Source of the DNA: Betaproteobacteria bacterium HGW-Betaproteobacteria-4
GTDB taxonomy: Bacteria; Pseudomonadota; Gammaproteobacteria; Burkholderiales; Rhodocyclaceae
DNA length: 64,000 nt
Direction: 5' to 3'
NCBI GenBank assembly: GCA_002840785.1
Contig: PHCH01000004.1
Span: forward strand, 24,204-88,203
Both the position numbers and the translations under genes were made by a program. Positions 1 through 64,000 of this stretch are shown piece after piece (the stretch's first letter is position 1; each line of letters begins with the position of its first letter). A model generated the notes under the pieces. That model searched no databases, was not told the DNA's origin, and worked only from the letters and a program-made list of their open reading frames with translations.

Positions 1-2893
1 CACTCAAGGCGAGCTTAACTGTCTTTGAGAAGCGACCTTTCGCATCCCATTCTTGTTTCCAGAAACCAGCCGCCTTTCCTCTAAGATTCGAAGGAAGGTC
101 TGCATCAAAGGCAAAAGAGCTCAGCAACTCATCAATCCAAGCGACAGATAGCGCACGAAGCTCTTCCGGACTTACTTTGTCGCCTATTTCACGCGAGATT
201 TGCTTTAAGGCTTTCGTTGTCGGCTCAACAAATCCTACGGTCGTTCCGGACAAAGAATAGTAACTACTGCAAAGTAGCTTAAGAAGCGCAACTTTGTAGC
301 GGGTCGGCGGAGTTCCTGGTGCGTAGTTTTCATCAAGTGACTCGGCCAAGTCTCCACCATTGCGCTTAAACATCTCGACATGTTCATCGAGTTTGTCAGC
401 ATCAATATCAAACATGGAGAGATTGTGCGTATTTAGCGTAGACAAAAAGGCAAGATACAAAACCTGGTCTGTAGGTTTCGCCTCACGCTTCACATCCTTC
501 AAGTAATTGACGGATAAGGCAATAGCTTGCCTGAATACATCTAGCTCCATATCCCGCGGCATATCACGGGCAAGACGCGCAGCTTTTTGTCTCCCATCCG
601 AGAACACTAAAACTTTTCGTCCCCCGTTGGGAAATTGACGGTCGGAGCGTCGCGTTGCAGGCTGATACGTCATTTGAGCACGAACCAGAGTAGAGAATGG
701 AGCCTCTCCCTTTGTTACATGGTCCATAATTTTTGAGACTTCACCTGCAGACTGCACAGTTCTCTTTCCACAAACAGGGCAGTTTTCAAATGTAAGTTCT
801 TTTGTAGTAATGACATCCTTATCTGGAATTCGAACTGACCGAAAACCTGAAACGTCTGAGGGACGACAATTTAACAATTTGCCAGTTGTTACATGGAGCC
901 ACATTTCTCTAGTATGAGCTGATGGGTGAGCTTTACCATCAAGCATCATTTCTACGGGATAGAGATGCCGTCTTTGGTCTTCTAAAGACAATGCATCGGG
1001 CTCATGCCATAAAAAATTTACCTTCTCATCTACCCAACCTTTAATGAAAGCTGCGCCACAGTCTCTGTGAGTAAAAAACTCATACACCCGGCCATTATCA
1101 TGGCAACCACATGTAAGTCGCGGCTTTGTATGGAAACTACCTAATAATGAAGGCTCCTTGTTTGCATTTAGTCTATTAGAGCAAGAAGATGATACGCAAG
1201 CATATAGCCCCGGAAGTCCCCTATAGAATAGATGGAGGCGCGTTGGCATAAGCACCCGCCCATCTGCCGCTCTTTTCGCTAAAGAGCACAATATCAAAAG
1301 TGTATCCAAAGCCCTGGCAGCCATCTCTGATGTAGCCTTTGGAAAAATCAGTGCATGGAGCTCTTCAAGGGCCGTCGCTCGGCCCATTACAGAAGAAATC
1401 AATAATTCAGCCGGGCCAAAACCCGATAAGCAATCAAACAGGTAATCGGGAAAAGGAGCGGTGTCTTGAGCGTTTAGAGACCAATCAAGGGATTTCCCTA
1501 GCCTAAATGCTTCTGCCGCCGCCATTTCGGGCTCTATTGCAAAGTTGGCAAGCACTCCTGTGTCGCAAATTGCCATGGCAGTTGATTCTGCTTCTGATGC
1601 TGGGCGGCCTACGCCTCTGGTCTCCTTCGTCCCAGTTATAACCTTGAAATCCCTTGATGAGTCGTCAGATTGCCCTGTTAAATCTTTTGCGAACTGTCGA
1701 ACATCCTCTAAAGCCTGAGGGCCTTCACCCAAGCTTGCGCTTGTTAGAATGCACCGAACCCTATCCCGCGTAATACCAAGTCTCGCTATTAGTCGGCGAA
1801 TTAGTAAAGCCACTTCTGCTCCGCCAGCCCCCCTGTACATATGGGCTTCGTCCAATACCAGAATTAGTTGATTCTGGCTGTCAGCAGCCAGCCATTCCGC
1901 AGTTTGTTCAAAAACCCCTTTCTCGATTGGGCGCAACAGCATGTACTCAAGCATGGAGTAATTTGTTACAAGCAGGTCGGGGCATTGAGCCTGCATTTCG
2001 TGCCGAGTCATCAACTCAAAATCATTTGGTTGCGTTCTTAAGCGCGCACCCCAATTCGCTGCAGTGTAAGAGCTTCCCGTTTTTTTCCCGCTTTTGTATT
2101 CTTTAGTTTCGGCGGCTACAGAGTTATAAAAATTAACCAAGTCTTTGCTTGGCCAGCGCCCCATGCTGACAAGTTGTTTTTTGAGTTCTGGCCTGCCTTC
2201 AACCTTTGAATAAAATTCATCAAACAAAGGCGCAATAAACTTATTGTCCTTTGCTGCATTGCGCTTGCCTGGATAGGGGGTTCTTCCGGTATAACTTCCA
2301 AACTGTATAGGTCTGCCGCGCCCAGCATTCACAGACGCATTTGCCTGCTCATTCCCCAACAGTCTTCTAATCCGAGCCATTTGGTCATTGACCAAGGCAT
2401 TCATTGGATAAAGCAAAATAGCTCGACACCCACGTAGTTTTGCTGATGCACCTCGTTCCTTCGACTCGATTGCTAAAGTGCCCAATATCGGCATCAAGAA
2501 ACTTTCTGTTTTACCCGAACCCGTTCCGGTTGCTATTACAAGGTCAGCAGAATCAGCCCCGAGAAATGCTTCAAGTGCATCAGACTGATGCTTATATGGC
2601 TTCGGGTATAAACCAACGTTCCCTCCCAGATTTGCAATCGAGCTTAATGCCGCTTTGGCCACTTCCGGAATACTTAGCTTTTGATAGGATTCACCTTGGG
2701 CATATATTGGAGTCGCTTCTATGAAGGCCTGTTGCGCAACAACACCTCGCTTCTGCAGAAGTGCTTTTCGCTCTTCGACTAGACGTTCATCTCTTATGTG
2801 ATACTGAGCTTCAATATATTGCTGAAGTGCAGAATGCAATCCTATCGCTGTTTCGTGGACACCGAGGCGTTCAGTTTTGTTTTTCTCAAACAT
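1..2893 (-). CDS. druE: Druantia DruE, large DEAH-box helicase (N-terminal part; runs off the window)
   Basis: Not in the ORF track (no stop in the window). Segments read manually in one frame from ATG 2893: MFEKNKTERLGVHETAIGLHSALQQYIEAQYHI; Walker A VIATGTGSGKTESF (~2500-2540); LYPMNALVNDQ; LVTNYSMLEYML; LVLDEAHMYRG; CILTSASL. Overlaps the druD stop by 8 bp. Confidence 0.88.
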   Translation of the reverse strand, partial: MFEKNKTERLGVHETAIGLHSALQQYIEAQYHIRDERLVEERKALLQKRGVVAQQAFIEATPIYAQGESYQKLSIPEVAKAALSSIANLGGNVGLYPKPYKHQSDALEAFLGADSADLVIATGTGSGKTESFLMPILGTLAIESKERGASAKLRGCRAILLYPMNALVNDQMARIRRLLGNEQANASVNAGRGRPIQFGSYTGRTPYPGKRNAAKDNKFIAPLFDEFYSKVEGRPELKKQLVSMGRWPSKDLVNFYNSVAAETKEYKSGKKTGSSYTAANWGARLRTQPNDFELMTRHEMQAQCPDLLVTNYSMLEYMLLRPIEKGVFEQTAEWLAADSQNQLILVLDEAHMYRGAGGAEVALLIRRLIARLGITRDRVRCILTSASLGEGPQALEDVRQFAKDLTGQSDDSSRDFKVITGTKETRGVGRPASEAESTAMAICDTGVLANFAIEPEMAAAEAFRLGKSLDWSLNAQDTAPFPDYLFDCLSGFGPAELLISSVMGRATALEELHALIFPKATSEMAARALDTLLILCSLAKRAADGRVLMPTRLHLFYRGLPGLYACVSSSCSNRLNANKEPSLLGSFHTKPRLTCGCHDNGRVYEFFTHRDCGAAFIKGWVDEKVNFLWHEPDALSLEDQRRHLYPVEMMLDGKAHPSAHTREMWLHVTTGKLLNCRPSDVSGFRSVRIPDKDVITTKELTFENCPVCGKRTVQSAGEVSKIMDHVTKGEAPFSTLVRAQMTYQPATRRSDRQFPNGGRKVLVFSDGRQKAARLARDMPRDMELDVFRQAIALSVNYLKDVKREAKPTDQVLYLAFLSTLNTHNLSMFDIDADKLDEHVEMFKRNGGDLAESLDENYAPGTPPTRYKVALLKLLCSSYYSLSGTTVGFVEPTTKALKQISREIGDKVSPEELRALSVAWIDELLSSFAFDADLPSNLRGKAAGFWKQEWDAKGRFSKTVKLALS

Positions 2894-3956
2894 TGTTAAC
2901 TCCAAAATCTCCGGCGATTGCTTCATATCCCAGATAGGCCAGTGTCGCCTGAAGCAAAGGAAATAATTCGATTGCAAAGACAAAAACGCGGGGCCATGGC
3001 CTTTCATCGTTAATAAACCTAATCCACCCTAAATCTAAGAAGCGATTTTCTGGCTGAGGAAGGGGATGAGGAATTCTGAAATACACGCATCGCCCGACAA
3101 ATTTTACGCGCACTTTATTCTTGCCATCCGCATAGGAAATAGCGCCCTGTAATCGCCTTGCATCACTGTTAGATATTTCTGTCATTGCTAATATCTTTGG
3201 TGGCTTATTCGGAACCCGCAGAATTTTCGCTAACCCGTAAATATAAAAACCACCCCTTTGCTGATTATTATCAGTGGCAACTCTTACGAGAGACAAACAG
3301 GAATCACCTAAGTAATCACCCAATTGCACCCATCGATTAAAAGCGTAAACAAATAAGTTTTCGGTTATTGATGTTGGTTGCATTGACTCAACAGCCGTTT
3401 TCTTAAACTCAATTGCCCAAGTACTTACGTCGCTATGCTGAATGCCTATCCAATCTTTCAAATTCTGTCGGGGCATACTCTCGAAAAAGGAACGCGTTCT
3501 ATCCGATAGCGTCACAACCCTTGCCCGGCCGCACACCGTTAATTCAGCCCGAAGCTCTCTAGGAAGCAATTGGAAAGGAGTTCCCCCAACTAGCAGATAG
3601 CTAGAAGCAGTGATTTCCACCAAACGCATTGGTGCCGGATACCATCCCTTTTTTACATGGACAACATCACCAATCGCTTCGAGTCGCCGTAGCTCTTCAA
3701 GGAGGATATTTGGACCGTCTTCGTTTAGCACCTCGGGCCAGATGGGAGACAGGCGATGTCTTGTAGGTCGCGTTATGTTTATAGTTGGAACAGGGGAAAT
3801 TTCGGGCGAGTCTTGACGAACCAGCCCGATTACTACAGCGGCTCGAAGATGCTCTGAAATTGCAGCAACCCTTGTTGCCTCTGGCACATCGCCAAATCGC
3901 AAATCATGCTCAATGGCACGATTTACATACTCTGGTGATAGCGCTTCTAGCTTCAC
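2886..3956 (-). CDS. druD: Druantia DruD
   Basis: 356 aa; GTG start overlaps the druC stop (GTGA); fourth position and size fit type I Druantia; no own motif recognised. Confidence 0.75.
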   Translation of the reverse strand: MKLEALSPEYVNRAIEHDLRFGDVPEATRVAAISEHLRAAVVIGLVRQDSPEISPVPTINITRPTRHRLSPIWPEVLNEDGPNILLEELRRLEAIGDVVHVKKGWYPAPMRLVEITASSYLLVGGTPFQLLPRELRAELTVCGRARVVTLSDRTRSFFESMPRQNLKDWIGIQHSDVSTWAIEFKKTAVESMQPTSITENLFVYAFNRWVQLGDYLGDSCLSLVRVATDNNQQRGGFYIYGLAKILRVPNKPPKILAMTEISNSDARRLQGAISYADGKNKVRVKFVGRCVYFRIPHPLPQPENRFLDLGWIRFINDERPWPRVFVFAIELFPLLQATLAYLGYEAIAGDFGVNNV

Positions 3957-5830
3957 TGCAACAGTTCTTCTGGTAACGCCACCAATGAACTGACCACAAT
4001 GGCACTTTCAGAAACCTCAGGTAGCGATTTGACAATCAACTCTTCGAGGCTTGACTTATTTACCCCAGTCGCAACAGCCCATGGGATGAGCCATGCAGAC
4101 AACATGATTTCACTCGCCAATTCATAGTTTTCTAGATTGGCTAAATGGAGGAGGGATACAGTACGTTGCAGCAGGCGCTTCCTAAGTTGATTTGTCTTCA
4201 GACCCATAGTCTCTATTGCCTCTATAAGGTCTGCAGACTCTTGGCCTGCTCCTGACATTTCAAGTAACTCATTCGGTCGAATTTCATCAAATACGCCTGG
4301 CCTTTGCTTATTCCATTTCGAACGCATCCAATTCAAACCATCAGAATTTATCAATGGCCCCAGTTGTAGAAGAGGAAGTCCACCTGGCAACACTGCGGGC
4401 CCATCCGCCCAAGTAGCGATTAACGGACGATATGACAGACACTCATCACCCCCTACTAGCCTACGCAGCACCAACTCACGAAGCTCGTCACCGTAGACTT
4501 CAAACGCTGAGCGGTTAATCCCTTTGACAAGCAAACAGCCATATTGGCTTTCGTCTGCTCTCATCCACTCCATTGCAACTTCCGCCATTCCTCCGTCACA
4601 CAAACCGAGCGGTACATGCCAAACCAATCCATTACCCCCAGCTAGCGCAACTGACGTTGCTTCTGCCAATAGTTCACCAAAAGACCCCGAAAACTGAATT
4701 AGCTGCCCCGAAACTGTGGCCACCAAAATGGTGTGTGCAACCCACTCACAATCCGTTTCCGACAAACCAACTGCGGCGAGGTTATTAACTATACTTTGAT
4801 GCGCGAGCTCGTAACTTTTTAGCGAAATATTAGGCGACGGCCATTCTCTTGAAACAGAATACATTCCCGACGATGACGTACCTATCTCAGCGAAATGCGA
4901 AGACCGTACTTCTGTTGAGGTGTCGTTCGACCGTGGAGGCGGGGGCGTACACAAATCATTTTTTATTTCCGCTAGGGACTGCGTTAAATCAGTTAGTCGA
5001 AGGTCTTGTTCTCGTACAAAAGAAGCAATCTGTTCAATTTTCTCTTTCTGCGACTCCCCTTGGGCTGAGATAAAACCTTTCAAATTATTTTGTAATAGCA
5101 ATCGCTCCCGCTCTTCTCTTTCTTCGGATTTACTCACACATTGTCTGAGTAAATTTATCTCTGCAGTTAAACCCTCTGGAGCTTTCGCCTGCGATATAAC
5201 TAGCTTCTCCAACTCATCGATTCGGGTGGCTATCTTCTGTAAATTAATGTTTTGACCTGCTGCACGCTCTTCAATGCCCTTAAGCAAATCAGAGAGGGCT
5301 GCTATTTTGTCAGGCAGTGCTGCGAACTCTCTTTGTTTCTCCAGTTCAGAAACTGTTGGAAGAGACTCTAGTCGTTTCGTTACATCTGAGTTGTCGGAGA
5401 ATGGTCCAAAAACTAAAAGCCTCTCAACATCTTCCTTGGCACAATTATCACTTCCGCATCTGCGAATGAGTTCATCGATAAAAAAGGAAGCGCCATCAGC
5501 TCCCATCTCGTTGAGTTCTTTTGGAGTAAGTGAAAAGCTGCCACCAAATTTCTCAATTGCATGAAAAGCCCACATGCACCCTAAAACTCCCCATTCAACC
5601 TCATTATTGCGAATCTTGGCATCCCCTGTATGGGCCAATACATGGACCAGCTTTTTAACTCGTTCTTTAATTTCTGCCGTTGAGTTTTTTCTGAACCCAT
5701 CAACCGTAGGCAATGCCTTGACAGCATCTAAACGTTGCTGAGGCGAAATTTCGTCAATGTAGGCTGCAATTCTTGCGGCTCCTTGACCGGAAATTCGAAG
5801 TTTTGCGGACTCACTATATGTTACAAGCAT
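3953..5830 (-). CDS. druC: Druantia DruC
   Basis: 625 aa with central coiled-coil; TAATG overlap with druB; position and size fit type I Druantia. Confidence 0.75.
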   Translation of the reverse strand: MLVTYSESAKLRISGQGAARIAAYIDEISPQQRLDAVKALPTVDGFRKNSTAEIKERVKKLVHVLAHTGDAKIRNNEVEWGVLGCMWAFHAIEKFGGSFSLTPKELNEMGADGASFFIDELIRRCGSDNCAKEDVERLLVFGPFSDNSDVTKRLESLPTVSELEKQREFAALPDKIAALSDLLKGIEERAAGQNINLQKIATRIDELEKLVISQAKAPEGLTAEINLLRQCVSKSEEREERERLLLQNNLKGFISAQGESQKEKIEQIASFVREQDLRLTDLTQSLAEIKNDLCTPPPPRSNDTSTEVRSSHFAEIGTSSSGMYSVSREWPSPNISLKSYELAHQSIVNNLAAVGLSETDCEWVAHTILVATVSGQLIQFSGSFGELLAEATSVALAGGNGLVWHVPLGLCDGGMAEVAMEWMRADESQYGCLLVKGINRSAFEVYGDELRELVLRRLVGGDECLSYRPLIATWADGPAVLPGGLPLLQLGPLINSDGLNWMRSKWNKQRPGVFDEIRPNELLEMSGAGQESADLIEAIETMGLKTNQLRKRLLQRTVSLLHLANLENYELASEIMLSAWLIPWAVATGVNKSSLEELIVKSLPEVSESAIVVSSLVALPEELLQ

Positions 5831-7458
5831 TAAATCACCCTTGCTTTATCTGAGTTCTTAAGTATTCCTATTTCTTTCATCAATACGATATGCAGGGACT
5901 TCATCGCATCCCTGGGAGTACTCGAAAGAAATGCCTTGATAAGCGATTCGTCACTGAAGCGTTTAGCTAATCGAGGCCAAGTAGGCCTGGTGTCGAACTG
6001 CATCAGATATGCCAATAGCCGTTTTCTAGTTCGCGTGGCAATTACATACTTACAGTCATCGGAAGTGGCCTGAGGCGCTGCAGATGTAGCGGTTCCCAAA
6101 GCGCCGAAATCAATGCGAATGTCAGTTGTGGGGTTATCAAGGGCCTTTACCAACAGCTCCGCAGCCTCCTGACCATCTTTGGTCAGCAATGCGACTAATT
6201 TCCAAACCCCATTCCTTCCGGCATATATCTTCCCTTGGCAGCCAGGCGGAAAATCGATTGAAACAGGCGTTATTGTTTTGTTTCTAGCTTGAGAAAGCCA
6301 CTCAGACGACTCCATGCTGTGTAGATATACTTTACACAATGAACCATTCTGCCCCCCCCCAATCATTTGTACAGATGCAAAAAAATGTGAAGATGGTGCC
6401 GGCTTGAACCCAATTTCGATTCGGGCATCCTGCATACTTCGAGATATGACTTGCAGTTCTTTTTCTTCATCAGAGAAAAGCTGGAAGAAATGAGGCTCTT
6501 CGAGTAGCAGATTTACACCCATCACTTCTGTTCCTGACCGAGAAAATACCGAGGGAGACTCGGAATACTCCCTTCTCAAAGCTCCAGTAAGAGAAAAAAC
6601 GAGGGGAGTACGTTCGGCGCTCTCGAAATAGCGGGCCGTGACTGCATGAACATATGGGGGCCATACAGGGACAAATGTTGGAGTCTCTTCAGCAAGGGCA
6701 ACTCCAGAAAAACTTTCAACCCAAATTTTTGATGCCTTGGACAACTGAGATGGGATGGTAACCAGTGCGCCATTCCACTCAGCTCTTTGCGACAGCATTT
6801 CTATATGAAACTCTTCGGGGAATACTGGCTTGGCAGACTGATGCCATATGAATGCATATGTATGTTCAACTCGTAATTCGCTCGCTCGTGGTAACAATTG
6901 CGAGCCTGGGCGTACGACATCCCCAAAAACAGTCGCTTCTCGTGTTTTTAGCCCAGTACACGACCTGCTAAGTCGTTCAAAGAGTACCGAGTTATGTGGT
7001 TCTATCGAGATAACTCTATATGGCTGAGACTGTGGTTCAGCAACAAGACGCCTTGCTGTTCCAATGTTTCCTGTAAGGTTTATAAGTTGCTGCCTCCCCC
7101 CCACATCAATCAGAATGCTCCCTCTATCGCACCCTCGAGTTGGAACGGAGAGCTCAATCCCCCACCCACGAGGAAAGCCTACTGTCGCAAGTTGAAGGCC
7201 AATGGCGATTTCCCAAGGCTGTCCAAGTAACGCATGCTGGTCATTCGTGAAGTCATGGGCATGGGTAGTTGACGAGAAATAGAGCTCGCAATCCGGTCTT
7301 CCCGTTCCTTTTTTATGCGCGAAGTGTGGGTCATGAGCCACTCCCGCACGCAAAAATACGGGTGCTTGGCAAACTGGACATATGTACGACTCACTATGTG
7401 ATGCGTCAGATGCATCCACCAAATAGCGAGGGGAGAACTTCTGGCGAGCAATCTTCAC
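5830..7458 (-). CDS. druB: Druantia DruB (N-terminal CoiA-like Zn motif)
   Basis: 542 aa; YICPVCQAPVFLRAGVAHDPHFAH; second gene after a DUF4338 protein. Confidence 0.78.
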   Translation of the reverse strand: MKIARQKFSPRYLVDASDASHSESYICPVCQAPVFLRAGVAHDPHFAHKKGTGRPDCELYFSSTTHAHDFTNDQHALLGQPWEIAIGLQLATVGFPRGWGIELSVPTRGCDRGSILIDVGGRQQLINLTGNIGTARRLVAEPQSQPYRVISIEPHNSVLFERLSRSCTGLKTREATVFGDVVRPGSQLLPRASELRVEHTYAFIWHQSAKPVFPEEFHIEMLSQRAEWNGALVTIPSQLSKASKIWVESFSGVALAEETPTFVPVWPPYVHAVTARYFESAERTPLVFSLTGALRREYSESPSVFSRSGTEVMGVNLLLEEPHFFQLFSDEEKELQVISRSMQDARIEIGFKPAPSSHFFASVQMIGGGQNGSLCKVYLHSMESSEWLSQARNKTITPVSIDFPPGCQGKIYAGRNGVWKLVALLTKDGQEAAELLVKALDNPTTDIRIDFGALGTATSAAPQATSDDCKYVIATRTRKRLLAYLMQFDTRPTWPRLAKRFSDESLIKAFLSSTPRDAMKSLHIVLMKEIGILKNSDKARVI

Positions 7459-7490
7459 TTGCTACTTATCCTCGTTAGCAAGAAAAGATG

Positions 7491-8699
7491 TCATACAGCA
7501 ATACTTACAGGCTCGACTGTCTTGTAGGTCAGGCCTGTCTTGATAAGCCCTTCCATAAACAATGGAGACCACTGTTTGTACTCATTGTGGGAGCAAGCTC
7601 GTTGAATCAACCAACGATTAACCGCCACTTCGCCGATTGCCTTGGCTGACTGCAATGAATCTAGCTTCGTTAAGCCTGTTTCTCCGCGAAGCAACTCCAA
7701 TGAATTGTCAGCCAGAAGTGATACGAAGACCTCTCTCTGTATCCCGTGCTTTAGCAAATCTCCCTTAAACCCTAATTCAGCCAGGGCCGCTCGTATCGTC
7801 CTAATACGCCAATTTGGCCCTTGGCCAAATGCATGTAAATCGGCGTACTCGTGCCCTTTCTGACGCAGATAGTCTCGCATCTCCACAAACAAATTGTCAG
7901 GCACATGAAAATGCCCCCAACCCCCAGTAAAACCTAGGCTTTTGAAGTAAACCGTCCCATCTATTTTTAGTCGGTTATATAGCGACGAACGCCCCATCGA
8001 CGACGATGTTGTTACTGCAAGCAATTGGGGGTGCTTAGATTGTTGTGAAATTATTCCTACAGATTGCCCGTATGTGGCAGCAAACTCATCATAGATTTCA
8101 CGGCTACGTACCATACATGCGACCAATTTCCCTCCGAGCAACATGTTGTAAGGGGGAATCGCTCCTAGTACATAAGCATCTAAAACATTAACTAATCGCT
8201 CTGCTCGGTCCGCACCTGACCATCCAATGAATTTATCTCGCACTGCTAAGTTAAAAACAGGGTCTCCAATGGCCAATAGGCCTATCAATTTTCCATTCTG
8301 CTCATCCCAAAGGAGAAAGCGAAGTCTTCTGCCGAAGCCACTGGATACAGGAACCGACCATGAAAGTGATGCCAGTCGAAACAAATCAGATTGCCAAGTT
8401 CCACTTACTACCCTTTCTAACCGTGGAGCGATTTTTGAGGCATCGACTTCAGCTCCAGCTGCGAAGTGTTTTTGTAGAACAGGAAGAGACTTGCTCAGGA
8501 AGGTTGAGGAGTTCTCAAGGATAACCTTGCGCTGAGGCGCGTGTACCGCCCGAATAACCTCCTTCGTAAAGCCGGGAGCAAGCAAAGCTCCGCCATCGGC
8601 CTTCGTGAACCCAAGTGATGCAAGATGTCTTCGAATCTTGCGTTTCAAGAGAGATTCCTTCGGATTGAGTTGAATCAGTATGTTTTTATCTTTATTCAT
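7491..8699 (-). CDS. druA: Druantia DruA (DUF4338)
   Basis: 402 aa; WSVPVSSGFGRRLRFLLWDEQNGKLIGL, GAIPPYNMLLGGKLVA and TTSSSMGRSSLYNRL are typical DruA/DUF4338 segments. Confidence 0.9.
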   Translation of the reverse strand: MNKDKNILIQLNPKESLLKRKIRRHLASLGFTKADGGALLAPGFTKEVIRAVHAPQRKVILENSSTFLSKSLPVLQKHFAAGAEVDASKIAPRLERVVSGTWQSDLFRLASLSWSVPVSSGFGRRLRFLLWDEQNGKLIGLLAIGDPVFNLAVRDKFIGWSGADRAERLVNVLDAYVLGAIPPYNMLLGGKLVACMVRSREIYDEFAATYGQSVGIISQQSKHPQLLAVTTSSSMGRSSLYNRLKIDGTVYFKSLGFTGGWGHFHVPDNLFVEMRDYLRQKGHEYADLHAFGQGPNWRIRTIRAALAELGFKGDLLKHGIQREVFVSLLADNSLELLRGETGLTKLDSLQSAKAIGEVAVNRWLIQRACSHNEYKQWSPLFMEGLIKTGLTYKTVEPVSIAV

Positions 8700-9061
8700 G
8701 ATGCATCGAACGAAGCTGGGCTATCCCAATATCCTAACCTCAAACAAGCAAGCGCACAGCTATTCTTGCCAAAGACGATAGCTCTGATTTTCGCGCCGAC
8801 AACCATCATCTCTGACCACCACGAAGCAAGTTTTTGATAGTGATAGGAAACAATTAAGTCTTTCGGGAGACAATTAAGTCTGTCGGGCAGGGAGTCACTA
8901 ACTACTTGATTCGAGGCAATCATAGAATTACCAATTCTTGGGCAAAGTCCGTAGGGGGGGACCACTCCCCCCCACTGCACCCGCCTAGAATTACGCGATA
9001 GTCTGTCGAACCAAATAGTCACAAGGATTTTGAGCTCTCGGCACTCGACCGTGGCCTTCAA
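8696..9061 (-). CDS. Hypothetical 121-aa ORF bridging jetD and druA
   Basis: TTG start with GGAG 4 nt upstream, 12 bp after the jetD stop; its TGA overlaps the druA ATG (ATGA); no recognisable domain. Confidence 0.3.
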   Translation of the reverse strand: MKATVECRELKILVTIWFDRLSRNSRRVQWGGVVPPYGLCPRIGNSMIASNQVVSDSLPDRLNCLPKDLIVSYHYQKLASWWSEMMVVGAKIRAIVFGKNSCALACLRLGYWDSPASFDAS

Positions 9062-9073
9062 TAATCTCCGCGC

Positions 9074-10078
9074 CTAGCCGATGGTTTCCAGTATCTCCAG
9101 CCCCAATGCCTCCTGTGGAATCCAACTACCACCACCCCATAATTTAACCAAGATTTCGCCTAGGTCTGCTCCTAACCATTCGCGCGCAACTCCGGCGGCG
9201 CTGCCATGTTCTGGCTCAAGTGTTTTCATGCGCCGGACACCGTTTTCCAACAACCAACGATAGAACTCCAATGCAGGTTCTACGCGCGTATCTTCGGTGC
9301 CTACCGACCGATTGAAGTCGAGCGGGATGCGAATCCCGGTCGGGTCGAGGTCTCCCAGGTATTCCGCGCCAACGCCAGCGACTTCGCGGAGCACTTGGTC
9401 AAGGGCTCGACCGCTGCTGCGAAAGGCTTCACCCGCTCCATATACAACCGCGGAATACCGTTTGGCTTCGTGATTCCACTCGCCAAAGCTCCAGAAGCTG
9501 TTGTGGTTTTCAAGGATGAGTACGGGTTTGCCGGGTGCGTTGGCCAAGCGATACGGCAAGGGCAGTGGCACTTGAAACGCGCCAATCGTAGAAATGGGCA
9601 TCCGCCCCGTGAACAAGGTATCGCCGGTACGCATTGCATCGAGACGCTTTTCATCCCCGAAGATTTCCAAGGAGCGCTCCTTGATAGGCACCGGCCGAAA
9701 AGCCCCTCTGCGACGGAGCAAAAAGTCGTTTATCGCCTTTGCCGACTCCAGGGCGGTCGGCTTCAACTCTGGCCAAAACCCCAGTTCCGGTACCCAGGGT
9801 ATGGCCGAATAATCTTCGCGTTCGTCGGCAGACCTATCTCGCGCCAGTTGTATCCAGTTTGGTAGCGGTGGGTTTCCCAGTTTCTCCCAGCTACCTGCAG
9901 CCGGCAATTGAATCAACCGCGCCTCCTCGAGCACACGCAACGACTCGAGCAACTGCGCACCCCGCGTAGGGCTGGCGACCAGCTCTGGGCGTGCCTCAAA
10001 GAACATACGTCGAACGTCGTCCAGTGGAATGCGCTTGCGCGAACTTTGCTGTAATCGCCTGTGAAAATCTGCGGTCAT
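9074..10078 (-). CDS. jetD: Wadjet JetD-like Toprim nuclease (DUF2220)
   Basis: IKERSLEIFGDEKRLD, VLILENHNSF (Toprim E), VVYGAG, YLGDLDPTG (DxD); ATGA overlap with the SMC gene. Confidence 0.85.
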   Translation of the reverse strand: MTADFHRRLQQSSRKRIPLDDVRRMFFEARPELVASPTRGAQLLESLRVLEEARLIQLPAAGSWEKLGNPPLPNWIQLARDRSADEREDYSAIPWVPELGFWPELKPTALESAKAINDFLLRRRGAFRPVPIKERSLEIFGDEKRLDAMRTGDTLFTGRMPISTIGAFQVPLPLPYRLANAPGKPVLILENHNSFWSFGEWNHEAKRYSAVVYGAGEAFRSSGRALDQVLREVAGVGAEYLGDLDPTGIRIPLDFNRSVGTEDTRVEPALEFYRWLLENGVRRMKTLEPEHGSAAGVAREWLGADLGEILVKLWGGGSWIPQEALGLEILETIG

Positions 10079-13000
10079 ATCGTTTCAGGCTCCTGCTCAC
10101 GTAGTTTGAAATCAACCACCTCCAGGTGCCAACGTCCTGTCTTAGTGTTCTTACCCGCCTTGCGAAGTCGATTGAAGCGGCTGAACTCGCCGATGGTGTT
10201 GTAATCCGGAAGCGCCGTGGCAAAAATAAGCTGCACATCCATGGATTGTGCCAATAACCGCTGAGCCTTCCACAACGCGGGTGTCGTGGCCTTGGCGAAT
10301 GGGTTATCCAGAATCAGCGGGCCACCGCCTGTCTTCTTCAGCTTGGCCTGTGTTTCCGAGCGCAGCTGATTGATAAGGAGATACAGGAACATCGCCATAA
10401 CCACGCCTTCGCCACCGGAGTTTTGAATCTTGTCGACCGTCACATATTGCAGCGCTTCGTCGGGCACCATCTTCAACATCTGTAGGCCCAATGGCTTGCC
10501 GTGAATGCGCAACAGCGCCTCGGCAACTAGCTCTGGGCCGCGCGCAGGGACGATGTTTGAATCAATGAGCGAGTCCAGATAGCTGTGGAGTGCTTGGCGC
10601 CGAGCTTCCTGTGATATTTCGTGGAAGCGGGCGCGCATCTTGATGACAGATTTGCCACCCACATACGGCGCCCCGGCCGGCACCTTCTTGTTATTCACCG
10701 CCGAATTAAGCAGGGTGAGCGCACTGTTGGCGAGATTGGTCAGCTCACCCACGCAAGCCTCAAAATCCTCCTTCATCCCATCCAAACTGGACTGGGTCGT
10801 ACCAATTCGGTCGACAATCCCTTCCAAGAGACGCTGGCTGTCTGCACATGCGGCATCAAAGTCATTTCGCTGGAGCTGAGCCGCTATCTCGGGTTCCACG
10901 TCCTGAAGCTCCTTCCGCATGGCCGACGTTTTCATTTCATCGAACGCTTTGTGCGCCTTGCTGCGGGCACCTTCTACCTTCTTAGACCGTGACTGGAATT
11001 CCGTGACAATAGTGGTTGTCTGGAGATTCACATCGCCCAACAGCTCAATCGGGTCAGCTACTAGCAAGTCAGGCAGGGCCAATGCCGACCGAAGCATCTT
11101 GGCAACATTCAGTGCCTCCTTGGCTTCCTGGTCAGCTTGCTTAGCCAGTTCTTTGGCCCGTGCTGCCGCAATTCTGGCAGTCTTGGCTGCGTCAGATGAA
11201 GCCTGCTTGAACGAAGATGCCAAATCGATTTCTGCGTTCAATGCTCCCTCATTTAGTTCAATCATTTCCGGAGTCGGTTCGTAGCTGGGCTTGCTCACCT
11301 TATAGAATTCTTTGGACTGGTTCTTCGCTACCGCCAGTGCGCTATCAGCTTCTCGGGACGCCTTGTCTGCCACCTCAATTTCTTCATTTGTGGCAGGAAT
11401 CAATGCGTCGAAGTTGCCCTTCAGGTACGGCGCCATATCGAGGAGTTGTACCCCATTAAAGGTCTTCGTAAAGGCCTTGGTTTTCTCCTGGTACTGGGTT
11501 CTGGCATGTTCCAATTGCTGATGAAGCAAACCCAGCCGGTCCTTTTCCTGGGTTTCAAATGTTTGGGCCGCGTTCGCATACAACTCCCGCAGGACTGTTA
11601 GCTGTTGCGGATTTTCAGCCAGATAAGCCACGGCATCGAAGGACTTGTCGAAATACTTGAGCGCACCACGTTCCTCACCCATCTGATTGGCTTGATTTTC
11701 AAGTCCAACCTTGGCTCGATAGGCATCCTTCTCGAGTATTTCCAGTTTTTCTTGCTCGAGGGCTATTTCCGCCCGCCGTTCTGCAATGGCAGTGATATCC
11801 GTGGCGATGACCAATAGCCGCTCAACCCGAAACGCGTGACCTTCTTCGTGTGTTTTGGCAAACCGCTCAAGGTCCCGAGCGTACCGCTCAGCTGTCATTG
11901 CGGTGGAACCACATTTCTGCGATTCGGCCTGGCGCTGGTCCGCAGTGGCCCGGCATTCGCTCGCCTTGGTTGTTGCAACGGCAGCATGCTCCTTTGCTGC
12001 AACGGCTTCTGCATTAAGCCGTGTAACGTCGGAAATCGCTCGTTGGAGGGCCGCTGCACCAAAGCGTACGAGATACGCTTCAAGCCGTTGTTTGCCTGCT
12101 TGGGCATCCCGCTGGCGTTCGGCGTACAGACGACGGCGTTCGCTTTCGGCAGACAATTGCGTTTCCAGTGTCGCGAGCAGACCGGCCGCAGCACCGATAT
12201 TGAATCTTGCGTCATCCGACGCCGAAAGTGTCAAGCGGTCATCCCCTGAAAGCTCTGCATCGAGTGCTGAAATCGAAACGACGACCGGGCTGGTGAGCTT
12301 CGGTGCCTGCTCCTCTATCTGGCGAGCTTTCTGGAATTCTGTGGCAGCAACACATATGCCCATGAAACGAGATGGGTTGCTAGCAACAAGCCTACGCGCC
12401 TGGTCTGCGTCAGGCAGCGCTTTAGAAATGTAGATGTTGTATGGCTGGGCAGATTTGACACCGAGTTCACGCAGTCGAGCGACAACCGCATTCACATCAC
12501 GGGAATTGCCGGCAACGCCGGTGTCTTCAATGGACGATTTGGCGGAGTTGAGTTCAGCCAAACGTACGTCAGACAGAGATACCTCACGTTCGCTGCTATG
12601 CGCTAATCGGTCCAGGGCAATCAACAGGGCAGGAGAGTCCGGGTCGGCTGTTTCAGCCTCAGCGGCTTGTCGCAAGGCCGGCAGTTGTGAAAGACGTTCT
12701 TGTTCAGCCTGCCCCTCGGCAATGAGTTTCTGTTTTTGCAAGGCGGCTGCTTCCTGGCGCGCTGCTTCTTCGCCTTCCGTCTTTGCTTTGGCATGCCACT
12801 CCTGCTCCTGACGTCGCAACTCTGTAGCTTCCTGGAGCCGCAGGGCCTCCGCAGTATGTTCAGCGGTTGCCGTGGCCACCCACCGCTCAATGGCTGCAGA
12901 GGTTTTTTCATTGGCTTCCAGTAACAGGTCCGTCGCCAACTGTGCTTTTGCTGTTTCAAAAGCTTGCTCAGCGGCAACCAAGTTGGCCTGCTCTTTGATG

Positions 13001-14397
13001 AACGTAGTCTCGTTGTTGGTCAGTTGCACCAGTTCTTTGGTCAGAGTCCCTCGCGAATCGCAGGCAGCCAACTCCTTAGCCCCTTCCGCTTTTGCGTCAT
13101 TTCGTAGCTTTAGCTCTTCCGTGTACAGCGCCCGCCGCAAAATTGAGCCATGTTTCTCCGCTGACGTACGCCAGGGCTGCAGCTCCTCGGTAGCGTGCGA
13201 AGCCTGTGTTTCAAGCTCGAGCTTGGTCGCCTCGGCTGCGCCAATTTCACAACGCGCCTTGGCCGCCTGTACATACCGAAGTTTGATTTTGGAATCGGTT
13301 AGTGTTTTGGTTGTGGTCGCCTTGAGCGTTTCGGCGGCGGCGACATGCCGGGTGTGCCGAAGGGCGGTCAGCACAACCTGTTCTTCGCCAAATTTCTTCT
13401 CAGCCTGTTCGTTTTCGAGAACGAGCTTTTCTTGAGCAGCTTCCTGTTCTGTTTGCGATTCGGCCGTGGCTGACTGCTCTTTTGAGCGGGATTCAAGACT
13501 AAGGACTAACCCACTGCCTTCCTTCAAAGTGTCGCTCTGTGATGCGCTGGCCGTAGCGTAAGCTTGGGCCAGTGAGTCAAATTGCGTCAGGCTGGCTTGC
13601 AGCGTGGAAAGCTCCGCCAAGCGTTTCTGGAAAAATGGCTTCCTGCGCAGCTTATCGCAGGTGTTGACCACAGCGAGGCGGACCGATGCCGCGCGTTCCG
13701 CGTCGAGCGTGAGGTCGAAAAACTTGCGGATGAACTCTGGCTCCGAGTTAAATTTCAGGAAACCCTCGTCAATTCCACCTTCTTGGGCTGAAAAGCTGAC
13801 CTGCAACTGCAACATCTCAATGTCGATGAGGCGTTCGTCTCGCAAGTGCTTTTGCCAGTCCTGCTGTGTCCGTGTATGGAAGAAGTCCGAGGTCGATTTC
13901 TGTGCTTCGTGCATCCAACGCATGAATTCGGCCATGCTGTTGGCGGGAGCCATCGTCAGCTTTGGCGCGGGAACGCTCTCGAAACGCAAAGCGCCCGTAC
14001 TCTCAAAACTGAAGAAAACGCGGTCGACATCGTCCCGCTCGGTATTCGATTTGACGGAAACGACCTGCCCAACGACCAGCCGGTAGGGGGAGGCGCCGGC
14101 CACGCGGGCAGGCATTTCCCACTCAACCAAAACAACGCCAGGTAGTCCATCCCGTGCGAAATATTGCGAGAACCGGTGGTTCTTGTTCTGGATGTGTTTC
14201 AGGAAGTGTTCTTGTGCGGTTTCAAAACAGGAAAATACGAAGCTCAAGAGGGTCGTTTTTCCCCCGCCATTTTCCAGATTGATGATGGTGTCGGTTGGGG
14301 CGCCGGTTTCCGGGTCGGTCATGTCAAAGACGATGCCGTCGTACCAAGCCATGTCGATGCCGTAGTTTCCTACATAGACGCGTGTGATTTTTTGCAT
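10075..14397 (-). CDS. jetC: Wadjet JetC SMC-family ATPase
   Basis: 1440 aa; Walker A LENGGGKTT, long Ala/Glu/Gln coiled-coil, signature NSGGE, Walker B PLILDNPF. Confidence 0.9.
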   Translation of the reverse strand: MQKITRVYVGNYGIDMAWYDGIVFDMTDPETGAPTDTIINLENGGGKTTLLSFVFSCFETAQEHFLKHIQNKNHRFSQYFARDGLPGVVLVEWEMPARVAGASPYRLVVGQVVSVKSNTERDDVDRVFFSFESTGALRFESVPAPKLTMAPANSMAEFMRWMHEAQKSTSDFFHTRTQQDWQKHLRDERLIDIEMLQLQVSFSAQEGGIDEGFLKFNSEPEFIRKFFDLTLDAERAASVRLAVVNTCDKLRRKPFFQKRLAELSTLQASLTQFDSLAQAYATASASQSDTLKEGSGLVLSLESRSKEQSATAESQTEQEAAQEKLVLENEQAEKKFGEEQVVLTALRHTRHVAAAETLKATTTKTLTDSKIKLRYVQAAKARCEIGAAEATKLELETQASHATEELQPWRTSAEKHGSILRRALYTEELKLRNDAKAEGAKELAACDSRGTLTKELVQLTNNETTFIKEQANLVAAEQAFETAKAQLATDLLLEANEKTSAAIERWVATATAEHTAEALRLQEATELRRQEQEWHAKAKTEGEEAARQEAAALQKQKLIAEGQAEQERLSQLPALRQAAEAETADPDSPALLIALDRLAHSSEREVSLSDVRLAELNSAKSSIEDTGVAGNSRDVNAVVARLRELGVKSAQPYNIYISKALPDADQARRLVASNPSRFMGICVAATEFQKARQIEEQAPKLTSPVVVSISALDAELSGDDRLTLSASDDARFNIGAAAGLLATLETQLSAESERRRLYAERQRDAQAGKQRLEAYLVRFGAAALQRAISDVTRLNAEAVAAKEHAAVATTKASECRATADQRQAESQKCGSTAMTAERYARDLERFAKTHEEGHAFRVERLLVIATDITAIAERRAEIALEQEKLEILEKDAYRAKVGLENQANQMGEERGALKYFDKSFDAVAYLAENPQQLTVLRELYANAAQTFETQEKDRLGLLHQQLEHARTQYQEKTKAFTKTFNGVQLLDMAPYLKGNFDALIPATNEEIEVADKASREADSALAVAKNQSKEFYKVSKPSYEPTPEMIELNEGALNAEIDLASSFKQASSDAAKTARIAAARAKELAKQADQEAKEALNVAKMLRSALALPDLLVADPIELLGDVNLQTTTIVTEFQSRSKKVEGARSKAHKAFDEMKTSAMRKELQDVEPEIAAQLQRNDFDAACADSQRLLEGIVDRIGTTQSSLDGMKEDFEACVGELTNLANSALTLLNSAVNNKKVPAGAPYVGGKSVIKMRARFHEISQEARRQALHSYLDSLIDSNIVPARGPELVAEALLRIHGKPLGLQMLKMVPDEALQYVTVDKIQNSGGEGVVMAMFLYLLINQLRSETQAKLKKTGGGPLILDNPFAKATTPALWKAQRLLAQSMDVQLIFATALPDYNTIGEFSRFNRLRKAGKNTKTGRWHLEVVDFKLREQEPETI

Positions 14398-14398
14398 A

Positions 14399-15130
14399 TC
14401 AGGCTCCGACCCCAGTCGTCATGCCGGATTGTGCCAATTCAAATAGCCTACGAAGCGTCAGCTCACGTAGCTGAACACGCAAACGATGGGTTGCTGTATA
14501 GGTGACTTGAGATTCCTCGGCAGCCTCACGGTCGAGTCGTGCCAATCCGCTGGAGACCATATTGGTCAGCGCAACACCGACCATGCCTGTAACGGAATTT
14601 GGAGTTGCCCGTTGGCTGTTAGGCAAGGTGCTTGGTAGGGCGCAAATACAATCCCATCCAGGAACGAGTTCCGGTGGCACGTCATCGATGACCTCTCCTG
14701 CATCCTTCAAACGCCGGGCGAGCGCGTGGAGAGCATCCCGGAACTCACCAACGCTTGCAGGCGGCGGAATGTAATTATCATCTTCAAGGCCATCGGTGGT
14801 CGGGAAGAACACAGAGGCAATCGCCACGTGGGCGAGTACCAATGCAGCCTTCTGGTCAGACTTGAGGTTTGAACGGATGTCGGCAATCCGCACCGCAAAT
14901 TTGCTGTCACGAGAAGTCGGGACAATAATCAAACCACGCTCGCTGAAGTCGAGAATAGCCAGCTCCATGCCGGCGGCGATGTCCTGCACATTGGCGGCGA
15001 ACTTAGGGTCGGCGCGATACAAGTCCAACAATTCCCGGTACAGGTTGTCATTGACTGGCGAAAGGGCTGTGTGGAGGGCTTTATAAACCAGTCGTGCCGC
15101 GTTTCTCACAGTGGGTTCGGCGATACTCAT
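14399..15130 (-). CDS. jetB: Wadjet JetB-like KITE subunit (start revised to ATG 15130, 243 aa)
   Basis: MSIAEPTVRNAARLVYKAL...; ATG overlaps the jetA TGA; lies between the kleisin-like and SMC genes. Confidence 0.75.
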   Translation of the reverse strand: MSIAEPTVRNAARLVYKALHTALSPVNDNLYRELLDLYRADPKFAANVQDIAAGMELAILDFSERGLIIVPTSRDSKFAVRIADIRSNLKSDQKAALVLAHVAIASVFFPTTDGLEDDNYIPPPASVGEFRDALHALARRLKDAGEVIDDVPPELVPGWDCICALPSTLPNSQRATPNSVTGMVGVALTNMVSSGLARLDREAAEESQVTYTATHRLRVQLRELTLRRLFELAQSGMTTGVGA

Positions 15131-16671
15131 TTTTGTTCTCCGCTGGGCGAAAACACGAGGTTTGTGCCTTGGGCAATATTGAGGCAAAACCGGCCAGAGG
15201 CATCGGCTCGCATGTTCGGGAAAATACTTTCCGAGTGAGCGAAGGAGCGGAAGAGCATCAGCACCATGCAACGCCGCATGGCGCTATCCAGTCCTTCCTC
15301 TTCCGCCATGCCCAGTAGCTCATCGACCCGGTAGCTTGCGCCTGTGCTGAATTTTTTCTTGAGCCATTGTTCGACGGAGTCGATTAATTCTCTGGAAAAC
15401 TGGTCAAGCAGCGGCGCATACGGCGTGATATAGCCGTCGTCGGTTTCTGGCTCAGGTTCCTCGGCCCGTCTCTCCAGTAACACGGAGAAAACCGAATTCA
15501 GGTCGTAAATCTTCGGCCAAGTGGGCGGGTAGAACCCACTAATGCAATTGTCCGCGTTATTAACCAAGGCCGAGGTTGGCAGTCCCATGAGCTGCGGGAA
15601 CAAGCGGGCCTCTAAGTCTGGTAGGCCTGAAGGGCGACGGGCACGAAAAACGGAGCGTTGCGCTTCAAGGAATTTTTCCGGAGCCACCGTGATGTCATTC
15701 ACCAGATGGCCGCGTATTAGGCCTGCGCTTTGCAGTGTCTTCAGTAGCTGCGACAAATCCTGGCGAGTCTTGGGCTCATCGGCGGAAAGCAAAGCTTCCC
15801 GAACCGCTTCTTCCATCCTCTGGTCTTCACTTTGGCGCCCCCGGACATGGCTTCTAGCCGTGATGAGCTTGGCTGCCATCTCATTAGTCCAATTGACGGA
15901 CCCCGGAGCACGGTATGCTTGCGTGAGCCGGTCACGGATGAGTTGGCGGTACTCAATGGACAGTTTTCGGGCGCGCTTGGCAATTTCGAGCGCTACTTCA
16001 AATCGCCCTCGTTGCACAAGCATATCCAGCATTTTTGCCATCAATTCCTGGGCCTCCTCCGGGGCCAAATCCAACATTCCCAGATACACCAAGTAGCCTT
16101 CAGATGTCGGCCGGTAGCGATAGGTGTCCTCTAGGTCTGGCTCGTAGGCCACCAAGCGAAACCGAATAGTCTTTGTCGCCTTAAGGTTGGCGTCGAAGAA
16201 ATCAAAGGCGAACTCGCGGTAAGAGTTGGCTTTGTTGTCTAGCGTATCCAGAATCACTTCGGCAACCCGGCCTGCCTGTACTGACGTCAAGGCAGGCTTA
16301 ATTTCTTGGGCAATCGTTGCCAGATGGCCAAGCACCTCAGACTGGGTGCTGCCCATATTCATGGTGGTTCCTTCCATCATGAAATCCAGCGCAGAAAGAA
16401 CGAGGTAGTGGGTATCGATGCCAGCGAACAATCCTTGGTCGGCTGTGGTTTCGCTGCCGACACGCAGCTTGTTCAGTTCTAATTGGAACAAGGGTCGGAG
16501 TAGAAGGAGGTTGCGTTGCTGCTTGCTGAGGTCAAGTAATGACGAGGCAGCATCATTCCGCCCCGGCGGTTCAGGTAGCCCCTGGGCCACGCCAGGGGCT
16601 AAGCCGAGCGAGACCACTTCGATTGGTTCGACGGTTGAATCAATAAGAAGGGGCTCTGGCGTTAGATTCAT
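15127..16671 (-). CDS. jetA: Wadjet JetA-like kleisin subunit
   Basis: 514 aa, helical, first gene of the ABCD cluster; YRPTSEGYLVYLGMLD and LVQRGRFEVALEIA segments. Confidence 0.72.
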   Translation of the reverse strand: MNLTPEPLLIDSTVEPIEVVSLGLAPGVAQGLPEPPGRNDAASSLLDLSKQQRNLLLLRPLFQLELNKLRVGSETTADQGLFAGIDTHYLVLSALDFMMEGTTMNMGSTQSEVLGHLATIAQEIKPALTSVQAGRVAEVILDTLDNKANSYREFAFDFFDANLKATKTIRFRLVAYEPDLEDTYRYRPTSEGYLVYLGMLDLAPEEAQELMAKMLDMLVQRGRFEVALEIAKRARKLSIEYRQLIRDRLTQAYRAPGSVNWTNEMAAKLITARSHVRGRQSEDQRMEEAVREALLSADEPKTRQDLSQLLKTLQSAGLIRGHLVNDITVAPEKFLEAQRSVFRARRPSGLPDLEARLFPQLMGLPTSALVNNADNCISGFYPPTWPKIYDLNSVFSVLLERRAEEPEPETDDGYITPYAPLLDQFSRELIDSVEQWLKKKFSTGASYRVDELLGMAEEEGLDSAMRRCMVLMLFRSFAHSESIFPNMRADASGRFCLNIAQGTNLVFSPSGEQK

Positions 16672-16677
16672 GCCATC

Positions 16678-16707
16678 ATTATACGTCTAATATTTATACG
16701 CATACAA
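16678..16707 (-). promoter_or_regulatory. Sigma70 promoter for the defence operon, probably leaderless
   Basis: Minus strand TTGTAT (16707-16702), 18 bp, perfect TATAAT (16683-16678), 6 nt, then the jetA ATG. Confidence 0.6.
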
Positions 16708-16736
16708 AAACTATTCGTGATGTAGAATTTCAACTT

Positions 16737-17627
16737 ATGTATAGCTCATCATTTCATACGCCGAGTATCCGTGCGGGCTCGGGACCCATTAAGTGGGTTC
16801 AGGAGCGTCGGCTCGAATTCATTGACTTTCGCTTGCGCTGGGATGGCCGGCTCAATCGTAGTGACCTGATTGATTTCTTCGGTGTTTCAACGCCGCAGGC
16901 ATCACTCGACATAGCACGGTACTCAGAGCTGGCCCCGAACAATTTGGTCTATGACCGGAGTGCCCGGGTGTACCTTGCGGGCCTCAATTTCAAGCCGTTG
17001 TTTGTCACCGGGAATTCCTCTCGCTATCTCAACGATTTGCTGGCCACAGCATGTGGCCTTGTTGAGCACCAAGCCAACTTCATTGGTTGGCATCCCTCGG
17101 TCGCCACCGTGCCAACGCCTGGACGTGCTATGTCGGCAGCCACCCTGGCTGCATTGCTGAAAGCGATGCGGGAGGGACATGCGTTGCGGTTGGTGTATCA
17201 ATCGATGACCTCCCCAGAGCCAAGTGAAAGATTGCTATCCCCGCATGCACTTGCCCACGATGGATTCCGATGGCATGTTAGAGCATTTTGTCATCTGCGC
17301 CACCAGTTCCGAGACTTTGTTATCGCGCGGATATTGAGTATTACTGGGACCGAGTTGGCTAATGTCACCGCTGAACATGACGAAGAGTGGCTTACTCAAG
17401 TAAAGCTTGTGTTGGTACCTCATCCCGGTTTGTCCGAAGGCCATCGGCGGGTTATCGAGTTGGATTACGGCATGGATAACGGGGAGGTCGTCCTGGAGTG
17501 CAGGCAAGCATTGCTGTTCTACTTACTAAAGCACTTGGGTCTTGAGGGCGGAGGTGTAGCCCGCCCGGAGGCTCAGCAAATTGTCTTGAAAAATGCAGAG
17601 GAAGTCGCTCGTTTCCGAACTGGTTGA
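16737..17627 (+). CDS. WYL-domain transcriptional regulator (CapW/BrxR type)
   Basis: wHTH RRLEFIDFRLRWDGRLNRSDLIDFFGVSTPQASLD; WYL LVYQSM...SPHALAHDGFRWHVRAFC...FRDFVIARI; divergent from the defence operon. Confidence 0.9.
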   Translation: MYSSSFHTPSIRAGSGPIKWVQERRLEFIDFRLRWDGRLNRSDLIDFFGVSTPQASLDIARYSELAPNNLVYDRSARVYLAGLNFKPLFVTGNSSRYLNDLLATACGLVEHQANFIGWHPSVATVPTPGRAMSAATLAALLKAMREGHALRLVYQSMTSPEPSERLLSPHALAHDGFRWHVRAFCHLRHQFRDFVIARILSITGTELANVTAEHDEEWLTQVKLVLVPHPGLSEGHRRVIELDYGMDNGEVVLECRQALLFYLLKHLGLEGGGVARPEAQQIVLKNAEEVARFRTG

Positions 17628-17644
17628 TGCCGGGAATCTAATAA

Positions 17645-17818
17645 GTTGAGATTTCCCCCGGCTCTGCCGGGGCGGCAGTAGCAGTTTCAATGGAAAAACT
17701 GTGATGTCATATCCGGTGACCATGGCTGATTTGTGGGGCTTTTGACTTTGGATTGCGAATAGCCCCCTTCGAGGGGGCCGCAATCCAGAATGCCCCCGGC
17801 TATGCCGGGGGATTGTTA
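17645..17818. mobile_element. Miniature non-autonomous IS200/IS605-like palindromic element
   Basis: Near-identical hairpins CCCCGGC-TCT-GCCGGGG (17656-17672) and CCCCCGGC-TAT-GCCGGGGG (17793-17811), plus subterminal GCCCCCT-TCG-AGGGGGC (17762-17778); no transposase ORF; exact ends uncertain. Confidence 0.55.
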
Positions 17819-17932
17819 CGACATGGCAGATGCGCAGGAGCAATTTGTCGCCCGGGGACACCACTAATTGGGCTGGCCTACCGATAGTTCTGGCGAAATA
17901 AGGCGCTGACAGAACGCCTCATTTGCCCGCGA

Positions 17933-18074
17933 ATTTCCTGCCAATTAAATGTTTGGCAGGCTATCGGGGGCCTCATCAAGTCTCCCCTCCGGCGGCTATT
18001 CCCGACTTTTTTGCACTATCCATAACAATTTTTGGCAGGAAATAAAGTTGTATTCCGATTAATTAATTGGCAGG
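17933..18074. repeat. TTGGCAGG octamer array and TnsB-like boxes upstream of tnsA
   Basis: CCTGCCAA 17937-17944, TTGGCAGG 17953-17960, 18032-18039, 18067-18074; AAATAAAGTTGTA 18040-18052; reversed AAAAAAGTCG at ~18003-18012. Confidence 0.7.
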
Positions 18075-18233
18075 TAAGCGATTGATTCTAAATTAAATTA
18101 ACTGGTTTACACTGCTGAATATTTGTAGTTTCATTCGCGCCAATTCAATCAGGTGGATGGTGTGTGGTGGAGTTAGAAAGTAGATATTCAGTTCGAGCGG
18201 TTATGCGGAAGCCATGGTCCCCGAGGAGGGGCT

Positions 18234-19085
18234 ATGGGACGTAGTCGCTACAAGTGGACTGAAGCCAAAATCTGGAAATGGGTGAATGAGGGGCGAGGCC
18301 AAGGGGCTGGTGCGGGCTACTTGCCGTGGCTTCGCGTCAGCGATGTTCCATCCAAAGGGTTTTCCCATCGGATTTGGGGAGAACTGACCCACCGGGTGCA
18401 CCATCTTCTCTCACACCTGGAGTATCTGGTTTACCTCTGGTGCCTGATGCAAGGTGGCCTGTGCGATATACGCGAGGCCTACCCACTCAATCGCCAAGAT
18501 ACCCGGCGTATCGCAAAGATATTGGGCTTGGCTCATCCGCGTTACCCCGGAACCCGTATCGATGTCGTGATGACCACTGACCTGTTATTAACGCGTCCTG
18601 GTGACCCCGCGACTTACATCGCCTTGGCTGTAAAACCTTCCTCACAGTTAGCGGACCCGCGAGTTATTGAGAAATTGGCGATAGAGCGGGCCTACTGGCT
18701 TGAGCACGGAGTGACCTTCTACGTTGTCACGGAAAAGGACCTTCCCGAGGTCGTCTTGCATAACTTTGAGCGCATTCGTTTTGCCATGAATTTGGCTATG
18801 AATCCCAGTTTTACGGTTGCACGGGCGCGCAAATTACAGCATGACCTGCTGGGCCATCTCACATTGCGGCAAAGCTGCACTTACGAGGGGTTCTGCACTG
18901 AGTTTGATGGCAAGTTGGGTTTGGATACTGGCGATAGCCATTATCTCCTGACCAACATGATGGCCCATGGGGTACTGACCTTCGACATGGAGCGAGCATG
19001 GGATGTCCGGAATTCGATGAGCGGATTCCGGATTTGCCGGGATGCGCTGGATAAGTTGGCCCAAGAAGAACGGTTTTCAGATTGA
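18234..19085 (+). CDS. tnsA: Tn7-like TnsA endonuclease
   Basis: GRGQG...YLPWLRVSDVPSKG, HHLLSHLE, DIREAYPL, VMTTDLL, AVK, EKLAIERAYW: catalytic E/D/K/E positions all present. Confidence 0.93.
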   Translation: MGRSRYKWTEAKIWKWVNEGRGQGAGAGYLPWLRVSDVPSKGFSHRIWGELTHRVHHLLSHLEYLVYLWCLMQGGLCDIREAYPLNRQDTRRIAKILGLAHPRYPGTRIDVVMTTDLLLTRPGDPATYIALAVKPSSQLADPRVIEKLAIERAYWLEHGVTFYVVTEKDLPEVVLHNFERIRFAMNLAMNPSFTVARARKLQHDLLGHLTLRQSCTYEGFCTEFDGKLGLDTGDSHYLLTNMMAHGVLTFDMERAWDVRNSMSGFRICRDALDKLAQEERFSD

Positions 19086-21286
19086 GGCGTGACTTCTCCA
19101 TTGCTGAAGGGGATTTGCTTTGCCATCCCGAAACGGGGATTCGTTATCGAGTCTTGTACCTGTTTCGGGACGAGGCAGTGGTCTTCAATGTTGATGCGCC
19201 GGTTGCATACAAAAGCATTCCACCTAGCCAACGGAAAAAGAAAGGGGGCAAACCAGTTGAGGCGGTGGCGGCCAAACCAGCTACGAGATTTGCATTACCG
19301 GAGTTGATGCCAGTCGGAGAATTGATTCAATGGCCCAAGGCAAAGTGGGTTATCAAAATACGCCATCCCGAGAGCCTTACTGATGCAGAACAGCGTTTCC
19401 ACACACGCGCATCGGGCGTTGTCGAATTTCTCAACCAGAACGAGCCGGACATCTATTTTCCGAAGAAAAGAGCCGCTCTTTTCGCGCTTGCGATGGCCAA
19501 GTTTGAGGTCAGCCAACGGACTGTATGGATGTACCTCCGAATCTTTTGGCGGGAAGGCAAAGTTACATCGGCGCTTTATTCCAATCTTTCCAATTGTGGT
19601 GCGCTAGGGATTTTGCGTGACCCACGAGATAAAAAGAGGGGCCGGCCTTCGTCAATATTTTTACAAGAAAAAAACGGTCCCGGTATCAATGTCCAAGCAG
19701 GCGACCAGAAAAACATCAAGCGGGCGGTGGAGTGGTATCGGGCGAATCCGGAAAAGACCTTGGAAGATGCCTATTTATGGATGCTGGATGCCCACTACTA
19801 CAGCCAGTTTGTGAAGCCGGATGGGACGAAGGTTTGGGGGGCTAATCCTCAGGCAGTGATGAATTTCCCGCAGTTTGAATATCACAGCCAGCGTTATTTG
19901 AATCCCTTCGACAAGGAGCGTCGTGCGGCGGAAAAGAACAAAGGCGGAAAGAATCCGCGTGACCGCCATCATGGCGCCCTAGTTATCCTCCACGAAGTCG
20001 GCACGCTTGCGGAAGTCGATGCTCTCCACTGCAACATTTCCCTGGTCGCTGAAGCCGACCGCTCTTTGGTGTTGGGCGGGATGGTTGTCATCATCATCGT
20101 TGAGTGCAGTACAGGGATGGTGATGGGCTTCTCGGTCGGCTGGGATGGGGAGGCATATGAGTGCTTTGCCGATGCATTGGTGAAATGCGTTGAGGACAAG
20201 GTGGAATGGTGCGCGAAATTTGGCGTCCAAATTGAAGCTGATGATTGGCCGGCTGAGCACCTGACGCAGCATTTGCATGCTGACCGTGGCAGCGCCTTCA
20301 TGAGCCGCATGGCAGACCGCCTTGTCGAGGTAATGAAACCCAATCCGTTTGCCAACACGCCGCCGATGTCACCGGAAAGTAAAGGCATTGTCGAAAACAC
20401 GGTGAAACTGATTAAGCAGGTGTTTCGTCGAATGTACCCCGGAACATGGATAGCGAAAGTTGGCTCGCAAAAAAGGGGGGTTCTTAGCCCTCACAAGTAT
20501 TCGGGAATGACTCGAAATGAATTCATTCGAGCATTTATGGATGTCGTGCTCGAAGTCAATCAAAGGGTCAGGACGACTGCTACACAGCCACAATTGGTGG
20601 CACGTGGGGTGCCGACTACACCGGTCGCTTATTTCCTCGATGCCCTTCGAACTCACCGTCATCGTCTTCGTCGGGTGGCCCCCCTCGAACTCGAAGCGCA
20701 ACTGCTGACGCGAATGCCTGCAACAGTCTCCGATATGGGTATCTATCTTGGAGACGAGCTGTACTACCTGCCGGACGACGGGCGGCAGCAGGCCAGTGCC
20801 TGGTTCAAAAAAATGTCCCAGGACAAGGCCAAGGTCAGCCTCGCACTCAACAGGGAAACTATCGATGTTGCTTTTCTCTGTATGCCTGGCAAGGGGGGCG
20901 AGTTCATCTCGTGTTCCCTGAGTCCGCGTTCCAGCCAATTTCTCGGCATGTCACTACATGAGGTGCAGATGACAAGGAAACGCAAAAACGAACTCAATAA
21001 GGTTGAAACCCATAACAGCTTGCCCAAGCGCGTAGAGCGTGCTGCTTCCATGCTGCGTGACGGTAAGGAGGCGACGGCCAAGACTAATGCGGCTATCGGA
21101 AACATCCCGGCCGCCGAACGTGACACCGGCAACCGCCGCGAAAACCGTAGCCAAGAACGCGCGCTGGAACGCGAGAAGCTGGGGTCAGACCTGCGTCACC
21201 GACATGGCGGCACACCCCAACAGCCGAGCAAGCCGGTGGCAGATGACGCTGAAAACTATGACTACCCCGATATTGATGATGAATAG
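19082..21286 (+). CDS. tnsB: Tn7-like TnsB DDE transposase
   Basis: 734 aa; AEVDALH (D), LHADRGS (D), PESKGIVENTV (E); acidic C-terminal tail; GTGA overlap with tnsA. Confidence 0.9.
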   Translation: MRRDFSIAEGDLLCHPETGIRYRVLYLFRDEAVVFNVDAPVAYKSIPPSQRKKKGGKPVEAVAAKPATRFALPELMPVGELIQWPKAKWVIKIRHPESLTDAEQRFHTRASGVVEFLNQNEPDIYFPKKRAALFALAMAKFEVSQRTVWMYLRIFWREGKVTSALYSNLSNCGALGILRDPRDKKRGRPSSIFLQEKNGPGINVQAGDQKNIKRAVEWYRANPEKTLEDAYLWMLDAHYYSQFVKPDGTKVWGANPQAVMNFPQFEYHSQRYLNPFDKERRAAEKNKGGKNPRDRHHGALVILHEVGTLAEVDALHCNISLVAEADRSLVLGGMVVIIIVECSTGMVMGFSVGWDGEAYECFADALVKCVEDKVEWCAKFGVQIEADDWPAEHLTQHLHADRGSAFMSRMADRLVEVMKPNPFANTPPMSPESKGIVENTVKLIKQVFRRMYPGTWIAKVGSQKRGVLSPHKYSGMTRNEFIRAFMDVVLEVNQRVRTTATQPQLVARGVPTTPVAYFLDALRTHRHRLRRVAPLELEAQLLTRMPATVSDMGIYLGDELYYLPDDGRQQASAWFKKMSQDKAKVSLALNRETIDVAFLCMPGKGGEFISCSLSPRSSQFLGMSLHEVQMTRKRKNELNKVETHNSLPKRVERAASMLRDGKEATAKTNAAIGNIPAAERDTGNRRENRSQERALEREKLGSDLRHRHGGTPQQPSKPVADDAENYDYPDIDDE

Positions 21287-21304
21287 TTTAACTGGAAGGT
21301 ATCA

Positions 21305-22921
21305 ATGAGCAAGAAACGTACAGAGATTCGACAAACCTCACGCAATATCAGAGTGGTCGATGCGATTTACATTCAATGCAAGCTCGAGTGTTATCGGGGC
21401 AACCCTCTTATCGAGGCATTGCCACCCCCTGTGTCGAAAACGAAGTGGAAGGAGCGCCTTCAGCAACAGCCTGCAATGCTGCCTGCGGAACGCGCCTTAC
21501 CGCCCGAGTTACGACTGCACTGCGCCTTGAAAATGAAAAGGGCGTTTATTGTGCAAGCTCGTCACTTGGAGATATGCGAAAAGACGGACTTGTTACTGCG
21601 TTCCGCCTACGTTGGCGTCAGTTTGGGAGAGTCCGAGCGGCGTCGGCGGGCACAAGAGTGGTATGCCTGCGTACAGAGTGGTCAGGTACCGGATTTTGGA
21701 CTTGGCGAGCAAGCTAACGGTGAGTTTTTCTCCATCATTGGCAGTAGCGGCATGGGAAAAACCCAGTCTTTGCTGCATTTTCTGGAATGGATTCCAGAGG
21801 TGATTCGGCATACGGCCAGCCAGCATTTGCAAATTCCCGTCATCTATGTCCAGTGTCCGCACAACGGTAGTACCAAGGATTTTGCCCGCAGTATCTTGCG
21901 TGCCTTTGACCGTTTGCTTGGAACTTCCTTCGATAAGGAAAACGATAGGGCGACAGAAGAAACCCTGATTGCCATCGCGGCGGCGCTAATGGACCGGTAT
22001 TTTGTTGGACTGCTGGTAATCGACGAAATCCAGAACTTGTCGCATAAGAAAAGCGGTGGACGCGAGGAGTTCATGGATTTCTTTCTGCAACTTTTCAATG
22101 TCCTTCACCTGTCGATTATCGTCATCGGCACCATGAAGGCGGCTGGGGTTCTGCAGACTACCTTTCGCCAGGCCCGCCGGGCCTCTAGCATGGGGTCAGT
22201 TGTTTGGGAACGCAGCAAGCCAAATGACAAAGGCTGGACCAGGCTGCTGAACAACCTTTGGCAGTACCAGTGGCAGGGGGAGCCCACCGAGCTAACGGAT
22301 GAATTGGCTGATGTGCTCTACGACGAGACGCAGGGAATTACAGCGCTGCTCGTCCGCTTGCTGATTCTTGTTCAACATCGGGCCATTGCGCTTGGTATTG
22401 CGGAACTCACGCCTAAGCTTGTTCGCAAGGTTGCGTCTGACAATTTGGTCTTGTTGCGTCCGATGCTCGCAGCGCTGCGTTCCGGTAATCCGGCTCGAAT
22501 TGCCAAGTACGACGATTTTGTGATTCCTGAGCTAGATGAGTTCGCGGAGATTTCAGGGGCCTTCCCTCGTGAATCGTTTTCTGCAACGGAGAGTGCCGAA
22601 GGTGCCGAGGCCATCAAGGAAGATACGAGGCGGACCGTCCTCTCGATGCTTCTGAGTTTGGGATTGTCAGAACAGGTTGCCGAATTCCATTTAAAGGCCG
22701 TGCTTGATGTCACTCCTGAGGCCACCCCTTTGGAAGTCATGAATGAGGTCTTGGCACGCACTAAAGGGAAATCCGCCCGCAAATCCACCGAGTCTCGCAG
22801 CAAGAAAAAGAGTGAGGGGGCTGCAGAACTTCCCAATGGTTACGACGAACTGCGGGATGCAGGTTGGCTGCCACCTGAAGGTGGCCTGGGGGCGACGGAC
22901 GAACCGGGTGACGCCGACTGA
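21305..22921 (+). CDS. tnsC: Tn7-like TnsC AAA+ ATPase
   Basis: YRGNPLIEALPP, Walker A GSSGMGKT, Walker B LLVIDEIQNL, RQARRASSMG. Confidence 0.93.
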   Translation: MSKKRTEIRQTSRNIRVVDAIYIQCKLECYRGNPLIEALPPPVSKTKWKERLQQQPAMLPAERALPPELRLHCALKMKRAFIVQARHLEICEKTDLLLRSAYVGVSLGESERRRRAQEWYACVQSGQVPDFGLGEQANGEFFSIIGSSGMGKTQSLLHFLEWIPEVIRHTASQHLQIPVIYVQCPHNGSTKDFARSILRAFDRLLGTSFDKENDRATEETLIAIAAALMDRYFVGLLVIDEIQNLSHKKSGGREEFMDFFLQLFNVLHLSIIVIGTMKAAGVLQTTFRQARRASSMGSVVWERSKPNDKGWTRLLNNLWQYQWQGEPTELTDELADVLYDETQGITALLVRLLILVQHRAIALGIAELTPKLVRKVASDNLVLLRPMLAALRSGNPARIAKYDDFVIPELDEFAEISGAFPRESFSATESAEGAEAIKEDTRRTVLSMLLSLGLSEQVAEFHLKAVLDVTPEATPLEVMNEVLARTKGKSARKSTESRSKKKSEGAAELPNGYDELRDAGWLPPEGGLGATDEPGDAD

Positions 22922-22922
22922 A

Positions 22923-24746
22923 ATGCCGTGGGGAATAACGGATACACCGCGTCCATACCGGGATGAACTGCATTTCGGTTATTTCGGACGTCTGCAGACC
23001 TATTGGCTTACACCAACAGTCAATGATTTGGCCCGGCATTTACGCGGTGGAACAAAGGGGCATGCCTCAAGCGATTTGCTGGGGCTTTGCGATGACCTCG
23101 TACATTCTCTGGCCGAGGCGGGAATTGATGTGGCCCAACTAATGTGGATGCACACCCTGTTGCCGTACTACCTCTCGTTCCAGTCAAGCGAAGTGCGGAC
23201 CAAGGTGGTGGCGGACCTCGAAATGGGTAATTTGACGGGGCTGCACTTTCGTATGGGTATTGGTTCAAGCAGCGTTAAACATCCGCAGGTTTTTCGATAT
23301 TGCCCAGCATGTTGGCGTGCTGACCTACTCCAGCTAGGGGAGGTGTATATCCGGCGCCTTTTTCAGCTACCCGGTGTCTTCGTGTGTCCGGAACATGATG
23401 AATTGCTGCGCGATACCGTAGTCCCCTATCGACCGTTGGCCAGTCGTGCCTATTGGAATTTCACCCCCCCAGATGCCACGAAAAACTGTCCCTTTGTGCC
23501 GGCTTCAACTGACGAGGTGAGTTTGGCGCGGTTGTTGGCCCTGGATTCTCGACGCTTGTTGCTCCAGGGGATTTCGGAACATCCGCGTGTTTCGTATCTG
23601 GCTGCGGATTACCAGCGGGCGCTACAACACTTGGGCTTGGCTTCGAGGAATGTCCATCCTGGCGAACTCGAGTCCATGTTTCTCAAACAATATCCCATGC
23701 CATTTCTTCAAAAACTGGGGCTGCCCATCGAGCCGGGGCGTGAAGGTAACTGGTTACGCTGTTTCGTACGGAAGACAAATAGGCGTTTTCATCCGCTCCA
23801 GCACATTTTGTTTCGTCGCTTTGTGGAGAGACATCTTGGTATTGATTGCTGGACATGGATGGAGGCCGAGCGTTGGCCCTGCTTGTCGCCAATGCAGTCG
23901 CACCCCGGGCCAGTAGCCGTGACTATGATGAATCTGCACTTCAACGCTGCGCGCGATGCATGGGACGGCATCTTTGCCTGTGCCTGTGGTTTTCGCTACA
24001 GCGCGGGCGGCGATGGCTTTCCGTCGGTATCCAGCCTGCGCTTGAACCGGGTGATTGCCCATTCACCACATCTACATCAACGAGTGGCGGAGTTGGCAAA
24101 GGCGGGGTGCTCGGCCGGTGCGATAGCCAGTCAATTGCAATTGCACCGGAAAACTGTCCAGCAATGGCTGAGTGCGGATGATAGGCAAAAGGCACCGAGA
24201 ACCCGCCTAGACCTGACGTCCGAGCGGGAGGCCTGGCTGGGCCTGGTCAAGCTGAATCCGCAAAGTACGTTGAAGCAGTTGAGAACATTGGCCCCGGCAT
24301 TGTTTTCTCGTTTGTATGCGCATGACGCGTTATGGCTGAAGTCCGTCCCATTACAACGGTATCTGCATCGAACGAAAATTCGTCAAGACTATTGGCAAAG
24401 CCGTGACGAGCTACTGGCCAAACAAGTGAGAACCCTGGACGAAGAGATTCGCCGACGCATGCCAGCCGTTCGCGTCACCATCAGTCGAATCGGACGTGAG
24501 TTGGGGGTGCTCAATAATTTTCGGAAAAGGCTCGCGCGGCTACCGGCGGTGGCCGAAGTGCTTGCCTCGTCTATTGAAACTGTCGAGGCATTCCAGCTCC
24601 GGCGTCTCCAGCGGGCGCTTGAGCAATCCCCTGCTGGGGTTAGCCGACGAACCTTGATGCAGGCGGCCGGATTGCGTCGTCAGAAAACGCGCCCCGCTGT
24701 CATGGAGACCATCGACAGGCTGTTCTCCGGTGGAGACCAATCATGA
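22923..24746 (+). CDS. tnsD: TnsD/TniQ target selector (start revised to ATG 22923, 607 aa)
   Basis: PYRDEL; HTLLPYY; TniQ Zn finger FRYCPACW...LPGVFVCPEH; HPLQHIL; WPCLSP...FACACGFRY; long C-terminal region typical of sequence-specific TnsD. Confidence 0.88.
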   Translation: MPWGITDTPRPYRDELHFGYFGRLQTYWLTPTVNDLARHLRGGTKGHASSDLLGLCDDLVHSLAEAGIDVAQLMWMHTLLPYYLSFQSSEVRTKVVADLEMGNLTGLHFRMGIGSSSVKHPQVFRYCPACWRADLLQLGEVYIRRLFQLPGVFVCPEHDELLRDTVVPYRPLASRAYWNFTPPDATKNCPFVPASTDEVSLARLLALDSRRLLLQGISEHPRVSYLAADYQRALQHLGLASRNVHPGELESMFLKQYPMPFLQKLGLPIEPGREGNWLRCFVRKTNRRFHPLQHILFRRFVERHLGIDCWTWMEAERWPCLSPMQSHPGPVAVTMMNLHFNAARDAWDGIFACACGFRYSAGGDGFPSVSSLRLNRVIAHSPHLHQRVAELAKAGCSAGAIASQLQLHRKTVQQWLSADDRQKAPRTRLDLTSEREAWLGLVKLNPQSTLKQLRTLAPALFSRLYAHDALWLKSVPLQRYLHRTKIRQDYWQSRDELLAKQVRTLDEEIRRRMPAVRVTISRIGRELGVLNNFRKRLARLPAVAEVLASSIETVEAFQLRRLQRALEQSPAGVSRRTLMQAAGLRRQKTRPAVMETIDRLFSGGDQS

Positions 24747-25507
24747 AAGCTCCAGGTATCGCATGGTTCGACGGGGTGTTTCAGGATGAGCTCGGGCGCT
24801 GGGTCTTGGATGCGGTGGCGAAGGAAAATGGAAGGCTGGAGCATCGGCGAGTACCCTTTCAGGAGTCTGCTGGAATGGATATGACCAGCCTAGACCAGTG
24901 GTCGCAGATGCGAACGGAAACGTTCTTTGAGGAAGCCAGCATCTTCCTTGGCCACGGACAGCGGCTTATGGATGCACGTCCGCTTATTCGCAAACTCTGG
25001 CCGGGTTTGCCTGTCAGCGATAGGCACGCGGTTTTCCGGTTCGATGTCGACGAACGAGTGTATCTGCTGCCGGCGCTGTTTCTTATCGGACGCCTGTTTC
25101 TGTCGGTACGTTCAGTTGCCAAGTACCTTCTGCAACCAGGGATGTTCGAGTCCTTTATCGACCCGGCGCCCGTTGTGGGGGATGGGGAGGTGCATATAAG
25201 GCTTCCTCCCCATATTTCGGCAAATCAATGTTCCGAGGGGCTGGCGCGTGTCATGGCGTGGCTTGCTGTCGACCGAAGCGCAGAGCGAGCGTGGCGGAGC
25301 GTCTGGTTTAAGGCGATGTCTGGCCGTTTAGATTTGGATTTGCCGGAGGTAACACTCCATGGTCGACTCGGCGGGGTAGAGGTAGATGGAGTGCGCTTGG
25401 TCACTTGGTCACGCGAGACGACCGCAAATACTTGTTTGCCGAGCATCCTGAGGGTTACCAGCAGGCGCGGCACCCAAAAGATATTTAAACGTGGCGGCAG
25501 TATTTAG
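24743..25507 (+). CDS. Fifth tns-operon gene, possibly a short TnsE-like protein
   Basis: 254 aa; ATGA overlap with tnsD; YLLPALFLIGRLF loosely resembles a TnsE N-terminal segment; about half the length of TnsE. Confidence 0.45.
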   Translation: MKAPGIAWFDGVFQDELGRWVLDAVAKENGRLEHRRVPFQESAGMDMTSLDQWSQMRTETFFEEASIFLGHGQRLMDARPLIRKLWPGLPVSDRHAVFRFDVDERVYLLPALFLIGRLFLSVRSVAKYLLQPGMFESFIDPAPVVGDGEVHIRLPPHISANQCSEGLARVMAWLAVDRSAERAWRSVWFKAMSGRLDLDLPEVTLHGRLGGVEVDGVRLVTWSRETTANTCLPSILRVTSRRGTQKIFKRGGSI

Positions 25508-25595
25508 AGACGCCTCCCGAGTGATTGCCTTGTCTTCAAACAGCCATGTTGCCGAGCAAGAAGGCTCGGCAACAGCGTTCAAACCAGGAGGAATG

Positions 25596-25955
25596 ATGAG
25601 CGACGAGTCCACTTTGCCAACAACCGTACCCGATGATTTCCCACGTGGTGGCCCGATTGCATCAATTGCCGGAGCACAGCCAAAACTGGCAGCGAGACTT
25701 ATCGATGGAAAATATGTCGTGGGTTGGACGCCCGCAGAGTTACTGGAACGATATGAAAATTGCGAGGACTTGGCTACGCAACTAGCTGCTTACTGCACCC
25801 GGAAAGCTCTTGCGAATCCAGGGTGGTCCCAAGAGTTCAATCTCCTGCGAGCTGCTCGAGGGATGTCCGAGAAAGTAATGAATGACCTATGGGATGTTAC
25901 TGAGGCTGAGCAAGCCTGGGTGATGGAGCGCGTCAAACTAATACTGGGGTGGTAA
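25596..25955 (+). CDS. Hypothetical protein with a HipA-like SIAGAQPKL motif (119 aa)
   Basis: GGAGG SD at 25587-25591; PDDFPR...SIAGAQPKL...RYENCEDLATQL. Confidence 0.7.
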   Translation: MSDESTLPTTVPDDFPRGGPIASIAGAQPKLAARLIDGKYVVGWTPAELLERYENCEDLATQLAAYCTRKALANPGWSQEFNLLRAARGMSEKVMNDLWDVTEAEQAWVMERVKLILGW

Positions 25956-26314
25956 AACATTGCATTCCACCCGGTACTTGGATTAATGAGATTCGGCAGC
26001 AGACGACCCAAAGCTGCCGTAGCGGTTTCCAGATAGCGGTCAGTCAGCCAAACCTAGGCATTTCAAACCGGACTGCCACAAAGCAGCCAGTGGTGACCTC
26101 GCCCTACCGGCCATGAACTGACATTTAGGATGTCTCCGGAAAACAGTCGTTGGTAGATTTCCTCTACCCGTATTATTCAGATTTATCTGAGCCCCAAAAA
26201 TGGAGTCTCCTTGCCGCGCAATTGATTCCGCGTGCATAATCGCCAAAACTATATTCCTTCCTACCTGGACCCGGCGACGGTTCCGCTCAAAACCTATTAG
26301 TTGACACGACTACA

Positions 26315-27037
26315 ATGCCCTTTTCGCAAGAAGTAAAAGACCTCGTCGCGTATCGAGCTGCTTACGTTTGCTCAAATCCAGACTGTCTTCGGCTCACCGC
26401 CGGGCCTTCTCTAGCCAGTTTGCGTTTGAAAGTAAAGATAGGCGAAGCTGCACATATCGTGGGAGAAAAGCTGCTGTCCGCGCGCCATCAACCTCTTGGA
26501 GATGCAGCACTAAACGACATTGCAAATGCCTTGTGGCTTTGTGCCAGTTGCCACACTGAAATTGACAAAAACAGCGGCATAGACTTTCCGACACCCCTCT
26601 TAAAGCAATGGAAAGCGGACATCGAGGCGCGAATCTCCTCAATCCTGAAAACGCACCAGAGCCCACTTCCACTTTACGAGCGCAGCAGCTCAAATTCAAC
26701 AATTGCACAAAATGTTGCGGACATAATCGGAAATCATGGGGCATTCTTCCAGCAGCTTGCATATGAAAACCCAAGTGCGGTACTTGACTCTGTAAAGATA
26801 GTGAGAATGAAGCTTGACCGCCAACACCGACAGGTAAGTGGTGACACACGCCTTAGGTCAATTGTTAAAGCGCTTCATGATGCCTGCCGCGAATACATGA
26901 ATGAGAACTCCGTTGATTGCTCATTTTGGCAAAATTACTTGACCGTGCTGAGAGCCAGAGCAGGAGTGCAATTGAACTCGCTAAAGCGAGAGTATGGAAT
27001 CCAAGTCCCATCAAGCATAAGCCCGATGTTGCCGTAG
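26315..27037 (+). CDS. HNH endonuclease fused to a helical C-terminal domain
   Basis: CSNPDC...GEAAHI...NALWLCASCHTEID Zn-HNH signature; C-terminus resembles DUF6650-type helical domains (recalled, unverified). Confidence 0.8.
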   Translation: MPFSQEVKDLVAYRAAYVCSNPDCLRLTAGPSLASLRLKVKIGEAAHIVGEKLLSARHQPLGDAALNDIANALWLCASCHTEIDKNSGIDFPTPLLKQWKADIEARISSILKTHQSPLPLYERSSSNSTIAQNVADIIGNHGAFFQQLAYENPSAVLDSVKIVRMKLDRQHRQVSGDTRLRSIVKALHDACREYMNENSVDCSFWQNYLTVLRARAGVQLNSLKREYGIQVPSSISPMLP

Positions 27038-27187
27038 CACTTGCAACACTCTTGACGGCGGCTTGGCTCGTCGGTGTCGCCGTTACAGTGAAGTAATCCA
27101 CCGCTCCTGAAATGTTCCAGCGTGTCAGTGGAACGCGCCATCAAATCTAGAGGGGCAACATTTGATGAACAAAGTGTTTTGTATGCT

Positions 27188-27215
27188 CAGCCCCTAAGCC
27201 AGGGCTTAGGGGCTG
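27188..27215. terminator. Perfect 13-bp inverted repeat between convergent genes
   Basis: CAGCCCCTAAGCC-AG-GGCTTAGGGGCTG; no U-tract, so the terminator role is uncertain. Confidence 0.45.
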
Positions 27216-27298
27216 GCACTCCTAAAGAAATCGCTACTCGAGTACAGACGCTCTTTGTTCTTACTCGGCGACATCTATTAGAGGATTAAGCACAGGGC

Positions 27299-27760
27299 TT
27301 ACTCCTCTTCTCCCTCGTCTTCAGGTTGGTCGCCTGCAGCGTCAAAGACTTCGATAATGTCATCGTCAGTCATTTGCAAAATCGTTGCCTCGGGGTGGTC
27401 AATATCTTCAAGATAGCTCCTAAACCCGTTACCAATTGGTCCGCTGGGTAAATCTTGCCAATCAAGGTTAAGGCGTTTAGTTGCAATTTGAATCCACGAA
27501 GCAGCTTTGTCGGCGCGAAGCATTGCGTACTGGTCAGCACTTATGCGCATGAGTATCCAGCCCAACTGTGCAAGCTCCTCAGCAAGGTCGCCAAGAAACG
27601 GTTCAGTCAGATATGAGCGCCTTCCAGCCCTCCTCAAGGTAACGCTTGAGAAACGAAAGCGGGAAATTTCCCGTGCCGGAACATTTTCCTCAGCCATAAG
27701 CTGAGACATGATGATGAGTAGCCGAGCGGTTGCAGCGGCACTTCTAAGCTTGGAAGCCAT
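27299..27760 (-). CDS. Hypothetical protein with acidic tail (153 aa)
   Basis: GAGG SD, strong upstream promoter, ends EDEGEEE. Confidence 0.75.
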   Translation of the reverse strand: MASKLRSAAATARLLIIMSQLMAEENVPAREISRFRFSSVTLRRAGRRSYLTEPFLGDLAEELAQLGWILMRISADQYAMLRADKAASWIQIATKRLNLDWQDLPSGPIGNGFRSYLEDIDHPEATILQMTDDDIIEVFDAAGDQPEDEGEEE

Positions 27761-27844
27761 GATGTCGTCCTCATTGGAATCGGTTGTACTTCAAATAGCC
27801 TGATGCCGACTTCCAGGTAATGACGGCATTGAACAGGCAAATAG

Positions 27845-27873
27845 ACTATAGCTTTGTTTTACCAATAACTCAA
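27845..27873 (-). promoter_or_regulatory. Sigma70 promoter for the 153-aa gene
   Basis: TTGAGT (27873-27868), 17 bp, TATAGT (27850-27845), with an AT-rich upstream tract. Confidence 0.65.
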
Positions 27874-28272
27874 TAAATTGTGTAGTTGATAGTATTTTTT
27901 TGTAGTTAGTATTGTATTTTTGAAGTTTGCGGTGTTCCTTGGTGCAGAAGCCAGTGGCATCTTGTCCCCTTTTTCGTGGTGAACATGTACCCATGTGTAG
28001 CCGTTCCAGATGCGTGAGTGCCGACCAATCAGACGGCCCAACCCAAAAAGGTCATCAAGCAGATGCATTACCGTTTGCTATCCGATTCAAAGCTGAGGCC
28101 AAAATGGCCGGTTGGGGAATGAAAGGATGACTGAAATTGGCTGGGTCAAGGCAGTGAGGACGTCAAATTGCTAGCCGAATACCGGACGCTCAGGCACATC
28201 AGCTGAAGCCACAACTATCAAACTGAATGACCACCTCGACCGGCGGCTCATGGCCGATAGGCGACTGAGCGA

Positions 28273-28409
28273 GCTGTCTCGCAAACGCTCGGTTTCGAGA
28301 CAGCCACAGCACACCACCAAGCGCACCATCCCGAGGGGCTTTTTGTGCCTCAAAACTTTGTCTCATTTGATTTGTCTCAGGCGCGATGCTTTTAATGAGT
28401 TTTGAGACA
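28273..28409. repeat. TGTCTCR operator-like array
   Basis: GCTGTCTCG..CGAGACAGC inverted repeat (28273-28304), TGTCTCA 28359-28365 and 28373-28379, TGAGACA 28403-28409. Confidence 0.7.
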
Positions 28410-28422
28410 GAAGGAGATTGCA

Positions 28423-28602
28423 ATGACCCCTCAAGAGAAAGTTATTGAAGACATCGCCAAACGTCATCTGCTGGTCGATACACTGGAAACAAGGAACAAC
28501 GATAGCCAGGATTTCTATGAGGTCGCTGTCTGGTGCATCAAGGCAGCTCTTGACGAAGCTTTTGAGGCTGGTAAGAACGCTTCTGCCATTGACGCGACCT
28601 AG
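28423..28602 (+). CDS. DUF6900-family small protein (59 aa)
   Basis: AAGGAG SD; TLETRNNDSQDFYEVAVWCIKAALDEAFEAG. Confidence 0.8.
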   Translation: MTPQEKVIEDIAKRHLLVDTLETRNNDSQDFYEVAVWCIKAALDEAFEAGKNASAIDAT

Positions 28603-28755
28603 GAGTACGACAGTGCTTCCCGGCTACCTAATACCGAACTCGTATAAAAGAACGGAGAGGCTGCTCAAGGCAACTCGCGCCAATGGCTGCGTCGTTGGCC
28701 AGGCAGCCCCTCCGCTTCAAAACTCCGAATTGTTAAAGAGCCGTTCTGAGCAATC

Positions 28756-29631
28756 TCAGGCGTCAAGTGAGTTCATGGTCACGATGCTCTGGAACTGCTC
28801 GAAGATATCTAGGCGCTGCTGCGCGATGAACCGACTGACCGCTTCATTTGCCAGTAACTTGCTCAGGTAGCCTTGGGCAACGACTAGATTCAATACGTCG
28901 TCGGCGTAGCTATCCTCTATGAGCTTGTATTGGCCTTGGAGGTTTTGCATTTCCCGCTCCATGCGGTCCATCTGTTCAGGTGTCACACCACGCATATTCG
29001 GCTTGCTGCCCTCCACCAAAAGCTCCACTGACGTGGTGGCCAGTAGGGCCTCGGCGTAATTCACGGTGAGACTGTTGGCCGTGAGCATCAGGTCTATGCA
29101 TTCGATTTGCCGCGTTGCCTTCATCTTGCGCAACAGGCGTGAGATTTCCGGGGAAAACTGTCGGTCTTTAAGCATCGCTGCTGCCTCTGGGCAGATGCCA
29201 TCAAGGAGTTTCAGTTTCTTCAACAGACTGCTGAAATCGATGTTGAGGGTCTGGGCTAATCTCTCCCGGGAAACGCCCTTGGCAACGGCTTCCTGCAGCA
29301 TCCGTGTTTCCTGGATGGTTGATAGCCGATTGATGCGCGTGTTGTAGGTGTAGGCTTCATCGTCAGACGCCAGCAAACAAGGGGCTGTCGCTGCACCTAA
29401 TTGGTGGAGTGCCTGGAGACGGACATGGCCATCCAATAACAGATATTGCGCTTCAGTGGCATCGGCCAGGGTGACCGATAGTGGTTCAATGATACCGACG
29501 CTCTGGATAGAACTCACTATCTGCCGGAATTTCACGGTGCCCTGCAGCACAGGAAGTCGTCGCGACGGCAGAAGTTTATCCAGGGGAACCTGCATCACCT
29601 CTGGAACAAAAGCTTGCGGTACGTTGCTCAT
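28756..29631 (-). CDS. ParB/RepB-like protein 2
   Basis: IQSVGIIEPL...LLLDGHVRLQAL ParB N-domain; RepB-like C-terminal region; ATGA overlap with the upstream gene. Confidence 0.85.
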   Translation of the reverse strand: MSNVPQAFVPEVMQVPLDKLLPSRRLPVLQGTVKFRQIVSSIQSVGIIEPLSVTLADATEAQYLLLDGHVRLQALHQLGAATAPCLLASDDEAYTYNTRINRLSTIQETRMLQEAVAKGVSRERLAQTLNIDFSSLLKKLKLLDGICPEAAAMLKDRQFSPEISRLLRKMKATRQIECIDLMLTANSLTVNYAEALLATTSVELLVEGSKPNMRGVTPEQMDRMEREMQNLQGQYKLIEDSYADDVLNLVVAQGYLSKLLANEAVSRFIAQQRLDIFEQFQSIVTMNSLDA

Positions 29632-30530
29632 CGACGCACCCGGTCAGGCCAGACGCGTTCCGCCAGATACATCGGCATTACGTCGAGTTGCTCGGCTCGT
29701 AAGAGATTCACGAAATGCTCGTTGCCCAGGAGTTGGCGTAACGCGCTGGTTACAAAAAGTAGGCGCTTCTGGGTCAGGTCAGCTTTGCGCAAAATGAGCT
29801 TCTTACGTTCGACCTCTTTCTCGTAGACTCGCACCAAACTTGCCGAGCTGACGTCAGCGCTCCCACGTTTGGTACGGTGATAGGCAGATGGACCCAAGCT
29901 GCGTCGTCGTTCGACAATACGACGTACTTGGGACAGCTTGTTGCCCCTTAATGCGCCGGACTCATAGGCTTCCTGCATGGCAGTCTGTAGTGCTGCATCA
30001 TCTTGACCGGCGCTAACGATGTCGAGTGCCGTATTGAGCGGAACCAGCCCCCTCTCTACCGCCATGAGCAGCCGCTCTTCCCCGCAACTCAGTAGACTCA
30101 GGATGCCGGATATATAGCGTGCTGAGAGGGAGGTTTTGCGGCCAATATCCGCTGGACTGTAGCCCCGTTCTGCGAGTTGGCGAATGCTCGCCAGGATTTC
30201 CAGGGGGCGGTACTGACGTCGGGCAATGTTTTCAACAAGGCTCATGATGTAGGCGTCCTCGTTGCTGACATCCATGACCAAGGCAGGAATATGGGACTCA
30301 CCCAGAATCCGGAATGCGGTCAGGCGTCCTTCTCCACACACCAGGGCAAAGGCAGGAAGCTTGTCTTCCGACGGCCGCGGGGTGACGACGATGGGCTTTT
30401 TGAGGCCGACGCTGCGAATGCTTTCGACGATGCTCTCAAATCCGCGCTGGTTGCGGTCGCGTGGATTGAGCACCTGGATACGGTCGACAGGCACTTGCCT
30501 GACCTGGCTGGTATCGAACTCTGGATTCAT
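29628..30530 (-). CDS. ParB/RepB-like protein 1
   Basis: LNPRDRN...IRSVGLKKPIVV...LVCGEGRL...SLVENIARR. Confidence 0.87.
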   Translation of the reverse strand: MNPEFDTSQVRQVPVDRIQVLNPRDRNQRGFESIVESIRSVGLKKPIVVTPRPSEDKLPAFALVCGEGRLTAFRILGESHIPALVMDVSNEDAYIMSLVENIARRQYRPLEILASIRQLAERGYSPADIGRKTSLSARYISGILSLLSCGEERLLMAVERGLVPLNTALDIVSAGQDDAALQTAMQEAYESGALRGNKLSQVRRIVERRRSLGPSAYHRTKRGSADVSSASLVRVYEKEVERKKLILRKADLTQKRLLFVTSALRQLLGNEHFVNLLRAEQLDVMPMYLAERVWPDRVRR

Positions 30531-32095
30531 GCGGCTCTCCGAATACGAAAGCGTTCTGCCATCCCGTATAAGTAATCCAGTGTTTCAAAGCGATAGCTGT
30601 CGAGTTCGAAGGCGTTCGATTCGGCCAGGCAAATCCGCTCCCGCCCGAAATCAAGGCGGGGGAGCAGGTAGTAGTCCAGCGCAGAACGGTTGTTCGGGTC
30701 CAGTCGGACAGCCACGGTGATATCCGGGCACAGGCTGGTATCGAAACGGATTTTCCAGCGCCGGCCACCTGCTTCCGTGGTGTGGCAACGCGCCAGCACA
30801 ATGGAAATACTGAATTCGTCGTTGATATCGAGGATGCCAGTCGCCGGGTCGCGGACGACAAGGCCGCCAAGCTCACCAATTCGCTGTTCCGTCTGGCTGA
30901 CTATCTCTGGATACATTTCCCTGAGGTAACGGTTTATTTCCAGGTAGCCGTAGTCACGGTCTGGCGTAAAACCCACCATCTGGTAAGCCCTGATGAGGCT
31001 GCCAAAGCGGTGGGCATAGACTGAAGTCGACGGCATGCCTTCGGTTTCGTTAATGACCAGCCCCGAAAGAAAGCCCCGGCTCTGATACAAGTCGCGTAAT
31101 CGTTCGAGCAAATCGTTATCGGAATACCGACGAAAGCGCGCCCGCATGATGCCCTGTGCGGTGTAGAACAGGGCCGAGGGCACAATCGCCTCAAATGCCC
31201 CTTCCTTGCGTAGCCACATGTCCGGTGTGTTGGTCACCCGGGTTTTCTTGAGCTTGAAGGAAATCCGGTTATAGATGTTGTTGCCGATATATTTTTCGTT
31301 GGTTAGCACCTCGCTCACGGTTGACCGGGTCCAGGCCCGGTCGAGGTCTGTGCGAATGCCCGTACTATTGAGACGTGCGGCAATATGGAATTCGGACAAT
31401 CCTTCCTCGATGAACCAGCGATAAATATTGTTGACCGTGCGGACCTCATCTTCCGGTCCCGGCACCAGTATTACTCGGTCAGTCTGCAGGCTTTTGTGCT
31501 CCCCCCGGGCCAGTTCTGCCTTGTGGTGGCCATGTTGGTCGACAAGTACGCGGCGCAAGCCGTATCCGGCCGGGCCACCTTGCCGATATCCCAGTTCGAT
31601 GAGCCGGCATTGCCCAGCGAAGACTTTGGCGGAAAGCTCCCGGCTGTACTCGCCGGCCATGGCCCGCTTGACCCCTTTGACGATGGTCGAGACGGGGGAA
31701 CCATCGTTCTCGAATTGCTCGGCGACATAGCTGACGAGGATGTTTTTCCGTTTGCAGATGTACTCGTAGTACGCCGATTCATCAGCATCCTGGAAACGGC
31801 CCCAGCGGCTGACGTCATACACTAGGATTAGGTTGAACTCTGCCTTGCCGGACTCAACATCGGCAATCAACTGCTGGAGAGCATGCCGACCATCGATACG
31901 AAGGCCGCTCTTGCCTTCGTCTGCATAGGTTTTGACGATTTCGATGCCGCGGCGCTGGGCGTACTCGCGGATTTTGTCCGCCTGGTTCTCGGTCGAGTAT
32001 TGTTGGTGCTCAGTCGACATCCGGACGTACTCTGCGGCCCGAAACAATACTGTCGGCCCCGCGCTATTGTTTTGCGGCAATTGGTGCTTACCCAT
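30527..32095 (-). CDS. Large serine recombinase
   Basis: AAEYVRMSTEHQQYS (catalytic Ser), YADEGKSG, DVSRWGRF, recombinase domain GGPAGYG...LTNEKYIG. Confidence 0.92.
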   Translation of the reverse strand: MGKHQLPQNNSAGPTVLFRAAEYVRMSTEHQQYSTENQADKIREYAQRRGIEIVKTYADEGKSGLRIDGRHALQQLIADVESGKAEFNLILVYDVSRWGRFQDADESAYYEYICKRKNILVSYVAEQFENDGSPVSTIVKGVKRAMAGEYSRELSAKVFAGQCRLIELGYRQGGPAGYGLRRVLVDQHGHHKAELARGEHKSLQTDRVILVPGPEDEVRTVNNIYRWFIEEGLSEFHIAARLNSTGIRTDLDRAWTRSTVSEVLTNEKYIGNNIYNRISFKLKKTRVTNTPDMWLRKEGAFEAIVPSALFYTAQGIMRARFRRYSDNDLLERLRDLYQSRGFLSGLVINETEGMPSTSVYAHRFGSLIRAYQMVGFTPDRDYGYLEINRYLREMYPEIVSQTEQRIGELGGLVVRDPATGILDINDEFSISIVLARCHTTEAGGRRWKIRFDTSLCPDITVAVRLDPNNRSALDYYLLPRLDFGRERICLAESNAFELDSYRFETLDYLYGMAERFRIRRAA

Positions 32096-32220
32096 GGTGT
32101 TCTCCGCCCTCCATAGACAGGTTCTGATTGAACCTGACTCGTCGACAAACCACTTAAAACAGAAGCTTGTCGCAAGCTAGCAAGAAAACATTCGCTTGGA
32201 TATGTAGGCGACAGTTGCAA

Positions 32221-32577
32221 TTAACCATCCGCTGGAAACGCAGACAGGACGCGGATTTCGACCAGCCACGCGTGCCCTTTTGCAATTCCGTCGCTGTCTA
32301 TACGTGTCAGAAGGTAGCGGCCAGGGGGCAATTGACCAATGTTGATGGTTTCCGGCTGCTCAGAAAAAACAGGGCAATTCGTGGGGAGCGTATTCCCTGG
32401 TGCTGGGGCTGGTGTGGGCAGGAGGCTATAGAACTCAGAGTCGGAATGACGTTGTGTCACCTTGGTGCGCCGGCGGCGCTCACGTTGACACTCCGTTTTT
32501 GAGCAATAACGTTGTTCGCGTGTTTGTGGGCAGGGTTTGAAATATTGGCCACACGCCAGACATTTCCTTGAAGGCAT
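32221..32577 (-). CDS. Small Zn-finger hypothetical protein, possibly internally deleted (118 aa)
   Basis: GGAG SD; MPSRKCLACGQYFKP...RYCSKTECQRERRRR. Confidence 0.55.
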   Translation of the reverse strand: MPSRKCLACGQYFKPCPQTREQRYCSKTECQRERRRRTKVTQRHSDSEFYSLLPTPAPAPGNTLPTNCPVFSEQPETINIGQLPPGRYLLTRIDSDGIAKGHAWLVEIRVLSAFPADG

Positions 32578-32712
32578 CGAGAGCTCCGTGCATGTAACAA
32601 AGCACGAATTCACAGGATATTTAGGAAACAGTAGATACGAAGCTGCCGGGCAATACCAATGGATGCATTCGGGCAGTGCCGCTCAGTTGATTGCTTCAGT
32701 AGGCGCGGCTCG

Positions 32713-33171
32713 TTAAATGCCCAGCTTTGTTTTTACTTTGCTCCAAGCGCCAACATGGCTCGGGGGTATCGACGTTTTCTTTATTGATACCACACCGGGT
32801 TTATCGTAATCCTTGCCGTGCTTTTGCCGATAACGTTGGTTATACGCTTCGTGGTCCGGAAGAACGAGCGCCCGAAGCTCAGCGCTTGTGAGCACGTGAT
32901 ATAGCGGAGACTGCTCTTCATCTTCCGGCAGAAATACCAATACCCAGATATCTTCGCTGTTTTCCGGAAGCTGCCCGCCAAGAACCCATTTCTGTTGCGA
33001 TGTGGTTTTGACCTCCAGCGAAGCCGCGACCTCGCCGTACACAGCGATTACGTCAGCTTTCTTTGCGTTGCCATAAGTTACGGCTGCCGTCATTCCACGC
33101 CGAAGCAACTCGCCGGCGACTAAGAACTCGCCGGCGAGTCCTAATGAATGTTTTCGTGATTGATTAGACAT
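32713..33171 (-). CDS. Stand-alone PD-(D/E)XK nuclease-fold protein
   Basis: AGEFLVAGELLRRG...NAKKADVIA...LEVKTT. Confidence 0.75.
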   Translation of the reverse strand: MSNQSRKHSLGLAGEFLVAGELLRRGMTAAVTYGNAKKADVIAVYGEVAASLEVKTTSQQKWVLGGQLPENSEDIWVLVFLPEDEEQSPLYHVLTSAELRALVLPDHEAYNQRYRQKHGKDYDKPGVVSIKKTSIPPSHVGAWSKVKTKLGI

Positions 33172-33253
33172 GGAAGGGTTGGTTTCCGTCGATGAACTTC
33201 CGTTGCAGCATGTTGCCAGATGTCATCAGAGTTCAACAACAGGCGGATGCACC

Positions 33254-33466
33254 ATGCAAAGTTTGACTTTCAAAATCACAGGTCTCAAAGACGAGACCTG
33301 CGTGCGTACCTTGGCTAATGCCATTCAAGACCTTCCAAATATCGGGCATATCGAGATTTCACTGGAAAAAGGAGAAGCCAATATCGAGCACGGCAGATTC
33401 GTTAGTTCGGATGACATTACTCAGGCCATTGTTGATGCCGGATTCGAAGCTGAATGCTTGGGTTGA
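33254..33466 (+). CDS. HMA (CopZ-like) domain protein with a degenerate metal motif (70 aa)
   Basis: Ferredoxin-like pattern FKITGLKDETCVRTL...AIVDAGFEA; DxxC instead of CxxC. Confidence 0.75.
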   Translation: MQSLTFKITGLKDETCVRTLANAIQDLPNIGHIEISLEKGEANIEHGRFVSSDDITQAIVDAGFEAECLG

Positions 33467-33559
33467 ATGCATTCCAATTTTCGTCGGCTTGAAATGGGAT
33501 TGTTGTAGTGGTTTAGCCAATCGCATTATCCTGCCCTGATTCATCTCTGAAAGCCCCCC

Positions 33560-34018
33560 ATGCGCGCAATCGGCAATTTTCTGTGGTTCATCCTCGGCGG
33601 GGTCCTGATGGGATTGGGCTGGTGGCTTGTCGGCCTCCTATGCTTTCTTACCATCGTCGGCATTCCCTGGGGTAAGGCCTGCTTTGTAATTGGCCAGTTC
33701 ACCTTCTTCCCGTTTGGCAAGGAAGCCATCAGTCGCAAGGAATTGTCGAATCAAGGTGACATTGGGACGGGCGCCATGGGGCTGGTGGGGAACATTCTCT
33801 GGTTCATCTTCGCCGGCATCTGGCTGGCCATTGGTCATGTTCTGTCGGCACTTGCCTGCGCCATCACCATCATAGGCATCCCGTTTGCCATCCAGCACCT
33901 TAAACTAGCCGGTATTGCCTTGGCCCCCATCGGTAAAGCGATTGTGACCAAGGAGGTCGCCGAGGCCGCACGCCGCCGAAATGCTGAAATTTCGGTTTCG
34001 CAGCTGCGAGGCGGCTAA
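33560..34018 (+). CDS. yccF: YccF-domain inner membrane protein
   Basis: Duplicated GNxLWFIxxG...TIxGIP DUF307 repeats. Confidence 0.9.
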   Translation: MRAIGNFLWFILGGVLMGLGWWLVGLLCFLTIVGIPWGKACFVIGQFTFFPFGKEAISRKELSNQGDIGTGAMGLVGNILWFIFAGIWLAIGHVLSALACAITIIGIPFAIQHLKLAGIALAPIGKAIVTKEVAEAARRRNAEISVSQLRGG

Positions 34019-34054
34019 CCATCATCCCCAATGCACCCCTTGTAAGAGCCACTG

Positions 34055-34993
34055 ATGCCTGTCTCGCTTGACGGAAAACTTGTAGTCGCCATCTCTTCCA
34101 GAGCCCTGTTTAATTTCGAGGACGAAAACCAGGTCTTTGATGACCGTAACGATATTCCGTACATGAAACTGCAGCTCGAGCGACTCGATATCCCGGCAGA
34201 ACTGGGTGTGGCATTTCCCCTCATCAAGAAGCTCCTGGCATTCAACACAGAGGCGTTGCAGCGAGTGGAGGTGGCCATCCTGTCCCGAAATGACCCTGTC
34301 AGTGGGCTTCGCGTCCTGGCCTCGTCAAAACACCATGGCCTTGCGTTGGAGCGTGCAATCTTTACGCGCGGCGCACCGCCGCATCGTTACCTCAAACCAC
34401 TCAATGCCAATCTGTTTCTGTCGGCGAATGGTGAGGATGTCCGTGATGCCTTGAATCACGAATTTCCCGCTGCACAGGTTTACCCGCAGTCGGTCAGCGA
34501 TGCATCGCGCAATCCAAGCGAGATTCGCATCGCCTTCGACGGCGACTCGGTCCTGTTCAGCGATGAGGCTGAGCGCATTTTTCATCTGGGCAACTTGGAC
34601 AAGTTTCAGGCGCATGAGATAGAGAAGGCCAAGATTCCCTTGCCGCCTGGGCCCTTCAAACCATTCTTGAGCGCACTTCAAGGACTACAACGTGCTGGCA
34701 ATGATGTGCCCATGCGTGTCCGCACCGCATTGGTGACCGCCCGTAGCGCGCCAGCCCATGAGCGGGCAATTCGGACCTTGATGTCTTGGGACATTGCCGT
34801 AGATGAGGCGATGTTCTTGGGAGGCCTCGACAAAGGCCCCTTCCTGAATGAGTTCGAGCCGGATTTTTTCTTCGATGACCAGGCCAGGCATTGCGAGTCG
34901 GCGGCGCTGGTCGGTCCTGCCGGACAGGTACTTTATGGGGTCAAAAATATCCAAAACATGCTGGAATCTGAAGTTGCACCAGCAACATCTTAA
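34055..34993 (+). CDS. 5'-nucleotidase (PF06189-type)
   Basis: LVVAISSRALF, RIAFDGDSVLF, ALVTARSAPAHER, FFDDQ. Confidence 0.9.
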   Translation: MPVSLDGKLVVAISSRALFNFEDENQVFDDRNDIPYMKLQLERLDIPAELGVAFPLIKKLLAFNTEALQRVEVAILSRNDPVSGLRVLASSKHHGLALERAIFTRGAPPHRYLKPLNANLFLSANGEDVRDALNHEFPAAQVYPQSVSDASRNPSEIRIAFDGDSVLFSDEAERIFHLGNLDKFQAHEIEKAKIPLPPGPFKPFLSALQGLQRAGNDVPMRVRTALVTARSAPAHERAIRTLMSWDIAVDEAMFLGGLDKGPFLNEFEPDFFFDDQARHCESAALVGPAGQVLYGVKNIQNMLESEVAPATS

Positions 34994-35043
34994 TATCAGG
35001 TGACTTGCCTTCAATCTGCACTGTCGTGACAAGCAGACTAGCC

Positions 35044-35160
35044 ATCTTCTCACTATCTTCTCAGAAACTTGGAAGATAAGGCTGTCTTACAACATTCTTC
35101 CAAGTAAGTTAGAAGTTAGCCTATTTTGCAAGCTATCTTCTATCTTCCGACGTTATCCTC
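35044..35160. repeat. Imperfect 24-bp inverted repeat plus TATCTTC array
   Basis: 35053-35076 vs 35096-35119 match 19/24 as reverse complement (core ACTTGGAAGA/TCTTCCAAGT perfect); TATCTTC at 35054, 35134, 35141 and reversed at 35072. Confidence 0.75.
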
Positions 35161-35391
35161 GAGGTTGCGGGCAAGGTTTGAAAAACCGGTCGCGGGACAG
35201 ACAATTTTCGAGTGAGAGTGACGAACTTGTGCATGTGGCAAGGCAGGAATTCACGGCTTATTCCGTGTGAACTTGGGGCGGGCTTATTGGCAGCCTGAGC
35301 CTTGAAAAATCGGTGTGTGGTGCCTAAGGTGAAGTTGTCGATTCAATAACCTTCCGCTATCGCTAATAAGTGCAGTTGGCGAGGAGGTAAT

Positions 35392-35531
35392 GACTTTATT
35401 CTTGATGCTTGAGCAAGAAGGGTGATGGGCACCCCAAAAATGCATGACTTTATTTTGACGCCTTCATCGCAGGCGTTGCTAAGTGCTTGAATCGCGGCGC
35501 ACTCAAGTTACGACTTTATTTTCGCTACCCA
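35392..35531 (-). repeat. Tn7-like transposon end (left-end architecture) with three TnsB boxes
   Basis: GACTTTATT at 35392-35400, 35446-35454, 35512-35520; reads TGGGTAGCGAA-AATAAAGTC from 35531, the same 11-bp offset as the Tn7 end TGTGGGCGGAC-AATAAAGTC. Confidence 0.75.
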
Positions 35532-35555
35532 GCTAGTGTCCAGAGCGGCGCTACG

Positions 35556-36596
35556 CTAGAACAATTCGACTTCGCCTTTGGCGATTTCCTTGATGGCCAC
35601 GTCGCCTGAGGCGACCAGCTTTTCGTAGCAATCGACCCGGTTTCGACCATTGCGCTTGGCGAAATAGAGCGCCTCATCGGCGCGGTCGATGACGTCGGTT
35701 GGGGTGTCGTTCGGCATCAGGGCGCTGAAACCGATGCTGACGGTGATTTGCCCGACCCGGCTGAACACCTGTTTTTCGACATTGGCCCGGAAACGTTCGA
35801 GCGTCGCAATGGCGAACTGTTCTTCGGTTGGCTGGAGCAGGGCGATGAATTCCTCGCCGCCAAAACGGAATAGCTGGTCGTCGAAGCGGAAGGATTGCCG
35901 CATTTCCTGAGCCATCAGGATCAACACTTCATCGCCGATCAGGTGGCCGAAATTGTCGTTGACCTGCTTGAAGTGGTCGATGTCGCAGACAGCCAGCCAG
36001 TGGCTGCTGCCGGGGGTGCCGCGCCGCCGGCTTTCCGGGCCGCCCAGCATCTCGTCGCTGGCTGCCTTGCCGAGCAGTTCAAACAGGTGTTTGTCGAAGG
36101 TCTTGCGGCTGGCCAGGCCGGTCAGCGTATCGGCCTCACCGTAATCGAGCAGCGAAATGTGGTTGCCGAAATATTCGATCAGGCCCATCAGGGTGACCCG
36201 ATGGTCGGCCGAGAACTCGTCCGAAAGGGTGAGTTCGATCAAGTAGACCGGTTCGTCGAGACGGATGACTGGAAAAACGATGCGATGCGTGCCGTCGTCG
36301 AGAAAGTCGATGACTGGCGAGAGTTCCTTGCGACAGCGTTTGAGCAGAGGGTCGCGCTCAATCGGATGGCAGTAGTGGTGGTCGGGCAGGTAGGCGTTGC
36401 GCAGGAACTGGCCATTCGGGCCGTAGCCGGCACAGGCAAAAACCATCGCTTTCTTGTTGCCGGTGTAGCAGCGGTAGATGACCAGGTGCTGCGGGTGAAA
36501 AAGGTCGAGCAGGGTATCAACCATGGCCGAATTGATCTCGGTGCGGTCGCGGCGTGCCGAGATCTGGACAACATGGCTGATCAGTTCAAGCATCAA
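35556..36596 (-). CDS. Diguanylate cyclase (N-terminal sensory domain + GGDEF)
   Basis: DTLTGLASR, DIDHFKQVNDNFGHLIGD, RFDD I-site five residues before GGEEF. Confidence 0.92.
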   Translation of the reverse strand: MMLELISHVVQISARRDRTEINSAMVDTLLDLFHPQHLVIYRCYTGNKKAMVFACAGYGPNGQFLRNAYLPDHHYCHPIERDPLLKRCRKELSPVIDFLDDGTHRIVFPVIRLDEPVYLIELTLSDEFSADHRVTLMGLIEYFGNHISLLDYGEADTLTGLASRKTFDKHLFELLGKAASDEMLGGPESRRRGTPGSSHWLAVCDIDHFKQVNDNFGHLIGDEVLILMAQEMRQSFRFDDQLFRFGGEEFIALLQPTEEQFAIATLERFRANVEKQVFSRVGQITVSIGFSALMPNDTPTDVIDRADEALYFAKRNGRNRVDCYEKLVASGDVAIKEIAKGEVELF

Positions 36597-36752
36597 ATTG
36601 GGGGGGTATTTTGGGGAACTCGTTGATTATAGCGAAAACCCTTTGCCATTGTTTTGCGGCCGGCCCTGTTTCCGTCGATCCAATGCCATCGTCCGGTATC
36701 CGCCGGGGGGCTTGAATCGTTATAATTCAACGTTTTCCCCGATACTTTGCTT

Positions 36753-37673
36753 ATGCGCGTTTTTCGCGGTCATTCGCGTCCCGTTCCCGCTCCGGTTGTG
36801 CTCGCCATCGGCAATTTCGATGGCGTGCACCTTGGGCATGCCGCGCTGGTCAAGCGCTTGGCGCAGGTGGCCATGGAATGCCAGTTGGCGCCTACGGTGC
36901 TGACCTTCGAACCGCATCCACGCGAATTTTTTGCGCCGGACTCGGCGCCGGCGCGGCTGACGACGCTGCGCGAAAAACTTGAGCTGCTCGGCGAGTGTGG
37001 CGTTCGTCAGGCGGTGATCTGTCCGTTCAACGCGGCTTTTGCCGCCCTGTCCGCCGACGAGTTTGTCGAACAGGTCCTGGTGCGCGGTTGCCAGGTCCGC
37101 CATTTGATCATCGGCGACGATTTTCGCTTTGGTCGCGGGCGCGCCGGCGATTTCGCCCTGTTGCAGGAGGCTGGGCAGCGTTTCGGCTTTGCCGTCGAGG
37201 CAATGGGCAGCGTGCTGGCCGACGGCGAGCGCGTTTCCAGTTCGGCCGTCCGCCGGGCGCTGCTGGCCGGCGACATGGAGCATGCGGCGCGCCTGCTGGG
37301 TCGCCCCTATATCATCGACGGCCAGGTGTCGCATGGCCAGAAGCTGGGTCGTCAGATCGGTTTTGCGACGGCCAATCTGCGCATCAAGCACAATCCGCTG
37401 CCGATGACCGGCGTTTTCGCCGTCGAGGTCAGCGGTCTGGGTGACAAACCCTTGCCCGGCGTCGCCAATCTCGGCGTCCGGCCAACGGTGGGCGGCACCC
37501 GGCCCTTGCTGGAAGTTCATCTCTTCGATTTCGATCGTGATATTTATGGTGCGCACATGTCGGTGCGTTTCGTCCATAAATTGCGCGACGAACAACGTTT
37601 TCCCAATATTGACGCCCTCAAGGCGCAGATCGCGGCGGATGCCGCGGCTGCCCGGGCTTTTTTCGAGTTGTGA
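36753..37673 (+). CDS. ribF: Riboflavin kinase / FAD synthetase
   Basis: IGNFDGVHLGH, GDDFRFG, IGFATAN, LEVHLFDF. Confidence 0.97.
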   Translation: MRVFRGHSRPVPAPVVLAIGNFDGVHLGHAALVKRLAQVAMECQLAPTVLTFEPHPREFFAPDSAPARLTTLREKLELLGECGVRQAVICPFNAAFAALSADEFVEQVLVRGCQVRHLIIGDDFRFGRGRAGDFALLQEAGQRFGFAVEAMGSVLADGERVSSSAVRRALLAGDMEHAARLLGRPYIIDGQVSHGQKLGRQIGFATANLRIKHNPLPMTGVFAVEVSGLGDKPLPGVANLGVRPTVGGTRPLLEVHLFDFDRDIYGAHMSVRFVHKLRDEQRFPNIDALKAQIAADAAAARAFFEL

Positions 37674-37682
37674 GCACGCAAA

Positions 37683-40481
37683 ATGGCTGATTACAAAGAC
37701 ACCCTGAACCTGCCGGATACGGCTTTCCCGATGCGCGGCGATCTGCCCAAGCGCGAACCGCAATGGGTCGCCCAGTGGCAGGAGAAAAAACTCTACCAGC
37801 GCATCCGCGAGATCAGCGCCGGTCGTCCGCGTTTCGTGCTGCACGATGGCCCGCCCTACGCCAACGGTGATATCCACATCGGCCATGCGGTCAATAAGGT
37901 GTTGAAGGACATCATCGTCCGCTCGAAAACGCTGTCCGGTTTCGATGCGCCCTACGTGCCGGGCTGGGACTGCCACGGTTTGCCCATCGAGCACCAGATC
38001 GAAAAGCAGCACGGCAAGAACATCCCCGCCGACAAGGTGCGCGAGCTGTCGCGCGCCTATGCGGCCGAGCAGGTCGAGCGCCAGAAGAAGGATTTCATCC
38101 GTCTCGGCGTGCTGGGCGACTGGGGCAATCCCTACCTGACCATGAATTTTTCGGCCGAGGCTGGCGAAATCCGTGCCCTGGGCAAGATTCTCGAGCGGGG
38201 TTACCTCTATCAGGGCCTGAAGCCGGTGAACTGGTGTCTGGACTGTGGATCGGCGCTGGCCGAAGCTGAAGTCGAGTACGAAGACAAAAACTCGCCGGCC
38301 ATCGACGTCGCTTTCGAGGTCCACGAGAACCATGCCGAAAAGCTGGCCAATGCCTTCGGCCTGACCCATCTGCGTGGTCCGGCTTTCGCCGTGATCTGGA
38401 CGACAACACCATGGACGCTGCCGGCCAACGAGGCGGTCAGCGTACATCCCGAGCTGCAATACGATCTGTACGAGACGGCCAAGGGCTCGCTGATTCTCGT
38501 GCATGAACTCGCCGAAGCCAGCCTGCAGCGTTACGGTCTGGAGGCCGAAATCGTCGCCTCCTGCAAGGGCGACAAGCTCGACCAGATCCTCCTCAAGCAC
38601 CCGTTCCAGCCGCGCGATGTGGCGATCATCTGCGGCACGCACGTGACGACCGAGGCCGGTACTGGCCTGGTGCACACGGCGCCGGCACACGGCGTGGACG
38701 ACTACAACATCGGCAAGAAATACGGCCTGCCGGTCAATAATCCGGTCGGCAACGATGGCCGTTTCATCAGCACGACGCCGGCTCTGTCGGTTGGCGAACT
38801 GGCCGGCAAGACGGTCTGGGAAGCCAACCCGCTGGTCCTGCAGGAACTCGAATCCCACGGTCGACTGTTAAAAAACGAGAAAATCAAACACAGCTACCCG
38901 CACTGCTGGCGCCACAAAACGCCGATCATCTTCCGCGCCACGACGCAATGGTTCATCGGCATGGACCACAAGACCAGCGAAGATGCCTCGACGCTGCGCT
39001 GGATCGCCGAGCGCGCCGTCGATGAAACGCAGTTCTTCCCGGCCTGGGGCCGTGCCCGCCTGGAAGCGATGATGAAGACCCGCCCCGACTGGTGCGTTTC
39101 GCGCCAGCGCAACTGGGGGGTGCCGATTCCCTTCTTCCTGCACAAGGAAACCGGCTTGCCGCATCCGCGGACGGCCGAGTTGATCGAACAGGTTGCGCAG
39201 CGCGTCGAGAAATCCGGCATCGAAGCCTGGTTCAGCCTCGACGCCGCCGAGTTGTTGGGAGCCGAAGCCGACCAGTACGTCAAGATGAAGGACACGCTGG
39301 ACGTCTGGTTCGATTCCGGTACGACGCATTGGCACGTCATGCGTGGCTCGCATGCGGCTGACCTCAGCTATCCGGCCGATCTCTATCTCGAAGGCTCCGA
39401 CCAGCATCGCGGCTGGTTCCAGTCCTCGCTGCTTTCCGGCTGCGCCATCGACGGCCGCGCCCCGTACAAGGCGCTGCTGACGCACGGCTTCGTCGTCGAC
39501 GGCAAGGGCCACAAGATGTCGAAGTCCAAGGGCAATGTCATCGCGCCGCAGCAGGTATCCGACAAGATGGGCGCCGACATCCTGCGTTTGTGGACGGCTT
39601 CGACCGATTACTCGGGCGAACTGACCATTTCCGACGAAATCCTCAAGCGTGTCGTCGAAGGCTATCGCCGCATCCGCAACACGCTGCGCTTCCTGCTCGC
39701 CAATGTTTCCGATTTCGACGCCAATGCCGACATGCTGCCAGTCGATCAGTGGCTTGAAATCGACCGCTACGCGCTAGCCTTGACGCGCGAACTGCAGGAA
39801 GGCTGCCGAGCCGACTACGACAAATACGAATTCCATCGTGTCGTCCAGGCCCTGCAGACCTTCTGTTCGGAAGATCTCGGCGGTTTCTACCTCGATATCC
39901 TCAAGGACCGCCTGTACACGACAGCGCCCAAGTCGGTGGCTCGTCGTTCCGCCCAGGCCGCTCTGTGGCACATCACGCAGGCTTTCGTCCGCCTGCTGGC
40001 GCCGATCACCGCCTTCACGGCCGAAGAAGTCTGGCAGGTGCTGACTGGCCAGGCTGACGATTCGATCATGTTCCAGCTCTGGCACGATCTGCCGACGCAG
40101 GCCGGCGAAGGCGCTCTGCTCGCCAAGTGGGCGCTGGTCCGCACTGTACGAGCCGATGTGACCAAGGCGCTCGAAGAACAGCGCGAAGCCGGCAAGATCG
40201 GTTCGGCGCTGCAGGCGGCGGTTGAAATCCACTGTGCTGGCGAGAAGTTCGATGCCCTGGCCTCGCTCGGCGACGATTTGAAATTTGTGCTTATTTGCTC
40301 GTCGACCGTAGCAATCCGCGATGAAAACGAACAAGTCATCGCCACCCCGCTCGACCACGCCAAGTGCGAGCGCTGCTGGCACGTCCGCGAAGATGTCGGT
40401 GCCCACGCCGACCATCCTGGGCTGTGTGGTCGCTGCGTCAGCAACCTGCATGGTGACGGCGAGGCGCGTGCACATGCCTAG
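37683..40481 (+). CDS. ileS: Isoleucine-tRNA ligase
   Basis: [30 protein letters not shown]-terminal CERCW Zn finger. Confidence 0.99.
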
Positions 40482-40953
40482 TGCCGGGCGCTGGTACGCG
40501 CTGGCCGGGCTGGTCGTTGTGCTCGACCAGCTCAGCAAGTGGTTGGTGCTCGAGAACATCGGCTTCGGTGAAACGATCTACGTCGCGCCGTTCTGGAACT
40601 GGGTACTGACTTTCAACCCCGGCGCCGCCTTCAGCTTTCTGGCCGACCAGCCTGGCTGGCAGCGCTGGCTGTTCACGGCCCTGGCGCTCGGTGTTTCCGG
40701 CTGGATCGCCTACATGCTCCGCCAGCATCCGCAGAAAAAGCTGCTGTCGCTCGCCCTGGCGCTGGTCATGGGCGGCGCACTGGGCAACGTGATCGATCGG
40801 GTCCGCTTCGGCGCCGTCGTCGATTTTGTCCAGTGGCATGTCGCCGGCTATTACTGGCCTGCCTTCAATGTTGCCGATTCCGCCATCACGCTCGGCGCAG
40901 TTCTTCTCGTAATCGAGCAGTTGACCGCAACCAACAAAAAAGAGATTTCCTGA
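40474..40953 (+). CDS. lspA: Lipoprotein signal peptidase II
   Basis: [36 protein letters not shown]. Confidence 0.97.
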
Positions 40954-41384
40954 TGACCGCCACCGTCCGCTCCGACAGTTTCCTGACCCTGCATTACCGC
41001 ATCAATGCGCTCGATGGCGAAGAGTTCCTGTCCACCTTCGACATGAGCCCGGCCACGCTGCAAATGGGCAGCGGCCAGCTGGCCGAGAACCTTGAGTCAG
41101 TGCTCATCGGCCTGCCGGCGCATGAGCGTTTTGTCTTCGAACTCGAGCCGGCCCAAGCCTTCGGCATGCACAATGACCGCCTCGTCGAACGCATCGCCCT
41201 GAGCGGATTGCCGGCCGGCATGGAACTCAAGGAGAATTCCGTCGTCGAATTCACCGCCCCCAACGGCGGCACCTTCGCTGGCTTCCTGCGCGAGCTCGAT
41301 GCCACGCACGCCTTGTTCGACTTCAATCACCCGATGGCCGGAAAAACGATCCGCTTCGAGGTGGAAATCATCGGAATCATGTAA
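40953..41384 (+). CDS. fkpB: FKBP-type peptidyl-prolyl isomerase (SlpA)
   Basis: DFNHPMAGK; lspA-fkpB-ispH synteny. Confidence 0.93.
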
Positions 41385-42310
41385 TGGAAATTATCCTCGC
41401 CAACCCCCGCGGCTTCTGCGCCGGCGTCGAGCGTGCCATCGCCATCGTCGAGCGCGCGCTGGAAAAGTTCGGCGCACCGATCTACGTCCGTCACGAGGTC
41501 GTGCACAACAAGTTCGTCTGCGACGACCTACGTGCCAAGGGCGCTGTCTTTGTCGAGGAATTAAACGAGGTTCCATCCGGCAGTACCGTCATTTTCAGCG
41601 CCCACGGCGTTTCAAAGGCAGTTCGCAACGAAGCCGAAGAGCGCGGCCTGAAGGTCTTCGACGCCACCTGCCCGCTGGTCACCAAGGTGCATGTCGAGGT
41701 TGGCAAGATGCGCAACCAGACTCGCGAAGTCATCATGATCGGCCACAAGGGGCATCCGGAAGTCGAAGGGACGATGGGGCAGAGCAACGGCGGAATGTAT
41801 CTGGTCGAAACGGTTGAGGAAGTCGCGACCTTGAAGGTTCTCCATCCGGAAAGCCTCTCCTTCGTTACCCAGACCACGCTGTCTGTTGATGACGCCACTG
41901 TTGTCATAGATGCCCTGAAGCAGCGCTTTCCGGAAATTCAGGGGCCGAAAAAAGACGATATCTGTTACGCCACGCAGAATAGGCAGGATGCAGTTAAATC
42001 ACTAGCCGAAGCGTGCGACTTGGTTATCGTGGTGGGTAGTCAAAACAGTTCAAACTCCCGACGCCTCAAGGAAGTGGCGATTGCTCGGGGTGTAAGGGGA
42101 ATTCTGATTGATGGCCCAGATGAAATTGATGAGGCATGGTTTGCTGGAAAGCGGCGGGTTGGTGTGACTGCCGGAGCTTCTGCTCCCGAAATTCTTGTTC
42201 TTGAAGTGGTCGACCGTATCAAAATGTTGGGGCTTGCTCCCGTGTCGGTGGTTCAGTTCGATGGAGAAAAGGAGGGTGTTTCCTTCCCATTGCCAAGGGA
42301 GCTCGCCTGA
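41384..42310 (+). CDS. ispH: 4-hydroxy-3-methylbut-2-enyl diphosphate reductase
   Basis: [34 protein letters not shown]. Confidence 0.98.
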
Positions 42311-42337
42311 ATTTGCCTCTGCCGCTAACCAAGAGCG

Positions 42338-42913
42338 TCAGGAGGACGAATAGTCTATCTCAACGATCCGCCAGCTCTTGATCGCTTTTCCGCCCGATAC
42401 TCCTGGTCTGAATTTTGCTGATTTGAATAGCTCGACCAGCGTAGTGGCATAGTCTTCTGCGAAATTCGACTCAAGCAATTCCACGTAATCTGCTAAGCCT
42501 TCTTCATTGACGAATACTTTTATACGCATGAATCCTTCATGGTTGAATGAGTTCACGGGGGGGGGGGGGAGGTCCGCTAGGTCCATGACGCTTGCCATTT
42601 GCTCAATGCTGCCAGGCGAGGAATAAGGTGATTCTTCCGGCATCTCTTCGGGAGGCATAGCAGCGTTGGCTGGTATGACGGGTTTCGCCGCAGCATTGTC
42701 GAATGGCATTGAGATCGAGGATGAAGTCTTTATGGCTGGCGGGGGTTTGGCCTGTACAAGACTGACGAGCATGCCCTGGGGGGGGTGAAATAAGCCCAGC
42801 TTTATCGCCTTTTCATCGGTGTGGCATACCATATTTTTTGCGGCAATCGCGTGTGCTACCAGCGATATCAGTATGCTGGCCGTCAAAGAACACCACCTTT
42901 TTCGATTTGTCAT
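42338..42913 (-). CDS. TonB-like protein (N-terminal anchor, Pro-rich linker, TonB C-domain); start revised to ~42913
   Basis: LTASILISLVAH anchor; IKVFVNEEG...AKFRPG...AIKSWRIVEIDY. Confidence 0.6.
   Translation of the reverse strand: MTNRKRWCSLTASILISLVAHAIAAKNMVCHTDEKAIKLGLFHPPQGMLVSLVQAKPPPAIKTSSSISMPFDNAAAKPVIPANAAMPPEEMPEESPYSSPGSIEQMASVMDLADLPPPPVNSFNHEGFMRIKVFVNEEGLADYVELLESNFAEDYATTLVELFKSAKFRPGVSGGKAIKSWRIVEIDYSSS
42557..42569 (-). repeat. 13-bp homopolymer (G13 on +, C13 in the coding strand)
   Basis: Counted directly; encodes LPPPP. A second run of 8 at 42778-42785. Confidence 0.9.
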
Positions 42914-43150
42914 TGAGCAATAAGAAGGTGCAGGTTTGACGGTGCTGATGAATGCCAGATATTTATGACTAATGAGGTGCTGTACCAAAATGCAAATGTC
43001 TGAATATTAGAGTGGGTGCATTTTTGCACTGTCAAGGTCGTTGGGTGTGACCGGTCGTCGTGAAAAATGATCCGCTTGGCAGTCCTGTTGGTCAGATACG
43101 TTGGGTATCTGCGAAGATTCAATCAAACGTAATATGGGCGTGAGGGAAAT

Positions 43151-43681
43151 ATGCGGCGGGTATCGGGTTTCACGTTGGTGGAAATGATGGTTGTGGTGGT
43201 TATTTTGGCAATCCTTGCATCGATTGCCTTGCCATCCTATCGAACTCTGATTGCCAACAATCGTGTTGTGGCAAATACGAATGATCTGATTGCCGATCTT
43301 GCTCTGGCCCGAAGCGAGTCGGCGAAACGTGGTGGTACTTCGGTGGTTACTGTCTGTGCGAGCAGCGATGGAAGCTCCTGTTCCGGAGCAACAGACTGGT
43401 CGGGTGGGCGCCTAGTGTTTATTGATGGAGGAAGCCAGGGGGTTGTTGACGGGACTGACTCGACCACGATATTGCGCAACAGTCGTGCAGTGAGCGGACT
43501 AGTCATCGCATCGAATGGTTTTTCTACGGCAGGGTTTGTTTCTTACTCGTCTGATGGTTCCATTAGTTCGGGCTTGCCTGGAACGATTACGGTCTGTAGT
43601 AGTGGTTTGATCGGCCGAGTTGTTTCCATTTCAAATATTGGTCGTACCTCGGTGGCGGCTACGACTGCTGCTTGCGCGTAG
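43151..43681 (+). CDS. fimT: Type IV minor pilin FimT/FimU (GspH family)
   Basis: Prepilin GFTLVEMMVVVVILAILASIA; ARSESAKR. Confidence 0.88.
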   Translation: MRRVSGFTLVEMMVVVVILAILASIALPSYRTLIANNRVVANTNDLIADLALARSESAKRGGTSVVTVCASSDGSSCSGATDWSGGRLVFIDGGSQGVVDGTDSTTILRNSRAVSGLVIASNGFSTAGFVSYSSDGSISSGLPGTITVCSSGLIGRVVSISNIGRTSVAATTAACA

Positions 43682-43692
43682 AGGAATATCAA

Positions 43693-44112
43693 ATGCTGAT
43701 TCCAGGATTTTCTCATCGGCAGGGTGGTATGGCCTTGTTGGAGGCCATGATTGCGGTTGTTGTGCTTGCTTTCGGTTTGCTGGGGGTGGCGGGACTTCAA
43801 CTTGCCGGGATAAAAAGCAATCAGATTGCCTATGAGCGTTCGGTGGCCACCATGCATGCTTACGGAGTGGCGGATCGAATACGTGCAGGAATGAACACAG
43901 ATGTGTACAAGTCTCCCTCCCTCAGTGAAGCGCAGGCTGCTGCGTCCTCATGGGTTGGCGAGAATGCGTTGTTACCTAGCGAATCGGTGGTTATTTCCCA
44001 AGTTGATAACCGATTCAGGATCACCGTAAGTTGGACGGATAGGTGTAAAGCGGGCGACACGAACTGTTCGTCCGGAACCGCTACAGGCTTCGTGACGGAG
44101 TTTTTGCCATGA
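43693..44112 (+). CDS. pilV: Type IV pilus modification protein PilV
   Basis: QGGMALLEAMIAVVVLAFGLLGVAGLQ...ADRIRA. Confidence 0.9.
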   Translation: MLIPGFSHRQGGMALLEAMIAVVVLAFGLLGVAGLQLAGIKSNQIAYERSVATMHAYGVADRIRAGMNTDVYKSPSLSEAQAAASSWVGENALLPSESVVISQVDNRFRITVSWTDRCKAGDTNCSSGTATGFVTEFLP

Positions 44113-44849
44113 CGCAATCCAGTTCTTCTCTTTCCATAAGCGGAATTGTCTCCTCTGAGCGTGGCTTTTCACTGGTCGAACTGATGGTAGCCATGGTGAT
44201 CGGATTAATCGTGGTCTTGGTGGTGGGGACCCTGTTCATGAACAGTCGGCAGACCTATATGGCTCAGGACGCAAATTCGAGGTTGCAGGAAAATGCGCGT
44301 TATGCAACCGAGTTGTTTGGGCGCCAAGTGCGTACTGCTGGTTATGTGGCTGTTAATTTCAGTCCGTTGTCAGGAGCGAACCTGTTTGCCAAGCCTGCCA
44401 GCTTTACGTTTGTTGGTAAGGCGATTCAGGGGGTTGGGGCCGATTCGATTACTTTGAGTTATGAGGGTGAAAAGGATTGTTTGGGGCAGGTAGCGGCAAC
44501 ACCAATCAAACAAATCAATCTGTTCAGGGTGAATGCTTCCAGCCAGCTTGAATGTGCTGCGGGGGGTAATACCGGGGTGATTCTCGATGATGTTGAGGCA
44601 ATGCAGGTTTGGTACCGCGAAAAAAACAAGACAACCTATGAAGTTGCAAGTGCAGTGAATATGGATAATGTGAGTAGCGTTCGTATTTGCGTGCTTTTGC
44701 GGGCAAGGGCAGATGGAGCGCAGCGTGCCGTTGAATTGGGCGTCAACCAAGTCTATGTTGATTGTTCTGGGGCCTCGGTAACCAAATCGGATGGTTATAT
44801 TCGTCGTGCGATGACCACGACTGTCGCACTGCGGAATCGTATGCCATGA
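44109..44849 (+). CDS. pilW: Type IV pilus assembly protein PilW
   Basis: RGFSLVELMVAM...LQENARYA...LRNR. Confidence 0.9.
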   Translation: MTQSSSSLSISGIVSSERGFSLVELMVAMVIGLIVVLVVGTLFMNSRQTYMAQDANSRLQENARYATELFGRQVRTAGYVAVNFSPLSGANLFAKPASFTFVGKAIQGVGADSITLSYEGEKDCLGQVAATPIKQINLFRVNASSQLECAAGGNTGVILDDVEAMQVWYREKNKTTYEVASAVNMDNVSSVRICVLLRARADGAQRAVELGVNQVYVDCSGASVTKSDGYIRRAMTTTVALRNRMP

Positions 44850-45490
44850 GTCAGGAGTTAGATGTTATTGTCATGACAAAAGTTGATCGGTGTCAAAGTT
44901 CCGTATCGCAGGTGAGAAATGGTATCTGGATGATACGGTTGGTGCCAATGGAGCGTGGTGTCTCGCTTGTGGTTGCCCTTATTTTCCTAGTTATTCTTTC
45001 CGTCCTGGGGCTGACGGCGATGCGTGTGGCAACAATGGAAGAGCGCATGTCGGGTAATTCACGTGATCGCAGTTTGGCTTTTGAGGCGGCCGAAGCTGCG
45101 TTACGCGATGCGGAGTCTGATATTGACTGTTTGAAGTTTGACAGGATTAACCCTTCGCCAGTAAAGCGGAGTACTGGTTGTATTTCCGGCGTGACCGGGG
45201 CTAATGCAACCTGTACTAATGGGCTTTGTTGCGTATTGAACGGTCTGACATGTACGGAGCCGACGGTTCCCGTTTATAAAAACAGTGCCTTGAGTTTCAC
45301 AGCAGCGCCAAGCGTAATGTACGGCACATATACCGGAGCATCAGCGATTGTCGGATTGTCGCAACAACCGCGCTATCTGATCGAGCCTTTTATGGTAGAT
45401 GGGAAGAACTATTACCGCATTACCGTTCGTGGTTATGGCCTAAACGCAAATACTCAGGTCACGCTGCAAGAAGTTTATTACAAGGAGTGA
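44846..45490 (+). CDS. pilX: Type IV pilus assembly protein PilX (start uncertain)
   Basis: RGVSLVVALIFL...EERMSGN.RDRSLAFEAAEAALRDAE; YYRIT.RG. Confidence 0.88.
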   Translation: MSQELDVIVMTKVDRCQSSVSQVRNGIWMIRLVPMERGVSLVVALIFLVILSVLGLTAMRVATMEERMSGNSRDRSLAFEAAEAALRDAESDIDCLKFDRINPSPVKRSTGCISGVTGANATCTNGLCCVLNGLTCTEPTVPVYKNSALSFTAAPSVMYGTYTGASAIVGLSQQPRYLIEPFMVDGKNYYRITVRGYGLNANTQVTLQEVYYKE

Positions 45491-48400
45491 TTGCCATGTT
45501 CAGCTTCAAGACAATTCGTCATGCAGGCATTTTTATGACCTTGGCATTGGCTCTGGGGGGGCATTCTCAGGGGGCTGTAATTGCCATCCCGTCCGGGCCG
45601 CTATATGTTGGTGCTGCTGTAGCGCCATTGGTGATGCTTGATATTACCAAAGATCAGAATCTGTTCAAGAAAGCCTATGACGATTACACCGACCTGAATG
45701 CTGATGGGTGGGCTGAAACAACCTACGATCACACCATTGATTACTATGGTTATTTCGATAGCTACAAGTGTTATTCCTATTCAAGTGCAAACGGCCATTT
45801 TTCTCCGGTGGCTGCATCGCTTACGACGGATGCCTCAGGTAAGTTCGTCAAACCTTCTGACTGTTCAGGGCAATGGCATGGAAATTTCCTGAATTGGGTC
45901 ACCATGTCCCGAATGGATTCCGTGCGAAAGTTGCTCTATGGGGGGTATCGCTCCACGGATAGTGGGACACAGACAATACTTGAGCGCGCTTATATTCCGA
46001 TGGATGCTCACTCTTGGGCTAAATATTACAACCCGTATATGGCAAAGCAACTGGATACTTGGCCATCGCATCAAGGTAATCTTGCTGCACGATATCCGGA
46101 AATTAGTAAACTCACGCCGTATAGTCCAACAACCCAGCCTGTTGCTATTAGCAGCACCAGCAGTAATACGGTTAGTGGAACCCAGGCGTCTCCCGCTGCC
46201 AAGGTGTTTAATGTTGGCTCGAGCACGAACCGGTTTTCATATGGAGACCAGGTGCTGATTGAGTCGGCGACGGATTCCGGAAAGTACATGGTGGGTGCCG
46301 TCAGTTGTGTGAACGGAGCTGGCATAGGCATGTATAACACCCTTGTTGGAGGTTCCGGTAGTTGCGCTACGAACGAAATAAAGGTGGTGGTTGAGAATTC
46401 TGTGGGGAGCGGCACGATATCAAGCTGGAAGATATACAACTCCACGCAGACGGGTATATCCATTTGCAACACGACGGTGGATAGCGGCACTGCAAAATCT
46501 CAGACGTCAACGGCAGCGCCACGCATGCGGGTGGCCAAAGGCAACTTTTCACTATGGTCGGCCAATGAGCGTTGGCAATGTGGTTGGCGAGAAGATGGAT
46601 ATGGGGAAGATACCGGAACCTTGTCTGGTGGAACGAGTACTCAAGGCAATCGGGCTGCGTTGAGCGGCATTTGGGCAAGTTCGATCGGGCCCAATAAAAC
46701 GACAACGGCTTCGGGCCGAGTCAAGAATGGGCTGGATACGGCATCTGGTCCAGACTATAACGTTCGGGTCGAAGTGTGTGTTTCAGCCGCGACGATCGGA
46801 AATGAAAAGTGTGCGAAATACCCATCCGGAAACTATAAACCCATCGGTTTGCTTCAATACTATGGAGAGAGCGGTCAATTGATGTTTGGGATGATGACTG
46901 GCTCATATACCAAGAACAAATCTGGTGGAACGCTCAGGAAAAATATAAGCAATATCTCTGATGAAATAAATACCACCACGAATGGCGTAATCAAGACGAC
47001 ACCTCCGATAACTGGATCGATTATCAAGACCCTCGATAAAATGCGTATCTGGGGTTATGGATATTCCGATGGTAAATATGATGCGGATGGCTCCGGTGGT
47101 TCGACATTTTGCTCCTGGGGGGAAACCAACATTAACCAAGGTAATTGTTTGAGTTGGGGTAACCCGATGTCCGAGGTTTATCTTGAATCGCTTCGATATC
47201 TGGCAGGGAAGACTGCAAATTCAAGTTTCAACGTTTCCAGCGATGTGCTGGGACTGACTTCTCCAACTTGGACTGATCCAATAAGCTCAAGCAATTATTG
47301 CGCGCCTTTGAATGTTCTGGTCTTCAACTCCGCTGTCAATACCTACGAGCACGACAGCCAGATGTCTGGCTCTTCGGACCTCGGGGTGGCAGGAAATACC
47401 TGCGATGCAACCGCCTGGACAGACAAGGTGGGTGTTCAGGAAGGTATTAATGGCAATGCTTGGTTCGTGGGCAACAATGGCTCAGGAAGTACCCCGACTG
47501 ACCTTTGTTCAAGCAAAGCAGTCGCAAATTTGTCAGGTGTCTTTGGCCTTTGTCCCGAGGGGGCTGGTACCGAGGGTAGCTATCAAATGCCGGGGTTGGC
47601 TTATTTTGCCCGTACCAAGCAGATTCGCACACCTGCCTCGCTAGGTGTTCCGTTGTCGGATACGCGCTCCTTAAAAGTTTCGACTTTTGGAATCGCTTTG
47701 GCAACGAATACGCCGAGGAGAACCTTGACGGTCAACGGTTCAAATGTGACGATCATGCCGCAGGGGCGCTTGGTTAATAACGGAGGGTATGGCGCGGGAT
47801 CGCTGGTGGATTGGAAAATTGTTTGCGAGATTCCGCTTGGTGCAACTGCCGCGACCGTTGCGGCAATTACAAAGATCAGTGCCGGGCGTTGCAGTTCAGC
47901 CGGGACGGGGGCGTTTTATTGGAATCAAGAGGATAGCGAACAGGGGGGCGACTACGATCAGGATATGTGGGGACGGGTCCAGTACCAAATTAATGGGAGC
48001 ACGATAGCCGTTACCACTGACGTTATTGCACAGTCAACGCCGTATGCCTTTGGTTTTGGTTACGCTATTAGCGGCACGAACCATGACGGCCCACATTTCC
48101 ACTCGGGTATCAATGGGTTTGCCTTTTCCTATCCAGCAGAGGAAACTAACGCGGCAACAGTAACCGGGGATACCAGCGGCCTTACTTCGAACACATGCAG
48201 CAACTGTACCTTGGCACGCGGGGCCACTACTGCAACCTATACTGTTTTGTCTTCCGCTGTCGATACGGTGCTAAAGGATCCGCTTTGGTATGCGGCAAAA
48301 TATGGCGGGTTCAAGGATGAAAACGGGAATGACAAGCCTGATCAAACTATCGAATGGGATGTAAGAAATGCAGATGGAAGTACGACGGGCTGTACTAGCA

Positions 48401-50652
48401 CCAAGTGCGATGGTGTACCTGACAACTTTTTCCTTGTAACAAATCCGAACTATTTGGAAGAGGCGCTTGATTCGGCGTTTGTCGCGATGCTTGGCCAGTC
48501 CTCCTCTTCCTCGGTAGCGACCAACTCAACTTCTTTGCAGACAGGAAGCTTTATATATCAGGCGCGTTACAATTCAAACGATTGGAGCGGGCAGTTGCGA
48601 GCGCTAGAGCTCGATATGGCAGATGCTACCTTGGGTAACGTAATTGAACCCGCAAAGTGGGATGCTGGTCAGGTAATCAATAGCCAATCATCAAGGCAGA
48701 TAATTACCATAGGCTTGGATACGGCTTCAAAGAAGGGGATTCCCTTTACTTGGTCGGATATTGCCGGGCAGGCCGGTGGCTCGACGCAAGAAGATGCGCT
48801 CAATAGCAACGGTTTGGGTAGTACTGATACAGCTGGAGCTGCTCGAGTTGGCTATCTGAGAGGCTCGCAATCTAACGAAGGTAAATCGGCGATTAATTTC
48901 CGGCCTCGTCCAACGAGTCGACTAGGGGATATCGTAAATTCAAGTCCCGTTTATGTGGGAGTTCCGGAGGCTGGATGGGGAAGTTCGGCATACGCTAGTT
49001 TCGTGCAGAGTAAAGGTGCCAGAGAGGCGATGATTTATACTGGCGCCAATGATGGTATGTTGCATGCCTTTCAAGCCAAGGATGGGGTGGAGCGCCTTGC
49101 ATACGTGCCTGGTGTTTTTTACAACAATTCGGCGACCCGTTCCAATCTTAGCCAGTTAACCAATCAAGGCTACAGCCACAAGTTCTATGTCGATGGCACG
49201 CCGATGGTCAATGATATAGAGGTTGGCTCCGCGGCGACGTACCAGTGGAAAACAGTTCTGGTAGGAGGTTTGAACTGGGGGGGGCGCGCATTTTTCGCGC
49301 TCGACATTACCGATCCGGGTGATACGTCTTCAACTGATTCCGTAGCCTTCTCGGAAGCGAACGCCGCAAATATCCTGATGTGGGAGTTCACTAACGCCAA
49401 TGATTCTGATCTGGGTTACACGCATAATCAGCCGACGTATCCACCATTTAAGGGTATTGCCCGGCAAATAGTGAAAATGCGTAACGGAAAATGGGCTGTG
49501 GTAGTCGGAAATGGATACAACAGTGATGATGGTAAGGCTGCATTGTTCATTTTCTTCCTGGATCGCGCGCGATCAGGTGGGGTTTATAGCTCGACCTGGG
49601 TTCTTGGGCAGGATTACATCAAGATCGTGGCGGATGCTCAGTCACCATCCAGTTTTAATGGCTTGTCCACCCCTTATCCGTTCAGTGCGCGTGGCGATGG
49701 AATTGCAGATTGGATCTATGCCGGAGACTTGAGTGGCAATCTCTGGAAGTTCGATGTTAGCGCCGATGATCCTGTTAACTGGAAGGTTGCCTACAATACA
49801 GGGATCTGTGCAGTCGGCAGTCCATGTACGCCACTTTTTGTTGCCACGAATTCGTCGGGGGTAAGGCAGGCAATTACCACTGCGCCACAGGTCGTACGTC
49901 ATCCGACAAAAGGGGCAATGATTCTTTTTGGCACGGGCAAATATCTTGAAAGTTCGGATACCACCTCTAGTGCATCGCAAAGCTATTTTGGCGTCTGGGA
50001 TGATGGGGCCAATACAGCTGCCAACATGGACAGATCTACGCTTCTGCAACAATTAGTTGTTTCGGCTGTAGATGTTGGGGGGTTTAGTTATCGGCTGACT
50101 ACTGATTATTGTATTGCCGCGTCAGGTACGAAGTCCGGTAAGGATGCACTTTCGGGAGCCAGTACTGCAGTCTGTAGTGATGATTGGAGTGCTATCGGCG
50201 CGGAGAAGGGGTGGTATATGGATTTGCCGACCTCAGGGGAGCGAATTGCGTTCAACGGGATTGTCCGAAATGATCGCATCGTATTTCCGACCCTTATTCC
50301 ATCGTCTCAGCCCTGCCTAGCTGGTGGTGGATCGTGGCTGATGGAGCTTGATGCTCTGACTGGACGTAGACTCGATGTCACCCCGTTCGATGTGAATGGA
50401 GATGGCAAATTCAATAGCAATTCCGGTAGTGGTACGGATTTGGTTAATTTCTCTTCCAATTGCAGCAGTTGTATCGTCAGTGGGCAAAAGCCTGCAGAGG
50501 GTGGGGTTATTACGACACCCACGGTCATCAAGGGTAAGGCAGGCTCCGGAAAAGAGTTTAAATACGCCAGTAGCTCGACCGGAAAAGTCGAAAAGACAAA
50601 TGAGAGTGCGGGCCGAACAGGGCGGATTACTTGGCGCGAAGTGATGCCTTAA
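45487..50652 (+). CDS. pilY1: Type IV pilus adhesin PilY1
   Basis: 1721 aa; signal peptide; SRLGDIVNSSP, GANDGMLHAF, YVDGTP, YAGDLSGNLWKFD, GWYMDL beta-propeller; Ca loop DVNGDGKFN. Confidence 0.95.
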   Translation: MIAMFSFKTIRHAGIFMTLALALGGHSQGAVIAIPSGPLYVGAAVAPLVMLDITKDQNLFKKAYDDYTDLNADGWAETTYDHTIDYYGYFDSYKCYSYSSANGHFSPVAASLTTDASGKFVKPSDCSGQWHGNFLNWVTMSRMDSVRKLLYGGYRSTDSGTQTILERAYIPMDAHSWAKYYNPYMAKQLDTWPSHQGNLAARYPEISKLTPYSPTTQPVAISSTSSNTVSGTQASPAAKVFNVGSSTNRFSYGDQVLIESATDSGKYMVGAVSCVNGAGIGMYNTLVGGSGSCATNEIKVVVENSVGSGTISSWKIYNSTQTGISICNTTVDSGTAKSQTSTAAPRMRVAKGNFSLWSANERWQCGWREDGYGEDTGTLSGGTSTQGNRAALSGIWASSIGPNKTTTASGRVKNGLDTASGPDYNVRVEVCVSAATIGNEKCAKYPSGNYKPIGLLQYYGESGQLMFGMMTGSYTKNKSGGTLRKNISNISDEINTTTNGVIKTTPPITGSIIKTLDKMRIWGYGYSDGKYDADGSGGSTFCSWGETNINQGNCLSWGNPMSEVYLESLRYLAGKTANSSFNVSSDVLGLTSPTWTDPISSSNYCAPLNVLVFNSAVNTYEHDSQMSGSSDLGVAGNTCDATAWTDKVGVQEGINGNAWFVGNNGSGSTPTDLCSSKAVANLSGVFGLCPEGAGTEGSYQMPGLAYFARTKQIRTPASLGVPLSDTRSLKVSTFGIALATNTPRRTLTVNGSNVTIMPQGRLVNNGGYGAGSLVDWKIVCEIPLGATAATVAAITKISAGRCSSAGTGAFYWNQEDSEQGGDYDQDMWGRVQYQINGSTIAVTTDVIAQSTPYAFGFGYAISGTNHDGPHFHSGINGFAFSYPAEETNAATVTGDTSGLTSNTCSNCTLARGATTATYTVLSSAVDTVLKDPLWYAAKYGGFKDENGNDKPDQTIEWDVRNADGSTTGCTSTKCDGVPDNFFLVTNPNYLEEALDSAFVAMLGQSSSSSVATNSTSLQTGSFIYQARYNSNDWSGQLRALELDMADATLGNVIEPAKWDAGQVINSQSSRQIITIGLDTASKKGIPFTWSDIAGQAGGSTQEDALNSNGLGSTDTAGAARVGYLRGSQSNEGKSAINFRPRPTSRLGDIVNSSPVYVGVPEAGWGSSAYASFVQSKGAREAMIYTGANDGMLHAFQAKDGVERLAYVPGVFYNNSATRSNLSQLTNQGYSHKFYVDGTPMVNDIEVGSAATYQWKTVLVGGLNWGGRAFFALDITDPGDTSSTDSVAFSEANAANILMWEFTNANDSDLGYTHNQPTYPPFKGIARQIVKMRNGKWAVVVGNGYNSDDGKAALFIFFLDRARSGGVYSSTWVLGQDYIKIVADAQSPSSFNGLSTPYPFSARGDGIADWIYAGDLSGNLWKFDVSADDPVNWKVAYNTGICAVGSPCTPLFVATNSSGVRQAITTAPQVVRHPTKGAMILFGTGKYLESSDTTSSASQSYFGVWDDGANTAANMDRSTLLQQLVVSAVDVGGFSYRLTTDYCIAASGTKSGKDALSGASTAVCSDDWSAIGAEKGWYMDLPTSGERIAFNGIVRNDRIVFPTLIPSSQPCLAGGGSWLMELDALTGRRLDVTPFDVNGDGKFNSNSGSGTDLVNFSSNCSSCIVSGQKPAEGGVITTPTVIKGKAGSGKEFKYASSSTGKVEKTNESAGRTGRITWREVMP

Positions 50653-51059
50653 TGCCCAACAGGAAAGGAAGTGTCGTGAGCAAAGAGAAACGGTTTCAGA
50701 TGGGCTTCACGCTGGTTGAATTAATGGTCGTTGTTGCCATCATCGGTATTCTGGCAAGCGTAGCCTATCCCGCCTACATAGAACATGTCCGCAAGGCGAG
50801 GCGTGCCGATGCGCAGGCTGCACTCACCCAGGCGGCGCAGTTTATGGAGCGCAGTTATTCTTTGAGCCAAAAATATTCCGGCGTGAGTTTGCCTTCTTCC
50901 ATTGGGGCTGCCCAGTATGCGATTAGTATCAGTGCGCAATCGGATACTGCCTTTACACTTCAAGCTGCTCCTGCCTCTGGGTGGTCTGACCCAAAGTGTG
51001 GGACGCTTTCCTTGGATAATGCGGGAGTGAAGACGCCGACGACCCCTGGGTGTTGGTGA
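50652..51059 (+). CDS. pilE: Type IV minor pilin PilE
   Basis: GFTLVELMVVVAIIGILASVAYPAY...RRADAQAAL; C-terminal Cys pair. Confidence 0.92.
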   Translation: MPNRKGSVVSKEKRFQMGFTLVELMVVVAIIGILASVAYPAYIEHVRKARRADAQAALTQAAQFMERSYSLSQKYSGVSLPSSIGAAQYAISISAQSDTAFTLQAAPASGWSDPKCGTLSLDNAGVKTPTTPGCW

Positions 51060-51065
51060 TGAGTG

Positions 51066-51094
51066 TTGATGTTCTGAAAATTCTTTAGTAGAAT
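51066..51094 (+). promoter_or_regulatory. Sigma70 promoter of rpsT
   Basis: TTGATG, 17 bp, TAGAAT. Confidence 0.65.
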
Positions 51095-51130
51095 CGAAAG
51101 TTCTTTATTTGATGTTCAGGATTGATTTTA

Positions 51131-51400
51131 ATGGCCAATAGCGCACAAGCCCGCAAGCGCGCCCGTCAAGCTGACGGGCAGCGTTCCCATAACGCCAGCC
51201 TGCGTTCGACCCTGCGTACCGCTATCAAGCGTGTTCGTCAGGCGATCGAAGCTGGTGATAAAGCCGCCGCTCAAGGCGTCTTCCAGCAGTCCGTTGCGGT
51301 TCTTGATCGCATCGCTGACAAGAAGATTGTTCACAAGAACAAGGCTTCTCGTACCAAGAGCCGTTTGTCTGCTCAGATCAAGGCTCTTGCTGCTGCCTGA
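51131..51400 (+). CDS. rpsT: 30S ribosomal protein S20
   Basis: [13 protein letters not shown]...[13 protein letters not shown]. Confidence 0.98.
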
Positions 51401-51416
51401 TCTAGCGGGAGGCTAA

Positions 51417-51450
51417 AATAAAAATGGCGCCTTTGGGCGCCTTTTTTATT
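51417..51450. terminator. Bidirectional intrinsic terminator
   Basis: A-tract, GGCGCC-TTTG-GGCGCC, T6, between convergent genes. Confidence 0.8.
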
Positions 51451-51472
51451 TCCAGGGTTTTGATGGGTTGTT

Positions 51473-51766
51473 TTATTTTTCCAGCGAGCAAACGCCGTCA
51501 ATGATCTGTAGGTCGTTGTCCTGGGCGAAGTTGAGCATGAAACGATAGGCCATTGGTTCGATTTCCCCGAGGCGGCCGTCTACGAAGACGGCTTTTTCGC
51601 CGTTGTAGTCGCCTGGGCCGACATAGGGTGAGTATTTCATCTTGCGTTCAGCGCCGAATGCAGACATTACTCCGCACAGGCGTTCTGCCCAGTCGCTGGG
51701 TCGAAATTTCTTGCCTTGCTTGGTGAGGCCGACAATGATGAATGTGGTCGAGTCTGTGGTTGTCAT
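51473..51766 (-). CDS. DUF3579 family protein
   Basis: GLTKQGKKFRPSDWAERLCGVMS. Confidence 0.88.
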   Translation of the reverse strand: MTTTDSTTFIIVGLTKQGKKFRPSDWAERLCGVMSAFGAERKMKYSPYVGPGDYNGEKAVFVDGRLGEIEPMAYRFMLNFAQDNDLQIIDGVCSLEK

Positions 51767-52011
51767 TGTTCTAGTCTGCGTTGGGCGATGCAACCTTGCG
51801 TTGGCGAATTCTAGCAGAAGCCCGTACCTTTCCATAATTATGGCGTGCGGAGCCTCGATGCTGGCGTTTTTCGTGGCAGTTTGCGTTCTATACAAGGCTT
51901 GCCTTTTCACCTAAAATTCGCACCTCTGCTCCTGCTTCGGGATTGACTCCCGTCGGAGTGACGATTGTTCCGGCGGCGATGGCCGCCGTTTTCGTTTTTT
52001 GGGGTTGTCTC

Positions 52012-53184
52012 ATGTCGCATGTCATGAATACCTACGCCCGGTTGCCGGTGGCTTTCAGCCATGGTCAGGGTTCCCGGATTACTGATACCGAGGGTAGGGA
52101 ATATCTGGACGCGTTGTCCGGGATTGCCGTGTCTACGCTCGGGCATGCGCACCCCAGGCTGGTTGCTGCGATTGCTGCACAGGCTGGGCGCGTGTTGCAT
52201 ACTTCCAATTTATATGGCATTCCGGCGCAGGATCTACTTGCCGATAAATTGGTTGAGCTTTCCGGGATGCGCGAAGTCTTTTTTTGCAATTCCGGTTGTG
52301 AGGCCAACGAAGCGGCAATCAAGCTGGCGCGTTTCTATGGCCACAAAAGAGGGTTTGAAACACCGACCATTATCGTGATGGAAAAGGCTTTTCATGGCCG
52401 GACCATGGCGACGCTTTCGGCGACTGGCAATCGCAAGGCTCAAGCGGGTTTCGAGCCGCTGGTTTCGGGGTTTGTACGAGTTCCCTACGACGACCTTGAT
52501 GCGATCAAAGCGGTTGCCGAGCACAACCAGAATATTGTCGCCGTGATGGTGGAGATTATTCAGGGTGAGGGTGGAATTCATTTGGCATCGGCGGATTTCC
52601 AGATGGGTATCCGCCGCTTGTGTGATGACAATGGCTGGTTGCTGATTTGTGATGAAGTGCAGTGCGGTATGGCGCGCACCGGAAAGTGGTTCGGGTATCA
52701 GCATGCCGGAATTCAGCCTGACATTGCCACGCTGGCAAAAGGTTTGGGTTCTGGTGTGCCGATTGGTGCCTGTATGGCGGGTGGCAGGGCTGCCGGTTTG
52801 TTCGGGCCGGGTAACCATGGCTCGACGTTTGGTGGCAACCCGTTGGCATGTTCGGCGGCGCTGACGACCATCGATACCATTGAGCAGGATGGTCTGATGG
52901 CCAATGCCGAAAAGGTTGGTGCGCTGATTCGCCAGCTTTATGCCGAAGCGCTGGCTGGGGTGGACGGTGTAGTTGAGATTCGCGGCCATGGCCTGATGAT
53001 CGGCATTGAGCTTGACCGGCCGTGTGGCGAACTGGTTGGCCAGGCGCTGGCCGCAGGATTATTGATCAACGTTACTGCGGACAAGGTTGTACGCCTGTTG
53101 CCACCGCTGATATTTAGCGAAAATGAGGCAAAAGAGCTGGTTGACCGTAGCGTTCCGCTAATCAAAGCGTTTTTGGCGGCCTGA
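52012..53184 (+). CDS. argD: Acetylornithine aminotransferase
   Basis: YLDALSGIAV, NSGCEANEAA, FHGRT, DEVQCG, TLAKGLG. Confidence 0.95.
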   Translation: MSHVMNTYARLPVAFSHGQGSRITDTEGREYLDALSGIAVSTLGHAHPRLVAAIAAQAGRVLHTSNLYGIPAQDLLADKLVELSGMREVFFCNSGCEANEAAIKLARFYGHKRGFETPTIIVMEKAFHGRTMATLSATGNRKAQAGFEPLVSGFVRVPYDDLDAIKAVAEHNQNIVAVMVEIIQGEGGIHLASADFQMGIRRLCDDNGWLLICDEVQCGMARTGKWFGYQHAGIQPDIATLAKGLGSGVPIGACMAGGRAAGLFGPGNHGSTFGGNPLACSAALTTIDTIEQDGLMANAEKVGALIRQLYAEALAGVDGVVEIRGHGLMIGIELDRPCGELVGQALAAGLLINVTADKVVRLLPPLIFSENEAKELVDRSVPLIKAFLAA

Positions 53185-53187
53185 ATC

Positions 53188-54108
53188 ATGGCGATCAAAC
53201 ATTTTCTGCAGTTCAAGGATTTTACGCGCGACGAGCTTGAGTACGTATTCGAGCGGACGCGCTGGATCAAGAACCAGTTCAAGTCTTACCAAAAGTACTG
53301 GCCACTTAGCGACCGGACGCTGGTAATGATTTTCGAGAAGGCGAGCACGCGGACGCGTCTGTCCTTCGAGGCCGGTATGCAGCAGTTGGGTGGTTCGGCG
53401 ATTTACCTGAATACGCGCGACTCGCAACTGGGGCGTGGCGAGCCGGTCGAGGATGCGGCGCAGGTCATTTCGCGGATGAGCGATATCGTGATGATTCGCA
53501 CCTTCGAGCAGGACATCATCGAACGCTTTGCCGCCAACTCGCGCGTGCCGGTGATCAACGGGTTGACCAACGAATATCATCCCTGCCAGATCCTGGCTGA
53601 TATCTATACCTTCATCGAGCATCGCGGCTGCATCCAGGGCAAGACCATTGCCTGGGTCGGTGATGCCAACAATATGTGCAACACCTGGCTGCAGGCGGCT
53701 GAAGTTCTCGACTTCAAGGTCCATGTTTCGACGCCGCCGGGCTACGAGATCAATGCCGATCTGGTCGGCAAAATCGATCCGGCGCGTTTCAAGGTCTTTG
53801 CCGATCCGATGGATGCCTGCCGGGGTGCCGATCTGGTGACTACCGACGTGTGGACGTCAATGGGTTTCGAGGCTGAAAACGAAGAGCGGATCAAGGCCTT
53901 TGCCGATTGGTGTGTTGATGGCGACATGATGCGCGTGGCCAATGAAGGCTCGCTGTTCATGCACTGCCTGCCGGCGCATCGTGGCGAGGAAGTCACCGCC
54001 GAGGTCATCGACGGACCGCAATCGGTGGTCTGGGATGAGGCAGAGAACCGTCTGCATGTGCAGAAGGCATTGATGGAATATTTGCTGTTGGGCCGGCTTC
54101 AGGGCTGA
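53188..54108 (+). CDS. argF: Ornithine carbamoyltransferase
   Basis: [22 protein letters not shown]. Confidence 0.97.
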
Positions 54109-54140
54109 GCGGCGCTGTTAATCGATACAAGGGAACGGAA

Positions 54141-55643
54141 ATGAGCGACATCAAGAAGGTTGTGCTGGCCTATTCGGGCGGTCTCGATACCTCGGTCATC
54201 CTCAAGTGGTTGCAGGATGTGTACAAGTGCGAAGTGGTCACCTTCACGGCCGACCTCGGCCAGGGTGAAGAACTTGAGCCGGCGCGCGCCAAGGCGCTGA
54301 AGGCCGGCATCAAGCCGAAGAACATCTATATCGACGACGTGCGTGAGGAGTTTGTCCGCGACTTCGTCTTTCCGATGTTCCGCGCCAATACGGTTTATGA
54401 AGGCGAGTATCTGCTCGGTACTTCGATCGCTCGTCCGCTGATCGCCAAGCGTCTGATTGAGATTGTCAATGAAACCGGTGCCGATGCCATCTGTCACGGC
54501 GCGACCGGCAAGGGCAACGACCAGGTCCGTTTCGAGCTCGGCGCCTACGCGCTGAAGCCGGGCATCAAGGTCATTGCGCCGTGGCGTGAGTGGGATTTGA
54601 TGTCACGTGAGAAGCTCATGGCCTATGCCGAGAAGCATGGCATCGAGATCGACATGAAGCACAAGAAGGGCGGCTCGCCCTATTCGATGGACGCCAACCT
54701 GCTGCACATTTCCTACGAAGGACGTCACCTCGAGAACCCGGCTGCCGAGGCCGAGGAATCAATGTGGCGGTGGACCGTTTCGCCGGAAAAGGCACCGAAC
54801 AAGGCCGAGTACCTCGACCTTGAATTCGTCAAGGGCGACGTGGTTGCCATCAACGGCAAGAAGATGAAAGCCCATGAAATTCTGGGTTCCTTGAACGAAA
54901 TCGGCGGCAAGCACGGCATTGGTCGCCTGGACCTGGTCGAGAACCGTTATGTCGGCATGAAGTCGCGTGGCTGTTACGAAACCCCGGGCGGAACGATTCT
55001 GCTGCGCGCTCACCGTGCCATCGAGTCGGTGACGCTGGACCGCGAAGTCGCCCACCTCAAGGACGATCTGATGCCGCGTTACGCCAGCCTGGTGTACAAC
55101 GGCTACTGGTGGAGCCCGGAGCGCAAGGCGCTGCAGGTGCTGATCGACCATACGCAGCAGACAGTCAACGGGGTCGTTCGCCTCAAGCTGTACAAGGGCA
55201 ATGTGATCGTCGTCGGCCGCGACTCGAAGACTGATTCGCTGTTTGATTCGACCATCGCCACCTTCGAGGACGATGCCGGTGCTTACGATCAGCGTGATGC
55301 GGGTGGTTTCATCAAGCTCAACGCCCTGCGTTTGCGCATTGCCGCCAATCTCGCTGCGAAAAAGGCGGGCAAGCCGGTCAAGGCGGTTGCTGCCAAGAAG
55401 ACTGTGATGGCAAAGCCTGCAGCCAAACCGGCAGCGAAGGCGGCTGTCAAACCGGTTGCCAAGGCTGCGGTGAAAAAAGCTGTAGCGAAACCGACAGCGA
55501 AGCCGGTGGCCAAGGCCGCTGTCAAGCCGCTGGTCAAGCCGGTTGCAGCCAAGGCAGTGGTTGCCAAGGCAGTGGTTGCCAAGGCTGTCAAAGCACCGGT
55601 CAAGCCTGCGGCCAAGAAGCCTGCTGCTAAGAAGAAGGGTTAA
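54141..55643 (+). CDS. argG: Argininosuccinate synthase with a Lys/Ala/Pro-rich C-terminal extension
   Basis: [32 protein letters not shown]; last ~95 aa are AKP repeats. Confidence 0.97.
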
Positions 55644-55646
55644 TCG

Positions 55647-55871
55647 ATGGAGGGAGGGACCGTATTCGGGCTGAACGAAGAACAGATCGCAGACTTCTTC
55701 TCGACCTGGGGTGTTGGTGCCTTCATCCTCTTCATGTTGTTCATCATTGGCGAGATCGCCTACAAGTCGAAGGCGGGCAAGACGGGCACCTTTGTGCTCT
55801 TCTTCGTGCTGGCTTTCGGCATGGTCGGGTTCATTGCCAAATCAGTGATTCAGAAAATCTGGGGTATGTAA
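55647..55871 (+). CDS. DUF2788 small membrane protein
   Basis: MLFIIGEIAYKSKAGKTGTFVLFFVL. Confidence 0.85.
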   Translation: MEGGTVFGLNEEQIADFFSTWGVGAFILFMLFIIGEIAYKSKAGKTGTFVLFFVLAFGMVGFIAKSVIQKIWGM

Positions 55872-56189
55872 ATGTCGCAATACGACAACGTTTCGGTGGT
55901 CAAGAAGGCCAATGTTTATTTTGATGGCAAGTGCGTCAGCCACACTGTGGTGTTGGCCGATGGCACCAAGAAGACGGTGGGCGTGATCCTGCCGTCCAGC
56001 CTGACTTTCAATACCGGCGCGCCGGAAATCATGGAAGGTGTGGGTGGTTCATGCCGCGTCAAGCTTAAGGGCGAAAGCGAGTGGACGACCTGGGGCGAAG
56101 GTCAGTCGTTCAACGTGCCGGGCAACTCCAGCTTCGAAATTTCGGTGGCTGATGGCGAGTCCTATCACTACGTTTGTCACTTTGGGTAA
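55872..56189 (+). CDS. ppnP: Pyrimidine/purine nucleoside phosphorylase
   Basis: [12 protein letters not shown]...KKTVGVILP...GAPEIME...F.VPGNSSF. Confidence 0.93.
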
Positions 56190-56194
56190 TCATC

Positions 56195-56689
56195 ATGCCG
56201 AGCTTTGACTTCACCTCCGAAGCGGACATGGTGGCGTTGAAGAACGCCATCGATGTCACCTCACGCCAGATCGACAATCGCTACGATTTCAAGGGCACAA
56301 CGGCCAAGGTCGAGCTGAACGAAAAGGACAAGGTCATCACCCTGTGGGGCGATTCCGATTTCCAGCTTGACCAGATCAAGGACCTGCTTTTCCCGGCCAT
56401 GGAAAAGAAGGAGAAGGAAAGCGTCAAGCGTCTGGATCACCAGAAGATCGTCAGCGTTTCCGGCAACAAGGTGAAGCAGGAAATGAAGATCAAGGACGGG
56501 ATCGACAGCGATCTGGCCAAGAAGATCGTCAAGCTGGTCAAGGATGGCAAGCTCAAGGTCCAGGCCGCGATTCAGGGCGAAACCGTGCGGGTCACGGGCG
56601 CCAAGCGGGACGACCTGCAGGCTTGCATCGCGCTGATCACCAAGTCGATTACCGACTTTCCGATCAAGTACGGCAATTTCCGGGATTAA
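56195..56689 (+). CDS. yajQ: YajQ family cyclic di-GMP-binding protein
   Basis: MPSFDFTSE...NRYDFKG...KVQAAIQGE.VRVTG.KRDDLQ. Confidence 0.95.
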   Translation: MPSFDFTSEADMVALKNAIDVTSRQIDNRYDFKGTTAKVELNEKDKVITLWGDSDFQLDQIKDLLFPAMEKKEKESVKRLDHQKIVSVSGNKVKQEMKIKDGIDSDLAKKIVKLVKDGKLKVQAAIQGETVRVTGAKRDDLQACIALITKSITDFPIKYGNFRD

Positions 56690-56747
56690 GCGATTTTCGA
56701 CGGCGAACCGGGATTGCTACGGTCAACCGGAAAAAACGGCCAAAATG

Positions 56748-56779
56748 AAAACGGGCGGCGCGAGCAAGCCCGTTTTTTA
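56748..56779. terminator. Bidirectional terminator
   Basis: AAAACGGGC-N11-GCCCGTTTT between convergent genes. Confidence 0.65.
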
Positions 56780-56787
56780 TTGTGCTC

Positions 56788-57501
56788 TCAGCGGGCCAGA
56801 CCCTTGATCCACGCCGAGTAAAGTTGCTCCGAGAGCTGGCGCATGGCCGGCAGCTTTGCCGAAATTTCAGCCTGCATGGCTTCCGGCGTCTGCGCGCAGG
56901 GCAGGTCGGCGACGGCAATCGCTTCGTCGGCCCATTGCTCGCACCACGTGGCAATCATTTCCGGTGTCATTTCAACGTGGCATTGCATGGCAAGGTGAGG
57001 ACCGCTGACGAACATCTGGTTGGTGCAGTAGCCATTGGCCAGCAAGCGGGTGGCGCCGTTCGGGAGGCTGAACGTCTCGCCGTGCCACTGAAAAACCGTG
57101 CCGCTTTTGCCGGCGAAGTCGCCCAGCCACTGGCGGGCGACCCCGTTGTCCTCGCCATGCGCGCTACTCCAGCCAATTTCCTTGACCGGATTGCGCGTGA
57201 TCTGACCACCGAGTGCCTTGCTCATCAGTTGCCCGCCGAGGCAATGGCCGATGACCGGCACGTTTTTCGCAACCGCTTCGCGAATCAGCCCGCAGACGGG
57301 CTCTATCCACGGGAGCGGGTCGTTGACACTCATCGGGCCTCCCATGAAACACAGCCCGGAAAAGTCATCGACGTTCGCCGGTATTTCGGCGCCCTCGTCA
57401 ACGGCGATCAGCCGCCACGGAATGCCGTGCTGTTCAAGGAATATGGCAAAATAGCCCGGACCTTCAGTAGGGGAGTGGCGAAAGATGGCGACTGGTTGCA
57501 T
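56788..57501 (-). CDS. Type 1 glutamine amidotransferase (GMP synthase-like)
   Basis: GGPMSVND, GHCLGGQL, QWHGETF, QCHVE; start revised to ATG 57501. Confidence 0.9.
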   Translation of the reverse strand: MQPVAIFRHSPTEGPGYFAIFLEQHGIPWRLIAVDEGAEIPANVDDFSGLCFMGGPMSVNDPLPWIEPVCGLIREAVAKNVPVIGHCLGGQLMSKALGGQITRNPVKEIGWSSAHGEDNGVARQWLGDFAGKSGTVFQWHGETFSLPNGATRLLANGYCTNQMFVSGPHLAMQCHVEMTPEMIATWCEQWADEAIAVADLPCAQTPEAMQAEISAKLPAMRQLSEQLYSAWIKGLAR

Positions 57502-57511
57502 GGCGGCAATG

Positions 57512-58162
57512 ATGTCCGGGAAAACGAAGTCATATTTTACGCTGCTAGTTTTCCTGGTGGCCATGTTGCCGACACTCGGTATCGCGCAGGACGTCGGGCT
57601 GGCCGGCATCATGGGAAGCAAGGCGCTGCTCATGATCAACGGCGGCGAGCCACAAGCCGTGCCAGTCGGCAAGACGATAGACGGCATCAAGTTGCTCTCC
57701 GTTCAGAGCGATCAGGTGATCATTGAAGTCGGTGGCCGCAAGCGCCCGCTGCGCGTGGGGCAGCATGCAGTCGGCGTTTCCGCCGGCGATGGTTCGGACA
57801 AGATCGTCATGACTGCCGATGTACAGGGGCATTTTTATACAACCGGTACGGTAAACGGAACCTCCGTGCGTTTTGTCGTTGATACGGGGGCAACCTCGAT
57901 TGCCCTCGGCCCGAACGATGCCCAGCGTATTGGACTAGATCTCAGGCAGGGGCAGCGTGGCCTGACGAGCACAGCGAACGGAACAGTCGTTGTGACGCGT
58001 ATACCGCTGGATACGGTGAGAATTGGCGGCGTTACGTTGCACAACGTGGCGGCTGTGGTACTACCCACCAATATGCCGATTGCCCTGCTCGGCATGAGTT
58101 TTCTTAACCGCATGGAAATGCAGCGCGATGGCAGTACCATGACATTGAAAAAAAAATTCTAG
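57512..58162 (+). CDS. Clan AA aspartic protease (TIGR02281-like)
   Basis: FVVDTGATSIAL, TANG, LLGMSFL. Confidence 0.9.
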   Translation: MSGKTKSYFTLLVFLVAMLPTLGIAQDVGLAGIMGSKALLMINGGEPQAVPVGKTIDGIKLLSVQSDQVIIEVGGRKRPLRVGQHAVGVSAGDGSDKIVMTADVQGHFYTTGTVNGTSVRFVVDTGATSIALGPNDAQRIGLDLRQGQRGLTSTANGTVVVTRIPLDTVRIGGVTLHNVAAVVLPTNMPIALLGMSFLNRMEMQRDGSTMTLKKKF

Positions 58163-58171
58163 GAGAGAGAA

Positions 58172-58429
58172 ATGCCGCAACGTGATCAGGAAATAGCGCT
58201 ATTGCGCGAAGAAGTTGAAATGCTGATGGGCGAGCGGCAGGCGCTGTTGCGCGTGGCGGGGGCTTCCGCCGTGATGATCGCCAGTATGGACAGCAAACGC
58301 TTGCCGGTGGGCGCGATTGAGTCGGCCGATCTTGTGGCGACGACCATCAACGATCTTTCCGAAGAGACGCTTCAGGATGCGCTGGCTGCGGTCAACGCCG
58401 AAATCGAGGAAGATTCCAAGGCGGCATGA
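58172..58429 (+). CDS. Hypothetical protein (85 aa)
   Basis: AGGAG SD, host-like codons, ATGA overlap with the next gene. Confidence 0.8.
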   Translation: MPQRDQEIALLREEVEMLMGERQALLRVAGASAVMIASMDSKRLPVGAIESADLVATTINDLSEETLQDALAAVNAEIEEDSKAA

Positions 58430-59022
58430 CGCTGGATCTGGAGCGCCTGCGGGCCAGCCTGTTGCCCGAACCGCTGACCGGGCATTTCATTCAGGAAGAC
58501 GGGGGGGCTGACCTGCCGCTGACCCCGGCGGCGGTGCTGTTTCCGATCGTCCTGCGCGATGGCGGGCAGACGGTGCTGCTCACCCAGCGCACGGCGCATC
58601 TGCGCGATCACGCCGGGCAAATCAGCTTTCCCGGCGGGCGAGTCGAGGCCGAGGATCTTTCGCCTTCGCACACTGCCTTGCGCGAAACCGAGGAAGAAAT
58701 CGGCCTGCCACGCGAACGCATCGAAATCCTCGGTTTTTTGCCCGAATACCGGACCGGCACAGGGTTTCGCGTGACCCCGGTGGTTGCGCTGGTCCAGCCA
58801 CCGTTCGACTTGCGGCCAGACCCGTTCGAGGTGGCCGAGGTCTTCGAAGTGCCACTCGCCTTCCTGCTCGACCCGGCCAATCATCAACAGCATTCGCTGC
58901 ACTATCGCGGCGCACTTCGTAATTATTTCGCCATGCCCTATGGCGACTATTTCATCTGGGGCGCCACAGCCGGCATGATTCGTTCTCTGAGCGAGCGTCT
59001 TGGCCTTCTCCAAGGTGCCTGA
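58426..59022 (+). CDS. CoA pyrophosphatase (Nudix, NudL-like)
   Basis: HAGQISFPGG...ALRETEEEIGL; IWGATAGM. Confidence 0.92.
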   Translation: MTLDLERLRASLLPEPLTGHFIQEDGGADLPLTPAAVLFPIVLRDGGQTVLLTQRTAHLRDHAGQISFPGGRVEAEDLSPSHTALRETEEEIGLPRERIEILGFLPEYRTGTGFRVTPVVALVQPPFDLRPDPFEVAEVFEVPLAFLLDPANHQQHSLHYRGALRNYFAMPYGDYFIWGATAGMIRSLSERLGLLQGA

Positions 59023-59086
59023 GCTTGTGGTATCGTGGCGCTTTACGACATGAAAATAAGCCGAATACGGCAATCATCGGCCCCCC

Positions 59087-59953
59087 ATGAGTCTTCTCGT
59101 TGCCGACCCGATTGGCGCTTGGGCCGATTACATCGAATCGCGCTTCAACGCCGGGGCCTACCGGCATGGCGTCCTCGCCTGGTGCTTCGCCGTCCTGCTG
59201 CCGGTGGCGCTTCTCGCCATCGTCTATGGCCTGCTTTATTCCTTGAATCCGCTCTTCGGCTGGGCAATCAATGTAGGCGTGCTCTACCTGACCATGGGTT
59301 TTCGCCAGTTCAGCCACCATTACACCGATATCCAGCTGGCCCTGCGGCTTGGCGATGTCGAGCGGGCTCGCCAGTTGCTGGCCGAGTGGCAAGGCATTTC
59401 GACTTATGGCCTCGGTTCCGAAGATATTGCCCGGCTCTCCATCGAGGGCGCGCTTGCCGCATCGCATCGGCATGTCTTCGCCGTCGTGCTCTGGTTTGTC
59501 TTGCTGCCGGGCCCTTGCGGCGCCTTGCTCTATCGCCTGTCGGCCATCGTGCGCGACCGTTGGAACGCCGAAACCCCGGTTCGGCAAACCGAGTTTTCTA
59601 CATTTTCGCGTGTGGTTTTCGGTATGATCGACTGGCTGCCCTCACGGACAACCGCGGCAGCCTTTGCCATCGTCGGTGACTTCGAGGATGCCGTTTATTG
59701 CTGGCGCACCCAGCCGGCGCAATGGCCGGACCGCGATCTTGGCATTGTGCTCGCCGCCGGGGCCGGTGCCCTGGGCGTTCAACTGGGCCGGCCGGTGGTT
59801 GATGGCGTCGAGGTGTCTGATCGGGCCGAACTCGGGCTGGGCGATCCGGCCGATGTTGATTTCATGCAGAGTGCCGTCGGCCTCGTCTGGCGAGCTACTG
59901 TGTTGTGGATGTTGTTGCTGTTTTTGTTGGGGCTTGCCACCTTGGCGGGCTGA
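59087..59953 (+). CDS. cobD: CobD/CbiB family protein
   Basis: RHVFAVVLWF.LLPGP.GALLYR; DWLPSR.TA..FAIVGDFEDA. Confidence 0.8.
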   Translation: MSLLVADPIGAWADYIESRFNAGAYRHGVLAWCFAVLLPVALLAIVYGLLYSLNPLFGWAINVGVLYLTMGFRQFSHHYTDIQLALRLGDVERARQLLAEWQGISTYGLGSEDIARLSIEGALAASHRHVFAVVLWFVLLPGPCGALLYRLSAIVRDRWNAETPVRQTEFSTFSRVVFGMIDWLPSRTTAAAFAIVGDFEDAVYCWRTQPAQWPDRDLGIVLAAGAGALGVQLGRPVVDGVEVSDRAELGLGDPADVDFMQSAVGLVWRATVLWMLLLFLLGLATLAG

Positions 59954-59975
59954 ATAATTCTTACAGGAGATTTAC

Positions 59976-61157
59976 ATGAGCAGAGATGTCGTCGTTCTAA
60001 GCGCAGTTCGTTCCCCCATCGGCGCTTTTGGTGGTTCCCTGGCTGATTTTGAAAGCACGGAACTCGCCGGCATTGTCATGAAGGAAGCGATTGCCCGCTC
60101 CGGTGTTGATCCGCAAGCCATCAACTACGTCACCGTCGGCACCACCATGCCGACCGATTCCCGCTACGCCTACGTTTCCCGCGTTGCCTCCATTCAGGCT
60201 GGTCTGTCGATGGATTCCGTCGCCATGCAGGTAAGCCGCCTGTGCGCCTCCGGTCTGCAAGGTATCGTCACCACCGCCCAGAACATCATGCTGAACGATG
60301 CTGACTACGGTATCGGCGGTGGCGTCGAAGTCATGTCCAAGGCTGCCTACCTGATGCCGTCGCTGCGTTCTGGCGCCCGCATGGGTGACACCAAGGCCAT
60401 CGACTCCATGGTCGCCGTGCTGACCGACCCGTTCGGCGTTGGCCACATGGGTATCACCGCTGAAAACCTGGCTACCAAGCACGGCTTCACCCGTGAAGAC
60501 CAGGATGCCTTCGCTGTCGAATCCCAGCGCCGTGCCGCGGCTGCCATCGATGCCGGCCACTTCAAATCGCAGATCGTGCCCATCGTCAAGCAGACCCGCA
60601 AGGGCGACGTCGTGTTCGATACCGACGAGCATCCGAAGCGTGGCACGACCATGGAATCGCTGGCCAAGATGAAGCCGGCCTTCAAGAAGGACGGTACGGT
60701 CACTGCCGGCAACGCTTCCGGCATCAACGACGGCGCAGCCTTCTTCGTGCTGGCTGCTGCTGATGTTGCCGCCAAGAATGGCCAGAAGGCCCGTGCCCGT
60801 ATCGCCGGTTACGCCGTTGCCGGCGTGCCGAACGACGTCATGGGCGAAGGCCCGATCCCGGCTACCAAGCTGGCTCTCAAAAAGGCCGGCCTGACTCTGG
60901 ATCAGATGGACGTTATCGAATCCAACGAAGCTTTCGCCGCCCAGGCGCTGTCTGTTGCCAAGGTCCTCGGCCTCGATCCGGCCAAGACCAACCCGAATGG
61001 CGGCGCCATCGCCCTCGGTCACCCGGTCGGCTGTTCCGGTGCCTTCATCGCCACCAAGGCGCTGTACGAACTGGAACGCATCGGTGGCAAGTACGCACTC
61101 GTTACCATGTGTATCGGTGGCGGCCAGGGTATTGCGGTCATCTTCGAACGCGCCTGA
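59976..61157 (+). CDS. bktB: Beta-ketothiolase (BktB-like acetyl-CoA acyltransferase)
   Basis: RLCASG (Cys), GHPVG (His), TMCIGGGQG; TAGNASGINDGA. Confidence 0.88.
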   Translation: MSRDVVVLSAVRSPIGAFGGSLADFESTELAGIVMKEAIARSGVDPQAINYVTVGTTMPTDSRYAYVSRVASIQAGLSMDSVAMQVSRLCASGLQGIVTTAQNIMLNDADYGIGGGVEVMSKAAYLMPSLRSGARMGDTKAIDSMVAVLTDPFGVGHMGITAENLATKHGFTREDQDAFAVESQRRAAAAIDAGHFKSQIVPIVKQTRKGDVVFDTDEHPKRGTTMESLAKMKPAFKKDGTVTAGNASGINDGAAFFVLAAADVAAKNGQKARARIAGYAVAGVPNDVMGEGPIPATKLALKKAGLTLDQMDVIESNEAFAAQALSVAKVLGLDPAKTNPNGGAIALGHPVGCSGAFIATKALYELERIGGKYALVTMCIGGGQGIAVIFERA

Positions 61158-61176
61158 TCATTGTCGTGAATCAGCC

Positions 61177-61208
61177 AAAACCCGCCGGAGAAATCCGGCG
61201 GGTTTTTT
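61177..61208 (+). terminator. Intrinsic terminator after the thiolase gene
   Basis: AAAACCCGCCGGA-GAAA-TCCGGCGGGTTTTTT. Confidence 0.9.
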
Positions 61209-61211
61209 ATT

Positions 61212-61249
61212 TGCACCATCTTGAAAAATCATTGCACCTTGGCGGTGCG
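61212..61249. promoter_or_regulatory. Candidate NtrC-type enhancer sites
   Basis: TGCACC-N5-GGTGCG (61233-61249) and half-site TGCACC 21 bp upstream. Confidence 0.4.
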
Positions 61250-61311
61250 CCAATGGTTACATGGAACCTGCTGAACCGTCTTCGAGAGCTTCCTCAGCGA
61301 CGAGTGGACAA

Positions 61312-62724
61312 ATGAACTTCTATAACGAGATGTATGACGCCAACGGTGGCGTCCGTGCGCATTACAAGGGATACGAAGACTGGCTCAAGGCGACGCCACC
61401 CGAGCGCATCGAGCGCAAGCGGGCCGAGGCCGATCTGGCCTTTCACCGGGTCGGCATCACCTTCGCCGTGTATGGCGAGGAAGCGGGCAAGGAGCGGCTG
61501 ATTCCGTTCGACATCATTCCGCGCGTCATTCCTTCCGCCGAATGGAAATCCCTGCGTTCCGGGCTGCGTCAGCGCGTCAAGGCGCTCAACATGTTCCTGC
61601 ACGACGTCTATCACGATCAGGAAATTCTCAAGGCGGGCAAGATTCCGGCCGAGCAGGTGTTGAATAACGCCCAGTTCCGTCCGGAAATGATGGGCGTCGA
61701 TCTGCCGGGCAACATCTACGCGCACATCGCCGGCGTCGATATCGTCCGCGCCGGCGAGGGCGAGTTCTACGTCCTCGAAGACAACCTGCGCGTGCCGTCC
61801 GGTGTGTCGTACATGCTCGAAGACCGCAAGATGATGATGCGCCTCTTCCCCGAACTGTTCGCCAAGCACAAGGTCGCGCCGGTCCAGCACTATCCGGACA
61901 TGCTGCTCGAAAAGCTGCGCGCCGTGGCGCCGAAGGGGGTGTCGAACCCGACCGTCGTCGTGCTGACCCCTGGCGCCTACAACAGCGCCTATTTCGAACA
62001 TACCTTCCTGGCCCAGCAGATGGGCGTCGAACTGGTTGAAGGCCGCGATCTCTTCGTCAAGGACGAGGTGGTCTACATGCGCACGACGCAGGGGCCGCGC
62101 CGGGTCGATGTCATCTACCGCCGCCTCGACGACGATTACATGGATCCGCTGGCCTTCCGCGCCGATTCATCGCTCGGCGTGCCGGGCATCCTGAAGGCTT
62201 ATCAAGCCGGCAACGTCACCTTGTCCAACGCCATCGGTACCGGTGTGGCCGACGACAAGTCGATCTACCCCTACGTCCCGGACATGATCCGTTTCTATCT
62301 CGGCGAGGAGCCGACACTGAACAACGTGCCGACCTACATGTGCCGCAAGCCAGACGATCTCAAGTACGTGCTCGATCATCTGGCCGAGCTAGTCGTCAAG
62401 GAGGTTCACGGTGCCGGCGGCTACGGCATGCTGGTCGGCCCGGCGTCGACCACGGAGCAGATCGAACATTTCCGCCAGTTGCTGATCGCCAAGCCCGACG
62501 GCTACATCGCCCAGCCGACGCTGGCGCTGTCCAACTGCCCGACCTTTGTCGAGGAGGGCATCGCGCCGCGTCACCTCGATCTGCGCCCCTTTGTGCTGTC
62601 CTCGGGCGACTGCGTGGATATGGTGCCGGGGGGCCTGACCCGCGTTGCGCTGACCAAGGGCTCGCTCGTCGTCAATTCGTCGCAGGGCGGCGGCACCAAA
62701 GATACCTGGGTTCTGGAGGATTAA
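61312..62724 (+). CDS. Circularly permuted type 2 ATP-grasp protein
   Basis: GITF.VY, VLEDNLRVPSGVSY, LTPGAYNSAYFEH, VYRRLDD, RHLDLRPF, VVNSSQGGGTKDTW. Confidence 0.93.
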   Translation: MNFYNEMYDANGGVRAHYKGYEDWLKATPPERIERKRAEADLAFHRVGITFAVYGEEAGKERLIPFDIIPRVIPSAEWKSLRSGLRQRVKALNMFLHDVYHDQEILKAGKIPAEQVLNNAQFRPEMMGVDLPGNIYAHIAGVDIVRAGEGEFYVLEDNLRVPSGVSYMLEDRKMMMRLFPELFAKHKVAPVQHYPDMLLEKLRAVAPKGVSNPTVVVLTPGAYNSAYFEHTFLAQQMGVELVEGRDLFVKDEVVYMRTTQGPRRVDVIYRRLDDDYMDPLAFRADSSLGVPGILKAYQAGNVTLSNAIGTGVADDKSIYPYVPDMIRFYLGEEPTLNNVPTYMCRKPDDLKYVLDHLAELVVKEVHGAGGYGMLVGPASTTEQIEHFRQLLIAKPDGYIAQPTLALSNCPTFVEEGIAPRHLDLRPFVLSSGDCVDMVPGGLTRVALTKGSLVVNSSQGGGTKDTWVLED

Positions 62725-62727
62725 GTC

Positions 62728-63676
62728 ATGCTGAGTCGAACTGCCGATCACCTGTTCTGGATGTCGCGCTACATCGAGCGGGCCGAAAACCTCGCCCGCC
62801 TGCTCGATGTCACCTGGCAAATGTCGATGGTCCCGCAAGCGCTGGATACGGTTAATCAAAGCTGGGCCGCCATCATTGCCTTGAACAGCCTGGAAGAGGC
62901 TTATGCCAAGAAGTATTCCACGGTCAACGGGGAAAATGTCCTGAAATTCATGGTCAGCGACCCGGACCAATTTCTCGTCGATTCACAGCTGCCTGCGCAT
63001 GGCGCGGGAAAATGCCCATGCCGTGCGTGGCACGCTGACCACGGAAATGTGGGAAACGCTCAACGCGACCTGGCTGGAGGCCCGCGAAAAGACTTTCGAT
63101 CAGCTGTTCAATGCCGGCATTGGCGATTACTTCGAGTGGGTCAAGATGCGTTCCTCGCTGTCGCGCGGCACGACGCTGGGCACCTTGCTGCAGGACGAGG
63201 CTTACCACTTCATCCGCCTCGGCACCCTGCTCGAGCGGGCGGACAATACGGCGCGCATCCTCGACGTCAAATACCATGTGTTGCGCCCGCACGACGACGA
63301 AGGGGCGACCGATTTCTACGAATGGGGCGCGCTGCTCCGTTCGGTGTCGGCTTTCGAGGTCTATCGCAAGGTTTACCGCGACGTGATCACGCCGGAGCGG
63401 GTGGCCGAACTACTCATCTTCAACAAGGACATGCCGCGCTCGCTGCAGTTCTGTCTGAACAGCGTGTCAAAGAATCTCGACCTGATTGCCAACAGCAATT
63501 CCGGCGAAACCCAACGTCAGGCCGGGATGCTGAACTCGCAACTGCGCTACGGGCGCATCGAGGATATCCTCGAACATGGCCTGCACGCCTGGCTTAGCGA
63601 TTTCATGGATCGCATTTATTTGCTCGGCAACGGCATCAGCAAGGATTTCCTGGTGCCGATGGAAGAGGCGGCCTGA
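62728..63676 (+). pseudogene. Alpha-E domain protein (DUF403) with a +1 frameshift at ~62968
   Basis: MLSRTADHLFWMSRYIERAEN in one frame and ARENAHAVRGTLTTEMWE...LERADNTARILDVK in another; removing one C at GACC (62965-62968) gives ...DPDNFSSIHSCLRMAREN... Confidence 0.85.
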
Positions 63677-63710
63677 CGGCTGCATCTAGTCGAAAATTGT
63701 CAGCTGCCAG

Positions 63711-63747
63711 CTTCGGCGCCGGATCATTCCGGCGCCGAAGTGCTTTT
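63711..63747. terminator. Terminator between convergent genes
   Basis: CTTCGGCGCCGGA-TCAT-TCCGGCGCCGAAG then TGCTTTT. Confidence 0.75.
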
Positions 63748-63761
63748 GGGGGGGGCTGCTT

Positions 63762-64000
63762 TCAGGCGTGTTGCCGGCGCCAGCTGGCCAGCGCCCGAAG
63801 CGCGTCGTCCAGTGTCGTAATCAGCTCGGCATCGCCGGTCTTGCCGATGCGTGTGACGCCGCAGCCACCGGCCCATAGCGCCGCGTTTTCCGGCAGGACC
63901 TGGCGCAGTTGTTGGAGCAGGCCGGGAATCTGCCGCGGCGGGAAAGCCAGCGAGAAGGAGAGGGCGACGATGTCGGCCTGATGGGCCTCGGCGGCACGGC
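63762..64000 (-). CDS. 3' end of a cobalamin-binding-domain protein (probably MerR/LitR-CarH-like regulator)
   Basis: Manual translation RAAEAHQADIVALSFSLAFP...LRQVLPENAALWAGG...WRRQHA*. Confidence 0.7.
   Translation of the reverse strand, partial: RAAEAHQADIVALSFSLAFPPRQIPGLLQQLRQVLPENAALWAGGCGVTRIGKTGDAELITTLDDALRALASWRRQHA

Follow-up and report, generated by a model that had tools for sequence, protein, structure and literature searches.

A 38.9-kb Tn7-like transposon with anti-phage defense genes, inserted beside the 3' end of amiC, its probable attachment site

What kind of element ends close to the stop codon of a diguanylate cyclase gene in this 64-kb stretch of DNA, the whole of which is called the window here, and which gene guides it there? 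An intact 38.9-kb Tn7-like transposon, with anti-phage defense genes as cargo, has its left end at the flagged sequence; both ends, the target-site duplication, the empty site and the tns genes are seen directly. The initial annotation had suggested that the TnsD of this element reads the 3' end of the GGDEF gene for the diguanylate cyclase, and had named as its alternative a true target gene at the other end. The alternative is the better reading, in that the end with closely packed sites abuts amiC. From sequence comparison and the analogy with Tn7, the attachment site is likely to be the 3' end of amiC, with the GGDEF gene a bystander that lies downstream.

The left end is marked by three exact copies of the box AATAAAGTC, the only ones in the 64 kb, all of which are found on the minus strand (35392-35400, 35446-35454 and 35512-35520). 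This count compares with 0.19 expected by chance, and none of 100 shuffles reached three, which bears out the Tn7-like end with three spaced boxes that had been annotated. Read inward from 35531, the end begins TGGGTAGCGAAAATAAAGTCGT..., and the boxes begin 12, 78 and 132 nt from the TGGG terminus, the start of the outermost box being 11 nt after the first base. The terminus at 35531 is indeed TGG and not TGT, as had been remarked. Immediately to the right of 35531 the GC content changes from ~0.52 to ~0.61. Since the tns genes read towards 35531, the flagged end is by convention the left, tns-distal end, and its three spaced sites agree with this assignment. A whole-window search for inverted repeats gave nothing useful, and neither tRNA genes nor Rfam families were found in the 64-kb window. 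In an activated-sludge metagenome (run X12), a low-depth contig is ~98.5% identical to window 35250-35512, and this match to the left-end region indicates that related elements occur outside groundwater.

The other end had been predicted to lie to the left of the window as GCTAG, then TG, with a box 11 nt in. It is found on the same contig (L016), ~3.4 kb before the window begins, where the sequence runs amiC...atcaGCTAG and then TGGGTGACCTAAATAAAGTC; the junction is also written as GCTAG followed by TGGGTGACC, or in longer form as ...ggcaccatcaGCTAG followed by TGGGTGACCTAAATAAAGTCACTACCTTACAAATAAAGTCCTGAAGCCCAGGAATAAAGTCGTAAC. In this right end, three close-packed plus-strand boxes lie 12, 32 and 53 nt from the terminus. 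The flanking gene, which reads towards the element, is the cell-wall amidase gene amiC (AMIN plus Amidase_3, 448 aa), and the adjoining copy of GCTAG contains the amiC stop codon TAG as positions 3-5 of the duplication. At the left end, GCTAG at 35532-35536 lies short of the GGDEF stop codon (35556-35558), and the GGDEF open reading frame has the tail IAKGEVELF, all as annotated. The flanks of the element are thus amiC and the GGDEF gene, with glmS at neither end, so that this is not a case of glmS homing.

An unoccupied form of the locus is present in the MAG GCA_018828785.1 (L041) and on a groundwater contig (L042), both with an AmiC 98% identical to that of the window genome, and consists of the amiC stop codon, 19 bp and the GGDEF stop codon. 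When the window flanks are joined with a single GCTAG, the rebuilt junction matches this empty site with 0 mismatches in 135 nt. GCTAG, which occurs at both junctions of the element and once in the empty site, is therefore the 5-bp target-site duplication that had been supposed. Rebuilding the empty site also fixes the length of the whole element at 38,895 bp, from a right terminus at window coordinate -3363, outside the window, to the left terminus at 35531. Because the empty site is found in a relative whose AmiC is 98% identical and whose flanks are 100% identical over 135 nt, the insertion in the window genome is recent. Among public contigs aligned to the junction, those of run X5 have the empty form, and the occupied form is seen in run X1 at a depth of 63; run X5 also has a loose end, with amiC 3' sequence to the left of 35530.

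Beyond the element, the GGDEF gene belongs to a host context of ribF-ileS-lspA-fkpB-ispH. Downstream of ispH, the window from ~42400 to 52000 holds genes for type IV pilus minor pilins and PilY1, clustered together (L001 gene table), and has low GC (~0.50 vs 0.61) and a strong positive GC skew; this stretch may represent another horizontally acquired or fast-evolving region. The features of the window are collected in Table 1.

Table 1. Positions of the transposon, its genes and its flanks in window coordinates
Feature	Position	Strand	Basis or remark
Transposon, in-window part	1..35531	+	right end on same contig (L016), empty-site reconstruction
Cargo between right end and tnsA	1..17627	-	PADLOC, Pfam, L016 gene table
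Druantia type I, DruE (partial in window)	1-2893	-	L016 gene table
Druantia type I, DruD	2886-3956	-	PADLOC/Pfam
Druantia type I, DruC	3953-5830	-	PADLOC/Pfam
Druantia type I, DruB	5830-7458	-	PADLOC/Pfam
Druantia type I, DruA	7491-8699	-	PADLOC/Pfam
Wadjet type III, JetD	9074-10078	-	PADLOC/Pfam
Wadjet type III, JetC	10075-14397	-	PADLOC/Pfam
Wadjet type III, presumed JetB	14399-15271	-	PADLOC/Pfam
Wadjet type III, JetA	15127-16671	-	PADLOC/Pfam
WYL regulator	16737-17627	+	PADLOC/Pfam
umuC remnant, last ~95 bp	17803..17901	+	blastn and alignment to L004, L012, L015
Decayed inner junction	18001..18051	.	pairwise alignment, conservation in relatives
tnsA	18234..19085	+	Pfam Tn7_TnsA-like_N E 7e-14, TnsA_C
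tnsB, 734 aa	19082..21286	+	phmmer to Tn7 TnsB 7pik E 3.8e-36, residues 120-730
tnsC, AAA+ regulator	21305..22921	+	Pfam TniB and AAA_22, E about 2e-19
tnsD, 607 aa from ATG at 22923	22923..24746	+	Pfam TnsD E 6e-50, TniQ E 2e-16
orf254	24743..25507	+	gene tables of relatives
Cargo between orf254 and left end	25491..35053	.	Pfam/PADLOC
HNH-type effector-like gene	26315-27037		
Two ParB/RepB-like genes	28756-30530	-	
Large serine recombinase, 522 aa, CcrB-like N-terminal region	30527-32095	-	
HMA	33170-33466		
YccF	33560-34018		
5'-nucleotidase	34055-34993		
Left end with three spaced TnsB-type boxes AATAAAGTC	35380..35531	-	motif count, layout shared with Aromatoleum left end (L005)
Left-end copy of 5-bp target-site duplication GCTAG	35532..35536	.	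both junctions and empty site
Native 19-bp spacer, amiC stop to GGDEF stop	35537..35555	.	identical in empty sites L041, L042
GGDEF diguanylate cyclase gene, 345 aa, host gene convergent with amiC	35556..36593	-	Pfam GGDEF E 2.8e-34, translation, host context

The transposition genes had been presumed to lie off the window. That premise fails, as tnsA-B-C-D are found inside it at 18234-24746. The tnsB product has no Pfam match and was identified by its similarity to Tn7 TnsB, whereas the tnsD product, whose start was placed from homologue lengths and alignment, also matches Tn7 TnsD (8glu, E 2.9e-20). The next gene, orf254 (254 aa), starts on the tnsD stop codon and directly follows tnsD in all relatives seen (L004, L005, L012-15, L043-49 and L050/51). 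It has no match in Pfam, NCBIfam or PHROG, and its single-sequence AlphaFold model (pLDDT 36) is too poor to use. A tnsE gene is not recognizable in the element, and orf254 could either belong to the core as its fifth gene or encode a second target selector in place of TnsE. No second tns set or fragment is present in the window, in the 6 kb to its left, or in the related metagenome locus L034. The tns operon does not lie directly inside the right end: 21.6 kb separate tnsA from the right terminus of the window element and 4.8 kb in another metagenome element, L081, and in L034 the right end is followed by 11.6 kb of cargo without a tns gene. In Dechloromonas sp. A34 (CP102486.1; L004 4960-5330), a duplicated tnsA 5' fragment and its upstream region are found just before the intact tnsA, which suggests recombination between related elements.

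Position alone cannot decide between amiC and the GGDEF gene as the target, because both coding ends are within reach of the insertion point. Tn7-like families vary in the side that bears the attachment site, but it is the end whose sites overlap or are packed that lies nearest to this site (PMC11406308). In the window element, the packed end faces amiC and the spaced-site end faces the GGDEF gene. A metagenome scan for the packed-end pattern led to L034 and L038, in which TGGGCGACCTAAATAAAGTC comes immediately after the stop codon TAA of another amiC allele (...ARLAALG*). The contig L081 begins with a fourth amiC allele (...PKAKLALLG*, stop TAA), then TGGGTGACCTAAATATAGTC, and links amiC, the right end and tnsABCD on one contig, with a TnsD 70% identical to that of the window. 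These three further occupied alleles come from two metagenomes. In four alleles, therefore, the packed end directly follows the amiC stop codon (as TAA/TGGG in L034, L038 and L081), and a comparison of them points to site- and orientation-specific insertion beside one conserved gene. The right-end boxes lie at 12, 32 and 53 nt in four elements and the left-end boxes at 12, 78 and 132 nt in two, and all six of the ends read start with TGGG, consistently, as a trait of the clade.

The second left end is that of Aromatoleum toluclasticum (L005), whose TnsD is 58% identical to that of the window and whose end shows the same layout. It lies 135 bp upstream of ribF, without a GGDEF gene, and the 5 bp that flank it are ACTGA, with a stop triplet in the same register as in GCTAG. 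The expectation that relatives with a close TnsD insert next to a GGDEF 3' end is thus contradicted by this locus. A profile scan of genome contigs with the TnsD alignment returned only the Aromatoleum locus and distant TnsDs (28-30% identity), and a partial 562-aa protein, used as a query to extend the Aromatoleum locus leftward, gave no matches. Within the sequence reached, left ends were found in none of L015, L043-L049 and L050. When viral contigs were scanned for the packed-end pattern and for TnsD, they yielded chance matches in AT-rich phages or nothing. On an AT-rich metagenome contig (L039, 4140-4257, minus strand), TGGG is followed by three AATAAAGT(C/T)GTCC boxes that adjoin an AAA_lid_14 gene and an ISL3 transposase; an unrelated Tn7-like element whose TnsB sites are similar may have its packed end here.

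That TnsD reads the 3' end of the GGDEF gene, with insertion at a fixed distance past its stop codon and the left end proximal, is hardly likely in the light of these loci. The geometry is symmetric, since the last ~36 coding nt of the GGDEF gene also lie ~23-58 bp from the center of the duplication, the attachment side is known to vary (PMC11406308), and a GGDEF gene could also adjoin the left ends of L034, L038 and L081. Nevertheless, it is the spaced-site end and not the packed end that faces the GGDEF gene, and no such gene adjoins the left end in Aromatoleum. Furthermore, in a relative with a 96% identical AmiC two genes are found between amiC and the GGDEF gene, and in D. agitata chrA lies downstream of amiC and the GGDEF gene is absent there. 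Because it is not a stable neighbor, while the junction with the amiC stop codon is exact in four alleles, the GGDEF gene would make a poorly conserved target, and the original proposal for it is not supported.

The proposal that TnsD recognizes amiC draws on position, orientation and analogy. In Tn7, a 36-bp TnsD site in the end of glmS suffices, and insertion occurs ~25 bp away, whatever sequence stands there (PMC2918618). Between the occupied amiC alleles, identity is 45% over the 20 nt that adjoin the insertion point, and the segment from +23 to +58 nt from the duplication center, which encodes the invariant RQYFI(K/R)HPPGPK, is 81-83% identical; this pattern of a variable insertion point and a conserved segment matches that of Tn7. 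Against the amiC reading, the insertion falls on the stop codon and not ~20 bp past it as in Tn7, and the terminus is TGG where TGT is usual. The element has inserted, with duplication of GCTAG, into the 19-bp gap between the convergent amiC and GGDEF genes. In the mechanism that we propose, by analogy with Tn7, TnsD would bind the conserved 3' coding part of amiC (the codons for RQYFIKHPPGPK, ~23-58 bp from the insertion center) and then recruit TnsC, after which TnsAB would join the element at a fixed distance, with the packed-site right end next to amiC. As the duplicated 5 bp contain the amiC stop codon, amiC stays intact, and the GGDEF gene would be merely what lies downstream of amiC in the window genome.

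It might also be that neither coding end is read, and that the target is the short gap between convergent genes, the local DNA structure, or a choice made by another protein such as that encoded by orf254. The conservation of orf254 next to tnsD in all relatives is compatible with this idea, as is the insertion on the stop codon, nearer to the gene than in Tn7. However, the position is exact although the sequence at the insertion point is only 45% identical between occupied alleles, the downstream side differs between the window and Aromatoleum, and the element encodes a full-length TnsD whose N-terminal region is Tn7-like. We consider this about as unlikely as a GGDEF target.

Recognition of amiC also has to be weighed against a history without any site specificity, in which the element entered the locus beside amiC once, long ago, and has since been passed on vertically and diverged along with its hosts. 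The bacteria with occupied loci are all related and of Rhodocyclales type, and TnsD and amiC both diverge between these loci, as such a history would have it. Yet the empty site, with its identical flanks, is found in a relative with 98% AmiC identity, most relatives are unoccupied at amiC, and the cargo is wholly different between occupied loci; we judge such a history improbable. The occupied loci could nonetheless in part share ancestry rather than stem from independent insertions. Within a single assembly, GCA_017973855.1 (L017, L021), an occupied amiC locus is found on contig JAEMOG010000102 and a divergent, unoccupied amiC-SGNH-acyltransferase-GGDEF locus, with a 96% identical AmiC, on JAEMOG010000190; this MAG bin probably mixes two strains.

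The cargo of the window element encompasses two defense systems on the right-end side of tnsA. Druantia type I is complete (DruA-E), with the cargo block running on ~2.6 kb to the left of the window, and it is accompanied by Wadjet type III. On the other side of the tns genes, the two ParB/RepB-like genes and the large serine recombinase (28756-32095) are found in the same order in the relative L015, and could form a nested integrative element or a stabilization module. The region to the left of tnsA is variable in every relative, where it holds umuDC, IS21, Druantia, NACHT or restriction-type genes; in particular, L004, L012 and L015 carry a whole umuDC at the position of the umuC remnant in the window.

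Between this remnant and tnsA lies the decayed inner junction. A relic left-terminal site on the minus strand, with its terminus at 18022, reads TGGATAGTGCAAAAAAGTCG against TGGGTAGCGAAAATAAAGTCG in the true left terminus (17/21 matches), and 10 bp beyond it a relic right-type site, TGGCAGGAAATAAAGTTGT, occupies 18033-18051 on the plus strand. The relic right-type box is kept in L004, L012, L015, L043 and L005. These back-to-back relic sites upstream of tnsA, in an element with only one tns set, suggest that two tandem elements became fused after their inner ends had decayed and that the composite now moves on its outer ends. Such a fusion would account for the 21.6 kb, filled with defense cargo, that separate tnsA from the right end. 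Against it, the case rests on two decayed sites, and their spacing is 10 bp in place of the 5 bp expected from two insertions at one attachment site. Because the duplication is intact and the empty site exact, the composite evidently moved as a single unit.

The same region contains four copies of TTGGCAGG within 17934-18074 (at 17937 on the minus strand and at 17953, 18032 and 18067 on the plus strand), and none elsewhere in the 64 kb. Two of the copies together make up the palindrome CCTGCCAATTAAATGTTTGGCAGG, and the motif is conserved in L004, L012 and L015; the repeats may be an operator of the tns operon or half-sites of decayed TnsB sites. A right end just upstream of tnsA (~18030), made up of the TTGGCAGG repeats and one box, with the 3' end of umuC as the attachment site, was also considered, prompted by the umuDC genes at that place in L004, L012 and L015. 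It was rejected because the true packed end and the GCTAG duplication adjoin amiC and because L043, L044 and L081 carry other cargo at that place.

On balance, we lean towards a more general proposal, in which a Rhodocyclales TnsD clade (Dechloromonas/Azonexaceae-like, and perhaps that of Aromatoleum) homes to the last codons of amiC, with the duplication exactly on the stop codon, and travels as fused double elements with internal tns genes, orf254 possibly serving as a fifth core component or second target selector. If TnsD does read amiC, the 3' end of this gene would be an additional, apparently undescribed safe-harbor site for the target selectors of the Tn7 family, and the locus would offer a TnsD paired in nature with its att sequence, the empty site being precisely defined. 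Boundary finders that expect tnsA at the end will miscall such elements of this clade, in which the tns genes can lie many kb from the right end. The island is mobile, and its 39 kb move Druantia and Wadjet defense systems between groundwater and wastewater betaproteobacteria. The understanding of Tn7-like transposition as such is unchanged by the window element.

The novelty that had been suspected for the attachment site holds as far as the named genes go. In the literature searched, the att genes named for Tn7-like elements are glmS, tRNA genes, parE and comM (PMC11406308, PMC10293859), and amiC is not among them. Neither does TnsD appear together with N-acetylmuramoyl-L-alanine amidase in that literature, a result that does not prove unreported status, and one supplement to a survey of 6,549 transposons contains no amidase or amiC term. 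In elements that use tRNA genes, parE, or comM via TnsF, a diverged selector likewise directs insertion to another conserved gene (PMC11406308, PMC10293859), but amiC is not one of their named att genes.

In many respects, the window element mirrors Tn7 itself. The two share the gene set and order tnsA-B-C-D, with TnsB and the N-terminal region of TnsD detectably homologous, a 5-bp duplication, one packed end and another with three spaced sites, and orientation-specific insertion at the 3' end of a conserved housekeeping gene that is left intact (PMC2918618, PMC11406308). However, the target gene is amiC in the window element and glmS in Tn7, and insertion falls on the stop codon, whereas in Tn7 it occurs ~20 bp past it (the right end lying ~20-25 bp beyond the stop codon of glmS). 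Three sites with a 20-21 bp period make up the packed end, in contrast to the four overlapping sites of Tn7, and the termini are TGG where those of Tn7 are TGT (5'-TGT...ACA-3'), a terminus that is not treated here as defining for the wider Tn7-like family. Unlike Tn7, the window element lacks a recognizable tnsE and has orf254 after tnsD instead, and in its clade tnsA lies 4.8-21.6 kb from the right end.

Tandem and nested arrays of Tn7-like elements have multiple left and right ends that arise from adjacent or internal insertions (PMC8649781). The back-to-back relic left-type and right-type sites inside the window element resemble such arrays, but decay has left a single site of each inner end, there is one tns set, and the composite has evidently moved as a unit. 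The element has tnsA and tnsB, TnsC and a TniQ/TnsD selector, and inverted ~20-bp TnsB-type repeats at both ends. Its genes, the structure of its ends, the 5-bp duplication and an insertion that is orientation-specific and adjoins a conserved gene place it in the Tn7 family, and amiC is probably a new att gene for this known group of Tn7-like transposons.
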